Assembly: GCA_010015585.1 (NCBI GenBank)
Contig: ML975168.1
Source: Eremomyces bilateralis CBS 781.70
Lineage: Eukaryota
Strand: one strand, 5' to 3'
Length of the DNA stretch: 64,000 bases
In this document: positions 1 through 64,000 of the stretch, in pieces
How positions within the stretch are numbered: position 1 is the first letter of the stretch
Layout of the letters: every line of letters starts with the position of its first letter
The notes under the pieces: model-generated
What the model saw: only the letters and a program-made list of their open reading frames with translations
What the model was told of the DNA's origin: nothing
Databases searched by the model: none
Made by a program: the position numbers and the translations under genes

Positions 1-2817
1 CTTCAAACTCGTTTCCATTGAACACCCGACTAGCGAGCTCTCTCTACTTCAAGAATTTCATAAGGCGCAACTGGAGAACTCTGGAAGGCGAGTACAAACT
101 GCCACAGTCGGAAGTGGAGAGCATCAAACATGAGATCATCGGGTTGATGATCTCATCGCCGCCCTCGATACAATCGCAACTTGGGGAAGCCGTCAGCGTG
201 ATCGCGGAAAGTGATTTCCCGGAGCAATGGGACTCTCTCATAGATGACCTCGCATCTCGACTCACCGCCGATAATCCGACCGTGAACAATGGAGTCCTTC
301 GCGTGGCGCATTCAATATGCGAAAGATGGCGTCCTCTGACCCAAAGCGACGAGCTGTATCTGGAGATTCTCCATGTTATCAGCAAGTTCGGCAACGCATT
401 CCTGACGCTCCTTCAAAGCACCGACCAGGCAATCACAAGCAATGCATCCAATAAAGAGCCGCTCGAGCAATGGGTGACGACGCTCTACTTGCTGATGCAG
501 CTTTTCTACGACCTGACCTGTCATGACTTGGCCCCGGTATTTGAGGACAATTTCAAGGGACTCCAGGGGCTGTTCAACAAATACCTTTTATATTCTAATC
601 CTCTTCTGGAGACGGACGATGACTCGGAGGCCGGGGTGCTCGAGAATACCAAGTCTGCCATTTTTGAAATTCTGAGCCTCTTTGGCCTCAAATATTCGGA
701 CGTATTCGACGACGTTACTCGCGATTTCATCCAGAGCTCGTGGACCCTCCTGACTGGAATTGGCATGGAAACGAAGTACGACGTCTTGGTCAGCAAAGCC
801 CTTCACTTCCTGACCACCGTTTGCATGAAAGAGAAGCATGCTGCCGAGTCCTTCAGTGATGAGAATGTCCTTACCCAGGTCGTGGAAAAGATCATTGTTT
901 CGAACCTCACCCTCCGAGAATCCGATATTGAACAATTTGAAGACGAGCCGATCGAGTACATCCGAAGAGATCTGGAAGGTTCTGACGCCGAGACTCGACG
1001 AGGTGCTGCAACGGACTTCCTCCGGGGACTCATGTCTCATCTGGAGAAGCCGGCCACGGCAATTGCCTTGAAGCTCATAGAAGAGCACCTTGGACTTTTC
1101 GCACAGGACAAGGTGAAGAACTGGAAGTCGAAGGATCTTGCCGGCTACCTGTTCACCGCAGTCGGTGCCAAAGGCAAGGCCACCGCGACTGCGGGTGTCG
1201 TGACGACGAACCCACACCTAAACATCAGCAACTTCCTGACCACCAACATCCTCCCCGACCTGACGAGCACGAATATCCACCCGATCTTGCAGGTTGACGC
1301 GATCAAGTTTGTCTATGTGTTCCGATCCCAGTTGACTCAAGAAAATTGGGGAACCGCATTCCCACTGCTTGTCCAACATCTCCAATCATCGAACTACTGC
1401 ATCTACACATCGGCATCAATTGCACTGGAGAGAGCGTTGGCCCTCCAAGTCAATGGACAACCGCTCATATCAAAGGACGCTGTGATCAACCTATCGAAGG
1501 ATCTTCTGGAACATTTGCTGAACCTGATCCAACAAGATCCTGCTCCGGAGAAGATTCAAGAGAACGAGTTCCTCATGAAATGCGTCATGCGAGTGTTGAT
1601 CGTGGTGCAAGACGGGATTACACCACTTGTGGATTATCTTCTATCCAGCTGGGTAAAAATCACCATGGCAATTATGAAGAATCCCAGCAATCCACGATTC
1701 TACTACTACCACTTTGAAGCGGCAGGGGCCCTCATCCGTTTTGTCGCTCCGTCTCAGTCCGCCAAATTCGAGGATACCCTCTCACAGCCCTTCGTGATGG
1801 TATTGCAGGAAGACGTAGTGGAATTCATGCCATACGTCTTCCAGCTCCTTGCCGCATTGCTCGAAGCGAACCCCTCTGGTTCCCTTTCCGAACTTCACAA
1901 ATCTCTCATCCAACCCATCCTCTTGCCGAATCTGTGGGAAACGAAAGGCAACGTTCCCGCTCTGGTTCGCTTGCTCGCCGCGATCCTCGTTCGCGGTGCT
2001 AACATTATTGTGGCAAACAATCAGGTTGAAGCAGTCCTTGGAATATTCCAGAAGCTCATCTCCACGAAAACTCACGAGAACTCCGGCTTCGATCTCCTTC
2101 AATCCGTCTTCCTCTCGGTGCCGGCCGAACACCTGCAAAAATATTTCGTCCCGATGGTCCAATTGATACTCACCCGGCTGTCGAACCAAGCCAACGACAA
2201 GCTGAAATCCGACAATCTCCCCATCCGGTTCACCAAGTTCTACCATTTTTTCTCCGCGCGACCGGAGAAGGGTCTTGGAACCGATGTCTTCATCAAAATC
2301 ACCGACGACATCCAACACGAGTAAGTGACTTCTTTCCATATTGAATCGAGTAAACTAACACTTCCTTCCTCCCAGCGTCTTCAAGCAGTTGTATACCACC
2401 TTCATCCTCCCCTCCACCCAAAAGCTCACGCGCCCCCTCGACCGCAAAACCGCCGTCGTTTCCCTCACCAAAACCCTCGCCACCTCCCAAGCCTTCGCCA
2501 CACGCTTCCCCAAAGGCTGGGCCCATACCGCCAAAGCGCTCCTCGACCAACTCTACAACCCGCCGGTGATCAAGCACGACGAGTTCGTCGACGCCGGCGA
2601 CGTCGAGGACTTGGCGTTCGGTGTCGGCTTCACGGCGCTCGGCACGTGCCGAAAGGCGGTGGATGATCCGTTTGCGGAGATCGCGGAGGTGAAGACATGG
2701 GTGGGGCAGTATTTGATCCAGGCGAATGCGGAGAGTGGGGGGAAGGTTGTTGGGTTTGTGAATGAGCGGTTGGATGGGCAGGCGCAGGCGGCGATGCAGG
2801 CTTACTTGTCGGGTTGA
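1..2817 (+). CDS. CSE1: Exportin-2 / importin-alpha re-exporter, 5'-truncated by the window edge; intron 2321-2375
   Basis: RLASSLYFKNFIRRNW, QFEDEPIEYIRRDLEGSD and ENEFLMKCVMR are Cse1 motifs. A GTAAGT...CTAAC...CAG intron joins ORF 18-2324 in frame to the 2376-2817 exon (H-D-V-F-K-Q-L-Y). Confidence 0.95.
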
Positions 2818-3145
2818 GAGCGTTCGCAGTGGGCTGGGAGCCGGCATGGCGACCGGGAGGCTTGGTCAACAGTTGAACGCAAAGATATACCATAGGCTTC
2901 ATTTCGTTATTCCCGATTCCCCCGAAAACGTTGGAAGCCGATAGCACCACCGGATGGACTCATAGATGCTTTATATCAATCAGCATGAATAGCGAAGAGT
3001 GGCTACCATGAATGCATTGAAGTTTAGTCATTCAGCATCTTGTACACTTGTGGGCCTGCATCACTGCGATTGAAACTTCAAGTGCATGTTGCTTTCAGCA
3101 ATAATGCATTGCAGCTGTGGTTCAATAATATGCAGCATCCGATGA

Positions 3146-4277
3146 TTAACTAACAACTCCAGTCCCAGCCTTCGACTTCACCAATTCACACACGCAGGAA
3201 GCGGGATCCGGCCTGCTCAATGTCAGCATCAATGCAACCACCACCACCAGCACCGAAGCAACTTACGTATACTTATACGGCGGCGCCAAGTTCCCCTGCT
3301 TCGTAATCGCCGGCTGGCTCACAGCATCAAAGATATTATCCTTACTCAGCGCAAACCCCTCCTGATCGCTATCCAGATTCGTGATGATCGACTTCGGGGA
3401 CTTGGTGAACGAGCTGCTCTCGACGAGAACCTGCGCGCCCATGCGCGAGTTGACCCCCGAGGTCGGGTTGTTCTCGTAGCAGGAACTGTAGATGTGGGCG
3501 GTGCCGAAGCGGACAGACGGCGTGCGCGAGTTGACGCTGGTGAAGAGGTTGTGGTGGTAGGTCACTCTCAGCTTACCGCGGTCTTCCGCGGCATTATTGT
3601 CTGAGTGGCCGATGAGGGAGCCTTTCCACTGGGTGGGGTTAGCAAGACGGATCTGTTTCGCTGACGAGGGGATAGATGGGTTGCTTACGTGGTTGGAGAA
3701 TTTGGTCCAGGAGACGGTGACCTGGTCGCTCGCGTGAGTGATGTCGAGCAAGCCGTCATATTTGTCCTTGTCTCCGGATATTCCTTGGGATGAGATATCG
3801 CAGTGGTCGATCCAGACTTTGGAGGATTTGTCAAGTGCGATGATATCTTTTTTCTCTGGTGGAGTTTTCATCTTCAGGTTTCGAAGAATAACATTGTTCG
3901 CCGACTTCAATCGTAGTCCACCGTTCGTCATTCCTAGTAATACATGTTAGGTATCATTAGAGGATTGTCTTTGCATTCCTTTATGTCATACCGGAATTGG
4001 CGCCAACTCCAACGATGGTGGTGCTGCCCTTCACGTCGAGCACACCGCATCCACTGAGCATGCCATTAATCTTAATCACTCCGCCGGAGGCCAAAGATGA
4101 TTTTAACGCAGCGCAGGATGTCACTGTAGTTCCAGAGGCGCTTCCACCTCCGGTTGTTCCAGCACCGTATCCGACAAGCTCATCGACCTTACCAGCACCG
4201 CAAGATCCGCCTGCCTGAGGGAGCGCGTTGGCTCTGCTGGCGATCATCAAAAGAGAAAGGAGTGCACTAGCGAACAT
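3146..4277 (-). CDS. Secreted pectate lyase (PL1), about 4 exons
   Basis: Signal peptide MFASALLSLL, plus VWIDH, DGLLDI and SRTPSVRFG motifs. The last exon PDPASCVCELVKSKAGTGVVS* ends at 3146. Confidence 0.9.
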
Positions 4278-5863
4278 CTTGAATGGACTTTGACTTTAGA
4301 CCTGAGAAACAAAAATGGAACGACGTGACCGGTTGCTGGAATTCAGAAGTAGGGAACCCAAGGCTATTATATTCCTATTTCCTGGAGTATTAGCATCCAC
4401 TATGTAAGGAGAACAGACTTCCCCGCAGTCCAAGATTTCCCCGTCGGCGGAATATTCGCGATAGTACGCCGCCGTGCTTCAGGCATATTGAAAGTGAAGA
4501 TCTTGATATTCGGAGCGCCAAACGGACGTTCGCATTGGCTTGAAAAAACACTTGAGCGAGTTGCAGGACTAGAAAGCCTGTTGGCCACGGACTTGGAGGC
4601 TTGGACTCAAACATTAGCCCTGGAACGGTGCGGCGGAGAAATAACAGTTAATGAAAGGTTCTTGGTGTAAGACATCATATAAACACGTGGTATAGATAAA
4701 TGTGATTGAAATGCGGAGAGAAGCACCTAGGATGCCATGCTCGTTTCATCACTTCAAGGGCAACCTAGAGCGCATAAATGGATGCCACCAATAGCATTTC
4801 AGTTTGCTCATATAGCGTCTCGCCTGGATTAGCGTTTGTAGATCTTTGAAACTGAAAATGGAAGCATCTTTGTCCAGATCCCGGGAAATCTTGAGCAGTT
4901 TTATATAGATCATACACCCTGATCCCGTCCCTCGAACCACATTGCCCTGGACTTCCACAATCGTGAGGCTGCGAAGTCACATAGAATACACTTCCCTAGC
5001 GGGATAGCTCTCGTATGTTTCTGGTTCATTATACCATCGTTCCTCTTAACTTGGTACGGTTGAGTTGCATATTCCAATAGAACAAGGGAAAGCGACAGAT
5101 GATGGAAGGGAAGTGCGCGTGGGGGTCAAGCAGAGTAGGATTTGTGGCTTGAACTCTGTGGCGCTCTTAGGCTTATAGGCTACTCTATGGATATCAGAAA
5201 GTTCGGAACAGATCTCAACCTGACAACATCAGCCCAACCGGCGAATATCATCCGCTTGGATAACTGTGCGGATAATGCGAATAATGGTATCACGAAGCAT
5301 ATTTGTCCTTAAATGGACCGAATACAGTGCAGTAATACCTGACATCCCATACTCGAAGTGCTAGAAGGCCAGCAAACTTTTTATATAAAGACCAACGGTG
5401 ACTGAAAGGAACAGACGAGTACCTAGAGGCTGAAGTACGCCGTTTACGTATCCCTTCGGCTAAGTACCAATATCTTAAATTTCTATACTTTATTCAATGA
5501 TCAATCGATGGCAGGCGTGTGTTTTCGACTTGGGTTGGGTACCTGCTTACCTTCTTCCTCCTTTGCATTGCAATTTCTTCTTGACTCGGTCCTTTTCAAA
5601 TGCGTTCAAGTTCAAGGAGAGTCATTTTCAAAGCGTCTCTAGCTGCAAAATGTATTAATGGAGAAGACGTGATTGTTTTCATGGCGCCAGTGTTGAAGTG
5701 CCGTGGAAGAATGTTCATGTTCTTGGAAGGGAAGTTAATCGAGTCATCTAACACAGCTCTAGTGAAGATGGGTCGTGTACTCGAGCGGTGAATTCATCGA
5801 GTTATCACAATGAAACAAAACAAAAGGCCACACCAAATTTAAAGCCTGATTTGATTTCTCACG

Positions 5864-6910
5864 ATGAAGCAAATCAACCCGCCGCGCCTTCAGATTTCAA
5901 CCTTGCTTCGATCTCATCACACCAAAATGGCGATATTTACAAGCCGCGGAAACGGGTCCTTCAAACTAACCGACTGGATCCATTCCGACAACCACAAACT
6001 CATCGATACCCCCGGGAAGGTAAGAATGCTTATCGAAGCCCTTCTCCTCCTCCGTGGCTCATGGGTCTGCTACCTCGATCTCACCGGCACGCGGCCTTGC
6101 GAAGATAGCGTCACCTCCGTTCTCTCCCTCTACCTAACGCCACCGCCCTCCGAGATACGATCCTTCCACTGCCTCTACACGGTCGACATCTGCGCCCTGG
6201 GAAGCTCCGCATTTACCACATGCCTCGTTGGTGACAAGACCATGTCACTGAAAGGGTTCCTCGAAGCTCGCAACACGCCCATAGTGGTTTTCGAGGCAAA
6301 AAGAATTACGGATAGGCTCTCCTCGCATTTCGGCGTCAACGTCAAGAACGTGAAAGAATTGCAGTTGATGGAATGCGCGACATTGGGACGGGAAAAGGAC
6401 GATCTCTATGATTTCGGGACTTTGATGGCGAGAGATTGGTTTAAGGCAGGACTCGACCTACCGTGGATCGAATCATGGACCGACATTCACCTGGCAGCGA
6501 ACAAATCGTTGGATCCACTGGAAGGGGGCACGTTGCACGACTACTGCCTTCGGCCCCTCACCCACTTCTTCGTTGCGTATTGCGTCAAGGATGTGTTGTG
6601 CTTCCCGAACTTCCATCGTCTGTATGGCAGCCAGCTTGTGCAGCAGTGGGATGACATGTCCGAGGCCCCGGATGGGCCGGAGAAGGAATTATTGTGGTGG
6701 CGAGTGGCAGATCCGAAGATGTGTTCGTCTAGGGAACCAGCATATGCAGTACAGGAGCCCTGGTTTGAGCCGAAGAAAATGGATCTGTGTCTGGGATATT
6801 CGAACCCCAAGGGACCGATGGGTGGAAAACAAAACAAGCGAAAAAGAAAACATCAAGAGATAGACCCGTCGGTAACTGGAGAGAGGACTACCTGTTCAGC
6901 TGCAACCTAA
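5864..6910 (+). CDS. Fungal 3'-5' exonuclease (DEDDy/EXD-like) domain protein with degenerate catalytic motifs
   Basis: YLDLTG, YTVDICALGSSAF, SLKGFLE, HFGV..V.ELQLME and RPL....YCVKDV follow the motif order of this fungal family. Confidence 0.7.
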   Translation: MKQINPPRLQISTLLRSHHTKMAIFTSRGNGSFKLTDWIHSDNHKLIDTPGKVRMLIEALLLLRGSWVCYLDLTGTRPCEDSVTSVLSLYLTPPPSEIRSFHCLYTVDICALGSSAFTTCLVGDKTMSLKGFLEARNTPIVVFEAKRITDRLSSHFGVNVKNVKELQLMECATLGREKDDLYDFGTLMARDWFKAGLDLPWIESWTDIHLAANKSLDPLEGGTLHDYCLRPLTHFFVAYCVKDVLCFPNFHRLYGSQLVQQWDDMSEAPDGPEKELLWWRVADPKMCSSREPAYAVQEPWFEPKKMDLCLGYSNPKGPMGGKQNKRKRKHQEIDPSVTGERTTCSAAT

Positions 6911-8127
6911 AGCATGATCAGAGTTGTGAGTGAAGCAGAATTTAGACGGACGGAGACGGGGCGGATCCTGACTTCGGCTTCGCATAGCGATGAACATCAA
7001 GCCGGTGACACGAAACCGGGTTGGGAATGTTTGAATCCTGGGTACATCACATCTGAATTGAGCGAGCATGTCTCACTCGAACACTATGGGTAGCCCTGCA
7101 AATTTTTGTCTTACGCTCTTTCGGATGCGCTGTTGTGATTGTAATGATACTGCAGACAGTCGCCTGCTCTCCTTAGCAGCCTGTTCATGCCTCTCAAAAT
7201 GAGTCTAGCTCCCAGAATAACCTTATAATGAAGCAGGCAGATCATGATCCAATCTGGGAACGGGAAACGCTGTGAAAGTTACTGGCATATTAATCTGCAC
7301 GTGTCAAACGCGTGCAATCTGTTACTCTATCCAGTCTGTCTATATCAACATCGCCCGTATCTCAACCCGACAGGAAATCTGAAGCACATTGCCTACAAAT
7401 CAGCTCAAAGGCAAAAACAGAACTCGCTTTCTATTTGGCAAAATCATGGTGATTCTCTAAGGTCGCATCAGAGGTGCCAGTGGTGGACCGAGATTTGACA
7501 CCAGAGCGCCCCTCACCCCATCCACGTCAAAGTTGGGGAGAACGGAGGGGATTCTCTCATACTCATTCTTCCTTCCCAAACTTAGATGAACTGCATTATT
7601 CCTATATCGATTAAATCGAACTCACTCGCAGAAGCAGAACCTCAAGATCTCTGGGTTAGAGTCAGGGATTCCATTCCACCGATCATCAAACTGGATAGAC
7701 TACGGGGGCCGACTACCCAATATCCGACGAGTCTGAGTTTTCGAGTCTTCTAAATGAGGCTTTTCAAGGTCCAATAGATTTTAACAATTGCGTTGTTCTC
7801 CTGAAAGAGAAGTAATAACTCCCATAACAAAGAGCCCCCTGCCCCAATGATTCAATGAAAGTCAACACGCAACAAAGGACAAGTCGCTCAAAAATGGCGA
7901 GATATTTCTTTCAATATTCAAACAATGACATTTGAAAGGTATTAGTATTGTCCTCGAGCACTGTATGTATCGTACCCGTATAAATCACCGTCGGATACGG
8001 ATATTAAACACCCAAACAACTGCTCTCGGGTGGACCAGCAACGGGATGATACTGAGGACCTCCATAGTCCATTTTATATGCACCTAATCCTCCTTACATT
8101 TATGTTGCCTGTAGAGGAGAATCCATC

Positions 8128-8800
8128 ATGAGAAAATCCAAAATTGGCGACACTGCTTCCGTCGAGCACCACATTGTGGATAGCCTGGAGGCAGTCCAAG
8201 GCCTCCGCTTCACCATGGTCGAGCGATGGCCATATGATCTTGAGGTGTACCTCAACGCGACTATTGACGAGGAGCTGGAGTCCAAAGGCAAAGTCATTTC
8301 GATGCTCAACCTCCTTCTCTGTACCAGGGGCAAGCCTTCCCAATACACCTACATGATCAACATCGACGCTCTCAAGGAGGTAACGTTTAATACCGCCTTC
8401 AATGGGCGCCTCGACACTGCAAGGGGAACCAGCGGACCCATTTCGCTTCGAACTGACCTGGAGGGCACCTTGTTTGCCAAGGTCATCTTCAACTGCAAGA
8501 CCATCTCGCATCTCCTTTTTGAGCGGTTTCACATTTGCATGCAGAGCGTCCGCGAGGTTCAATTTTCGAAGTGCGCAACTCTTCACAAGCCGAACAAGCA
8601 ATGAATGTGGAGCGAAGGCCCCATAGATCTATAAATCCATCGAAAAATGCACCGGCACTAGGTGAGACTGGCCAACATGGTTGGCTTTTATTTGGCGTTC
8701 CAGTGCGATTTGAAGACGCAACATAGGGTGGAAGCGCATGCGGCATCCCGGCCTATGTTCCTCTTGGATCGAACATGAAAGAACCCTGGGGCTCAGAATT
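8128..8800 (+). pseudogene. Degenerate paralogue of the 3'-5' exonuclease-like gene
   Basis: YMINIDAL...SLRTDLE...KVIFN...VREVQFSKCATL parallels the 5864 gene. The frame stops at 8604; residual LCSS and EPW matches lie downstream in shifted frames. Confidence 0.55.
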
Positions 8801-10041
8801 AGGGGGTTCCAGAACGTTTGGAAGAGGAGGGCCAATAGGCTGGAAAGACGCATAGCGACAGAGAGAGAAACTGAATAGACTTGAGAAATTGATGCTAAAA
8901 CACAATACCAAGAAAATTAACTGTAAACATAATTCTGAATACCAAAAGTAAGATTGGCTCACTGGAAAATGAATAGAAAGGCAATTCCATACCAATGGAC
9001 ATAGTGGGCATTAATAATGGATACATACATAGACTTTCGTAATCGAAGTAGCGCACACAACAATCCTATCGTACCTTATACTGTCGGCACTGATTCCAGC
9101 ATCGGGCGTGAGATGAATCCGTAGCAAAGACAAGCAGCAGCACAGTGTTATCCCCCGAAGATAATTGGCAGCACATTCATCATGCTAACCTACGCCATTG
9201 CCTCTGGACAATTTATGGGTTTATCCGGATTTCGAATAGTTGGAACCTTTCCTCCCGGAATGTCTGGAAGCCGAGGACAGCGAGCGAGAATTAGGCTTAA
9301 AGAACTTCGCATGCCCCTTGCGGAGACATGAAGACATGCAACCAAAACAACAATTATGATTTGGTCCAATACCGCATAGAATAGACGTGCGGATCGTAGC
9401 GCAAATATCGCCGATGTTGTTCAATCTCGAGTCTTCTCGCACGTTTTATATTAAATATTGGAGAACCACCTTTGACCGAACCGTTAAGGAATTCAACGTC
9501 TTAAACAAAAGGTTACCTAAAAATTATGCGAATTATACCTCTGAAAGCTGTAGGTAATGCTCAAGCATACGGTGGTCATTTCTACGGAATATATCAGTCG
9601 TATCAGTTCCTCAGACCAACTGAACCTTGCCCGTGATAGAACAGCTGAATGAAATGAGTCCTACCAAATTGGGAGATTTTCATTCACAAACTGTAGAATT
9701 ATTTAATGCGCTACTCCGTAGGTGATCCAGGAATATAAGTGTTGTGTTCCCTGCAGAAGCCCTACGATTCTGGGAACGAGTTGTGTGTGCAAGTAGTAGT
9801 TATGTGAAGGAAAGTAAGTAAAAGGACGCTGATTTTACTACACAAAGATTGGCACCATTCAGGCTGGATTAATGATCGAACATGAGCGAGATCATACCTT
9901 ACGAAAGAAAGGCGAGGCGCTCGCCTCGCGAAGCTCACGCTCGTATAAGTTTTAGCGAACATACCTTTTCAGTTCCTTGGATAAGCTTACCAAAACCAGC
10001 TTATAACTAGTTATACAGAATCGTACCGCTAATAACGAGAA

Positions 10042-10871
10042 GGCTGGTGAGATTTTCCCACCAAATGAGATTTTCCCACCAGCGCTGGTATGGTGGAAAA
10101 TTAATCGCTCAACTGGGCCTAGCGCTCATTTTCCATCTTCGACAACTTTCATGTTCAATCTGTTGTTCCATTTAAGTAACATATATTAGCTTCTCTATAT
10201 TATTAGGTATATCCTCTTTCTACTGACGGTGCTACCTCTTGCACGAATCGAGTCCTTTCCAAGCATTTGAAGCCGCCTCTACTGCAGCGCGCTTGGGGCG
10301 CTGTCTGGGCACATCTTGAGACTTAAAAAGAGCATTTTGAGCATCGACTTGTGCAAATTTTTCAGTGTAGAAAGCTTCCATATCTCCAAAGGTATAACTC
10401 TATGCCATTGTTGGAGTGCAGCAAGCATACACTCCGCTTATAGCAAGAGCCATATTCCGTGATTCGATCAGTTCTGTCTGCTGCAATAGACATTATGCGC
10501 ACTAGGGTTAAATGATCGGGGGTGGTTGTGATGCTTGTGTAGAACCTCCAGCTTCTACTTGTCGTCGTCTTTGTTCTTGAATATGAGAAGCCTAAAAGTA
10601 CCCCTATTAAGCGTGTACTCGTGCTTAGAATCCTTGCTCTTGACTGATATTTTCCGGATCGACCAGAGTAGTAGTAATATCGTGTCTTAACACCAGAATG
10701 GTGAGGTCTGCTCCGTTTGTAAGAGAAGAAACAGATTGAACATTGAAATTTGCAGTTATCTCTAGGTGAAGATGAAGGGAAACGAGCGCTAGGCCCAGTT
10801 GAGCGATTAATTTTCCACCATACCAGCGCTGGTGGGAAATCTCAAAACCTGGTGGGAAAATCTCACCAGCC
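10042..10871. mobile_element. Non-autonomous Mutator (MULE)-type DNA transposon, 830 bp
   Basis: Near-perfect TIRs of ~86 bp (10042-10127 and 10784-10871) with GG...CC termini, flanked by an exact 9-bp TSD TAACGAGAA (10033-10041 and 10872-10880). No intact transposase ORF. Confidence 0.92.
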
Positions 10872-11849
10872 TAACGAGAAATAGTAAGATACTTTTCGGT
10901 CCCTTCGTATCGCGTAAACGAGGCGAGCGAATACCGAACTTAACCAATTGCTCAGCAGACCGAGTGTAAACAACACGAGTGGTCGCTTGCTTCAAATTCC
11001 AGCCTAGCACCACTTCCTTGGACATGCACCGGAGGTACGGAGTAACTTGAATCGATCGACAGGGGTTTTGTGAAGACACTAAGCTATATTAGGCACGAAG
11101 AAGTAACAGTTCGAAGCAGGATTGGCTGAACTGGTTATACTACGTATTCTAGAAAAGAATTTAACGTCAGAAATTCAAGGCCACCATGGGGTATCCGGGG
11201 AGTGGATATCCCGAGTCCCATGTATTTGACCTTGCCCTAGTTCCCCGATCTCCGAAATCCGAAAGATCCGAGGCGTGCCCTACTCCGTAGTAAGGGAGAC
11301 GCTAGGAACATCCATTATACCTTCCACAAGTGTGTCGCCGAACTTCTATCGACAAAACTGAACTGTGTACAGCTTGAATATGCTACAGGAACTGAGAGAG
11401 TAAGCACGAAATTATCATGGTATCATCCGAAGTAGCAGTGACAGTTTTCACAGAGTCTGACTGGAACTGCGAGGTGCTGCTTTAAGTTGCCTGCGGTTTC
11501 AGGGGGACGATAAGGGCACCGCTGTCAAGGAAGGCCAGTGGTTCTACAATCCGAAGATCCTAGCAGAGGCTCAACGGTACTCCGTACGTATTGGGGCGTT
11601 AGAGAAATGTGGCCAAGTTGCAGGGCCAAGTGGGGGCGGAGCATGGTATATGGATATACTAGGCTCCCGAGTTCTGATTGTCCGGAACGATGGCGAATTT
11701 CCAAACACCATTAGTTAACTGGGACTTAGATAATACTAATATTTCGTGGAACTTTTCGAAATATTGTTCAAGAAATATCGTGGCTTAAACATTCGTCATT
11801 CAAGGCTGAATGAACGGTCGTGTTCAACTGTAGGTACTTCATTTTTGGC

Positions 11850-13156
11850 TCAACTCCATTTCAGGATTGGTTTGATGATCTACCACAACATTAGTCTTGC
11901 GTCTTGTTCCAAGAGATGGCTATCAATATACCTTTCCATTCCGTACCTCATTTATTGCCTGTTCGAAGTCTTTTACATCGTAGAAGCTGCAGAGCTTCTC
12001 CAGGGGAAAGTTACCAGATCGATGCAGCTCCATCATTCTCGGGATGAACTGGTTCAAAGTTTCAGCTGTTGGCTAGTGTAAAGGAGCGAATCTCCTTACC
12101 TCTTGGGCAATAGAGTCTCCCTGACAAATCCCCCTCACAGTCTTATTGTTGTGCAAAAGATGCACTGGGTCTAGTTTCAAAACAAAGTTCGGGTCAGGGC
12201 TGCCAACCACGCCGACAGTCCCACGGCAACAGACACAATCGATCATCATATCGATGACTGCAGATACACCGGTGCAATCGATAGCAAAACGAGCTCCTCC
12301 GTCCGTAATTTTCTGGATCTCACACGGGATGTCTTTAACTTCTCTCGAGTTGACAACCTGAGTGGCTCCCAACTCTTTAGCTAGCTCCAACTTTTCGTTG
12401 ACAATGTCCACGACGATGATCTGTCGCAGTCCCAAGTACCTTGCTGCCATGATCGCCGCGATGCCGACGGTCCCGGCCCCAAATATGAGAAAGGAATCAT
12501 CTACAGAGGGCTTGAGAGCGTTGAGGACAGTTCCTGCTCCGGTCTGAAATCCGCACCCTAATGCAGCATATAGCGCCAAATTTTCTGGGTATGGACACTG
12601 AATCACTGAGTGTTGACTGACTACAGAGAGTTTCAGGAAGGACGACTGCCCGAAGAATTGACTTGATACGCGCCGGCCATCTGTGAGCTTCGCCGAATTG
12701 CTGTTATCGAGTCGTTTTGCAGCGAGATTAAGATGCTCAAATCTCGAACAGCACGCTGGATGACCTGCCGAGCAATTTGCACAGCTGTCACAGTGGTTGA
12801 AAGACAGGATCACGCTCGCGCCAACTTTGAGCGATGTGTCCTTAACTTCAGGCCCTACTGCGCGGACAACACCAGCTCCTTCGTGGCCAGGCACAGCGGG
12901 AAAGTCGAGAACAGTGTATGCGCCGGCAGAAGCAACGAGATCCTGTTGTTCCAACACGATCAGCCATTGCCAAACATAGGAGAGATAAGATATGCTGCGA
13001 AGCTGCATTGCTCACGGTATGGCAAATTCCAGTATATTTCATCTCCACCAGAACTTCATCAGGTCGCATATCATCAAGAACCACAGGCATGTGCTTAAAT
13101 CCCGAATTTAGCTCCTCCATCACCAACCCCTCCGTCTCTATCGGTGTGAACTCCAT
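11850..13156 (-). CDS. Zinc-dependent medium-chain alcohol dehydrogenase (aryl-alcohol dehydrogenase-like), 4 exons
   Basis: GICHT|D, GHEGAG, structural-Zn cysteines CDSCANC...CC, GCGFQTGAG and GAGTVG. The terminal exon is IIKPILKWS*. Confidence 0.92.
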
Positions 13157-13900
13157 GTTTGAATATATCTAATGGAGAGAGATTCCAGTAGTGAGCATAA
13201 ACGTACCAATTATCGATATCCAAAGCTGTTGCACTGTAGTCCATTATAGGAATATCACAATACGCATATATTGCACCTATCTACCTATGACGGAAGATAG
13301 TTTATCTGCCATCATATCGGATATAGCATGCGCTAAAGCGCTAGCCCTAGGATGTACGTAGTACGGCGCTACGACCTCCAAAGTGACCCACAATGGGAAA
13401 CGCTAGGAGATACCGTCCGGAACGGAGTATTTGGAACTACGACTACCTTGGTGCCGGTTGCCGCATTGCCTAATTTGGTAATACGGGACGGACTATCAGA
13501 CATCGCATACTGGGATGACTGACATTACCGAAGCCTTGTTGACAGCGGCTGAGAACTAAAGTCAACGGGAGTACGGGGTACGCATTTGCATCGGCAATAG
13601 AGCTGTGAGTTTCGCGGCCTAGGGATAATCGTCCATCGCAATTCGCAAATGAACGCTTGCTGATTGACCTTTATCTTAGGAGATAGCGTAGATGTATCTC
13701 ACCAGGACGAAGACCCCCTTTTCGAGATCCATGTTCCTAGTCTAGAGTTAACATCCATATCACCTTGCGTTCATATCAAAGTACAGTCCATTGTTCCTTG
13801 AAATGCTGCATATATTCCCCTTGATGGCTCTATACAAATTACTGTCCTAGATGCATACATTCTTTTCATATTTTCGAGTCATTAAAACGACCATTTCACA

Positions 13901-15579
13901 ATGTCGTCCCTCCCAGTCCCCGGTACGGTCAAGTTGGTCGATCTTCAAGGCACGTCGAATCTGCACCACGGGAAAAATCAGAAGGACATCATCTTGGTCC
14001 CTCAGCCGACTGAAGACCCGAATGACCCCCTCAGCTGGTCGTCAAGACGCCGATTGATTAGCACCCTTATTCAGATGGCGTGGACCTTGTTAGGCTCAGC
14101 ACACATCAACGGTCTCACTCCAGCGTACTTGCTCATCCACGAAGAGACTGGAATCACAATTTTTCAACTTAACACCGGCAATGGGTTGATGTACCTGCTA
14201 TTCGGCTTCGCTAACTTGATTACTCAACCGTATGCACTCAACTATGGTCGTCGTCCCGCGGCCGTCTTCTCAATGCTTATCACTTCCTTCCTTGTCCTCT
14301 GGAGCTCCTTCATGAACTCTGCGGCCGAATGGTATGCCAACCGCATCTTGATCGGAATCTCTTTCTCCGCTATTGAGTGCCTGATTGAGCTGTGCATTAC
14401 AGACACTAAGTTCATCCACGAACGTGGTCTACATATGGGCTTATATAACTGGGGGCTCTGGGGTGGAGCTTTCATAGCTCCGATTCCTGCCGGGTTTCTT
14501 GCGGAAGCCGCAGGCTGGCGCTGGATCAATAGAATGTATGCCGTGGTGGGATTCCTTCTCACCATTGCATGCTTCTTCCTGTTTGAGGAGACCATGTTCT
14601 ACCGCCCGCATGTCGATGGAATTGTGGACGCGGAGGACGATACCAAAAAAGCAGACGTCCGAGCCTTGGCGGAGAAGAATACAGATGACGAAAAAGCATC
14701 CCAATCATCGGGACTTTCTGTCGAACAAGTCGGCGAGACGTATCAAGTCAAGAGCTCTGTGCAGAAGTTGAAACTATGGGGCCACCGCGACCCCCGGCAG
14801 CCGAACACCTTCATGAAATTTTTCTTTTTGCCTTTCGAACTTCTCCGGTATCCCAGCATTGTCTTCTCGGGTATACTGGTTGGCGGCATTCTCTCCTGGT
14901 TCAATGTACTGCTTGGTACCATTTCTTCGGTCTTCGATGGCGACCCGTACAATTTCAGTGCCAATATGGTCGGTCTTACGTACATCGCCTGTTTGATTGG
15001 GTGCACGATTGGTTGCCTGATCTCAGGGTGGCTCAATGATAGCATTGCGACATTTGTGGCCCGAAAAAACAACGGAATCAAGGAGCCGGAAGCACGGTTA
15101 TGGGTGGCCATCGTTCCATTTATCCTCCATCCCGCAGGATGCGTTTTGTACGGTGTGGGTGCTGCGAAAGGTATCCATTGGGTAGGGGTCTGCTTCGGCC
15201 TTGGGGTATTGACATGCGCAATTGTTATGGGATCTGTCCTCGCTCTGAACTATTGCGTTGATTGTTACAAGGAGATTGCTGGAGAGGCTTTGATTACTGT
15301 TATTATCATCCGGAATTGCATGGGTAAGTTCACAAGCCCCTGGTTCTCTAATATATGGCAGATTTGCTGACTACCTTGAAAGGATTTGCTTTCTCATATG
15401 CAGTGTCGCCGATGATCGACAACTTGGGCCTTCAAGGAGCGTTCCTCCTGATGGCATTTTTGGGCATGGGCATCCATGGTCTTTCTTTCGTCATGATTGC
15501 TTACGGCAAGAAAGGGCGAGAAATTACAGCTCCGCATTACTGGAAACTAGTTGAAGAGCATGGCTTCCGTGCGCATTAG
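13901..15579 (+). CDS. MFS transporter; intron 15324-15382
   Basis: LVPQPTEDPNDPLSWS, YGRRP, FIHERG, GWRW and KEPEARL motifs with multiple hydrophobic segments. Confidence 0.92.
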
Positions 15580-16117
15580 TGCCGACTCTTTGTATAGAGC
15601 AGATGCTATTGTGGGAGAGGGTTCACTTCTCTTCCTACCACTGGGGTGTTCAATCACACTGGCCGTGATTAGAGCAGGCTAGCGCCTTATATATCTTCGG
15701 TGTGGGTCACTGAAGTAGACAAGGGTTGCGATCTGGTATTTTTGCCCTGGTAGAAATTTAAGTCGTTTTCTTCACTTTCAATGAAAATCTCGTAGAATCG
15801 ATGTTAGTAGTGAGAATTTTAGAGTGAATTTATCTAAATTGCTATATTCGTTCGACAGTATTCGTGCGATAGCATCCAATTCAAGTTCAACATTTGTGAA
15901 TTCTGCCATCCACCTCATGCTTAACTTGAACGCAAACCTGGCCTGCTTATTCATGGTGGACGCTTGATTGAGATACCGGTGTCTGGCACGATATATAATA
16001 ATGCCGATACATGGTTTTCAGAAAACGGGGAACGAATATTGATCGATACCTTCTAAGGCATTTTGAAGATTCATCTACAATGGCTGGCTGATATATTTAC
16101 ATCCATGTACAGCAGTA

Positions 16118-17234
16118 CTACACCTCTGAGAGGAGCCTCCCCATCTGCTCATCTAAGAATGCCCAATCCTCCTTACTGTCGCCAGGCCCTCCAGCCCAGT
16201 GACCCCATATACTGGGAATAACGCTCAAGGTCGCTCTCCCCTTCGGCATATTGTCTACCTCAACCTCAGAATCCTCCGGGGGAAAATACAGATCGGTCTT
16301 GCATGGGGCAAGCACAGCTTTCGCCTTGATACTCCCAAGAGCCTTCTTCAGGTCTCCTCCAAATTGTGGCAAGGCTGAAATGTCTCCAAGTTGCCAGGTA
16401 CGGAGCATGACTAAGGCATCTTCGGGATCGTTCGTAAGCGCCCATGTTTCCCAGAATTTGACAATGAAGTCTTCTGCATCCCGAGCACCGAAGTGGGTGT
16501 AGTGATTGTGCCGGTACCAAGGTTGGCTGAAACCCCATCCTGCGTATACTCGTCCCAATGCTTTGAGACCAACTACCCGCTGCTCAGTCGTCCAGGGGCT
16601 ACTCGAAGGGTACTGTTGCCCCTTGCCGATCCCTAGACTGGTACCGCCACGAGCGGCAATCAACGCACTTTTGACCCCCTCCAAGAAGACGTTGTTGTGA
16701 ATTGCAGTTTTTGCTGAGCCACATATAGGCGCAATGCAATCCATGAAGTCAGGATACTGAACAGCCCACTGGTACGACTGGGCGGCACCCATCGACCAGC
16801 CAACCACAGCTTTGGCATGTTTTACACCAAGTTTCTCGGTGAGTAGCCGATACTGTGCATGAACATTGTCGGCAAACGTGACCGTTGGAAAATTCTCACC
16901 GAGGTCAGGCCGGTTTGAAGGAGAGGTGCTTTCACCGTTTCCAAAAAGCGCCGGGACGACGATAAAATATTGTGAAGGATTCAGTGACACGTTGGAGCTC
17001 GAGAAGTTTTTGGCGCAATCGTGAACAGCTAGGACTGAAGTCAGCAGGAACATCCACAGATGTGCGGTTCAAGGGCGCCGAACATCCTGTATACCAGGTT
17101 GGATTGATGATCGCTGCATTTTGAGGATCACCATAGGTCTTGTATGCTAGTAATGCACCTGTGAGGATTTCACCCGACTCAAGCTTAAAGTCCCCCAGGT
17201 TAAATGTTTCAAGTCCATTTCCCGAAGAACTCAT
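16118..17234 (-). CDS. Homoserine O-acetyltransferase-like alpha/beta hydrolase, 1 intron
   Basis: FKLESGE...LAYKTYG, LFGNGESTSPSN, nucleophile elbow GWSMGA, DLYFPPED and SIWGHWAG. Confidence 0.88.
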
Positions 17235-18221
17235 CGTAGGCACTGCACTCCTGAGCTGCGGAGTTCTCTATATATAAGGATGGATGGACTTGATATGAAG
17301 TTCTGCTCAGTGGTTCTGAGTTACACTTGCAAATAATTCCTCGATTAGGATAGCTATCATATCGGAACCATGGTCTTAAGGATACTGTCGTTATGATGAC
17401 GTGTCGTCAAAGCTCGCCATAATTGTAGTGCAAAGTGCGGGGTTCAAGATTAGCAGATGTGCGTATCCACAGTACGCCTTAGGGCAATGGTCCCTATCGA
17501 CTGATCAGCCAGTGATAATCTTTAATCAGTGGGACTGAGGGCATGCTGAGTCCTACGTGCCGTCTACCATTTCGGAGTGGATAACGGCAACAGCTGAGTC
17601 GGCGATCATAGCTATATTAGGATTTAGGTAGTCATTGTCGTATGATGAGAATAGATTAACGCGGTATAGTTCCGTAGGATCCTGATAAGAGTATTCATAA
17701 TATATCTGAGTTGGAGTTGACTACGGTTCAGGATGCCACTATGTACTATGGTGTTGCATGGGGGGGTGTCGAGAGAGCCGACCCGGCTACTTATCCAACC
17801 CCGCAATTTGATTCAGGGGTAGCCAAGTGTAAACTTTTAGTAGTTATGTGGGTAGGTACCCATATTACCTTTTTTATCGGGACTCGGGAACAAGATTCCT
17901 ATCTTATCGATACCTAGTTACTGGGCCTGTGGCTCGTGAGGTACAGACGTGCACTCATTCGTGCAGTGTAGACAATCGTCATTCGGCACGGCTACAGCTC
18001 GCAGAGGCTGGGTCAGCTTTATGAATCACTCATTCACTCGCTCACTGGATGTCAACGCTAGTCTCATAGTGGAAGCGTCACTAGGGGAACACCAACATAC
18101 AGGTATGCCAAGTTTGCTGTTTATATTGAAGGGCGGAAAATTTGATCATGCCTCGTACACTCAGGTCTCTGTTTCTAATATTCATCCAATCGTAATAGAA
18201 GAATTACGGATTGACTGTTCC

Positions 18222-19152
18222 TTACCAACCTTTCTTAATATTGTATTCATCCACTGACTTTCTACACGCCTTAGCATTGTCAAGCGCAGTCGGCATGTCG
18301 GAATGAATGCAGAACAAGAAAGGCTGTTCTTCAAAGCCGAGTCTGATCATGGAGCCCTCCTTTTCCTTCACAGAGTCCTCGAAACAGACGGACCTAGTCC
18401 GCTCGTAAACGTCTTCCACCGTAGCTAAGTTGCTCGCCGCAACTGACTGGAGTACCCCGTCTTTGTTGTACTGTGTGTCTACATACGCCTCTTCCACGAA
18501 GATCAAGTCGTACTTCCTGCACATGGCACCCTGGTGCTTGGTGCCTTTCGCACCGAAAATGGGCACTTTAAATACGGCGCACGCCCTAAGCACGGCATCC
18601 ATGATAGCCAGATCTCGCTGCATGTAGAAGAATAGTTCTCCATGTGGCTTGATGTGGTTTAGCGGAACATCTTCTGCGTCCAGCATGGCCTTGAGCGCGC
18701 CGACTTGATATAGGATCATTGTGTACATATCGTCTGGGTGGATTTCGATTTTTCTGCGACCGAATCCGAGTAGATCTGTTCACAACGGATAAGCGTCTGA
18801 TCAGATGATGCACACCGCCGCTGGCGAAACACGAGGTGCGTGATTTGCACGCGGCGTACCTTGCAGTCCCGGGTGGGCACCAACAGCTACTCCATGCTCT
18901 TTCGCAAGTCGAATGGTTTTCAGCATTGTAGTAGGATCCCCAGCGTGGAAACCGCATGCCACATTGGCGTAGTCGATAACCTTTACTAGCTCGTCGTCCG
19001 GTCCCTGGGGAGCAGAGTTATATTAGTTCGCTGTCACAGCTCGTAAAAGCACGGCAAGATAATCGAGGATTGTTACAACGTACCAGTTTCCACCTCCCGA
19101 ATGCCTCTCCCATGTCGCAATTGATTGCAACTTTCTTAAGATATTGTGCCAT
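18222..19152 (-). CDS. lamB: LamB/YcsF (PxpA-like) lactam utilization protein, 3 exons
   Basis: Spliced reading gives [46 protein letters not shown] and CIHSD. Confidence 0.93.
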
Positions 19153-19534
19153 TTTTGGAATCTGTGGTATGCTCTAATTTGAGATTCAACGAGAGAATGG
19201 ACTATTCCGGTTTGTTTCTATAACAATAGTTCAAGAGTTCGATCTACTGCGCAAGACAATATATACTGTAGCTCTTAAAATAAAATGTTCGGATCACAAT
19301 CACAACAGGCATCTGGAAGGGTTCGGGAAGCTCGTCGCTAAAACCATAATAGCTCTAAATCGTGATCCAGCCAAGAAAGTACTGAGTAGGTTAAGATAGC
19401 AGATTCCGCCGTGCGACTCGGGTTGCCTTTCTAAGGTTGATGGGGTGGGTCCGATCTACCCCTAGTTCCTTGCAAGGGGGCTAGCTTTCCAACGTGCAGT
19501 GTCGATCGTAGTTCACCACAAATGATCGACGAGA

Positions 19535-19609
19535 GACGCCGCAACTCCATTTGGAGGTGTCAAAGAATCGGGCTTTGGAATGGTGGGCTCCAAGTATGGC
19601 ATTGAGGAA
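19535..19609 (+). pseudogene. C-terminal relic of an aldehyde dehydrogenase (succinate-semialdehyde dehydrogenase-like)
   Basis: Translates as [25 protein letters not shown], matching the ALDH C-terminal [21 protein letters not shown] pattern. The rest of the gene is not apparent. Confidence 0.75.
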
Positions 19610-19649
19610 TCGCCATGAATATCATTACCTTAACGCATCATAAATTAAT

Positions 19650-19816
19650 TAGGGCTGGACACGAGTATTCGTAGTCGAATACGAATAAATTTTAGAATTT
19701 CCGCTTACTAATATTCGTACGAATAAAGCGTCTCAAAATCTAGTGGAATACGAATAATCATTCCAAGGGAAAAGTGGAATACGAATAGCCACAATCCTTA
19801 TTCGTGTCCAGCCCTA
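19650..19816. mobile_element. 167-bp MITE with hAT-like TAGGG termini
   Basis: 18-bp TIR TAGGGCTGGACACGAGTA / TATTCGTGTCCAGCCCTA with 1 mismatch and internal GAATACGAATA repeats. The TSD is not clean. Confidence 0.8.
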
Positions 19817-20219
19817 ATAAATTTTGAGCAACAACTATTGACAAAAAGCACTGAATTGAAATCACTCTCTACTATGTAATCAGTGTTCCAGCGCAGCCAT
19901 GCCAGGTCCTTATGAGCCCCACAATTTGTACACACAGGACAAAGGCAAAATGAGTCAATTCACTTAAAATACGAACCAGAATCAAGTCTGAATAGGTGAT
20001 TGTGGCTCAGATTCACTATGTCTACAAGTTCCGCGCTTACTGGCGATGTCTCGTTACATTCGCAGGGGTATGTCATAGCATGGGAGATGAGGCTGGAACC
20101 AAGTTATCGGACCAAGCAATGTATTAAGCATGAATAAGGCTCATCATGTTGTTATCATCTCTGCTTTGAATTTGAAAAGGCGAAGATGGGAATAGGATTG
20201 TACAGAAATCGGTACATGT

Positions 20220-22393
20220 CTATAGTCGGGCCGACCCGCAACAAGCCCCTGGGCCTTCCACGGCGTCGTCTACCACCAATACACTTTTGTTGTCAGCCTG
20301 GTTGGAGATAGGCACATCCAAGGCCGGGTTGCGAGTGAAGAAATTGATCGGCTTCAGCGTCACCAACATTTTCTCCACAGGCATGACGGGCCAGTCCTCG
20401 ACTCTCGGATTGTGGGTTGTGCCGAAAGTGTGCCATATCACAATATCCTCGTTCCGCACACTTTGTGGCGCTTCTCGTGATTTGATCCAGGTTGCAATAC
20501 CCGAGCCAACCTCCGATTGTAGGGTATGTTCTCCAGCTGCAAACCGCTCGACATCTTGGTGTCGGGTCACCCAGATTGGGTGGTCCGTGAACTCCGACCG
20601 AATCGAGTGGAATGAGGATGGATGGGCGAGCAACATCTGCGAATAGTGCGGCACTAATTTGTAACCAACAGGGCCGCCAGAAATTGGATTGGTGACGTTT
20701 TCGTTGACGATCTTGAAGACGCGACCAGTTCGGTTGTCAGTGTCGAGGGATGTCTCCGTCTCAACGAACTCCTTCTTAGTAACATAGCCAACATTGGCCA
20801 TGCTGGAGGCATCCTCAACTGGTGCGGGATGAGATTCCTCCACCATGAGAGAATTATTGTGGCCATCGATGGCTGGGTCAACTCGAAGGGAGAACAAGTG
20901 TTGGTGATAAGGCGCCATGACTCCGGGAGCGACAACTGTTCCGTAGGGAACCTTGGCCCCAATATCGATAAAGGAAGTGCTCAGGATGCCCGTCGCGCGG
21001 ACTTCGTAGGATAACTCCGCTGCTTGATTGAACTGGAAAGCAAAGATGTACTCGTAGTTGCTGACGGTGATAATGGTCTGCAGCACAAGCACGCGAGATC
21101 GAGTGACGACGGCATTGTCCGTTCGATAGTTGGTATGCTTCCACAGAATGCCATCATCAACCTCGTGGCAGCAGATAACGTTCGGCATCTTGACTGGCAA
21201 GCCATCGTTCGTGTGGTGCCACGCATCAAAGTACTTGATGTGTCCCAAGCAGTCACATCCTGGAATGGTATTAACATGATATGCTCAATAATGATACTAT
21301 TCATGTCAGGGTACTTACCAAGGCCGAGATTGTTTGCGTTCACGCCGCCTCCATTGTTGCCAAAATCGAAAGCAGCCTTTCGAGGGTAAGGGGCTCGCGG
21401 GTCTCCGTATGGAACGAACATCTCGGACAATGATAGTCGGTAGAATATTTGTCTCCCATCGTATGTCACGTCGTGGATCACCAGGCCTTCCCGGTAGTTG
21501 AAGCCGACCCGGAACCTCCACTTCTCCCAGTTTATCAGGTTGCCAGAACACTGGAAAGACGGACCGGAGGGCTGGACCACATGCAGCGGCTGCACTGTCG
21601 TTCGGCGCTCGGGTACCAAATCTGGATGATATTCACTAGTGGAATGAAGTTTAGTTCGATCAAAGGGTCTCAAGTTCCCGTTTACGAGAGCCATTTTCTC
21701 GTCTGGGCCCGAAGGAACTTTCAAGACTTCCATTACCTTCATTTCATCTGACAGCTCAGCGATAAACTCCAAGGGATAAGCATAATGATTTGCATCATCA
21801 TGATCCGAGAACTTGGCATAGAAGAAACACTTCAAAGTTAATTAGCATTTGTTCATATTTATGGTATATCCATCCTTACTATGACGACACGCCGGCTCAT
21901 ATCGTTCATACCATCTGGCGAGTATGTCCACGGATCGCAGATCACGGTAGCCACATCTGGAAGTTGGAGGGCATCAATCGCAACCTGAATTTGAGGGTCA
22001 TCAAGGCATGCCTTTTCACATTTCTTCATCTCCCCGGCATCCACGTAGGCATGGTTGCCGTCCAAGCTCTTCACATCGTACAACTTCCTGGCCCCCAGAT
22101 CAACACTAGCCTGCCGGAATTGCGTCGCATTCTCGAGATAGAATTGAATTTGGGCGACACGTGGCGGAGGCGGAGGAAGACGTTTGCTAAGCCTCTCTGC
22201 TTCAAGATAGGGGATCAACTGCTGCTTTGGCGGCTCGGAGAGAGTGATGACTCGGAAAATTAACTGCGCCTCAAGGAAGCTATCCCGGACTACGCTTGCA
22301 GCCTATGTCGAGCGTCAGTAATGCAATACACACCATACAAATGCCACTGACTGAGGAGATTTCCTGAGGGGTAAGTGGATCGAGGGGATGCAT
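20220..22393 (-). CDS. Copper amine oxidase, 4 exons
   Basis: MHPLDPL start, FRVGFNYREG, EMFVPYGDPR, TPQ consensus TVSNYEY, HQH copper ligands and HNPRVEDWPVMP. Confidence 0.96.
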
Positions 22394-22902
22394 ATTTCCT
22401 GTGATTGCTGATAGGATGTTTGACCTAGATTTCCGCACCCTCGACACCCGATCAAGGCGCGGTGGTGTATATACTTGAATGCGATTTTACGAGCATTCCT
22501 GGGCCTAAAGTACGCAATAGGTAATAGTAATCGCAGAATTGCCTAAATAGGCAACTTGGCGGAAGATCCAGAATAACTAAACTAGCTTAGACGGTTGTTT
22601 GGCTAAATCATCGGCTTACCGATCTGTTGAGTCTAGCGCAATCTATCAGAGCTTCGGATCTACCTGTACTGTGTAGGCAGTTCGAGCCCTCTCTCCCCTT
22701 TCGATAGAGGAAAGCAGTTACGGCCTTGAAAGCATATGCTTCGGGATACGCGATGGCAGTTGGCATACCTACCTTATCAGCATGTAGCATAGGCGATCCA
22801 TTGGATTCGCACGAAGGTATCGTACAAAGGCAGAGGATGTACATTTCAAATTGAGCCGTCAGTTTCTTCCTTATCTTCTGAGAGCATGTTAGACGAGTGA
22901 CA

Positions 22903-25900
22903 ATGGAGCACCCACAATTGCAGAGTATCAAACGCGTTCTGATTGCCAATCGAGGTGAAATTGCCGTGCGATGTATTCGAGCGTGTAAAGCAGTGGACGC
23001 GACAAGTGTTGCGATATACACGAAGTCCGACGCAGCGTCTCTGCACGTGACCCAGGCTGACGAGTCTCTTTTGCTTCAGGGCGACGGGACAGCGGGATAT
23101 TTGGACGTGTAAGTAGGCGATATTCATTCGTCCTAGATATTTCTGAATATAATTTGGCTCATCTGTTCTGACCATGTCGTTAGCGATGATATCCTGCAGA
23201 TATGCAAAAAACACGCCATCCATGCCGTTATTCCAGGCTACGGGTTTCTCAGCGAGAATGTGGACTTCGCGAAGAGGGTAATAGATGCCGGGATGGTCTT
23301 CGTTGGCCCATCTTCGGACTCGATTCTAGAGATGGGCTTGAAACATAGAGCAAGAGAGATTGCAATTCAGGCGAAGGTGCCCGTGGTACCTGGCACCGAT
23401 CTGCTCGAATCCGAGGACGAAGTATTGGCTGCCGCGGAGCGCCTTGGATATCCAGTAAGGGCACCCTAGAGCGAGTAACGAGAATTTATATTGATGTGAT
23501 CTCACAGGTGATGCTCAAAGCCACCGGTGGAGGAGGCGGTATGGGTCTTCAAGTCTGCAAATCGACCGAGGACGTTAGCGCTGCTTTCGCCATGGTCCGC
23601 AGTAGAGGAGAGAAGCTGTTCAAGAACTCAGGGTTGTTTCTCGAAAAATACTATCTCAATAGTCGCCATATAGAGGTCCAGGTCTTTGGCAATGGCACCG
23701 AGACCGTTCACTTCGGCGAGAGGGAATGTAGCATTCAACGTCGGCACCAGAAGGTGGGAGCCGATCTTACATGCTTCAACACGAACTGATCTGACAATTC
23801 TTTTAATTAGGTCATCGAAGAGTGTCCAAGTCCGTTTGTTGCAGCTCATCCCGAACTTCGGCAACAGCTGACCGAATGCGCCACGCGGTATGCCATGCGA
23901 CTGAATTACAAATCCGCAGGCACAGTCGAGTTTCTAGTCGACGATGAGAGCGGTGGCTTCTTCTTCTTAGAAATGAACACCAGATTGCAGGTCGAACACG
24001 GAATTACAGAACTGTGTTACGACGTTGATCTAGTCGCTCTCATGTTGCGACAAGCTGATATGGAAAAACTCGGGGCTGGTGGCATCCCATCATCAGAACT
24101 CCGCAGTTTGCAAAAGCCTGGTCCTACCAGCGCGGCGATCGAGGCTCGTATTTATGCGGAAGATCCATACCGAGGGTTTGCCCCCAGCCCCGGTATCTTC
24201 CAAGAAGTTCACTGGCCGGAACAAGAAGGGGTACGAATAGACACGTGGGTTCAATCTGGCCAGGACGTGAGCCTACACTATGGTACGTACAATTTTATGC
24301 TACTCAGGGTATTTCGAGATCTGGCGCTGACAAGAGAATAATAGATCCCCTACTGGCAAAAGTCATGGTGCATGCGCCCACGAGGGAGCAGGCCATAGAG
24401 AAGATGGGCGATATTTGTTCAGAAGGCATCGCTCTGAAAGGCCCTACAACCAATCTGGACTTTTTAAGGAAAGTGATGGCCAGCGATGCCTTCGACAAGG
24501 GGGATACATTGACAAATTTCCTAGACACCCGCTTCGCTTATGAGCCGTGCGGGATCGACATTATTAGTCCTGGCGCCTATTCGACCATCCAAGATTTCCC
24601 GGCACGAGCATCAATTGGCCATGGTGTTCCCAAGAGCGGTCCAATGGACAACATAACTGCTCGTATTGCTAATCTCCTGGTGCACAACGCACCAGGGACA
24701 GAGGTTATTGAGATGACCTTATTTGGGGCGGAGCTCCTATTCACATCCGCAGCAGTGGTATCAGTGTGCGGTGCAAGCGCTCTAGTGACTGTTGACGGAA
24801 GTGAGCGACCTATGTGGTCTACTCTCGTGGTCAAGGCTGGTCAAACTCTGAAAATCGGTACAGTTAGTGGTGTTGGCTGTCGAATGTACCTCGCTGTTCG
24901 AGGAGGTTTCCCTAATATCCCCCTATTTTGTGGATCCAGGTCAACAACTCCAAGCCTGAAATTTGGTGGTACCCAGGGACGAACGATCCGTAAAGGTGAT
25001 TTCCTGCAACTCACGGATTTGACTTCGACGTGGGCGGCCGAGACTCATGAATACACTCTCCCGTCCGCCATGATACCACCGATGGAGGTCAAGGAAGTGT
25101 ATGTTCTACAAGGTCCCCACGATTCCGACGACATAATGACCATGGCGGACAAGGACATGTTGTACAACACAGAATGGAAAGTGGGCCACAATTCGAATAG
25201 AACCGGTGTCCGCATTATTGGCCCAGCACCGGAATGGGCTCGAAAAGACGGAGGCGAGGCTGGTTCCCACCCTTCCAACTATCTCGAGTAAGTTGTCACC
25301 CCGCGATCAGATCCATTGATGTTGGTTTCCCGAACGCTAAAGCTTTAAAGTTATGGCTACCCTTCTCCTGGAGGTGTGAACTGGGGCGGTGACTCCGGCT
25401 GTATATTCTCAGTGGACAGCCCGAATTTCGGAGGACTCATCTGCTCGACCACGGTGATCTCCGCCGAGATGTGGAAGTTGGGCCAATTGAAACCTGATAC
25501 CTCCTTTCGCATGATACCCGTGTCTCTCGAAGATGCCGTCCAGCAAATTCGCCGTGTCGATCTATGCCTTTCGGCTATTGCGGATGAAATCGATGGAAAG
25601 CTTGCGGCTGCAGTACAGCCGGTCTGGAGTCTTGGTCGCAGTGATATCATACCGTACGGTGCTGTTTTGCAGACCGTCCAAGCATCCTCGGAAAATCCAC
25701 TCCGACCTAAAGTGGTGTATCGACAGGTACGTATCAACACATTGGAGACGAAAATGCTTGTTTTGCTGACTCCCCTAGGCTGGGGATAGATTCCTTCTGA
25801 TCGAATTTGGCGAGCAGAGGACGGATATTGCCGTGGTCGCTTTAATTCGGCTGCTAATGGAGAAGTTGGAGTCGCTGGCCGATCTAACGCTGCTCCTCAC

Positions 25901-26984
25901 CCCACATGTGGGATCAGTGACAATCGAATACGATCCATTCCAGATATCCCAGAGCAAGCTCCTGTCGCGCATTCATGAAATCGAATCCAACATCCTGGCG
26001 ACGATCGATATAACCATTCCTTGCCGTGAGATCCGATTGCCACTTGTGATGGACCATCCGGATGTTCAGGAGTGTATCCAGAGATACATGGACACGGTCA
26101 GGAACAAAGCAGCATATCTTCCCGACAACATTGAGTATCTCCGCAAGTGCAATGGCTTGCAGTCACGAAGGGAAGTTTTCGAGAAAATGCTCCATACGGA
26201 ATACGTAGTGGTGGCTGTTGGGTTCCTCTGCGGTGCTCCAATGCTCTTTCCACTGAATCCGACATTCCTACAGTGTCAAAAATACAACCCCACAAGGGTG
26301 TCGACTCCGGGTGGAACCTTAGGGCTTGGTGGCTCCATCGTGGCTGCTTACCCCATTGAGCAGCCAGGAGGGTACATGATTGTCGCAAGGTCCTTAGAGC
26401 TGTGGGACCCATTCGGGACCAAGCCAGGATTTACCTCGGAGAGGCCATGGATGTTTGAACCTTTCGACAAAATCAAATTCTACGAAGTGAGCGTCGAAGA
26501 GTACGATTTGCTAGCACTAGATTTCTCTGCTGGGAGATATCAGTGGCAGGTTTCAGAGTCGTCTTTCAATGTGCGCGAGGCATATGACACGTTCCAAAAG
26601 GCGAAGTCCGATGCTAGTGTTCTCGAGTACAAGAGGCGCCAACAAGAAGGACTGAAGGAGCAAGAGCAAATTGAAAGAGGCCTTTACTCCACGTGGAAGG
26701 CCGAGATAGAATCGGAAGAGAAGGCGGAATTGGGAGGTGAGAGTACGGTGGACCTAAACGACACCAACTCCGTTTCATCACCAATGGCGGCCAATGTGTG
26801 GAAGGTAGAAGTGAAGCCCGGAGACGAACTCAAAGAAGGCCAACTCATCTCGATCCTGGAAGCCATGAAGATGGAGGTCAATATCTATGCTCAAAAGAGT
26901 TTAGCTGGCTTGAAGGTCGATGCGATTCTGAAAAAGCCTGGAAGTATCGTCGGTGCTGGTGATGTGATTCTGAGCGCTAAATAA
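22903..26984 (+). CDS. LamA-like / urea carboxylase-family biotin enzyme (biotin carboxylase + two carboxyltransferase domains + biotin carrier), about 7 exons
   Basis: LIANRGEIAVR, PGYGFLSEN, GGGGMG, RECSIQRRHQK, EMNTRLQVEH, NRTGVR, KYNPTR and the biotinyl motif EAMKME. There is no amidase (allophanate hydrolase) domain. Confidence 0.92.
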
Positions 26985-27434
26985 AGAATACGTATATGAA
27001 AAGAGAGCACGCAGGACTATCTACATAATATATACTGCAACATCGAGATGTATTTGTCTGGCCAGAAAGAACAGGGTGAATTGGATGCCAAAGTCGAGTC
27101 TGGGTTCGTCTCTTATCATTCAGGCAACTTTGGTATTATTTTCTGTCTGACTCAGCCAACTGCTGGAATTTTGAGTGGTAATTATTATTTTTCGAAGTAC
27201 GCATATTCATTCATCAGCTAGCCCTGCATCCTCCAGAAGTATTTCTCACAATACTAATCCCCTCTGTCAATCCCTGAACGCGATAGTGGGAAGCCGCACT
27301 GAATTGCTTAACAGTATTATCATATAAGCATTTAAGGACGGTAAGGGGTGAGGAATAAGGCAATAGTGGTGTAATATTAGTGACAATCGTTATCCACATT
27401 GTGAGCTCTTCCGATTTTATTCAATCGTCAAGGT

Positions 27435-28744
27435 CTAATACGATTTGAAAACAGCATTAGTGCGCAGGTTGATATATTCCCCGGCGCTAATAGGGGGATA
27501 TTTTGCACCGTCTCCTTTCAAACTTTCAATGCATTCGACAACTTTGCTACGATCAGCTTGAACGAAATAAGGCATTGAAAACCTCTCCTTCGTAAGCTCC
27601 AACCCATCTCCTAATTCACGTTCCGCCGGAGGTTCCACAACACGGTGCAAGTTGGATTTCAGGCTGTCGTTGGTCCTGTTGGGCATCATCATTAGTTACT
27701 TTCCATATGGTACATATTATGAGCATGTCACGGTGAAGAGGGGGTATCATCGTCTCAGTGCTTACCATCGCATAAGGAAATCGCCAACATTCACTATCAC
27801 AGATCCCTCCACAGGTGTGGCAACGACTGCGCAGTTTTCAGTTATGGTTCGGTTTTGCACTACGGAGAATGCACTTACGATACGTGCCGGGATTTTCAGG
27901 ATTCTCTACCTGCAATCCTCCAACATCATCTTGGAACAAGATCGTGATAGTACCAAAATCGGTGTGAGGTGAGGTCCGCGCCGTCTCCCCAGAGCTCAGT
28001 GTGGCCCGCTCAATCGGAGGATACCTAAGGAAGCGGAACAAATTGTCTGCGTCTTCGTGGTAGTGGACAAAGTAGTTTTCCTCCAGGCCAAGACCTATGG
28101 CGATGGATCGGAGGATGTCCAGCGTCAGCTCTTGAGCCTCCATGAAGAATTCTTTGACGAATTCCTCAAATCCGGGAAGAACATCTTTGGAAGGATAACG
28201 GTTGGGCTCACGTTCCTGGCCGATGCCCCAATACGGGCCAGTCTCAAATAACTCCTTTGCATCGGGGATGCCTCGATGTGCCTTCAAACCGTTCTCATCG
28301 TTAGGATCCAGATTTGAGAGTTTCTCCATACCGACGGGTCCATAACCCCGAGCACAAATTTGGAGATTCCCCGGTATTGACTCTGGCTCCGGCCGGCGCA
28401 GCTCAGGGCTCATTAGTACTTCTTGAGGGAGGAGGAAAAGCTTTTTACTCTATATTCAGGTGTAAGCATTCTCCCGAAAAGGGGTTGATGGTATTCAGCC
28501 AAAAGAGAGGCCGCAAGCCACATCGACAGACTGCAAAGACGAAGTTTCAGTGACATACCCAATCGAAAAGAGCCTGAATCCTTTCTTTTGGGAGTCCATG
28601 ATTCACCAGGTACACAAAACCATAAGTCTTGAACGCATAGGTGACCCGATTGGCAGTTTTCATTCTTTCCTCAGAGGTACCGGCACGGAAACCGGAAAAG
28701 TCGAAGACGGGCAGGGACGAGTCCAGTACAGATGTTGAAGGCAT
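27435..28744 (-). CDS. 2-oxoglutarate/Fe(II) dioxygenase (IPNS/DIOX family), about 4 exons
   Basis: LPVFDFS, GFVYLVNHG, RFLRYP, HTDFGTITILFQD, SNLHRV and RFSMPYF (HxD...H...RxS). Confidence 0.92.
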
Positions 28745-29327
28745 AATGACTTATCGGTATAATGATGATGGTAATATTATCTGACATGCTCCACAGCAAT
28801 TCCGGAGTCAAAGTTATGGCTAAGCTGATTATCATGAAATATCTAGGAATAATATACCACCTCCAGATGAAGAGGCGCTTCACACAATGTAGTGTCTCCA
28901 GGTTTGGGCGGGGAAAGTGATTGGCATGACAATATGTGGTCAAGCCTACCGTTATCCGTCTCGATATCCTAGCTTCAGAGATGCGGCTCGCTTTTCTGCA
29001 AGTGGCATGGCGCGAGGCCTTCAGTTTCCAGTGTCCGGGGAATGATCGACCCAACTCCTGACACTGATATCAGTATGCCAAGTGCAACACTACGTTTCTT
29101 CCATCAAATTGATTCATTTTAAATGCTGCGCTCGATCACATGTGATAAGTTCGATAAGTAGATTGTGACGAGCACGTGAAATTTAGTGCAGATGCGGACA
29201 CAAAGATACTAGCACTGACACACTGATATGGTAGCAAAGAGAAGATTTTTCAAGAGAGCGTTCGAAGATGTACTCTTTACGTCTTTCCAAGTTATCAATT
29301 CAGGTTCTATTCGTCACCAACTCAACT

Positions 29328-31443
29328 TCAGAACATAAAATATGTGGCCTGCCTGTCCGTCTCTCTAATGAATCTCTCAGTGGGCGACTCCCAGAGCGGC
29401 CTCCCCTCGGGGGCCGGTGGATCCGTCGTTGCCGATTTCTCCCAGATCCTTTCCGTCGACGACATTATATATTCCCGCGACCGGTCACGGTAGACCTCCA
29501 TCATGGCAGCATGTTTTCGCCGTACCCAATCCCGATCATCCGGTGTTACGGCCTCCCGGGCGACCATGTAGAAGGGGAATGGCACGGACGAGTCGGGGCC
29601 GCAGCCGGGTTGCAGTCGATCCATCAGTCGGAACAGGTGTCTTCGGATCATCTGGACGCGTGTAGACCTCGTGGGATCCAGAAACACACGGCGCATTAGG
29701 AGAATATGCGCGGTCCAATAGAAGCATTCGCAGACAATGTCAAGAGGAGTTTCATCAGATGGAGCCGGAGATAGAGCAGTGGATTCGCCGGACATGGTCG
29801 CGTTGTTATCTTCTCCGCGAAGCATCGCGTCATAGTAGCGGCTCCCCCATATGCGCATCTCGGTCTCCAAACTGTATGCCTTAGCTTGAATCCGAGATTG
29901 CGAGCTATTTTCCATCACTATATCTGCACTTAGCACGGATATCTGGGCTAGGAAGCAGAGAACTCGTTGCGGACAACCTTGCATCTGGCGGAACGAGGGG
30001 TCCGCATGATCAAGGTCCTCATTGCTTTGGTACATGTAGAAGTCCAGTGGCGCCAATGGAGCGCGAAAACGTAGATGAGCGAGTACAACGTCTACCATCG
30101 CGAACCGATAGACGAGTAATCGCGGGAAGATGGAGTTGGCAGGTTGATGAAGGTAATTCAGGCCCCGAATGAAATGTGAAGCACACTTCATGTGGATTTC
30201 AGCGCATCCGATCCCCGTCATAAGCACTGATGACGTTTGCATCATGATGGCGGCTAAAGCAATCTCTCTGTGCGAAAGTATCGAGAAAACACCCTTTGTC
30301 TGGAAGATACTTCCAGACTCAACTCTGGTGGCTTCGCCCGCATCTTTGTTCCCACATAGATCATTCAGAGCCTCCTGAAGAGAATTGAGCGCTCGTGTTT
30401 GCCGTAACGACAGTAAACCCTCGCTGCTCCGACCGTAGTTGTACATGTGACCAGTAGCGACCGAGAGTATGCCATGTAGGAGGACTGGGTAGGAGAGTGC
30501 GACAAGAGCAAGCTTTCGATACGGGTTCTGAGCTCCATCATACGCAGGTATACAAGTGCAGACTCGTTTGAAATCTGAGTTAGTTAGCAATTGCCGAGTT
30601 CCCGGACGAGTAAATTATCATTTTTACTGACAATATGCAAATGCAATCTCCTCCCCTGGGCTTTGAAATATCTGGAATAGGAGGCTGTTTAACGTATTAT
30701 CAATGACCCAAGAGCTAAAGCCGGCGGGTTGCGAGACGTCTTGGCATGATTCATCATCCCCTGATATCCCATCCTGGATGTCGTTGTCGAGCTCTTCCAC
30801 AGTCGTGGATTCCTGCATCTCAAACCCTCCCGGGAAATCGTCTTGAAAGGGTAATTCTTTAGAACCATGCGGTTCGTTGGTGGATCGTATGATATCGGGC
30901 CATCGTAGACATTGCGCATCCATAAAGTCGGCTCCCAGCTCCGGAAACAAATCGAGCGATGCTGGGTCTAAGTCCAGTACATTTGGTGGGTCTTCAACCA
31001 CTGGACGCGCCGTGAGAATTTCTTCTTGGGTATATGAGCGAACTCTCTGCATCGGCGCCTCAGTAACCCTAGTTGTAGGCTGCAATGGTATCTCTGGCGA
31101 AGGTATTCGCTCGCTGCGTGTAGCATGTGTCGATGGAGGTGACGCCAGAAATCCTTGAGCGGTAGAGGTCGTTACGCGTTTGGTGGATTTGTTCTTCTGG
31201 CGCTGTGCCTTATCGAAGGAGTTAATACTGCCAATGCTTGTCCATTTCAATGTCGTCTGGTAACCGCATTCAAGACCACGGGATTGGCAACTCCGGCATA
31301 TCGGTCGTTGTTCGTCACACTTCCGATGCTTGCGACGACATGTGGTGCATCCTGTTCGTTATCAGCAGCTCTCCAGTTCCCCGAATGAGCAGATCACAGG
31401 ACAAACCGAAGCGTGATCTTGACTGAACGCTGGCCGCCTGCAT
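29328..31443 (-). CDS. Zn2Cys6 transcription factor with fungal-specific TF domain, 3 exons
   Basis: Splicing gives MQAASVQSRSRFG-CTTCRRKHRKCDEQRPICRSCQSRGLECGY. The C-terminal region contains NPYR...LLHGILSVA. Confidence 0.9.
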
Positions 31444-32129
31444 CTTTATTCCTGCACTTCGTCGTGATATTCCGGGATATTTCTTGACAATGAGGGTATC
31501 GCGATAGTCTATAGTGCTCGACAGCAAGCGTAACGCGATACTCTCTCAGTCCTTCGTAGTATTTCATAGCAACATTCTGGACTATATAGAGAACTGTTTG
31601 GAGTTTATCAGTTAGCCGAAAGGCGGGGTGTGATAGGGAAATGCTGATCATCAACATGAATGCCATGAAGCACTAAGTTGATAACTCGCCGAAGGAAGTA
31701 TAGCGTTCATCCCATATTCCCAAGTATTGCTCCAATTTTCAGGGGTCGGAGCGGAATCAAGGAAACCATTCTAGCGGCTCCAAGTTTCTCAAGGGAATTA
31801 CATGCAAGATACTGGTATCAACCTTATCTATCCAGGGTTTGCTAGACATTCATGCGAGGACATGGATAGTGGGAATGACGAATGAGCGAGAGAGAACTAA
31901 AAGTTAACCACCAATGAGGCGGAGGAAAGGGATCGGCGCTTGTAAAAAAAACCAGAAAATCGATGCTTAGAGAGCTGGAATGGAATCACTAACTATTGGG
32001 AAAATGGAGAAGAATGAGACTAGTAACCGTTCCCCAGAGTAGTTAATCCTGAGATAGCTTATAAGCCACGATATGACATGATAAAAGTGCAAGAAAGGTG
32101 ACTCCGACTATGTATAGTTTAGGGAATGA

Positions 32130-32212
32130 TTAACTAACTAACTAGTTAGTTAAGTTAACTTTAGTTAACTAACTTAGTTAGCGTGCTTAGTTAGTTAGCT
32201 ACACTAAGTTAA
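32130..32212. repeat. TAAC/TTAG low-complexity tract beside the Tc1 element
   Basis: taactaactaactagttagttaagttaactttagttaactaacttagttag. Confidence 0.7.
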
Positions 32213-33503
32213 GTAGACATGTGTCTGGGCACACCCCCGAAAATCACCAAATTTGATCGCCATACACCGTATCTTGAGATACACTGAAAAACACGTACAA
32301 ATGCAAATTCAGTCTACTTTTTTGATTTCTTAATTGGGAAATATCTAATATTTCGTACGCCACCCTTTTGCCTTGGTTAATGCCTGTAGACGTCGCGGAA
32401 TTGAGTCAATCAGCTCTCGGATCGTCTCCTGAGGGATCGCCCACCACGCCTCCTTTAACGCCGCATTCATGGCCTCCCGTGCCTCCTCCGAGGCGCCCAT
32501 CATCTTCAATTCAGGGTGGAGCTCTATGACCTTGGTTTCAACAGATGCCACATGTGTTCGATGGGGTTGATGTCTGGGGAATTGACCGGCCAATCTATGA
32601 CCCAGATGCCGTGCGTCTCCAGCCATTCTTGGGTGATTTTGGCCGTATGGATCCTTGCGTTATCCTGGATAACAATATCCCCGGGCTCGTACGTATGGAG
32701 GAGTCCCTCCTCCAATGCAGCGATGTAGGATTTCGCGGAATACCCCTGTCTTGCGGAGGTTTCGTCGCGGTCCATGATCACCAGATCTGATCGCCTATCA
32801 CGCGAAATTAAGCCCCAAATAATCTGCGAAATCGCCTTCCCTGACGTCTTTGGCTCTACCATTCACGGTTTATACGCTTCGTGGTACAGGCGCCATACCC
32901 ATACCTGCTTACCGCCCGCCCCGTTCTCATACGAGCACTCGTCCGTAGAGTGGGTCCGGGAGAAGTCGAATTTAAGGAATTCGTGGGCAAACCGGAGGCG
33001 GTCTTTTGCGTGATGGGGCTTCAGGTGAGGCCTCTTTTTCGCTCGCCATTTCGTAAGGTGATATTTCTTAAGGGTTCGGTAGATGGTCTTCCTAGAAACG
33101 CGGAGGTACGAAATACCTGCGAGGAGCTCTCCGTACTCCATTTTAGGAAATCGACGCACGATTTGAACAATATGCCGTTCGTCAGAGCGTGATAGCTTAT
33201 GGGGACCCTCTTCACGGGATAAGGATACGGTGGTTTGGTGTTTTTTCCACCTCTCTATAGTCCCATACACAGCGTGTCGAGAGACGCGAAAGTTGCGCGC
33301 GATTTCAGTCTTCGGTTTCCCATCTTCAATAGCCTGAATAATCCCAACTTTTTGATAGACTGATAACTCCTTATTAGGCCCTCGATTACCACTAATTTCT
33401 GTGCCAAAAGGCCTCATTTTGGTAAAGTTATTGATTGTCAAAGTAAGTGGTGGTGTAGAGATATTCAGCTGAGAATGGGGTCTGTGCCCAGACTCTTGGC
33501 TTA
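32210..33503 (-). mobile_element. Tc1/mariner (DD34E) transposon with pseudogenised transposase (33417-32345); element ends approximate
   Basis: HTH N-terminus, STDECS and QDNARIH...WPVNSPDINPIE with 34 residues between D and E. In-frame TGA at 32863-32865 and a frameshift near 32536. Inverted core GTCTGGGCACA at 32223-32233 and 33483-33493. Confidence 0.88.
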
Positions 33504-34834
33504 TGCCTTATGGTAGTACTCCGTACTTTAACTAGATAATAGCACTGCACTCCTTTAATATCTTGCGAACCGTTGGCACCGGCGCTCTTTTTGGATGGAA
33601 GAGATTGGGGGCGAGTTTCTCGCTCCCTTCATCGGCGGTGATAGGTTCTAGTACCATATTGCAAAGCAATCTATTTCATACAACCTTGTCGACCATGCAT
33701 TCCAGCACTTCTATGCGCGTCCTTTTGATTATACACGCGCTCTGAATTCCCACCAACCTATCGATTATTATTGATCGATCGCGATCTCATTAGCCTTCTC
33801 GCTTCTGTGTCGTTTACGGAGTTCGCCTTCCGCGAGCGAGCGAACTCGTTCCCGAAGCCTGGTCGAAGTCAAAATCATTGGGAATCAATCTCTCCCACCA
33901 GTCAGCAAGCAGGAATAAACTCGTATAGTTTGAATTTTGTTGATTCTGTTCGATGTCTAATGACTTACTATAAATGAAGATCTCTTGGCAGAGTGCTCAC
34001 GATCACTGTTGGGTACTTGGAGACCTGGATATCTCGCATAATGTTTTTCACGATGCACCATCCCCAGGAGACGGCCCTAAGTTACAGGAAACAAATCACC
34101 AATTCTTCCAACATCCAAAGGGCTACATTTCATGGAAAACAGAAACATTAGATATGTCTAAACAGTCTATATGTCAGGGGAGGATCTAGTCCCATGTCCG
34201 TCTGTTGTAAACGGGCTCACGGGTAACATCAAACCTGCTGACCCGACTTTGGCTGCCGGTAAGCCTCCTATCGGATAGCGGTTTCTATATGCTCTAAACC
34301 CGTCCGGCAGCATACTTACAGCAGAATATGATACAGTCGTCTTGGCCTTGTCTGCCAAGTGTGCGGAGCCAGAATTGGCCAAGATAGCAGACGAATGTTC
34401 TTATCATGAAGTGGGAGACCATCCAAGATTAAGCTCCTTGAGAATATCAAACGGGTATGTAAACGTTGCTGTCCGCGACTTGGCCCTCCCAGTGGCTAAT
34501 GAAAACGCTATCAAAGTTATTCTCTGAGTTATATTGCTTCTACTAGCAAACCATCCACACTTCGATTGATCCAGGCTCAGTTCATCTTGCGATTGCTCGA
34601 TTATTCCACTGTCATAGTCTTAGCCCTTGCCTCCCCGTAATTATCAGCATCTTGTCTAATCTATTCATGAAGCACTATATTACCCCTTTTCCTAACCCCT
34701 AGGGGAATGAGGAAAGTGTATAAAAAGACATGGCTGGCCTAGACTCGATTGCTCCTCTTTTTAGCACGCAGCTAGTCGGTTCTGACCAACTTCATTCTCT
34801 TATTGCCGCGTCTCAATATTATTTCATCAACAAC

Positions 34835-35798
34835 ATGCGTATCTTATCTACTATTTCTCTGGCTGTCCTCGCTGCGGCGGCACCTGTCGAACTGGTGGAG
34901 CGTCAGTTTGGTGGTGGTGGTGGCGGATCAACCTCGAATGAGTTAACTCAGGGCAGCTGCAAGGAGGTTGTCTTCATCTTCGCGCGTGGTTCAGGGGAGC
35001 CTGGAAATATCGTGAGTTCATGGCATATTCCTGTTCAACCGGGAACGATAAACTAAATCGATTTGAAAGGGTATGATCATCGGGCCCCCCTTGATTAGCG
35101 CCCTCAAGGCGCTAGTCCCAAATACGGCCGTCCAGGGCGTCCCATATTCGGCAGGTATTGCAGGCAACCTACAACGCGGCGGTACGGATCAAGCGTCTAT
35201 CAACACAGCCACCCAGATCTTTAACCAGGCGAACACGAAGTGTCCTGATTCTATTATCATCGCCGGAGGGTATTCGCAAGGCGCTGCCCTTATGCACCGC
35301 ACGATCGAGAAGCTACCCGACAATGTTAAGAATAAGATCGCTGCCGTCGTCACCTTCGGTGATACCCAGAACGAAGAAGATAAGGGTACGATCCCTAACT
35401 TCCCTCCTGAGAAGGTCAAGATCTTCTGTAACGAAAACGACGGAGTCTGCGGCGCCAGCCTTTCGGTTAATGCGGGCCATATGTCGTACTCCACCTCGAT
35501 GAAACCCGCAGCCCAATTCCTTGCTGATGGCGTTAATAAGGCCAAGCAAGGTGGTGGTGCTAGCAGCGGCAGCTCCTCTGGCAGCTCCTCTGACGGCTCC
35601 TCCGGTAGCCCAACTGGTGGCCCTAGTGGCCTTGGTGGCCTCGGCGGGATCTCTGGCGGCGGCGGACTTGGCGGGCTCTCTGGCAGCGGCGGACTCAGTG
35701 GGCTGTCTGGTGGTCTGGGAGGCCTCAGAGGCGGTGGACTCGGCGGTCTGATGAGCGGCGGCCGTGGTGGACTTGGCGGTCTGAGGGGCGGTTCTTAA
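34835..35798 (+). CDS. Cutinase (CE5) with Gly/Ser-rich C-terminal tail; intron 35012-35069
   Basis: Signal peptide, [16 protein letters not shown] nucleophile, FGD and CNENDGVC...H. Confidence 0.93.
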
Positions 35799-35812
35799 AC
35801 GGATGTTGCGGA

Positions 35813-35862
35813 ACGGAAGAGCGGATGGGATTCTCTATGTTCAGCTTGATGTGGCCGTGTGT
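35813..35862 (-). pseudogene. 5S rRNA pseudogene, 5' ~50 nt only
   Basis: acggaagagcggatgggattctctatgttcagcttgatgtggccgtgtgt aligns without gaps to 45605-45654 of the intact 5S. Confidence 0.85.
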
Positions 35863-35972
35863 ATCAGAGAGCGAAGCTTTCCACGATATCAAATTCGATC
35901 ATGGATCCATTCCGCTCTGCTTCTATCCAGCTACCGTGCCTCTACGAACAATGTGCAAAAAACAAAAAAAAA

Positions 35973-35994
35973 ACATACAGCAATGGGAGTTCCC
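35973..35994 (-). pseudogene. 3'-terminal 22 nt of a 5S rRNA gene with its oligo-T terminator
   Basis: acatacagcaatgggagttccc is identical to 45536-45557 and is preceded on + by an A-run (Pol III terminator on the minus strand). Confidence 0.85.
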
Positions 35995-36912
35995 CATAAC
36001 TCTCCCGCCGGTATAAAAGAGGTCGAAATCAGAGTGTCAATACCACCGAGAGACGCGGAGCCGTCGATAATACACTCTCTGCACCCAGGGTAAAGCTTGT
36101 AAAGATGCCGTTTCTCCTTAGTTTTCCAGTCTCGCTCTCAGTCACCGTTTTGTTCGTAGTCTACAGTACTCTCCTTCAGTTCTAGTCTCATCAAATTCGG
36201 CGGTATTCGACGCTATCAATACTCCAAGCAGCGAAAGTTCTCTACATCCATTCTAAAGAAACGTCTCGACAGTGGCACCACGACACTTTATTATGAATGG
36301 CGAAGCCCGAGAACAGGAGGCAGAAGAACTTCTAGCTGATTTCCAGAGCAAGCCCCTCGATGATACGGTCCCAGTATCGGACAGAACTTCGTACAAGCGC
36401 GGCTACGCTATGAGGCTCGTCAACCCAAGTGGAGAACTGATTTCGGGACCCGTCTGGGAGGTTTCTAATGTGAGGTCTGTCTTCTACTTGTGCATAGAAG
36501 GATAGTAACATCCAGGTAGTGGATTGTCCACGAGCTTCCTTCGCTTACCAGAATCTCAAACGAACCTAGGCGCAAAAAGCGGACTGCGAGTCTGCGACTG
36601 CTCTACCGCCATACAAGATTGTCATTACCCATGACCTCCATCGACACCACAGCTAATCTTTCGTGATTCTTAAACCCTTTTTGCGAACTATTAGCGCCAA
36701 AACCTCTTCCATACCGCGATGTTGTAACATCTCACGGCACGTATCACGTATACCCGCTGCAATCTATCGAATCACGGTTTGCTCCCGCTTCAACTAGAAG
36801 CTTTGCTTCAACAAGCCCACTAGAGAGTACTTTCTGGAACCTTTGCGATTCGCGACAGAGTACTCTGTAGGGATGAGTGCAGATGGTATGGGATGATATG
36901 CCTGCTCTTGTC

Positions 36913-36933
36913 CAACAACAACAACAACAACAA
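36913..36933 (+). repeat. (CAA)7 microsatellite
   Basis: Read directly from the sequence. Confidence 0.9.
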
Positions 36934-37149
36934 CAGCGACGATACATGATAGCCTACTTAAAGCGAGCGCCTCGGATAGCTCCAACTTTCGCGTGTGATT
37001 GCAAAGTTAAGCTTTAAGTCCGCTGGGAATGCTACGTACCAGAGGGCCTGTCCGCCGCCAGCCCGATCACCCGAGCAAATCTGAATTTGTAGTTTCAATC
37101 GGCCTGTCCGTGCTATGGTATTAATACAAGAATATTAGAATACTAATAC

Positions 37150-38774
37150 TCATGCTGGTTTCCACTCATAGTGATGTGCCCCTTTCTCAGTCTTCCCAGG
37201 GTCTTCGCCATTAGCATGCGGCCTATCATACGAATGAGCGCCAAAGTAATCCATCTCCGCTTCCATGAACTGGGTGGGCAACATCGTACCACCTGCATAC
37301 TTGACATATTCCAAGCTGGCACTCAAACTCGGCACATAATTGTCCCATTCCATCGCCTTCAGCACGACATTCTTCAGCGGCTGGAAGTTTTCGTGAAGAA
37401 CAGAAGACACTTCATCAATGAGCTTTATGTTCATGATGGGTTGTTCCTGGGCATTGTCGGAATGAAAAACTGGTTCCAGCATGTCGGCAATGTGCCCCGC
37501 TTGGATAATACATCCAGCGCGCCAGATGCGGATGCAAGTGCCGAGATCAATGTCCCAGCTCTCGTCCTTGCTAGCGCGTGCGATGAGTTCGAGTCCCTGA
37601 CAAAAGCTGCAGAGAAACGAAGCGTAGACCGCACGCCGCAAGTCCTCGAGGAATGCTTTCTTAATGTTCTGCGTTGCCTCCTGTGGGACTGGAATGTTGT
37701 CTAGAATCTTGAGATTCTCTGCCACGCGTAGTCGTTGATCTCGATTACCGCTGGCTACACGGAGAAAATGACCCGTTGCTATTGTCGGGGCAGCAACGTG
37801 CCGAAGAGCTGCTTCTGAGACTGTCCAATACCCCGTGCCTTCAGAGTTGTCGTCGTCTTGTACGACCTTATCCAGCACATCGTCGAGAACGAAGCCAGCA
37901 GTACCTGCACCTTCGCCCTTCTTGTCACCGCTAGGAGTTTTCCTTGTCCGGCAAATCTCGCTACCTATCTGTACCAAGTACGTGTCTCGCAGCTCGCCAG
38001 TAGAGTCCCATTTCTTGAAAACTTCACCAATCTCATCGTACGGCATCCTCAAAGACTTGTGCATAATTGACCAAGCTTCACTGATCGTGGAGAGCATGCC
38101 ATTTTCGATGCCGTTGTGGACCATTTTAACCTGGATGAAAATTAGCTAACGATGCAATGGGATGCGAAGGTGCTTACAAAATGCCCGGCGCCCCTTGGTC
38201 CAATATATGCAACACAAGGCTTTTCGCTCTTGGGATCCTTTGCCGCAAACTTCTCTAGCAGTGGCAGCACTTTCTCAATTGCCTCCTTGTTGCCGCCTGG
38301 CGACATGCTCGGGCCTCTTCGAGCACTTTGATATCCGCCACTAACACCCATGCCTACCCAATGCACATTTTCGCTTGCTAGTGCCTTCTGGCGTCGTTCT
38401 GTGTTGCGATAGTGCTCATTCCCGCCATCCAAGATGATGTCGCCTTCTGTAAGGTAGTCCCAAATCTTTTCCATGACGCTATCGGCCGGCTTTCCATGCG
38501 TGATGCTGAAGATGTACACGGCGGGCTTGTCGCCTTTCATTGAATTTGCAAAGTCATGTATGTCACGGAACCCTTCGATCTTGCCCTTCAAGAGCTTCTC
38601 CTTTTCCTGCGCCTCTTTTGCCATGTTTATTGCTTGGGAGACATTCTCATTAGAAATGTCCCACAGCGAAACATCTAGACCTTGCTCAGCAAATCCAAGC
38701 GACATCATTGTGCCCATGTTACCAGCACCGACGATGCCGATACGTTTGTAGGTTTGATTTTGATTAAATGCCAT
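37150..38774 (-). CDS. gnd: 6-phosphogluconate dehydrogenase (decarboxylating), 1 intron
   Basis: IGIVGAGNMG, ILDGGNE, GMGVSGG, GPSMSPGG, GAGHF|VKMVHNGIE, IWRAGCII and DYFGAHSY. Confidence 0.93.
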
Positions 38775-38928
38775 GATTATGGAGGTTGTAGCAGTATGAT
38801 TTTTTAGCTAACATGTGGCGAGTGAAAACTATCGTAATAGCAATAGTTTACTAGAGGTTGAGTCTTAGAAAATAAATCTTATGAAAGTAGCGGGGAATTT
38901 TGACACTATCTTTGACCCAAATATCAGT

Positions 38929-38936
38929 TTACGTCA
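38929..38936. promoter_or_regulatory. CRE/ATF-like site TTACGTCA in the gnd-mpi divergent promoter
   Basis: Matches the bZIP T(G/T)ACGT(C/A)A consensus; function is not shown. Confidence 0.45.
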
Positions 38937-39135
38937 GTATTTACTAGGAAGCGTTCGTTGTTGCGTTGCGGCAATGACGACAGTATTACGCCGCCGTGGA
39001 TACGTTTAAGGAGCTAAAATCGCATCCTAGATTTAGCACAGGAACGTCTTCAGTCTATTTCGACAAAAACCGCGTCCATTTTCTCCCACTGACTGAAAAC
39101 TCAACCATCCATTTGCTCCCAATGTACATACCGAC

Positions 39136-40453
39136 ATGGTGGAATCAATAATCCAGCTTAAATGCTCTTGCAATGTCCGTTGATACCCAATTGACCTCCT
39201 GAATATGCTGCTAATGTCTCTAGACCTATTCATGGGGCAAGAAGGGGCACGAATCTCTTGCTGCAAGGCTCTGTGCCAAGGTTCCCGGGACTGACTTCAA
39301 GATCGACGACAGTAAGGAATATGCTGAAGTATAAATTGCCCGCCTCTCCCGCCAGACCAAGAAGCTCACGGGCATGCAGATGTGGATGGGGACATACCCA
39401 ACGACTCCGTCTTATGTGCTCTCTTCCGGCGAGAATCTACAAGACTTGCTCAATGCCAACAAAGAGAAGCTCATCGGTAAAACAGTCTTGGAAAAGTATG
39501 GCGCTGATTTGCCATTCCTATCTAAGATTCTGTCCGTCGCAAAGGCGTTGCCGCTCCAGCTTCACCCAAACAAAGAACTTGCGTCGCAGTTGAACAAGCA
39601 GAACCCAGAAAAGTTCAGCGATCCAAACCATAAGCCCGAGATTGCTGTTGCTCTATCAGATTTTGAGCTTTTTGTCGGTTTCAAGCCGCTCAAGGTCATC
39701 AGTGACCTCTTTCGGCTCGATATCCTCAAGCGCTTTCTTCCAGATGGCTTCAAGAGAGATAGGTTCAGTGATGCCAATCTGCGACTCATTTGTAGCTCCT
39801 TACTCAAAGCACCGGAGAGTGTTGTTGAAGAGGTGGTTCGGGATCTCCAGTCACTTTCAAAAGAGCAGCTAGGACAACAAGCGTACATGCTAGATTTGCT
39901 GCCAAGGTTACGGGAGCAATACACCAGCGCCGACAACGGGATCTTGCTGGCGCTGCTGTGCATGAACTTCATGAAGCTCAAGGCAGGAGAAGCGGTGTAT
40001 GTCCCGCAGGATAGCGTTCACGCATACCTATCTGGTGACATTGTGGAGTGCATGGCGCGCAGTGACAATGTACTCAACACTGGCTTCTGTCCTGCAGCTG
40101 ATCGGGATTCGGTCGATGTCTTTACAGACACTCTTTCGTTTTCGCCACACGAGGCTGACGCAGCGATTCTGGCTACCAAAGAGAGCGAAAAGGGCAGTGG
40201 AAAGACGATTGTCTACGCTGCAGAGTTTAGCGTTCTGTGTACTTCACTGAAAGCGGGAGAAGCCGAGAAAGTAAAGGAGATTGAAGGGCCCAGCATCTTA
40301 TGGGTAACGAGCGGTGCCGGATCATTGATTGCAAACTCGGAAGAAAAAGATCTACAAGAAGGAGGTATCTTTTTCATTGCTCAGGGGGTGCCGGTAGAGT
40401 TTACGGCGAATGACAAGGAGGCATTGGTGGCGTATCGTGCCTATGCGGAATAG
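39136..40453 (+). CDS. Mannose-6-phosphate isomerase (type I PMI), 3 exons
   Basis: YSWGKKG, YAE|MWMGTYP, LPFLSKILSV, LQLHP, DPNHKPE and HAYLSGDIVECMARSDNV. Confidence 0.92.
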
Positions 40454-40713
40454 ACTGAGACCGGAACGCGTATCGGACAACCAACGTGCTACTGATGCGC
40501 TGAGTGAAGAATAGCGGAATACAATGTCTCTAGAGCAGTTTCGCTAGGTTGTCGAATGCTAGTTGAAATCGCAAATATCAATGACATCATGCATATTCTT
40601 ACCTCCAACCCTAGTACAAAACAGCTGATACGCCACTGCCCGTTCATTCAGTGCATTTTAGAGAGTATTCTACGTACTAACCTCAGTTCTTTCTCAGATC
40701 AACTCATTGAGCA

Positions 40714-41864
40714 ATGGCCCAAACGCAAACCCAATCGCTACCACCTCTATCCATCGCAACCTCCTCCTTGAATCCATTCCCTGCGGCCACAGAAGCTCCG
40801 CACGATCTCAGCTCAAAACTCCACGCCATCACCCACGCAGGATTCCGTGCAATTGAATTAGCCTTTGCAGACTTTCTATCTTATGTTGAGCAGCACTTTG
40901 GTCGCAAGGTCGACCCTCAGGCCTGGGACGATCTAAGCACTGCGGCAAGGGCACTGCGGCAAGAATGTAAGACGTTGCAGTTGGAGATCATGATGCTTCA
41001 ACCATTCAGTAACTTTGAAGGCTGGGATCCAGAGTCGGAAGAAGGGAGAAGCAAGCGGGAAAATGCGTTTGCGAGAGCAAAGGGATGGATTCGACTTATG
41101 CAGGATCTAGGAACTGATATGTTGCAGGTATGACTTTTGCAGGCGATATATGGCTTGATAATATCTTGAGTCTAACGAGCTTTGGGATGTAGGTCGGTTC
41201 CACAGATGCTCCAAACATCAAGAAGGACAAGGCATTTCTGGCGGCAGATCTCGCCCGACTAGCAGACATGCTAGCAGAGCACAATATGCGCCTAGCCTAC
41301 GAGAACTGGTGCTGGGCCACATTCGCGACAAACTGGCGTGACGTCTACGACCTCGTCGTTGCCGTAGACCGGCCAAACATAGGGCTCTGTTTGGACACAT
41401 TCCAGTCATCCGGTGGTGAGTGGGGCGATCCAACAACAGCATCCGGCCACCGAGAAGATGTGCCGAAGCACGAGCTGGAAGATCGATTTCAGGACAGCAT
41501 GCAGCAGCTGGGGGCGACGTTACCCAAGGAGAAGATCTACTTGCTGCAGGTGTCGGATGCTTACAAGCCGCCGCAGCCGCTAGATGCGAGTCTGGACGGA
41601 AGTGGATTGAGGCCGAGGGGAAGATGGAGCGGTGCGTTTAGACCGATGCCCGGGAAGCAGGGCGGGTATTTGCCTGTTTTGGAAGTAGCGAAGGCGGTGA
41701 AGCGCACTGGGTTCCGAGGTTGGTTCAGTATTGAGATATTTGATGGTGGCCCGGCGGGCAAAGACAGGGAGCTGGGAAATCTGGACGATCAGGCTAAGGA
41801 GATTATGGAATTAAGCCAGGCATTTTTGACGAAGGCGATGGAAGAATGCGACTATGTAGTCTAA
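40714..41864 (+). CDS. Xylose-isomerase-like TIM-barrel protein (sugar-phosphate isomerase / dehydroshikimate dehydratase-like), 1 intron
   Basis: AGFRAIEL, LQPFSNFEGW, LAYENWCW, VDRPNIGLCLDTF, LQVSDA and GWFSIEIFD. Confidence 0.85.
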
Positions 41865-42050
41865 GCCCTGGAATGTTGCAATGGCAATTATACAGCAGAG
41901 ACTCCATAGTACAAACTTCTCTTGCAATCTCATTTAACACTTTGTGGACTCTCGTTTGATTTCCTCTATGTCCAGCGTACATTCATGCCAAGGGTACTCT
42001 TCTAATATTTCTATAGTGCACATCTGAGTCAAGGAACATGGAGCTGTCCA

Positions 42051-43171
42051 CTATCCGTTCACGACAACTCCACCATTCGGGTGCAAGCTCTGGCCAGAGA
42101 TAAAACTGCTGTCTTGGCTAGCCAGGAACACAAAACAGGTCGCAACCTCACTCGGCTGACCAGCACGGCCCATTGGGGTCTGATGGAACCCTTTTTGAGT
42201 TTCTTTGGTCATGGTAGCAGGAATAAGCGGAGTCCAGACTATTGGATGTGTATCAGCAGCTTGATCGAAAATGGTTGAAGCTGTGCGCATACCTGGACCT
42301 GGGCAGACACAATTGACACGAATACCTTCGCCGGCTACCTGATTCGACAGAGCCCGCGTGAATGAGACGATGGCTCCCTGGGAAATCTGTTAGCTTCAAC
42401 TGTGAGGCTGAGGTGATTGCGAACTTCAGTACCTTTGTGGATGTGTAATCGAGCAGATCAGGGCGCCCGACATAAGCGTTGATGGAGGCATTGTTGATGA
42501 TGGTATCGCCAGACTTTAGATGAGGCAAGACGTATTTAGAGAGGTAGAATACTGGGTTGATGTTTGTTGCAAAAGTATCTTCCCAAGTATGTCTGCGATA
42601 AATCAGTCACTTATCACATTCTACATGAAATGATGGACTTACTCGGTCAGATCCTTGATCTTCTCAACTTGAATCTGGGTACCAGCATTGTTGACCAGAA
42701 TATTCACACCACCAAGCTTGTCCAACGCAGTATCAATGATCTTCTTACAGTTTTCTTTCTCCTTAATGTCAGTCGCGAGCAAATAGCACTTGCGGCCATG
42801 CTCTTCCACCCGCTTCTTTGTCTCCTGGGCGTCTTCCTCTTCGTCGGGAAGTTCGACAATCAACGAGTCGGCTCCCTCCATGGCAAAGAGGATGGCAATA
42901 GCACGGCCGATGCCAGAGTCCCCACCGGTGATGATTGCCTTTTTGCCCTCTAGCTTTCCAGCGGCTTTGTACTTCTGATAGTCACCATCCTCTGTCGGTA
43001 GCTGGGTAGATACAGGCTTCGGATCCTGCATGTCTTTCTGTTTTCCAGGTCTCTCCTGATTATGGGGAGGGATTTGATGACCTATGGCAAGTTAAAGGGT
43101 GGTCTACAGATACTAACCTATACTGGTCCTTGTAAGTTGCACTTACCTTTTTCAAACTGACTTTCAGCCAT
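42051..43171 (-). CDS. Short-chain dehydrogenase/reductase (general-stress glucose-1-dehydrogenase-like, YdaD/YhxC type), about 5 exons
   Basis: YKAAGKLEGKKAIITGGDSGIGRA, LVNNAG, LLDYTSTK and PMGRAGQPSEVA...SFISGQ..HPNGG. Confidence 0.92.
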
Positions 43172-43375
43172 TTGCAGTATTTCAGTCGAGGTTCGATATG
43201 AGTTTAAATAAGAATGCGGCGTTAATTGACTAAATTGAGAGATGAGAGATGGAATTCAATTGAGCGAGGAGGGTGTTTGCAATATGCTCTATATGGCCTG
43301 CAGCTAATACTTCGGTTTTATAGGCGCCTTAATGCCGTCGATGTTCTTGGGTGTCCCACGGCCGTCACATCACCC

Positions 43376-43383
43376 TGACGTCA
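43376..43383. promoter_or_regulatory. Perfect CRE palindrome TGACGTCA, ~205 bp upstream of the SDR
   Basis: Direct consensus match; function is not shown. Confidence 0.45.
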
Positions 43384-44608
43384 GCGATGACCGAGCATTA
43401 TTTTCCGCTTCAAAGAGAATTGCAAACGTGAGCCACGTAAATGGCAGCAATTAAATGAGTGGATGTTACCACTTCTAGGACCGAGTAAACTTTCCGTTAA
43501 TCCAACCAAACCCACTTCCAGATGCCTATATTGTACAACATTTCAAGTTCATGCTGAGCGTGGGAGGTATAGAGAAAGGTAGACTTCTGGATGCGACGAA
43601 GACGAAATGTTGCGAACCCAGCCAATGGGCACGTCGTTTGAAGCTTTCTTCAACTGCATACACAGCGCAGGAACCCCACAGGTACCAAATGTTGCGCGTT
43701 CTCGTCCTAGAACTAAGACAGGTCATCATGTCTGTGTTGGATATCAACCATCTTCTCTGTTACCTCAGCAAGCTCAGGCTATTTGCAGGACTTCTTCTTC
43801 GACTGTAGCAGAAGATGGCGCATCTGCTCCATCTTCATTGTTACCGCCTCCAACATCGAAGGCAAGGACTCGCGATCAGGGGGGCGCGGTAGTTTGTGTA
43901 GCAGAATGGTCGATAGCTGGGATCTATAGCTCCGAATTCCAAATTTTTGAGATAGAATTGGTCTATATTGCGCGTAGAATCATTCCATGAAGCTGATGAT
44001 GTTGACCTGAATGCTCACCAATTTGCATGCCACGAACGTCAACGCCACCAAAAAATTTCAAATTTGGCTCAGGCCCTTCGTGTGGGTGACCCATTTTGGG
44101 TTAGCGCCTTTGCGTCCCACTGAAGGGCCTGAGAGCCTGAGGTAAGAATTAAGTCTCCAGCCTGGTCACGTTACTTGGACTAGTCCTCGAGCAAATAGCC
44201 TGAGGATCCTATCAATGACGCTTGCTGACTGTTCGATGATTTGAATGTGTTTTTCACGATTTTGGAAAATCTCACTTTTGCATATTCTTCAATAACAACA
44301 CGAGGACTTATTGTATTTGCCCTCAAATTCACTGGGCTGTGCAGCAAGGTATACTTTATCTGGAAATTGAAGCTTTTTCCACTCCCGATGCTTGTGTCTT
44401 GTGAAAAACCCTGATATGTTAGAAACCAGACCGCGTCAGAATCGTCAACCAACCACTGTTCCCACGCTTAAGGCTAAAGGGGCATGGAGAGTGCCTAGAG
44501 AAATACTACCCAAGGTCAGTGAAACGTCTACAAATACCATATAAAGCTTTCCTATGTCGGGATTGACGCGTCCGTAGTATCATTGGGCACGCGATGTAGT
44601 CACATCTC

Positions 44609-45235
44609 CTATGCCGTCCGAATCGCCTCCGCTATGAAGTAGCTGTCAACCTTGGAGGCAGTCTCGTCGTATATGGCGGCGCCGGGAGAGTAGAAAAGGT
44701 CCTCTAATGAAAGTGGAACCTCGCGGTGCAGCATCGACTTCCTCAATCCACCTGGGGGAATGTCGGCGCCTCTGAAAACTTTCCCCGTTGTCACAGAGCG
44801 CATTTCTGCATGGTTTGAAATGAGCTAGTACTTGACACATTCCCGGCTTCCCGATAGTCGAAATTGTCGTAGTCAACACAGGCGTCCAGAAGCTGGCCAT
44901 ATCGACGGACCGTCCCCTACGCACGGTTAGTCGATGTCCATTCCGAGAGAGGGTGAGGATGCCTTTGCTTGTTCTGCCACAGTTTGGAGATGCCTATAGA
45001 CTCCCTTATAGCCTTCACAAACCCCAAACTGGTGAAGAAGATCGAGGACACGTCGTTTGACGCCATTGTAATGTAGAAAGGCACCAAATACGCAGGGAAA
45101 CTTGTTGCTTCCTTCCGAGGCTCGAGAATAACAGAGAATCGATGTGATTATTGCAATCCTGTGGTTGAATTTGGAAGGATCTTGTGGCGGTCGATCTTTC
45201 CTCTCTATCTTGGGATTGCCAGGGGCGCAAAACAT
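44609..45235 (-). pseudogene. Fragmented transposon-associated ORF (DUF6589-family-like N-terminal region)
   Basis: SILCYSR..SN.F...FGAFLH.NGVKRRVLDLLHQFGVCEGY resembles, from memory, the conserved segment of fungal DUF6589 proteins. The reading frame is broken. Confidence 0.45.
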
Positions 45236-45349
45236 AAACTAACAATCTAATCCCCCTTCAACTAACTAACGACATATCCTTCACTGACTAAGAATGTATG
45301 GTAACATGCCCGGCCAATGGCAGGCAAGCAGGATAGTACTACAGCGAGA

Positions 45350-45469
45350 GAGTTCCCACGTGGTCACCCACCGTAATTATAAATTAGTACTAGTTATCCC
45401 ATCTCTAACCTGCTTGAGTACGGCAGAGCGGACGGGATGCCCTATATTCAGGTTGATATGGCCGTATGC
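45350..45469 (-). pseudogene. 5S rRNA pseudogene with degenerate or missing 3' end and small internal insertions
   Basis: Nearly identical to the intact copy from GAGTTCCC to the 5' end, with extra AT-rich bases (aattataaatt) near the internal control region. Confidence 0.9.
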
Positions 45470-45535
45470 AGTAGTAATTGAAACTTTTCACTATCAACCT
45501 AGCAATCTGCAAAATTCAACAAAACAAAAACAAAA

Positions 45536-45654
45536 ACATACAGCAATGGGAGTTCCCACGTGGTCACCCACCGTAGTACTATTCCATCTCTAACCTGCTT
45601 GAGTACGGCAGAGCGGACGGGATGCCCTATATTCAGGTTGATGTGGCCGTATGT
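45536..45654 (-). rRNA. 5S ribosomal RNA, 119 nt
   Basis: ACATACGGCC...CCCGTCCGCTCTGCCGTACTCAAGC...GGTGGGTGACCAC...GCTGTATGT. Terminal helix and AACCTG/CAGGTT helix pair; oligo-T terminator and upstream TATA-like element are present. Confidence 0.95.
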
Positions 45655-48033
45655 ATCATTAAATAAAACTTTAAACTATAAATATAGTTATTCTACTTGG
45701 GAATTGAGTCACCCATGGTTAGCACATGCGACGTTCCCCGAACTCTTCATCACAGGAGATCGACATTTAAATTCAAGCACTGCTGGGGCCATTTGAACAT
45801 AATTAAAGATCGGACTACATGGTATGAAACGATTGTGCGATGGTGTTCCTTTGATCCTATCTCCCAGATGACGACTTCGTCACTACCACCTACCCGTATC
45901 ATCAATCCCGGGCCACAGCCACGGCGTTGGAAATGAGAACGTGTTTCTCTCATTTGCGTCTTTCTGTTTGGTTAGTTGTTTACTGGTTTAAGAGAGATTC
46001 GCCGTCTCTTCCTCAAACTAAACCGTTGCAGGACCGAATCCATCTGACCCCCACCACGCATTTCTCCAATTCCAACTTCTAAGACATTCCAATTCCGGTC
46101 TGTTAAGGCGTCCTCCAACCCGAACACGTTGCTGTCGTTTCTCCACGGTCCGACCGCGGTGGTCCGGACCCCTCTCTGTTGCTGGCTTTCCACCGCATGC
46201 GACTATGTATAGGGACCGCTTGGGAAAAAGGAAGATTTTTCACAAAATTGCAAGCCAGAAAGCAGCAGATGTCAAATTTCTTTGAGGGTTGGGGGATGTC
46301 GTACAGGAGCAACGGGCAGAGGTTTCGCCGCAGGACCAGGGACGTGACCGAGCGCGAGGTTCAGGACAGGAGTCAGGACACTGAGCCTTGTGTGTTCTGG
46401 CTTTGGGTGACAATGGCATCGAGGAAGAGGAACGGATGGTATAAGCAGAGCCGGTGGTCGAGATAGAGGTAAGGAACGGGAACTGGAGAGACCAAACGAG
46501 GTACGGTAACTTCTGGTATGATATGCTGTCGAAGTGTCGACGCACTCCAGGAATGTCGCATACAATGATCGCAGCACGATACAATGGGACATTCTGAAAC
46601 CACGACAATTACCTGTACCAATACATCCACAACACCAAAACATGATCCTCATGTAGTTATATAACCGATATTTAATAATGTCCGAATCGCGAATATAAAT
46701 TGGATAATTCGAACTTCAACGAATAAGCGCCGGGTAGAGTTGTGCACAGAAACGGAAATTGTACGTTTCACCCGCTCCTTCCCTACAGCCAACCAGCCGC
46801 CTCGAAACAAGTGACTTGACTCCCTGACTTCGTTCCCTTCAAGTCTCAACTCCTTGTGCCAACGCCCAATCTCTCCAAATCCTCCATCCGGCTGTTGGCA
46901 TCCTTTCTTCCATTGTTTCTCGCTCGTTTTCTTCACTCGTTTCAAGTCTATACATCCCTTCCTTTCTCTTCCCAATTGAAGTCGAGCAAAGGCGAGTTAT
47001 CATTCACTCTGACTCCCCTACCGTACGGACTGATCGGATGTCCGGAGCAGGGAATTATTCCGCCGCCTTCATTTGCACCACCACTGACCTCAGTTAAGAG
47101 GCACCATCTTCAAGCATCGGACTAGACGCCACGCATTCATTATAGAGCATCCTCTCTTTTAGCCCTGCCTCAATTCTTCCCTCGCTCTTTCATCCGGACA
47201 TTCTTGACACCAACTTCAAGAAATCCCTTTGTGCGATCAGTGGGTGTGGGTGTGTGGGTGTGGATCTGGCTGTCTCCTTGCTCCGAGATCTTTGTTGTGT
47301 GCTCACTCCTTTGCACACATTGACTCAACCCTCATCTCCGTCCGGGCTTTGGGCTCACAGGGTCTCGCTGGCTTCAACACATCGTCGCCTCTTTGGATTC
47401 CAGATCTGGCCGTTTCGTTGTCTTCAAAACGGCGCCCATCCACGGTCGTTTCCTTACCTGGAATCATCCCACTGATTCAGTCGTTGTTGCGCCCTAGTCG
47501 CACCCTCTGCCTGTAAGATCTGTCGATTTGATAAAGGCTTGCTAAACCCTCCGTGAGGAACCTCTTATCCTTCAGGTGAGTGTCCCCTTATCCCTTTGCT
47601 CGATTCACGGGGTGTGTTTGCAGCGTGAATGGTTTCGAGCACATACCCTCAAACAAACTCATTTCTGGAGCATGATAACCTCCACCTCTCTCCAATTTGG
47701 GTACAGGTCATGTTTGTTTTGCTTTCTTTAACATTCTGCGCAGTAGCATCATCACATCTATCATCAGCACCGGTTCCCTGACCGCTCACTTCTCTTTACA
47801 TCCAAACATCACAACCCAACTTTTTCCATTCCTTAACCCTCCCAATCACTCTAGCAACTTCACACCCTCATTTCAAAACTGCTATATAGCTTTACATTAG
47901 ATACCCTCCTCATGCTAACTATCCTTAAGCCATCCTCATTCCGTGATCTGCGATTCACGGCCGGACGAACACTCCTTAGCTCTTGTATCCTTCCTAGATT
48001 CAACGAATCCGGTTCCGGTAACCTCCTGTAACC

Positions 48034-48995
48034 ATGCGTGTTGCCATCATTCTTCTTGCTGGCCTGATGGGCATGGCTGCTGCCAGCCCCGCCATGGAGC
48101 GCGCCGTCGTCACTCAGTGGGATGTGGTGGTCGTTACTACGACTGTCGTTGCTGGCCAGGAATCCACTCCCGAGCCCATTCCCGAATCCACTCAGAAGGG
48201 GAAGGAGGATGAAGAGCCTTGGATTTGGCCTGGAAAAGGTCGCGAGGGCGGAAGGATTCAACCAGAACCTGTTCCTGAGCCGAAACCGGAGGAACCCGTG
48301 GACACACCTGCTGCCGCGCCAGAAGTCCCTAGATATCAGCGCCATGTGATTGATCATCACAACGTCCATCGCCGCAATCATTCCGTTGCCGACATCCACT
48401 GGGACCAGGGCCTCGCCGACACCGCACTGAAGACCGCTAAGACCTGCGTTTATGCCCACGACGTGTAAGTTTACTTTCAGTAGCCATAAGTAAACAAACC
48501 AACCAACCAATACTAATGTCTCCTAGTGAGATGGATGGCGGTGGCTACGGTCAGAACATCGCCGCTGGCGCCGAGGAGACCAACATCACCGCCATCCTCA
48601 CGGAAATCTTCTATAACCACGAGATGATGAACTTCGAGAAGTGGTATGGCTGGGAGACACCCGGCGATATCAACGACCACGACGCGTTCATCGGCTGGGG
48701 CCACTTTACACAGATCGTCTGGGCCGATACCACGCACGTCGGCTGCGCCACGTACGATTGTCGATTCTCTGGCAAGGGGATCGCTGGTCTAGAGAACGTC
48801 AGCAAGGAGTGCTCGCCGTACTTCACCGTGTGCAACTACAAGACGTCTGGTAAGTCTTCTCTTTGATTTCCCCGTCCTCAAAGGCATACGCCTGTTGGCT
48901 GACACCACAAAACAGGCAACTTCCCCGGCCAGTTCAACAAGATGGTCAACCGCCCCCAGGGCCATCCTGTCGTGCACTGGGACTACAACTACTGA
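48034..48995 (+). CDS. Secreted CAP/SCP/PR-1 domain protein; introns 48465-48526 and 48850-48915
   Basis: Signal peptide, HHNVHRRNH, YGQNIA, GHFTQIVW and TVCNY...GN. Confidence 0.93.
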
Positions 48996-50542
48996 TTCTT
49001 CCCCATCCGGGCAGGATAATCATACGTAGCCCCATACACCTTTCCCCCCACCCCTGCAGCACGAGCCGCCATGTATAGCATGTGTCGTTAGTGTTCGTTT
49101 CGCGTTGCATGGCCTACCCCTCATAGCGCTGCAGTGTACAGTTCTCCCATCCACTCACGCATGCTGTTCGATGTTTCCCTCGCATATTCACTTCGCGCCT
49201 AGCTCTGCTTTTTTGACTTACTCCCGCTGCGTGTTTCCTGTACCGAATCCTTGTTCCTTTCGTACTACCATCCACCATCTAACCATGCCGCCGTTTTCTG
49301 TTTTGACTACCCTCACACACTGTACCCTCCCTCGTTCTCTCTACATCCCCTTACATTACCCTGCACATGGCCATTAGACCTCCATGCGTGCGCCATCATC
49401 GAAAGACTTGCACCACCACCAATCTCGATATAGGCCTGCTTTATCTTCTTGTTTCTCGTGTTGTTGCTATAGTTGCAGATGAGCACCATACCAGACTGTG
49501 GATATTCGAGAATCGAAGCAAGAACTCTGCCGAAATAACCTCTTACCCTGACGTGATTTGAGTGATGTTTGCGTCCTGAATCGATCTCTCCCGGTCGTAG
49601 TCCCTAAGGGAAACCCAGTTGGGCTTGCGCGATTATCTATCAGCCTTCTAAGATCTCGAATATCGGAGGTGTAGCCTAGAAAGCTAGACTATGAATCCAC
49701 ATGGAAGAAACCCAGTCACGTGGCCCTTGCTCTTTAGGTTGTTTGCAGTATCGCTCCGTGACACATCTAGCCGCGGCGCCATCCACCTCTCGAGAAGCTT
49801 GTAGGCATACGAGTCCGAAACCTAACACCAATCCATCACCAAAATTACACTTGCGAAGCCGCTGGGTATGATATCTGTCTGACCATAAAATCGAGCGAAA
49901 TTGAAATGGTTCGACAATTCTATCTAGCGGAGAGAACAGAATAATGAAGGCAGGTAAGGCAAGTTATCAGTCAAGGTGTGGAGTTGGGTTAGAGTTTCGG
50001 CTAGTTCCGATCGGCGTTCAGGAATAAGCAAGATGATGGAAGTAGCTAGGAGGAATAGATCTCACCATGAAAAGGGGTTACTACTATTCACTCAAGGTAA
50101 TTTCAATAGGTCAAATGAATTGAATTTTTGTCAAGCTTATAAGAGATATTGATAGGCTGACTTTTGTAACTTACTTGCCTTTAACTACATGTATCGATTG
50201 AAGGGCGTGACAGTGGTGAACTTGCCATACCGGGACAGGACAGGAGGACTACGGCATCTCTCATCTAACAGGGCTGCACTAGTCATGTCTAGACGTAAAC
50301 TCTCGTCAATAGACTATTCTGTGAGCAAACTGGTAAAATAACTCGAGATTGCCTATATGCGTGAATTACATGTCTATATTTCGTTACTACTGAGCGACGA
50401 GCATTATAAACTCGGTCCACTCATGATAATGTCCTCTCCATGCAATCGTCCCAATACGCCGATCAAAGCCACTTAAAAACGCCGAAAAGAAGTAAACATG
50501 CCATACTTCCGGGCAGATCAAATCCATACGGTACCAGTACCA

Positions 50543-53383
50543 TCACTTCAACCTCTCCACCTCCTCCACCCCAACAACCCTACATCTCTTCCCCGCCGCC
50601 TCACACACCTCCACCCTCACTCCCCCCTCCACCTCCTTCCCCACCCTCTCCACAACCCAACAATCCCCCACCATAACATTCCGATTCGCCCAACACCTCC
50701 TCACCTCCCTCTGCACCCCCTCACCCTCCCCTACCACACTCAGCCTCCCCACCCCCTCCCGCGCCATCACCACCGCCTCCAACAACGACGCAAACAACCC
50801 CGGATGCTGCATCGCCTCCGCCTCGAACGCCAGCAGCGTGCGCTTCGCCAGCCGGTCGTACCGGTTGGATTGCTGCGCGTGGGTGGACGGCGCGGGGTCG
50901 TGCGTGGAGCCGCGGCGGGCGGACACGCGGGTCAGCAGCGCGGAGAGGCGGAAGAGGTTTTGCGCGGTCATGCCGTTAGCGGAGGGCTCGGCGGTATCCA
51001 TACCGTCTTTAAGACGGAGGATGAGCTCGGAGGAGGGGGCGGTGGGGGTGCGGGTGAGGGAGGGGGGTTCGGTGAGGGAGGCGTGGCGGGAGGGAGAGGC
51101 GTCAGGGGCGTAGGTTGGGGAGGAAGGGGTGGGGGTGGAGGTGGTGGGAAAGGTGGACGTGAGGTAGGAGGGGTGGAAGAGGGAAGAGGGGTCGGGGGCG
51201 GAAGAGGGGGCAGAGGTGGCGAAGAAGCCTTCGTGGTGGGTGTCGTGGAAGAGGGAGATGTAGGTTTCTGGATCGATGTTAGCGGTCGGTTAGCATGGTT
51301 CGGTGGATAGCACATACCCATCAGGTCAGTCGCCCACTCAAGTATCCCGGCGTCGCCGGTCGTCTGGTGCAACTCGATCGATCCCCAGATCAAGTAAGTA
51401 TAGTCCTCCGCGAATCCTTCCGCATCGCCTCGTCGTCCGTCGCCCCAGCTTCTATACAACCGACCGCTGTCGTCTACCAAAGATTGTTTGAGGACGTTCG
51501 TCGCCTTGATTGCTGCTTGCTGTAACTTCGCGGCCAAGTCTGGCACGGAATCGGAAGCATCAATGGCTCGCGATGCCCTCGCTAAGGCTCCGATCGCCAA
51601 ACCATTCCATCCGGCTACGACCTTCTTGTCGACGTCCGGCCTTCCTCGTTCACTGCGATACACCCGTAATTTCTCCTTGCCCTCCGTGATCAATTTCTGT
51701 ACTTCCTCTTCCGATACGCTAAACTCCTCTGCGAGCTTCGTCGCGGGGACCTTGACTGCCAAGACGTTCAGGTCGCGGAACTCTTCCTCGCTGTCGAATT
51801 CTTCTGGGATATTGCCCGCATCGACAACGCCAAAATGGCGTGCCAATATCTCCGCATCCCGGCTATCCTCTCCGAAAACCTTGTTCAGCTCCCATTTGCC
51901 CCATAGATAGAACGCTCCCTCCCGCTTCGCCTGTTCGGTGGGATGTGCTGCCGAGTCTGCGTCCTCCGCCGAGTAGAACGCTCCTGCGACGGCTTCCTCT
52001 TTCGCCACTAGCGGCCCCTCAAGCAGATACGCGGCCAACCCCTTGACCGCGTCGAGATATCTCGCCTCTTTTGTCAACACCCACGCATCCGTGTATGTTG
52101 ACAACAGCAGCGCCTGATCATACAACATCTTCTCAAAATGTGGCACGTTCCAATCACGACTCACGCTGTATCGATGGAACCCTCCCTCCAACTGATCGCA
52201 CAGCGCCGACAAACTCAACGCATCCAGTGTCTGCAGCGCCATAGCCCGCGCTCTGGTGACCCCAGCCTCGCCGACCAAATCTTGTACCGGCTCCGACCAG
52301 ACACCCAGCCGTAGCAAGAACTGCAGATTGATCGGGGTGGGAAACTTCGGATTCGTGCCAAACCCGCCGAACGCATTGTCGAAGCGGCCCAAGAAGTGCT
52401 CATACGCCTCGTCCAGCAAATCGAGCTCAAGCATCTGCGCCGGATCGTCCTCGAACTCCACGAACTGCTCCGGCGGTGGCGCATGCGTCAGCGGCAGAAA
52501 CTCAATCTTCTCCTGTCCCGACACCGTCTCCGTCGCAGACGCCCCGCTCGCGCTCCCCGTGTTCGTGTTTGTCGAATCTGATCGATCGCTCTTGTTCAGC
52601 GCCTGCAGATTGATGAACGACTCGCGCCGCCCCTCCCGCGAGATCATGCCCTCGGCCGCGAAGTCGCTCAGCTGCTTGACGATGTGCCGCGCCGTCGCTT
52701 CGCAGCCTGCGCGGTCGGCATCCCAGACGGTTTTGAGGTGCTGGAGGATCGCGACAAAGGTCGGCGGCGCCACCGCGCCGCTGGCGGCACCGGTGTTCCC
52801 GGTGTCGGTCGGATCGGGTCGCTGGAACTTGCCGGCGTGTCTCGCGGTGCCGGAGGGGGCGGATGTGCCGCTGCGACCGCCTGCGCCGGCCCGACGGGGA
52901 GGGAAATAAGTGCCCCCAAAGATCGGCGCAAGGCTGGGGGTGAGGAACACGTTGAGCGGCCAGCCTCCGGTCGCAGTGGTTGCTTGCACGTAGTTCATGT
53001 AGATGCGATCGAGGTCGGGGCGGTCGTCACGGTCGACGATAATAGGGATGAACGAGTCGTTGAGGATGTTGACGGTTGGGGGGTCGCTGAAGGTTTCGGC
53101 AGCCATGACATGGCACCCTGAATGGAAGAGATAGTCAGTAAAGGTACTATTGTCGAATTATTCGCCGGAGTGAGCACGTACAATGACATGACGCATATCC
53201 AATACTAAGGAACACAAGTCGTCCGCTTGTTCGCACCAGCTCCAATGTCTTCGCATCCCAAAGCTGCCATGCCACCAGATCATTCTTATGGCTCTGGATG
53301 TATTGACTATTGCTCTCCGCGGCGCGATTCGCCAACTTCAACCCTCCCTCCACATTTTCAGCGCCGTCATGGGCGCTCGCCAT
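50543..53383 (-). CDS. SPATA20/YyaL (DUF255) thioredoxin + glycosidase-like protein, 3 exons
   Basis: FLSIGYASCH|WCHVM, VDRDDRPDLD, GGWPLNVFLTP, GGFGTNPKFP, PHFEKMLYDQA and DGMDTAEPSANG. Confidence 0.93.
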
Positions 53384-54569
53384 ATTCGCTTGTTCCCCTC
53401 GCGGGGTAACTAGGTCGGGATTGAAGGCGCGGGTCGAGGCAACAACGGCGGAGGATGGGTTTCCAAGGTGATGTATGCGGAATAAAGAGCGAATGGTATT
53501 GGGTATCGAGCTTCGTGCCGTCGGATATCGACTTTGTTGAATTTCTGTGCGGACGAAAAGAATCGGCAGGATGAATTGCTTATTGCTGCAATGGGTCCGG
53601 GTCGGGACAGGGCTGAGGATTGCGCCACTCAGCGAATACTCTGAATAGAGCTGAAGAAGCAAGGTACCTCGACAAAGCAATCACCACGTGGATAGCTTTG
53701 GAGAGTACGGAGTAAAGGTATATGATCTCTGACAAATCCGTTCCTTGGAAGAAATTGTCCTCCTGTTCGAGTTCTTTGCTGTCAAACTCTCGCAGACTGT
53801 CCCTAGCTCTAGCTCCCCAAGCCAACGGTGATGAAGAGATTGGAGATATCCGTATCTAGAGACCTCTAGCGGTAGCTCCGACCAAGGTGGAGTAACGGCT
53901 AATTATTACGTGCACTGGAGACTCAATTGGGGTAATCAGAGCTAAGAAGCGGGGAGGATCAACCCGTGAAAATTTTAAGCACGCGGTAATAGTGTCTGTG
54001 GTTCCGTCGTGAACCTTCGTTGCTACACCAGAAGTTTCAAGCCTAAGGATCACCGACAATCACTAGAATAGCTGATAACGAGAAGGTCTTTTTTCGCAAA
54101 TCGTCATGGAAAGACAAGGTTCTCTCATGCATATCGCTCAGAAACTCCGGGGCATTGGGGGATCATAGGGGGGAGTTTGATATCTCGCCCAGGGTCTGGT
54201 CGGTAGCAGCGAAAAATGCTCCCTAAATACCCCACTTTCTTTAAGTTCTTTGCACTCAAATGACTTGAAATCGGTTTTAAGCACGATGTCATTGGCTGTC
54301 GTCTGGGGGATACGACGTTTAGGTACATATCGTGCTGCAAAGTTTGATGGACTTCGTGCTTGCTTGATGTCATCACGACAGTGCACAACTCCTCCCTTTA
54401 TCATTCCACCACCCAATTCGTCCTGGTGTGAAATTCTTTCAATATCTGTTGACCCGCTGTCTTAAAAAGAGTATCATAATCGTGATGGGCAAGGAATCCC
54501 GTCACTGGTTTCCTAATCCTCGGCACCATCTGCTGTTGCGGCGTCTTGCAGCCATTCGTGCTGCAGCAA

Positions 54570-55990
54570 CTCTCATGCATCAGGTCTCTTCGCCAGATCC
54601 AAAGTGAGCATGACCTAGATGAGACCAAGGAATCGCATCCTATTTTCGCGTTCCTATCTATCCGTCTCTTCATCCACGGTAGCAGAAGCCACTCTTTCTT
54701 GGATGGATGGGTTGTCCGGAGTAAAACCCATGAGGAGTCAGTCATGATCCAACGAAATTCGTCAACACTGGGCTTCCCTTCCGAGTCGTAATATTTGGAT
54801 CTGTATAGAGATCGCCGCAAAGGAGCTTTCGGCATTGGACCACGCAATTGTCGCATAATGCGTAGATGGCCCTGAAGACTATACCCTGGTTGGAGTGTGT
54901 CTGAAGGTTTGAATATGGGCCGACCCATTGCCAGTTCCCAAGCCTCAAAGGCAAAAGTCAGCATCGCCCTTCTCATGGAACTGTTCGGGTTACCAAGACA
55001 CCAACGTTCTGGATATCAGCCTTATGATCCCATTTGGCGCCCAAAAGCACCTCCGGAGCGCGTTGCCAGTCCGGTGGGATGCAGTCCGCAGCGGGGGTAT
55101 CAAAGAATCTCGCTAAAATACATGTCAATGGCTCTGTGAACGGGAGGTTAACCACTCACCGGATCCAAAGTTTCCCAACCTCACTGACACTGACTTCGGC
55201 TCCGTATCCTCCCGGACCAAAGCACATCGCTCAATCTCCTTGATGGATTGGCCGAGGGATGGAGGGCCTTTAACCTTCTCTAACATCCCAGGCAGATCAT
55301 TCTCTACGACGAGCTTCGTCGAAATAGTCTCAATAACAGTCTCAATGAGGACATTCGATAGTTGTGATATCTACAACTAGCGTCCACATCAGTCAGCGAA
55401 TTCCCCACTTCGATCACCTAGAAAACTGACCCCTCACGGATAACCTGTCCAGAATCATGAAGGAAGCTCAATGCAAGCAACATCTCCTTCACAATCCCTT
55501 TGAGGATCGGAAGCGGAATTTATGTCTTTCGAATCGCGTACGATACGTCACCAATGATTAACCCATACTGTTGAACACCAAGCATCTCTATTTCCCCGAT
55601 CTGCCCTTGGTACTGGAAATGATCCCGCAAGTGGACAATGCGGTCGCTATCTGGCATCTATCCTTCCGGTTCAATTCAGTTGAGATGTTGCATGATCTTC
55701 ACCTCACTGGACTTGGTCCACCCGGCAGAATGGTCGGTCGATAGGAACTTGAGTGCGACATGTCGGCCCTCCCTGGACAGTGCTAGTCAACCATGTCTTT
55801 CACTGAGCCGAAGGAATCCGCGGCATCAGATTTACTGGGTATCTCGGCCAAACCAGGCAGTGGAGACGAATCCCCATCCAAGGTTATCATCGACGTATCT
55901 CCTACCCTTGAACGCATCACCGATCCCACTGAGTGATCTGCTCCCGGCCGATATTTGGACAAGACCTTTCCGCCACCGAACTTAGAAGTA
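54570..55990 (-). pseudogene. SRPK-like (CMGC) protein kinase pseudogene
   Basis: IGDAFKGRRY..LGWGFVSTAWFGRD, RHVALK and RAPEVLLGAKWDHKADI fragments occur in different frames, with stops. Confidence 0.75.
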
Positions 55991-57642
55991 GAACCAATAA
56001 CAGCTTTTCCACCAGTTCTAGGTAAAGGCGACCATCCCAGGTTGAGCTTTGTTAGTTTCCAGTCAATTTCTTAGTTGTTAAACATTTCGACAAAACGCGC
56101 CAGCTCCATGACGGGGCGCTCGTCCTCGTCACCTAGGTCGGTGACGCAGCCCTTTCTAAAGGAGGATTTGAGAGGGTGCATGTTTCTGGTCGAATTATGG
56201 TCAGATTATCAAAGGCGTGTTTGCGCCTGGTAGTGTGAGTTTTGTTGGTTTTTCGAGGAACATGTGAGTGGGAGGTTTCAGTGCGAGTTATCAGGGGTTT
56301 ACAGAGACGGGTGCTGATGCTGAGATCCTTTCCTCGCACGAGGACACTATAGAGATGAAATATTCACGTGGTTTAAGCAAGTATATATACCACAGGCGTG
56401 TCAATTCCAATCTGATACGATCTTCATGTCAAAGTCGAGGCCTTCTCGGTTATTTGAAGACGTTGGCTGACTGTTTGGTAAACAACCTTCTATTTCTCCT
56501 GTCCTACACCCATTCCATGGGTCGTAAAAATGACTGAAGCTCTACTCTAGATTTGAACAAGCAGATGAAATCATACAAAGAGCGGATGCATCGGTATAAT
56601 TTCTGTTGAATTCTAGCTGCTCGAGTCCTTTTGAGGGCCAGAGTCCTTTTAGAGGCAACCAAATATACTAAAGTGACCACAGAGCTTCATTGGACAAACT
56701 GATCAGTACTGACTTAGTAAAGTACCGCTATATTCATCTCCCACAATCACTCCGTCCGATGAAGGAGTTTTATCCCGCATACCTGTCCTACCTGGAACGC
56801 CAGCTGGAGAATAGGAAGGACCCAAACTCCGCGTAGCCAGATCTCAACTATGATCCGCTGGATACAGATATAAACAGACTAAGGGAAGCTTGGTGGTATT
56901 CGGACGTAAATGATATCAAGTTAATTCGCGGCTTATCGCGCGCTTCTTGCAAATATAGCACATATGCCATAATTACGAATAGTTCTTGCGTGATAAATCC
57001 ATCCAAATCTAAGAAAGCGCTGGGACTTGTATGTCAAAAAGAATTGCCGCAAGCGGAGTTCGAAATCGTGGCCTTGTAAGTACGGATATTAGTTTACATA
57101 AACACTCGATGTACCTTTTGCAACCCGACACCAGTAAGTTGTATGTCCATCAAAACAACAAAAACTTGCCCCACCTTCTTGGGTACGCAAAGAAAGTCAA
57201 CCATCTCGCAGGCCTCAGGTGTCTGTTCCGTAGGACTGGTATCATTTTTTCAGCTGTACTTGATCCGCATCAGTCGTTAAACCAACATGACCATTTCCAC
57301 TGAGAGTTCAAGTTGCCAGGCGTAAATATATACTGCCTTTAAATGTGATAGGACACGCTCATAGTTAAACACAACACCCTATTATAGCTGGCGTGAATTA
57401 GTGTCCATTTGATTTGGAGTTCGATGGTGGAGGATCATGGATGTCGCGGTGGTTCAAGCATCGTCAGAGGCGATCACAAATCAAGCAAAAGGATAGTACT
57501 GGACGCGACGGTGACAAGATAGAGCACTTCACGACAACATGAAGGGAAGAACCGCAAATGGCCCAGATATAACGCGCCTCGGTGAGCATTAACTCAATAT
57601 ACAAATGCTAGACAACGACAGTATCAACGCTATGCATGATGT

Positions 57643-60451
57643 TCAAATATCGTCATCGTCATCATTGGCCCTCCTGCCCTGGCTATTCAACGTATCCAAG
57701 CTGATGTTATCCGCATCTTTTCGTCGGGATTCGCCACTCATGGCCATCGCCTGCCTCCCCGCGTCCGACTGCTCGAGGAACTCCCGCAATTTCTCCTTGC
57801 CGATCTCGAGGGCTTGCTGTGAAGCAGCGTTGGTCATGCGGATCATAGGGCCCCAGAGGTTGAGGGTGTAGGTAACGTATGCGCCGACTATGGAGAGGAT
57901 TAGGAGGATGAACAGGGCAGGGTTTCGTAGCACTAGAGAAAGGTTAGCGGGTGAGTAGAGAATCATCTCGAAGAGCGACATACCAGCAACGATCTCGTTC
58001 CAACCCAGCGCCAGCAAAATCCCATAGAAATACAATGGCACCTGAGTAATCCCTCCAATGGCACTTCGCTTCGCCTCCACATACACTCCATCCGCCGTCT
58101 TCTTAAACCGCACCGTCAGATCTTGAATCTTCACATCGCTCAACACAGTCATCTCTTCCTCCAGACTCGTGCCTTCCTCCTCATCCACCCCGCCAATCGG
58201 AGCGAGGTCCTCTTCGTCCGCTGGCGTCATCGCCTGCGGTGCGTTCCCGATCCACTCTTCTAGCGGTGGCGGCGAGTTCGTCGCGAGCAGTTTAAAGCGC
58301 GCGAGTAGCGGGATGAGCGTAAGCGTCGACTCGCGGGCGCGGGTATACAGCCCTTCGATATCGTCCGTCGGCCGCCAGATGCGCGGTACGCCCTCGTCGT
58401 CGTACCGGAACTTGTCCTCGAAGTTTTCGCGCAGTTTCAAGAGTAGATTACCCTCCATCAGCTCTTCCTCGATCTTGTCCTGCAATACGCCCCACGATTT
58501 CCTTCGCAATCGCCACAGCCCGACCTCCACTTCTTCCGGGCTGGCGTCGAAACTCTTGGCGCGGTCGCTGAACCGGGACTCCGCGTGCGCGACGATGTCG
58601 ACGAACGTCTTCCACACCCGATCCCACAAGTCCCGCTCATCCGCCGGCTTCTCACCCTCAGCCGGTGCGCCGGAGCCACCGCGTCCGGAGCCCAATTTAT
58701 TGAACTCCAGCCCCACAGCTTCTCCAACTCGTGACTTAACCCATCGCTCGACCCGAGTCGCCAGTCGGCGCATCTCCTCGCCCCTGAGCCGCTTGCTAGC
58801 GTCGTCCAGCTCTTTTTTCAACAGCACCAGTTCCTCATCGAACGAACTCCAGTCAGCGCCCTCGATGGCCGTCGCCGTCGCGACGGACACGAACAATTCA
58901 AGCGCCGCTTGCTTCTTATTGTCAACGATCTCCGCAAAGTCATACACGCCGCCTTTCTTCTGATTGAGCTTGACTTCTTGGCTGACGCCCTCGCTAAAGC
59001 CGCGGATAGAGTCTCGATGCGCGGCGTCCAATTGTCCTTTTACCAACACTTTCAGGCGCGAGTCGATCTTGTCTTCCAACTCCACCGTCTTGCGCGCGAA
59101 GACGCCCTTGTGGTACCGGCTGGCCTTCTCGGTGAAGCTTGCGATGGTGGTGGCGCGGGCCTTGTTGATCCCCTTGCCCAGATCCGAGACGACGACAGGC
59201 GTCCCGACACGCGCTCCTTCGGCCTGTTTCCGTTCAAACGGCATGATCACCTCGTCGAACTCCTCGAGCACCTCGCGTGAAATCTCATCGCAGCGGAACT
59301 GCGCGAGTAACTCCTGCTGCGTGGGTAGGTCGAGATCCTTATTGCTGTTGATCTGATCCCATACGCTTTGCGCATATATCGGAAATCCGTCGGCGGGAAT
59401 GCGTCGGTGGTACTGCGGTAATAGAATCGGTTCATCTTCGTTCTCCAGAAATTTAGGCTGGGATTTATTGGGATCCTTATAGCCCTCCTTGAATCGCTTT
59501 CCTAGCTTGTCGATCGAAGCTACGAAAGCATCGGGTTGGAGGATCTTGTGGGGCAGTGCGACGAAGGCGAAGTCGAAGTAGTCATCGATGGTAGAAATTT
59601 CGAGACCTGGTGGTTTGTTGATGGTTGACCATAATCGCGACAGGTCTTGTAGGAGGGTGTTTCGAAGGTTGGCAAGGGGTGTGTGTCCTAAATGGTCGCG
59701 GATGACGAAGAATAGCAGCGATCGGGGTATGGATCTGCCAGAGAGTTAGCAACAACCGTTTGAAAGGCACCGGGTACTCACTCTCTATCCTTAACAAACA
59801 ACTGAAGATTGACTTCGAACACGGTCTTCAACAGCCCCATGTTTGCACCTTGATAAAGCCCGACCTGGTGTTCCCATATGTTGACAATCAGCACCTCGCT
59901 GGTAGCCAAAGCAAAAAGGGCGGCTTTCCGCTCAAAGTCTTGATCTTCGCCTCGTTCTCTACCATCGGTCCCTTCGACATCCATGACGAGGATATTCTCT
60001 GCCATGGATCGTTGGTTTGAGTTGTCCTTTGCACCATCTTTCTTATTCTTCGATAGCCAAATACCCTTCGTTGTCTGCTTCCGTTCCTCCTCTGACATCA
60101 CCCCAAACTGGGTGCCAAACAAGTGGTTGAGCAACGTCGATTTGCCAGTCGATTGTGAACCAAAGACAGATATCAAATGGTAGTTGAATCCAGCTGGTAT
60201 GATGTTTTCGATGGCAAGGTATGTTCCAAGTTTCGAGCTGGGGGACTCAATTAGCACAATCCGCCGTGTCCTCGCTTCGCGGCGATTACATACTTGAAAG
60301 TTTTGTCCTCGTCTATCACTTGGACGCCATGCTCGTACTGCTCCGGCGTCGCCGCCTCGTTGGATGCGAAATGGCCATTCATGATGACTGAGGGTGCCGA
60401 CGGAGTAGGGACGGCACTTGGACGCCGTCCATTTCTGGCCGGGCTCGCCAT
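57643..60451 (-). CDS. SEY1: Sey1/RHD3 dynamin-like ER-fusion GTPase, 4 exons
   Basis: [55 protein letters not shown] and LGWNE. Confidence 0.97.
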
Positions 60452-60771
60452 GGTTCAAAAATTTGAACCTAGTTGGTACAGAGCACAAGTATCCGTAACT
60501 GTTCGATAATCTATGGTTGTGCCAAGCTGTGTAGTGGCTAGAAGGGGGTAAGATACAAGATGCGGTTGTCCAAATGTATGATGTTTGTGAACACCAATTC
60601 ATAAACGAGTATTAGCAAAGTAGACGTGGATGTCCAGAAGATAAAGGGAATGGTCATAAAGGAAATCCAACTGCCTGATGTGTCGTTTCGGCCACAGCGG
60701 ATGTTCTTACATCGAGCACATGCATCCTCCAGGATTCCAGGTCATCCGAGTCCAGAGTGTGATCATCAACA

Positions 60772-60830
60772 TGTGGCTGGTAGTAGTTGACTGTGGCTGG
60801 TAGTAGTTGACTGTGGCTGGTGATGATGAC
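60772..60830 (+). repeat. 20-bp tandem repeat (TGTGGCTGGTAGTAGTTGAC), 2 exact copies plus 1 degenerate
   Basis: Read directly, ~320 bp upstream of the SEY1 start. Confidence 0.85.
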
Positions 60831-61281
60831 ACACCTGCAGACCGTTGCAGCCTGCCAGCCTCACGGCCTGACCTGGACGATCACGGATTCCTCAAGGTAA
60901 GCCAGAGTCCATTAACGTCACCTAATCTTCGCACTGCATTCAGAGTTAACCATATTTCATCATAAAACGACAGGTATCTGGCCTTGATATTCTAAAATGA
61001 CATTCATTTTGGTGCATATTGATATAATAGCACCACACCTGTGAGTACTGTGTCGTAAAGCATCTTCAATTCCGTCCATGTACCTGATATTATCTCCAAG
61101 TCCATTTCATCTTGATCGATGCCGAGCGCGAGGCTCCTTTTATTCTCCTGCGTGTGAAAATGTTGTCAATTTTCGAGCATATATATTATCATTACTTTCG
61201 AGGTTCCTCAGAAATCATCACATTTTATGGCCTGCTACTGTCCCATCCGATGGCCTCTGTGGTCATGGACAGCGACTATTC

Positions 61282-62281
61282 CTAGACACAGATTCCAACG
61301 CACTCGCCATCATCGTTACCCGACACGAAGCAATACTCCGAATCGTCAACACAGAACTGGTTCCGCGGGCAGCTAACTCCATCAGACCCACCACAGGTCG
61401 TCCGAGGTTCGACACAGACAAACGACTGCGCGCACTGAGCACCACACGGGCTCCTGGGGTTCCTGACACAGTATTCGCCGGATCGACAGTTGGAGCTATC
61501 CTCTTGACAGTACCGATATACGGTAGGTGCCTCCGAACCACCAGAACTACCCCCTGAGGTGGGTGGTGTGGGTGGTTTGGGGATGCAGACCCCCTGGCAT
61601 TGGCTTCCAGTGCAGCTATCCTGAATCGATTGACAGATTTTGTTGGAGTCGCAAGAATCATGGCCCGGTCCACAGGGCGGGAATGCGCTGTCGCTGGCCG
61701 TTGGACCTTCGCTGCCGCAGGTCTGGTGGGCTGTCAGTGCTGAAGTTTTGATGCTCACAAAGACCAGTGTTGACTTACATTCACTATGGGGAAAGGGCAT
61801 CGATACTCGGCCTGCGCGTAACATTGGAGCTTAAGGGTGTTCTCGCACTGGCACTTAAGCGAGCCCTGTTGTTGGGGGCGTTAGCTTGCTCTTCACCCAC
61901 ACAAGATCGCTCCAGGACACAACGTACGCTAAGGGCCGAGCAGGCGCTGACGTTGCAGCGGTTATTACACGACTGCGACTGGCCGTCTCCAAGCAAAGAG
62001 TCGCCAATCTGGCCTCCGATATTTCCGCCCACAAGGCAACCGAGTCCTCCAAACACTTTGCATCCGATCATGGTGCCAACAGCGGTTCCCACGCTTTCTC
62101 CAAAAAGACCACCAATACTATCGTCGCCGTTGTTCCAGTTCCAACCACTGGTCCCCCAGGTATTGCCAATGTTGCCCCATCGGCTCCATCCACCCAACTG
62201 CCACCCCGATTGGGGTATGGGCTCAGGGAGAGCAAGAACAAGTGGCACCAGGCCAGAGACTGAAAGAGCCGTGGTCTTCAT
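61282..62281 (-). CDS. Secreted cysteine-rich protein, ~293 aa; exons 62281-61928, 61865-61779, 61722-61282
   Basis: Signal peptide MKTTALSVSGLVPLVLA. Two GT..CT(A/G)AC..CAG introns join three segments into one Cys-rich ORF. Confidence 0.8.
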
Positions 62282-63721
62282 GATTTCAGGTATTGCAGAT
62301 TTTGGAACTAGAACGAGGGACAGGTTTCCTGTCTCTCCGAAGTTGGGTTTCTCCCCTTTTCTTATACTGGCTGTACAAATGAAAGCATGGGTCTGCTCAT
62401 CATAGGGGTAGGCTCGTTCTAGAGGTGCCCACCGTATTTCGGTAATTCCTAGAATACGGGGAAGTTCATTTCGATTAAGTATTTCTTATGCCAAAGAAGG
62501 GCAAGTCCACGGTGTGTTACGTTAGCTATATTATGGCTACGCAGGTGAGTCTATATCTCCGAGCATTGTCATTGGTTTCCGGCCTTCGATATACGACCAA
62601 CTCTTTCTTACCCCCGTCTACCAACCAGCCTAACCGTACATGACCAAAGCTCTGGTTAGGGTTGCTGCAATACTGCCCTCCTCTGTACCTATGTAGATGT
62701 ATTCTCATTCGGCGACACTGCTCGGTTAGTAAATGCGAAATACTAATTGGGACGAGGCACGACCTATTTTGGAGTCTGGGCCCTATAGCAATGTAGTTAC
62801 TTGGGCGGCAGTTGGCCAAAGCGAAACCGGAATATTAACTAGCCAGTCGCCTGCAGTTCTGTAAATGTACGCAATAAATTAGATTAGGTCTAAACCGAGA
62901 AATCAATATATATTCACGAAAACGCACGGACGCCAGCATCAACAACATTCAAAGTCCAGTTCCGCTTCAATTACCCTATCATCAATGTCTGCGAAAATTT
63001 GGTCTCCTCACCTCAGTGGTGACGTCTGTGGATGCAGTTGAGTCTACTCAGTTATCGATTCAGCCACACGTTGGTCAATTGCTCGTTCATTTCCCGCGGC
63101 TTCAATAAACTTCAAACGTCTGATCTCACTGGGCGGCACTGGCTATACATCTCGCTATATGGTTTACATATTAAGGCGATGGAGCATGGTTCGCGACCAA
63201 ATCCAGAGAGCTGGCACTGGGAAAGGTCGTCCCTATTTAACAACCGGTCAAGTGGTGGCCAGGAGGCGAAGCCTCCTGAGGGAGCGTTCCGATGTCAGCC
63301 GAAGAGTTTTGATGGTAGGATGGAATGCAATCCGTGCTAGAGCGATATGTGATCGCAGTGGGTGTTGGGCAGTTCGGTATACTGACCGTCTGCGAGCGTT
63401 TCATTTCTATGGAATGGGTGCTTGTCTGGTTTGAGCTCATGGAAGCAATCCCAATGGCTGAAGGTTCGTGATCTCAATATCTCAAATCAGAGCATCCGGG
63501 GTGGATGAATTTAACGGTTCTGAAGCATGCCTTTAAGTCGAGATGGCTTGATCGTAGCTCGTTACTGTCCCCACAGCAACTGCTTTATGCTGTTGATTAA
63601 CCACAGCGGCTCCTTAAAGGAAAATTGGCTCAAATTATTGATACCTGACGTACATTGCACCTGTGGAATATGCAATTGAACTTTCTGTTCCAAGGCCAAA
63701 TCCCCAAAGAATATCTGCATA

Positions 63722-63988
63722 TCAAGTCTCTTTTCGATAGCGTTGGGGTAATAAGCGCATCACAATTGATTCCAGCGCATCAAATGCCTTGGATATCAAT
63801 GCTCTCGAGTGGATTTCGTCGATTCGACATAGATGTGCATCTAAATTCAGGATAAGGGGCGCAGGCTTGTCCTCCAGCAACGTCTGCATTATATTTTGTA
63901 GGTCTTCCAAGGCTATTCGCACCGCGCCTTCTCGGTCATTTAGAGTGAGGTCAAAACCTTCCGGGACGTCCTTCTTTGTGGTGCTCAT
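63722..63988 (-). other. Short ORF of unknown function, possibly first exon or pseudogene
   Basis: ATG-initiated 88-aa ORF with protein-like composition; no family recognised. Confidence 0.25.
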
Positions 63989-64000
63989 ATGCCGTTTGAG

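Follow-up and report, generated by a model that had tools for sequence, protein, structure and literature searches.

A modular gene cluster of Eremomyces bilateralis brings together a copper amine oxidase, LamB and a LamA-like biotin enzyme: a candidate route of amine and lactam catabolism

To our knowledge, the function of the stand-alone fungal 'urea carboxylases' is known solely from Aspergillus nidulans genetics. In that fungus, lamA and lamB are described as lactam-catabolism genes under AmdR, which induces them, and both are needed for growth on 2-pyrrolidinone (PMC8016842). Stand-alone enzymes of this type are widespread in Pezizomycotina and Basidiomycota, where they occur alongside urease (PMC3073912), and the terms lamA, lamB, lactam and amine oxidase have 0 occurrences in that text. 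In bacteria, the lactamase role in 5-oxoprolinase is ascribed to PxpA and the ATPase role to PxpBC (PMC8453981), and a P. putida paralogue of pxpABC encodes a hydrolase specific for butyrolactam (bioRxiv 10.1101/2021.12.09.472016). On the amine side, copper amine oxidases (CuAOs) have been found to cleave cyclic imines too (PMC6345859), and the amine oxidase AO-2 favours aromatic amines (PMC3382800).

We analysed a stretch of 64,000 nucleotides from E. bilateralis CBS 781.70 (the window), which holds a cluster of eight genes (Table 1). All eight could be modeled as uninterrupted open reading frames (ORFs) with 20 canonical introns, using reading frames, GT..AG sites and RNA joints; 13 of the introns match spliced RNA contigs of run X1, and two of the 15 spliced RNA joints listed fit no gene model. 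The contigs cover the genes of the MFS transporter, the esterase, LamB, the CuAO, the LamA-like enzyme and the transcription factor, and these six genes are transcribed and spliced. Expected Pfam families were found in 19 of the 20 ORF pieces scanned. The gene content, the two divergent pairs and the boundaries given by the initial annotation (11850-31443) all agree with these models, as does the absence of a PKS or NRPS core: no PKS, NRPS, terpene cyclase or DMATS was detected by Pfam among the 45 ORF pieces of the whole window.

Table 1. Gene models and promoter features of the cluster in the Eremomyces bilateralis CBS 781.70 window
Feature	Size	Coordinates	Strand	Pfam	Introns and their support
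Cluster span	eight gene models	11923-31443
Zn-dependent alcohol dehydrogenase (ADH)	369 aa	11923..13156	-	ADH_N, ADH_zinc_N	12049-12099, 12943-13015; both inferred, without RNA cover
MFS transporter	539 aa	13901..15579	+	MFS_1	15324-15382; in spliced RNA contig
MetX/homoserine-acetyltransferase-like alpha/beta hydrolase, esterase type	353 aa	16118..17234	-	Abhydrolase_1	17029-17083; backed by RNA joint
LamB/PxpA-family protein	255 aa	18222..19152	-	LamB_YcsF, both exons	18776-18859, 19005-19083; both in RNA contigs
Copper amine oxidase (CuAO)	671 aa	20220..22393	-	Cu_amine_oxid, E 7.5e-120	21260-21318, 21830-21879, 22303-22351; two of three in RNA contigs
CuAO/LamA-like common divergent promoter (from gene models)	509 bp	22394..22902	unstranded
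Urea-carboxylase-like (LamA-like) enzyme	1239 aa	22903..26984	+	Biotin_carb_N, CPSase_L_D2, Biotin_carb_C, CT_A_B, CT_C_D, Biotin_lipoyl	23109-23183, 23455-23507, 23754-23810, 24283-24344, 25288-25350, 25727-25778; five of six in RNA contigs
2-oxoglutarate/Fe(II) dioxygenase	352 aa	27435..28744	-	DIOX_N, 2OG-FeII_Oxy	27676-27765, 27827-27878, 28450-28558; inferred only
Zn2Cys6 transcription factor	667 aa	29328..31443	-	Zn_clus, Fungal_trans_2	30575-30631, 31352-31406; both in RNA contigs
Divergent pair 1, ADH/MFS		starts 13156 / 13901
Divergent pair 2, CuAO/LamA-like		starts 22393 / 22903

The catalytic motifs of the enzymes are intact. The ADH, which retains GICHTD/GHEGAG and a four-Cys zinc site, is closest among solved structures to 5tnx (E 1e-64) and the benzyl alcohol dehydrogenase 1f8f (E 2e-58), against E ~1e-34 for generic ADH structures. 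The esterase is identical to the database protein P0245, carries the nucleophile motif GWSMG and has 5d6o and 5e4y as its closest structures, while LamB keeps NCDMGE, GFHAGD, KPHG and CIHSD and is closest to 2dfa, 1v6t, 2xu2 and 1xw8. The 2-oxoglutarate (2OG) dioxygenase (HTD...NLHRV) is nearest to thymine dioxygenase 5c3o (E 3e-26), with ethylene-forming enzymes among its weaker structural relatives, and the MFS protein fell into generic MFS clusters only in the ESM Atlas. The CuAO translation shows NYEY, matching the TPQ precursor motif (N-Y-D/E-Y), and, for the three His copper ligands, HQH plus one more His within WHTFGTTH. Its closest structure is 3loy (E 1e-92, vs E 4e-66 for methylamine oxidase), presumably H. 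polymorpha AO-2. The C-terminus reads -ARL, which we take to fit the PTS1 pattern, and the enzyme is therefore probably peroxisomal, as judged from its sequence.

The LamA-like protein has the domain order of urea carboxylase (BC, CT_A_B, CT_C_D, BCCP), aligns end to end with 3va7 and 5i8i (E 4e-225 to 3va7, the K. lactis urea carboxylase) and carries the biotin site EAMKM(E) in its last exon. It is 100% identical to the database protein P0001, a shorter model, with the match beginning at residue 1 of the latter. Its QKYNPTR aligns to TKYNPSR at K1605 of K. lactis urea amidolyase, the general-base lysine of the carboxyltransferase (CT) domain (PMC5770610), and this lysine is invariant in all 31 aligned sequences. 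In the tree, the window enzyme falls in a clade that we call B, and the four Aspergillus sequences among the matches fall in clade A, with 44-45% identity between the two; Exophiala dermatitidis carries both. We infer that A. nidulans LamA belongs in clade A. By sequence comparison, the window enzyme is a paralogue of the Aspergillus-containing clade, so we name it LamA-like after its architecture and its partner and not by demonstrated orthology.

We tentatively favor a modular catabolic cluster that scavenges nitrogen from amines and lactams (cyclic amides or imines), a reading to which we give somewhat less than an even chance, with the following mechanism. LamA-like and LamB would jointly open rings or amides at the expense of ATP and bicarbonate, as a fused and biotin-bearing equivalent of the PxpABC lactam hydrolases of bacteria, and in this system the amide nitrogen might plausibly be carboxylated and the product then hydrolyzed by LamB with loss of CO2. 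We know of no biochemical demonstration of such N-carboxylation followed by hydrolysis for any lactamase. The dedicated, probably peroxisomal CuAO would act in series with this system, either by deaminating the omega-amino acid released by ring opening to ammonium, H2O2 and an aldehyde, or by converting a primary amine or diamine to a cyclic imine or aminoaldehyde precursor. The benzyl-alcohol-type ADH could process the aldehyde or carbinolamine. Trimming or hydroxylation of the substrate may fall to the esterase and the 2OG dioxygenase and its uptake to the MFS protein, and the Zn2Cys6 factor together with a GATA factor may control expression. A bolder proposal, possible but on balance doubtful, is that the clade-B fungal 'urea carboxylases' are not urea enzymes at all but the carboxylating half of a LamB-requiring lactam or cyclic-amide opener, which would travel with its own peroxisomal CuAO lineage in a mobile catabolic island that crosses fungal classes and turns N-heterocycles or diamines into ammonium.

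The cluster's conservation in other fungi was assessed for three genes (LamA-like, CuAO and esterase) with accession order standing in for gene order; in the window, accessions do track the order of the genes (esterase KAF1810055 and LamA-like KAF1810058, with LamB and CuAO between). Among nine other species with both a clade-B LamA-like and a CuAO match, five have the two at most four genes apart: they adjoin in Thozetella (KAH8892168/69), where the CuAO is 82% identical to that of the window, and are spaced by 3 in Halenospora and Tricladium and by 4 in two Coleophoma species. No such proximity was seen in the four species having only clade-A or other LamA-likes (0/4). The esterase lies 3 genes from the CuAO in Thozetella and 5 genes from it in Coniochaeta ligniaria and A. 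nanangensis, and in E. dermatitidis it lies 5 genes from a LamB+LamA model. Co-location of LamA-like, CuAO and hydrolase extends to other fungi of four classes. All eight linked CuAOs fall within one 18-row clade of the 122 rows compared (SH-like support 92) and the linked esterases within a clade of 10-13 of 114 rows, so that both are dedicated sublineages. The genes are patchily distributed among taxa, and neither the CuAO tree nor the LamA-like tree is congruent with the species tree.

These data bear directly on the strongest rival reading, in which two independent modules lie side by side without a common substrate: an amine-oxidase module for aryl-alkyl or aliphatic amines (CuAO and esterase, perhaps with ADH, MFS, dioxygenase and transcription factor) and a LamA-like/LamB lactam module. 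The LamA-like gene lies away from the CuAO gene in four of the nine clade-B species (Scytalidium, Hyphodiscus, Geosmithia and E. dermatitidis), and Coniochaeta, A. nanangensis, T. marneffei and Lophiotrema gave no clade-B LamA-like match yet hold the closest CuAOs, the first two with the esterase co-located. Many Xylaria LamA-likes were found, with no cluster-type CuAO from Xylaria among the 120 CuAO matches listed. CuAO plus hydrolase therefore occur without a clade-B LamA-like match, and LamA-like occurs apart from CuAO, implying that the two modules can operate separately and that the cluster is modular and not one fixed eight-gene unit. Moreover, a CuAO closest to 3loy (AO-2) and an ADH closest to benzyl alcohol dehydrogenase could form a self-sufficient pair. 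Against independence, CuAO and LamA-like have a divergent promoter in common and are direct neighbors in Thozetella, Leotiomycetes carry the pair again but at a different spacing and hence through rearrangements, and the linked CuAOs form one clade. We consider independent modules unlikely.

It is less probable still that the LamA-like protein genuinely carboxylates urea or guanidine, clearing either compound when derived from a ureido- or guanidino-amine (e.g. of the agmatine type, via the CuAO or the 2OG dioxygenase), with LamB either replacing allophanate hydrolase or uninvolved. The full urea-carboxylase architecture, the strong match to the K. lactis enzyme, the retained general-base lysine and the ~39-40% identity to true urea carboxylases would all fit such an enzyme, as would the ethylene-forming enzymes among the relatives of the 2OG enzyme; ethylene-forming enzymes release guanidine from arginine. 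The surroundings argue otherwise. Allophanate hydrolase is present in all 52 Enterobacterales urea-carboxylase loci with full flanks, whereas in the window neither an Amidase nor an AH_C domain was found by Pfam in the 45 ORF pieces, and tblastn with a bacterial allophanate hydrolase gave no match, corroborating the view that this is not a standard urea locus. LamB, absent from all 62 Enterobacterales urea-carboxylase loci, here lies 3.7 kb from LamA-like with the CuAO between, and elsewhere the expected tie of LamB to urea-carboxylase-like enzymes was seen as fusion or adjacency: P0036 and P0020 are gene models with LamB plus a urea-carboxylase-like part, P0396 (1512 aa) has complete LamB, BC, CT and BCCP domains in one protein, and P0457 joins LamB and BC. 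Some of the fusion in these models may stem from merging during annotation, and P0020 is clearly truncated. Such fusion and adjacency point to joint action of the two proteins. Fungal clades A and B have a common residue, distinct from that of bacterial urea carboxylase, at 21 positions of the CT domain, and at Y846/D849 the K. lactis enzyme likewise differs (W/N), so that the CT signature is unlike that of both bacterial and yeast urea carboxylases. In addition, LamA, the only stand-alone enzyme of fungi to have been studied by genetics, serves lactam use (PMC8016842).

The cluster promoters are ~2.5-fold enriched in GATA (HGATAR) sites. They hold 35 sites in 4791 bp vs a shuffle mean of 18.0, with one of 500 shuffles reaching 35, and the density in non-coding DNA outside the cluster is 2.9 per kb; the 509-bp CuAO/LamA-like promoter has five sites, or 9.8 per kb. 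This enrichment fits nitrogen-catabolic genes, as expected. No common regulator motif, whether CGG dyad or k-mer, was found across six cluster promoters. The GATA sites are one reason why we regard as very unlikely a small cluster for biosynthesis that lacks a core synthase, in which the CuAO would yield a reactive aminoaldehyde or imine, the dioxygenase would hydroxylate and the MetX-like acyltransferase acylate it, and the MFS protein would export an amine-derived alkaloid or lactam. The mix of oxidase, dioxygenase, MetX-like enzyme, ADH, MFS and Zn2Cys6 factor does resemble the tailoring sets of fungal clusters, and the patchy taxonomy and incongruent trees are common for secondary-metabolite clusters. 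However, no core enzyme turned up among the 45 ORF pieces of the 64 kb, and LamB/PxpA-type systems are known as hydrolases (PMC8453981). A chance neighborhood of unrelated genes, with which the coverage of only three of the eight genes by the conservation evidence and the missing common motif would be compatible, is already disfavored and the least probable of all, since linkage among the three genes recurs in other fungal classes and each gene forms a dedicated sublineage.

On our favored reading, the locus would be a modular cluster of amine/lactam nitrogen catabolism with CuAO and esterase linked to LamA-like and LamB. No description of a CuAO-LamA/LamB cluster was found in the full-text literature searched, which lies mostly outside subscription journals. 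The association of one LamA-like clade with LamB, a dedicated CuAO and an esterase provides a concrete, testable pathway context, a defined partner enzyme and a candidate regulator, and lactams, cyclic imines, diamines and aryl-alkylamines are candidate substrates. If true, biotin-dependent ring opening would activate amides in a new way, of interest for the breakdown of pyrrolidone-, valerolactam- or caprolactam-type compounds.

Compared with A. nidulans lamA/lamB of the AmdR regulon, the locus likewise has a stand-alone urea-carboxylase-like biotin enzyme and a LamB_YcsF protein together, no allophanate hydrolase and a nitrogen-catabolic context (PMC8016842), but the enzyme belongs to the paralogous clade (44-45% identical to the Aspergillus-containing one), the CuAO separates LamB from LamA-like and, in place of LamB, is divergently paired with the latter, and the locus has its own Fungal_trans_2-type Zn2Cys6 factor and five further genes. 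LamB is of the PxpA family, and CT_C_D and CT_A_B are the PxpB and PxpC families of bacterial 5-oxoprolinase; PxpABC and its paralogues (e.g. the P. putida PP_2920-2 butyrolactam hydrolase) open lactams in an ATP-dependent, substrate-specific manner and have an adjacent dedicated regulator. Unlike PxpABC, with its three separate biotin-free subunits, the fungal system has its PxpB/PxpC-like parts fused with BC and BCCP in 1239 aa, leaving only PxpA/LamB separate, and is linked to a CuAO; the fusion to a biotin carboxylase and carrier would therefore imply a carboxybiotin step absent from PxpABC. With urea amidolyase (DUR1,2) and bacterial urea carboxylase, LamA-like has in common the domain architecture, the biotin site, the catalytic lysine and ~39-40% identity, whereas its partner is LamB instead of allophanate hydrolase and its CT signature residues differ. 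Finally, the CuAO resembles the H. polymorpha peroxisomal AO-1/AO-2, with which yeast grows on amines as its nitrogen source, as a predicted TPQ enzyme that is closest to 3loy, has a PTS1-like C-terminus and would release ammonium from primary amines, but differs from them in its dedicated sublineage, whose members occur together with LamA-like and/or the MetX-like esterase.

Gene models of the cluster were drawn from reading frames, GT..AG sites, homologue alignments and RNA joints, resulting in eight uninterrupted open reading frames in this Dothideomycete, Eremomyces bilateralis. All 20 introns are canonical, and 13 of them agree with spliced contigs from X1, the one public RNA run with the locus, whose spliced contigs span the MFS transporter, the hydrolase, LamB, the copper amine oxidase (CuAO), the LamA-like enzyme and the transcription factor. 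The run is labelled 'RNA?' and was used as contigs, in which spliced joints are visible and the depth is unfit for ranking genes. ADH and most of the 2OG dioxygenase gene lie outside the X1 contigs, which has no bearing on their expression. Two X1 joints fit no model: 14514>14563, which lies within the MFS gene and has splice signals of the opposite strand, and 27591>27803, a 211-nt skip with plus-strand signals across the 3' portion of the dioxygenase gene. These may be antisense or read-through transcripts. The gene families named in the initial annotation agree with Pfam for 19 of the 20 ORF pieces scanned between 12 and 31.4 kb, and the two divergent pairs it described are real, with spacers of 744 bp (ADH/MFS) and 509 bp (CuAO/LamA-like).

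Genes of the cluster and mobile elements around and inside it
Feature	Position in window	Strand	Sequence features	Basis or setting
ADH	11923-13156	-		own gene model
MFS	13901-15579	+		own gene model
MetX-like hydrolase	16118-17234	-		own gene model
LamB	18222-19152	-		own gene model
Copper amine oxidase (CuAO)	20220-22393	-		own gene model
LamA-like	22903-26984	+		own gene model
2OG dioxygenase	27435-28744	-		own gene model
Zn2Cys6 factor	29328-31443	-		own gene model
768-bp element	10072-10839		76-nt terminal inverted repeats, 91% complementary	gene-poor stretch left of cluster
MITE-like element	19642-19824		26-nt inverted ends, 92% complementary	between LamB and CuAO
Tc1/mariner-like transposase remnant	32345-33507		HTH_Tnp_Tc3_2, DDE_3; three frames	directly right of cluster

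Mobile-element debris lies on both sides of the cluster, namely the 768-bp element on the left, where the boundary is ~8 kb without Pfam matches, and the transposase remnant on the right. The end motif of the MITE-like element occurs nowhere else in the window, and the X1 contig depth over this element is 330 vs ~10, with loose ends, as expected of a multi-copy element.

In a tree of 111 urea-carboxylase-like proteins, the window enzyme belongs to clade B, a group with good support that also takes in proteins of Thozetella, Geosmithia, Clonostachys, Xylaria and Leotiomycetes. The Aspergillus sequences, four in all, lie in a second group, clade A, together with most of those from Chaetothyriales; Exophiala dermatitidis is represented in both. 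The window enzyme shares 68% identity with the Thozetella protein, 50-61% with other members of clade B, 44-45% with clade-A proteins and 39% with a urea carboxylase from an enterobacterium. The CuAO tree (122 rows) places all eight CuAOs linked to a LamA-like enzyme or hydrolase in one 18-row clade (support 92), and the linked hydrolases likewise group together, in a clade comprising 10-13 of the 114 rows of their tree. An inner six-row CuAO clade (support 100), consisting of the window CuAO and P0121-P0125, the closest among the matches listed (82-85% identity), intermixes Dothideomycetes (Eremomyces, Lophiotrema), Sordariomycetes (Thozetella, Coniochaeta) and Eurotiomycetes (A. nanangensis, T. 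marneffei), and its branching contradicts the species tree. For the LamA-like enzyme, monophyly of the Dothideomycetes, a group chosen after seeing a tree, is rejected by the AU test (p 3e-8). From these phylogenies, transfer of the cluster between fungal classes is possible, with hidden paralogy as an alternative. Separately, a LamA-like protein labelled Lasiodiplodia mahajangana (P0025), a Dothideomycete, is nested in Xylariaceae beside Nemania, which could reflect mislabelling, contamination or transfer.

Gene order elsewhere was read via the accession numbers of database matches, a proxy only, for the LamA-like enzyme, CuAO and hydrolase; as a control, the window hydrolase is KAF1810055 and the LamA-like enzyme KAF1810058, with LamB and CuAO between them. 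By accession order, LamA-like and CuAO are consecutive in the Sordariomycete Thozetella sp. PMI_491, and in the Leotiomycetes they are at a distance of three in Halenospora and Tricladium and of four in two Coleophoma species. Altogether they are neighbours in five of nine clade-B species vs none of four species of other clades by this proxy, the non-neighbours being Scytalidium, Hyphodiscus, Geosmithia and E. dermatitidis in clade B, and Cladophialophora immunda, Exophiala viscosa, Cyphellophora and E. oligosperma in the other clades. By the same order, the hydrolase lies three genes from CuAO in Thozetella, five in Coniochaeta ligniaria and in Aspergillus nanangensis, and five from a LamB+LamA-like model in E. 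dermatitidis. The accessions of these neighbourhoods are KAH8892168-172 (Thozetella sp. PMI_491), OIW30441-446 (C. ligniaria), FE257_003717-003722 (A. nanangensis), KAH6662112-115 (Halenospora varia), KAH8685367-370 (Tricladium), RDW60679-683 (Coleophoma) and KAL2443994-999 (E. dermatitidis). A clade-B LamA-like protein from Coniochaeta, A. nanangensis, T. marneffei or Lophiotrema was absent among the 120 matches listed. Since LamA-like and CuAO stand apart in several species, and the species with the closest CuAOs have no listed clade-B LamA-like match, the cluster is a modular unit. The best-supported reading of the locus is a modular nitrogen-scavenging cluster. The same survey bears on a rival reading, two independent modules, with the separated pairs on its side and the clade-B neighbours on the other. 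In metagenomes, a scan with the LamA-like C-terminus found no relative, and a scan with CuAO returned 80 loci, mostly ~42% identical, none of which (0/80) had LamB, LamA-like or esterase genes within its flanks.

A second rival holds that the biotin enzyme is a true urea or guanidine carboxylase. The LamA-like enzyme has a complete urea-carboxylase architecture (E 4e-225 against the K. lactis urea carboxylase), and a database protein annotated 'urea carboxylase' matches its C-terminal exon at 100% identity. The biotin motif EAMKM and the general-base Lys of the carboxyltransferase are both present, the latter being the same in all 31 relatives aligned; PMC5770610 gives the general-base role to K1605 of the K. 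lactis enzyme. The shorter public model, P0001 (1134 aa), begins at 23293, so that the first 105 residues, and with them most of Biotin_carb_N, are missing; they are restored by an exon that starts at 22903, with an intron at 23109-23183, and the product matches the Thozetella LamA-like protein P0002 from residue 1. The two fungal clades, A and B, agree on a residue other than the bacterial one at 21 positions of the carboxyltransferase; at two of these, Y846 and D849 (P0001 numbering), the enzyme of K. lactis goes with the bacterial one, with W and N. As to the partner expected of a urea pathway, the initial annotation had reported no allophanate hydrolase amidase, and this stands: the 45 ORF pieces scanned across the window include no Pfam amidase, and tblastn of the window with an allophanate hydrolase from a bacterium as query gave no match.

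The window LamB aligns full-length with solved LamB/PxpA-family proteins, and LamB also occurs joined to the biotin enzyme. Two clade-B models carry LamB ahead of the urea-carboxylase-like part, P0036 from Chlorociboria and P0020 from E. dermatitidis, the latter clearly truncated. Searching the LamB exon against 1.84 billion representatives added two fused proteins: P0396 (1512 aa), with complete LamB, biotin carboxylase, carboxyltransferase and biotin carrier domains and a short linker, and P0457, a LamB+biotin carboxylase protein with a complete LamB domain. Because both are only ~40% identical to P0036, their sequences suggest a separate lineage of this fusion. The best LamB representative, P0376, was set aside, since its gene model joins LamB to an NLR-like gene that has nothing to do with it. 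Among other LamA-like models, Colletotrichum P0059, P0065 and P0077 have a C-terminal methyltransferase domain, and P0062 (Trichoderma chlorosporum) and P0106 (Fusarium flagelliforme) have a Fungal_trans domain; whether genuine fusions or neighbouring genes merged into one model, they indicate different gene partners in those clades.

The remaining proteins were compared with solved structures. CuAO retains the TPQ and His motifs, ends in -ARL, and is nearest to 3loy (E 1e-92; methylamine oxidase, 4e-66), which we take to be AO-2 of H. polymorpha. For the hydrolase the nearest structures are 5d6o and 5e4y, presumably of the esterase subfamily of homoserine-acetyltransferase-like proteins that includes MekB. 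In the sections consulted, AO-2 is described as the isoenzyme favouring aromatic amines (PMC3382800) and MekB as a broad-specificity esterase (PMC2975365). ADH is nearest to 5tnx and the benzyl alcohol dehydrogenase 1f8f, with generic ADHs far behind, and the 2OG dioxygenase to fungal thymine dioxygenase. In the ESM Atlas, the MFS transporter matches nothing more specific than generic MFS clusters; the MFS part of a Colletotrichum MFS+CuAO model (P0158) was rejected as its orthologue at 30% identity over 83 aa. On a third rival, a small biosynthetic cluster, the missing PKS/NRPS core remarked on earlier is borne out by Pfam, with neither among the 45 ORF pieces.

No CGG/CCG dyad is common to more than three of the six cluster promoters, and 6- to 8-mers shared among the six are no commoner than in shuffles. 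HGATAR, presumably the consensus site that the nitrogen GATA factor recognises, occurs 35 times in 4791 bp of cluster promoters (shuffle mean 18.0; one of 500 shuffles reaches 35) and at 2.9 sites per kb in non-coding DNA outside the cluster. This count fits nitrogen-regulated catabolism and gives no sign of dedicated control. A sigma-70/terminator scan of the divergent promoter returned nothing, these being bacterial signals irrelevant to a fungus.

For the nitrogen-scavenging cluster, we propose that LamA-like and LamB would form a system that parallels the PxpABC lactam hydrolases and depends on biotin and ATP, and that CuAO would act in series, deaminating the omega-amino acid released. 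In A. nidulans, omega-amino acid deamination is a transaminase step. Alternatively, CuAO could make a cyclic imine or cleave one, the latter being an activity described for CuAOs (PMC6345859). The step order, the substrate and the N-carboxylation mechanism are what we infer.

All the gene families are already known, as is the LamA/LamB pairing from Aspergillus genetics; the consulted part of PMC8016842 lists A. nidulans lamA and lamB as lactam genes of the AmdR regulon. A paper on fungal urea-carboxylase evolution (PMC3073912) contains no occurrence of lamA, lamB, lactam or amine oxidase. Chance neighbourhood, the last rival, has to be set against the recurrent link of a distinct LamA-like clade with dedicated CuAO and MetX-like esterase lineages, which a full-text search did not find in the literature. 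The interest is moderate and lies mainly in opening the function of the stand-alone 'urea carboxylases' of fungi to testing.

Among bacterial systems, the excerpts consulted describe PxpA as the presumed lactamase and PxpBC as the presumed ATPase (PMC8453981), and PxpABC-type systems as substrate-specific, with P. putida PP_2920-2 acting on butyrolactam and PP_4575-7 on 5-oxoproline (bioRxiv 10.1101/2021.12.09.472016). As a contrast, we took 62 loci around enterobacterial urea carboxylases, close kin that count as one lineage. LamB is near none of the 62, and allophanate hydrolase lies within 8 kb in all 52 loci with full flanks and in 58 of 62 overall. Two of these Enterobacterales loci, L001 and L059, have allophanate hydrolase, a GntR regulator and a urea-type ABC transporter (Peripla_BP_5, BPD_transp_2, ABC_tran) in the flanks and are textbook urea operons.

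Follow-up and report, generated by a model that had tools for sequence, protein, structure and literature searches.

A probable remnant of a 5S-targeting Starship within a split 5S rRNA gene of Eremomyces bilateralis

Introduction

Terminal inverted repeats occur in some Starship transposons and not in all of them, and accessory genes of the DUF3723, FRE, PLP and NLR types are frequent in these elements without being obligatory. Published accounts give element sizes of 27-393 kb and 47.5-151.6 kb, and direct repeats of 6-16 bp for the families that target 5S rDNA. In the starfish survey the Arwing family has the majority of its insertion sites in 5S rDNA, and for Arwing and other 5S rDNA-targeting Starships the survey describes an inward reading DUF3435 captain at one end, a short direct repeat matching a motif inside the 5S gene and ordinary metabolic genes as cargo (Gluck-Thaler and Vogan 2024, PMC11162782). 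All three of these are seen in a stretch of the Eremomyces bilateralis CBS 781.70 genome (contig ML975168.1 of assembly GCA_010015585.1), described here from a window of 64,000 nucleotides, to which all positions refer. In contrast to the described elements the captain here is only an N-terminal stub and the element only 9.4 kb long, the precise 9,355 bp lying far below the tens to hundreds of kb by which Starships are called giant. The stretch is, with a probability of roughly four in five, the remnant of a 5S-targeting Starship with a captain close to the Arwing family (family 9), and a reading of the insert as a degraded, non-autonomous element of this kind is largely supported by the evidence set out below. 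It is a known kind of transposon and leaves the known Starship mechanism unchanged. For Eremomyces bilateralis, represented by a single genome, the starfish survey tables give 15 captains and zero bounded elements (PMC11162782).

The split 5S gene and its probable former array

Read along the minus strand, the locus passes from an intact 5S gene to a 5S copy that is good as far as position 105, then through 9,355 bp of other DNA and finally into 5S positions 98-120 with a terminator. The intact gene (copy A, 45535-45654, minus strand, full length at 85.1 bits by Rfam, with a T-run terminator) is 65 bp away from the split one and gives the uninterrupted version of the target sequence. The 5' part of the split gene (copy B, positions 1-105, seen by Rfam and blastn at 45350-45469 on the minus strand) carries around 15 nt of internal insertions around a TAGTACTA palindrome and is followed by no terminator, while the displaced 3' piece (fragment C, 35959-35994, minus strand) is made up of positions 98-120 (35972-35994) and 14 nt of T-run terminator and is in blastn 36/37 identical to the intact gene plus its terminator. 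A unique flank contig of the source sample stops exactly at 35994. The halves overlap in a direct repeat, GAGTTCCC as read on the plus strand and 5S positions 98-105, with its left copy at 35987-35994 and its right copy at 45350-45357; it is exactly 8 bp long because the neighbouring bases differ at both copies, and this length falls inside the range for 5S-targeting families. The core motif given for Arwing, CCCG/GGGC in either orientation (PMC11162782), is not obviously the repeat found here. Deletion in silico of 35995-45357 yields a 134-nt gene which, set against the 120-nt neighbour, has 117 identities, 2 mismatches and 16 gap positions, the gaps stemming from the internal insertion of about 15 nt in the upstream part. 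The preliminary description had proposed two halves of one gene in the same orientation, an exact overlap at both junctions and a 5S-like gene rebuilt by removal of the insert close to an intact copy, and each of these features lies where it had placed them.

A further and older 5' fragment of a 5S copy (fragment D, about positions 1-50, 35813-35866 on the minus strand, 47/54 in blastn and weakly traceable to about 35790) had been absent from the earlier list of 5S pieces, and neither it nor the short piece at 35959-35994 is reported by Rfam, even at E up to 10. It is found downstream of the split gene, beyond a spacer homologous to that between the two right-hand 5S copies. The homology of the spacers that follow copy A and fragment C is such that 23 of 2000 shuffles reach their local alignment score, and each spacer then runs into the 5' part of a 5S gene, giving two aligned units of 3' end, spacer and 5' part. 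On this sequence arrangement the flanks look like a single former 5S array. Beyond the insert a cutinase gene lies on one side and a CAP-domain gene on the other.

Whether there was an insertion at all may be asked, since the pieces could be 5S pseudogenes, from the family scattered through fungal genomes, that decayed independently and now lie next to four resident genes and transposon debris unrelated to them. Rfam takes 45336-45349 as the own 3' end of a 5S-like copy at 45336-45469 (minus strand; 42 bits, the gathering score being 38), fragment D is a sign that 5S decay does occur at the locus, and the terminal inverted repeat treated below is weak. However the likeness of the tail 45336-45349 to the 5S 3' end is equalled by 234 of 5000 random 30-mers, and because it is only marginally 5S-like the best reading of copy B is one of truncation at position 105. 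Further, identity to 5S stays at about 98-100% as far as the breakpoint and is close to random past it, the two halves losing their 5S likeness abruptly at one and the same point, which is unlike a uniform decay. The order and orientation of the pieces are also right, with breakpoints that coincide inside the 8-bp overlap, and for this a rough estimate puts chance at a few per cent. With a captain stub in the canonical place, and with right and left ends joined head to tail at another locus, independent decay is very improbable.

The element ends

Returning to the Starship reading, the 5' terminal region (35995-36715, plus strand) is by contig depth present in about 6-7 genome copies, the summed depth over the left 0.7 kb being about 1540-1610 against about 240 for single-copy DNA, and its RIP-like indices are 1.11 for TpA/ApT and 0.88 for (CpA+TpG)/(ApC+GpT). 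A paralogous contig spans 35979-36293 with 27 differences and 5 gaps, and in it 16 nt of a 5S 3' end are fused to left-end sequence, a 5S side shorter than the 31 letters taken as the threshold for contig bridging. On the recurrence of the termini at other 5S loci, raised in the preliminary description, the contigs give the several copies of the left end and this one other 5S/left-end junction, with just those 16 nt on its 5S side.

At the right, the 3' terminal region (45215-45349) includes one inverted-repeat arm and is set off by paralogous repeat contigs that diverge after 45203 and 45214. Within it, at about 45304-45342, a short stretch in reverse orientation resembles 5S, to a degree that 57 of 2956 random 135-mers match in score. 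In another contig, at single-copy depth, right-end sequence 45308-45342 is followed by 9 other letters and GTTCCC and then by the left end, head to tail, as tandem integration would give; the right terminus in this joint differs in 9 letters. Such a joint ties both ends to one family. The inverted repeat itself, claimed in the preliminary description, exists but is statistically weak: its left arm, AACTCTCCCGCCGGTA (35998-36013), pairs through its core with 45344-45354 of the right arm (45340-45354, overlapping the direct repeat), the core being complementary at 10/11 positions and the whole at about 13/16 with one gap, and of 5000 pairs of 40-mers drawn at random from the window 178 do equally well, which puts the repeat only marginally above chance.

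That the family has several genomic copies also bears on a chimeric origin, in which two same-family Starships in different 5S genes recombined, or an inversion or translocation made use of them. In that case the 9.4-kb stretch and its flanks would not go back to one insertion, and the cargo may be host DNA trapped between element ends. Every copy would break the 5S gene at the same position, and so complementary halves alone are no proof of a single event. Starships are described at rearrangement breakpoints in another fungus (PMC9156397), and the captain stub here ends at about 36723, exactly at the border of genome repeat and single-copy DNA. Yet both flanks carry the homologous 5S, spacer and 5S units that one interrupted array would leave, and the restored gene agrees with its neighbour at 117 of 120 positions, making a chimera unlikely.

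The captain relic

For a Starship in a 5S gene a captain is wanted, and the relic of a DUF3435 captain gene is detected at 36272-36597 on the plus strand through protein search, Pfam and tblastn. An ORF at 36293-36502 (plus strand) matches the DUF3435 (PF11917) proteins P0002 and P0003, both named Eremomyces bilateralis CBS 781.70, with an E of 9e-19 and 85% identity over 57% of the 70-aa query for P0002. The stub is 78-95% identical to P0002, a 793-aa captain of Eremomyces bilateralis, of which residues 1-49, 150-168 and about 169-194 map by tblastn to 36272-36597; residues 50-149 are missing, the start codon position reads GTG, and the longer N-terminus of P0003 extends the match back to 36185. 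Similarity fades, with a stop, by 36723 and the catalytic domain (P0002 residues 195-492) is gone from the relic, there being no Pfam match to the catalytic DUF3435 domain in the 141 window ORFs of at least 100 aa or in 106 shorter ORFs near the ends. The preliminary description had reached a small, captain-decayed, 5S-targeting Starship with no captain evidence to hand, and the stub now speaks for that view; of the DUF3435 protein looked for, an N-terminal relic is recovered by protein match and the catalytic domain is not recovered by Pfam.

Set 278 bp in from the left direct repeat and reading inward, the relic occupies the canonical position for a Starship captain; corresponding distances of 242 bp and 549 bp stand among the automated annotations of starfish table S7 (PMC11162782). 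P0002 is erebil1_347678, listed as fam09 in the starfish tables, where family 9 is Arwing (PMC11162782), and the captain here would be close to that family, a placement by nearest match over about 95 N-terminal residues and not by a tree. A Crypton, with its Crypton-type recombinase and no cargo, does not fit, as relatives of the relic carry DUF3435 and four cargo genes are present.

Cargo and the right-hand repeat

The cargo block (36716-43789) is single copy by contig depth, one 7,075-nt contig of run X2 matching 36715-43789 with zero differences, and the combination of multi-copy termini with single-copy cargo counts for the Starship reading. Its first gene (37150-38774, minus strand, Pfam NAD_binding_2 and 6PGD) is an intact 6-phosphogluconate dehydrogenase paralogue whose two exons are separated by a 44-nt intron; it matches the 525-aa protein P0154 with 100% identity over residues 1-200 and 200-525. 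The second (39136-40453, plus strand, Pfam PMI_typeI_cat) is an apparently intact type I phosphomannose isomerase with two short 5' introns, its exons read by eye from the three-frame translation. The third (40714-41864, plus strand) is an apparently intact xylose-isomerase-like TIM-barrel protein of the sugar-phosphate isomerase/epimerase type with one intron, AP_endonuc_2 being matched by both exons (profile positions 3-86 and 99-236 of 249), and the fourth (42051-43031, minus strand) an apparently intact short-chain dehydrogenase/reductase with three introns, in which adh_short and adh_short_C2 are matched in three ORFs. The four metabolic genes earlier called intact are therefore so as far as can be judged from Pfam and translation. 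Nothing in the sequence marks the cargo as foreign, because its GC content equals that of the flanks and the nearest 6PGD relatives (78-79%) are from other Dothideomycetes. No DUF3723, FRE, PLP or NLR gene is found among the Pfam matches in the window.

Most of the right end of the element is an unrelated multi-copy DUF6589 repeat and not a captain relic. This high-copy fragment (43790-45214, minus strand) has about 20-45 copies at 80% identity or more, with depths of 1232 to 11033 against 240 for single copy. By tblastn 45214-44612 is a relic, broken by many stops, of the N-terminal portion of a protein of the DUF6589 family, and it lacks the DUF6589 domain proper; the read-through translation of the repeat, P0001, has 196 protein matches at E up to 0.001, and 12 of the 14 scanned carry PF20231.

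It is at this repeat that the assembly might be in error, with 43790-45688 misjoined and the right junction brought in from another copy of the element. Two runs hold the DNA, both of one sample that is probably the assembly source, a third run being from a distant relative. In the source sample each repeat border is also a contig break, and among the contigs listed none bridges 35994/35995 and none passes from single-copy cargo via the repeat to the 5S genes, so the continuity of 43790-45688 is that of the assembly itself. However the window's own variants of the repeat are present as contigs with 0-2 differences (43791-44048 and 44362-44645), no loose end is reported at 45349/45350, and even with a wrong join the left junction and captain relic would still be those of a Starship in a 5S gene. 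A misjoin is hence the most improbable of the alternatives.

A proposed history

Taking the stretch as a Starship remnant, we infer a single integration event, a recombinase mechanism and a later history of deletion. A tyrosine-recombinase captain would have carried the element, by site-specific integration at 5S positions 98-105 (GGGAACTC), into the middle member of a short run of tandem 5S genes. The 8-bp sequence would thereby have come to stand on both sides, with the 5' part of the gene now at 45469-45350 and the 3' part, terminator included, at 35994-35959. One or several internal deletions would then have stripped out nearly all of the captain gene, together with any further sequence behind it. 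Still in place are the 5' terminus with a captain stub of about 95 codons, the block of four sugar-metabolism genes, the DUF6589 repeat fragment and the 3' terminus. With its captain gene almost wholly removed the element is therefore non-autonomous; any movement would depend on a paralogous captain, encoded at another place in the genome, acting in trans on its ends. The cargo stays on as ordinary resident genes.

It is doubtful that we have here a natural "mini-Starship", a deletion derivative with both ends functional and a metabolic cassette of four genes, which intact family-9 captains encoded at other sites in the genome could still move in trans. If so it would relate to Starships as a MITE does to its parent transposon, the head-to-tail junction would record tandem integration through the recombinase core, and the recombination site would take in the short 5S-like stretch of the 3' terminus. 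From the split 5S gene the element boundaries follow to the exact base without a second genome, and the locus is an example of a target site lying 15 nt short of the 3' end of a 5S gene, of how far a Starship may shrink with ends and cargo surviving, and of a clean case of cargo turned resident after captain death. It is also a candidate for asking whether captains mobilise small captain-less relatives.

Comparison with known systems

In bacteria, integrative elements are taken by tyrosine recombinases into tRNA genes, each end then carrying a short repeat of gene sequence, and usually restore the 3' end of the gene. In contrast the 5S gene here is left broken, and the element-side tail is only marginally like a 5S 3' end. 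The analogy between Starships and these elements is also drawn in PMC9156397.

The engineered miniH-phi, a small Hephaestus with a frameshifted captain, shares small size and a dead captain with the present element, and its excision is described as restored when captain was given in trans (Urquhart et al. 2023, PMC10104507); it is laboratory-made and of another family with another target site, and mobility of the element here is hypothetical. Voyager of Macrophomina phaseolina is described as always lying in a 5S gene, which it fragments, with several copies per genome (Gluck-Thaler et al. 2022, PMC9156397). Its insertion is 20 bp from the 5' start of the 5S gene (PMC9156397), as opposed to 15 nt from the 3' end here, and it is large and autonomous, unlike the present element. 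Decay is shared with Derelict and other degraded Starships, for which the same account describes a captain lost or decayed while cargo persists, as here, and which are recognised in it through FRE, DUF3723, PLP and NLR genes and lack defined ends (PMC9156397). The Eremomyces element does without those accessory genes but has both of its ends and the target-site repeat.

Split 5S gene

The DNA between 35995 and 45349 interrupts a 5S rRNA gene. It is read here, at a probability of about 0.8, as a degraded Starship that targets 5S, is non-autonomous and belongs to the Arwing family or close to it, the family being judged from ~95 residues. Every 5S sequence of the window lies on the minus strand. 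To the right are an intact gene at 45654-45535 (Rfam 85.1 bits) and a second copy, 45469-45336, scoring 42 bits where 38 is the gathering score; to the left blastn with the intact gene finds 5S positions 98-120 with the terminator at 35994-35959 (36/37 identical) and an older 5' fragment at 35866-35813 (47/54 identical), neither of these two being reported by Rfam at E up to 10. The second copy is near-perfect against its intact neighbour to position 105, with 2 mismatches and ~15 nt of insertions around a TAGTACTA palindrome, and past position 105 its likeness is about random; its last 14 nt are placed as a 3' end in the Rfam alignment, and 234 of 5000 random 30-mers align equally well. The piece at 35994 matches perfectly from position 98 through the terminator, and upstream of position 98 its 5S likeness is at chance level (2107/5000). 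That the element carries an attP-like 5S mimic flanking the core on either side was considered and rejected, the left arm being chance-level and the right arm marginal by these same counts.

Both 5S pieces switch at GGGAACTC, which on the plus strand is GAGTTCCC at 35987-35994 and 45350-45357. In silico removal of the 9,355 bp together with one repeat copy yields a gene identical at 117 positions to its 120-nt neighbour, and so the split 5S gene of the preliminary description was correctly seen. The spacer after the intact 5S is homologous to that after the 3' fragment (a score reached by 23 of 2000 shuffles), and both then run into a 5S 5' part; judged from its sequence, the locus appears once to have been an array of three 5S units.

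The extra nucleotides of the split copy (45376-45399) fall at 5S positions ~66-78, another 5S copy of the genome (contig joint 45374 to 45574) has a different 10-letter insertion in the same place, and the old fragment at 35813-35866 likewise ends near there. These positions may mark another hot spot, or a footprint site, within 5S.

Captain relic at the left end

A 70-aa ORF at 36293-36502 matches two DUF3435 proteins from Eremomyces bilateralis, namely P0002, a 793-aa captain (E 9e-19, 85% identity), and P0003, of 379 aa. By tblastn P0002 residues 1-49 fall on 36272-36418 (38/49 identical), residues 150-168 on 36413-36469 (18/19 identical) and residues ~169-194 on 36520-36597, past an intron-like gap; the similarity fades out by 36723, with a stop. 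The relic lacks residues 50-149 and the entire catalytic domain (195-492). The stub reads inward and starts 278 bp from the left repeat, and automated Starship annotations in the part of starfish table S7 covered here give repeat-to-captain distances of 242 bp and 549 bp (PMC11162782). It was found by a word-based homology search; Pfam detected no DUF3435 in 141 ORFs of at least 100 aa across the window and 106 further ORFs of at least 40 aa near the ends, because what survives lies outside the DUF3435 domain. Metagenome scans gave 0 matches to the exact 21-nt left-junction pattern and, for P0002 relatives, 56 pattern matches with 0 confirmed. The multi-copy captain end (35995-36715) has RIP-like indices (TpA/ApT 1.11, (CpA+TpG)/(ApC+GpT) 0.88), and such dinucleotide indices are absent from the cargo and flanks.

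The degraded 5S-targeting Starship proposed in the preliminary description is thus favoured, with a captain stub at 36272-36597 on the plus strand; its terminal inverted repeat is only marginal, as 178 of 5000 random pairs score equally. That repeat is a weak point of the Starship reading, as are the small size of 9,355 bp and the ~95 residues behind the family placement. The alternative that unrelated pseudogenes lie beside debris is judged improbable.

Cargo and surroundings

Four sugar-metabolism genes, assigned by Pfam, make up the cargo of the putative degraded Starship: a 6PGD paralogue (37150-38774, minus), a type I phosphomannose isomerase (39136-40453, plus), a xylose-isomerase-like TIM-barrel protein (40714-41864, plus) and a short-chain dehydrogenase (42051-43031, minus). 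Each contains short fungal introns, and no lesions interrupt any of the four reading frames. One ORF of the window matches at 100% identity a 525-aa 6-phosphogluconate dehydrogenase carrying the NCBI name of Eremomyces bilateralis CBS 781.70. A foreign origin of the cargo was rejected, there being no signal for it in GC content or in the closest 6PGD relatives.

The window is filamentous ascomycete DNA, encoding Zn2Cys6 regulators, Cse1, Sey1 and similar genes. A Tc1/mariner-type transposase relic (32348-33507, minus), with HTH_Tnp_Tc3_2 and DDE_3 in separate ORFs, lies outside the element, ~2.5 kb to the left of the 5S fragments. A cutinase gene (34724-35795, plus) has a long glycine-rich repetitive C-terminal tail, and its stop codon adjoins the old 5S fragment at its decayed end. 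Further off, 18225-26981 holds a LamB/YcsF gene, a copper amine oxidase and a large fused gene with biotin carboxylase, carboxyltransferase CT_A_B and CT_C_D, and biotinyl domains, a predicted urea-carboxylase or oxoprolinase-like nitrogen-catabolism neighbourhood.

Reads and contigs

Three public runs were used: two (X1 and X2) come from one sample, probably the source of the assembly, and contain the window DNA, and the cover of the third, from a distant relative, is confined to 5S and short conserved stretches in two of the flank genes, what it leaves uncovered being uninformative. Contigs of the source sample were mapped on 33550-50000 at a likeness of at least 80%. Against a single-copy depth of ~240 in X1 and ~165 in X2, the summed depth at 35746-36843 is ~1540-1610 in X1 and corresponds to 6-7 copies, 36715-43789 forms a single clean contig of 7,075 nt in single copy, and over 43432-45078 the depth climbs to between 1232 and 11033, with a peak of ~20-45 copies.

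The unique left-flank contig terminates precisely at 35994. A paralogous contig spans 35979-36293 with 27 differences and 5 gaps and therefore joins 16 nt of the 5S 3' end to left-end sequence. One further contig, at single-copy depth in both runs, runs from 45342 through nine other letters into 35989, and so right-end sequence, GTTCCC and left-end sequence are contiguous elsewhere in the genome. Neither contig can derive from this locus, and together they tie both ends to one repeated family. Tandem integration at the core would produce such a head-to-tail joint, and the contig probably represents two elements of the insert's family in tandem. The possibility that the insert is instead a recombinant between two element copies is judged unlikely.

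None of the contigs listed runs across the repeat to link the cargo with the 5S genes, and the join there rests on the assembly; a misassembly of the locus is judged very improbable. No contig skips 35995-45349, which, coming from the source sample alone, is uninformative on an empty site.

Right end

The minus strand of 43781-45340, translated by read-through with stops as X, gave 196 protein matches at E up to 0.001, and 12 of the 14 scanned carry PF20231 (DUF6589). The relic at 45214-44612 corresponds to residues ~168-342 of ~900-aa proteins and does not include the DUF6589 domain proper. For a 95-aa ORF (44183-44467, minus) no match was found among longer proteins, its relatives coming from the exhaustive read-through-frame search. 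That the right-end ORFs are a captain relic was rejected, as their relatives carry DUF6589. Rather, 43790-45214 is a piece of an unrelated high-copy repeat with ~20-45 genome copies, and its DUF6589 protein is probably a transposon protein; there is hardly any literature on DUF6589, which is found in distant protein relatives of this repeat.

Paralogous contigs depart from the window sequence at 45203 and 45214, which leaves the last 135 bp as a terminus belonging to the element itself. At 45304-45342 this terminus has collinear exact 5S matches of 8 nt and 10 nt, oriented opposite to the target gene, a likeness equalled by 57 of 2956 random 135-mers; the second match grows to 15 nt in the head-to-tail contig.

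Comparison with known Starships

In the parts of the starfish survey covered here (PMC11162782), 5S rDNA holds 23% of curated Starship insertion sites, with at least 5 distinct target sites inside the gene and direct repeats of 6-16 bp for the 5S-targeting elements. P0002 (erebil1_347678) is there fam09, family 9 being Arwing in Table 1, and Eremomyces bilateralis is entered with 15 captains and 0 elements. The portion of the starfish supplement covered does not contain '5S' or 'rDNA', nor GAGTTCCC, GGGAACTC or relatives; the curated repeat table may hold a match to the GAGTTCCC/GGGAACTC core. GTTCCC occurs in two TIR rows of an Aspergillus fumigatus fam06 element with a different repeat, and a 'gagaatccc' repeat belongs to a fam07 element listed with target unknown. 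The insertion point of Voyager lies 20 bp from the start of 5S (PMC9156397), and that of the present element 15 nt from the 3' end. The sections covered also describe degraded Starships with persisting cargo (PMC9156397) and an engineered mini-element with a frameshifted captain that moved in trans (PMC10104507).
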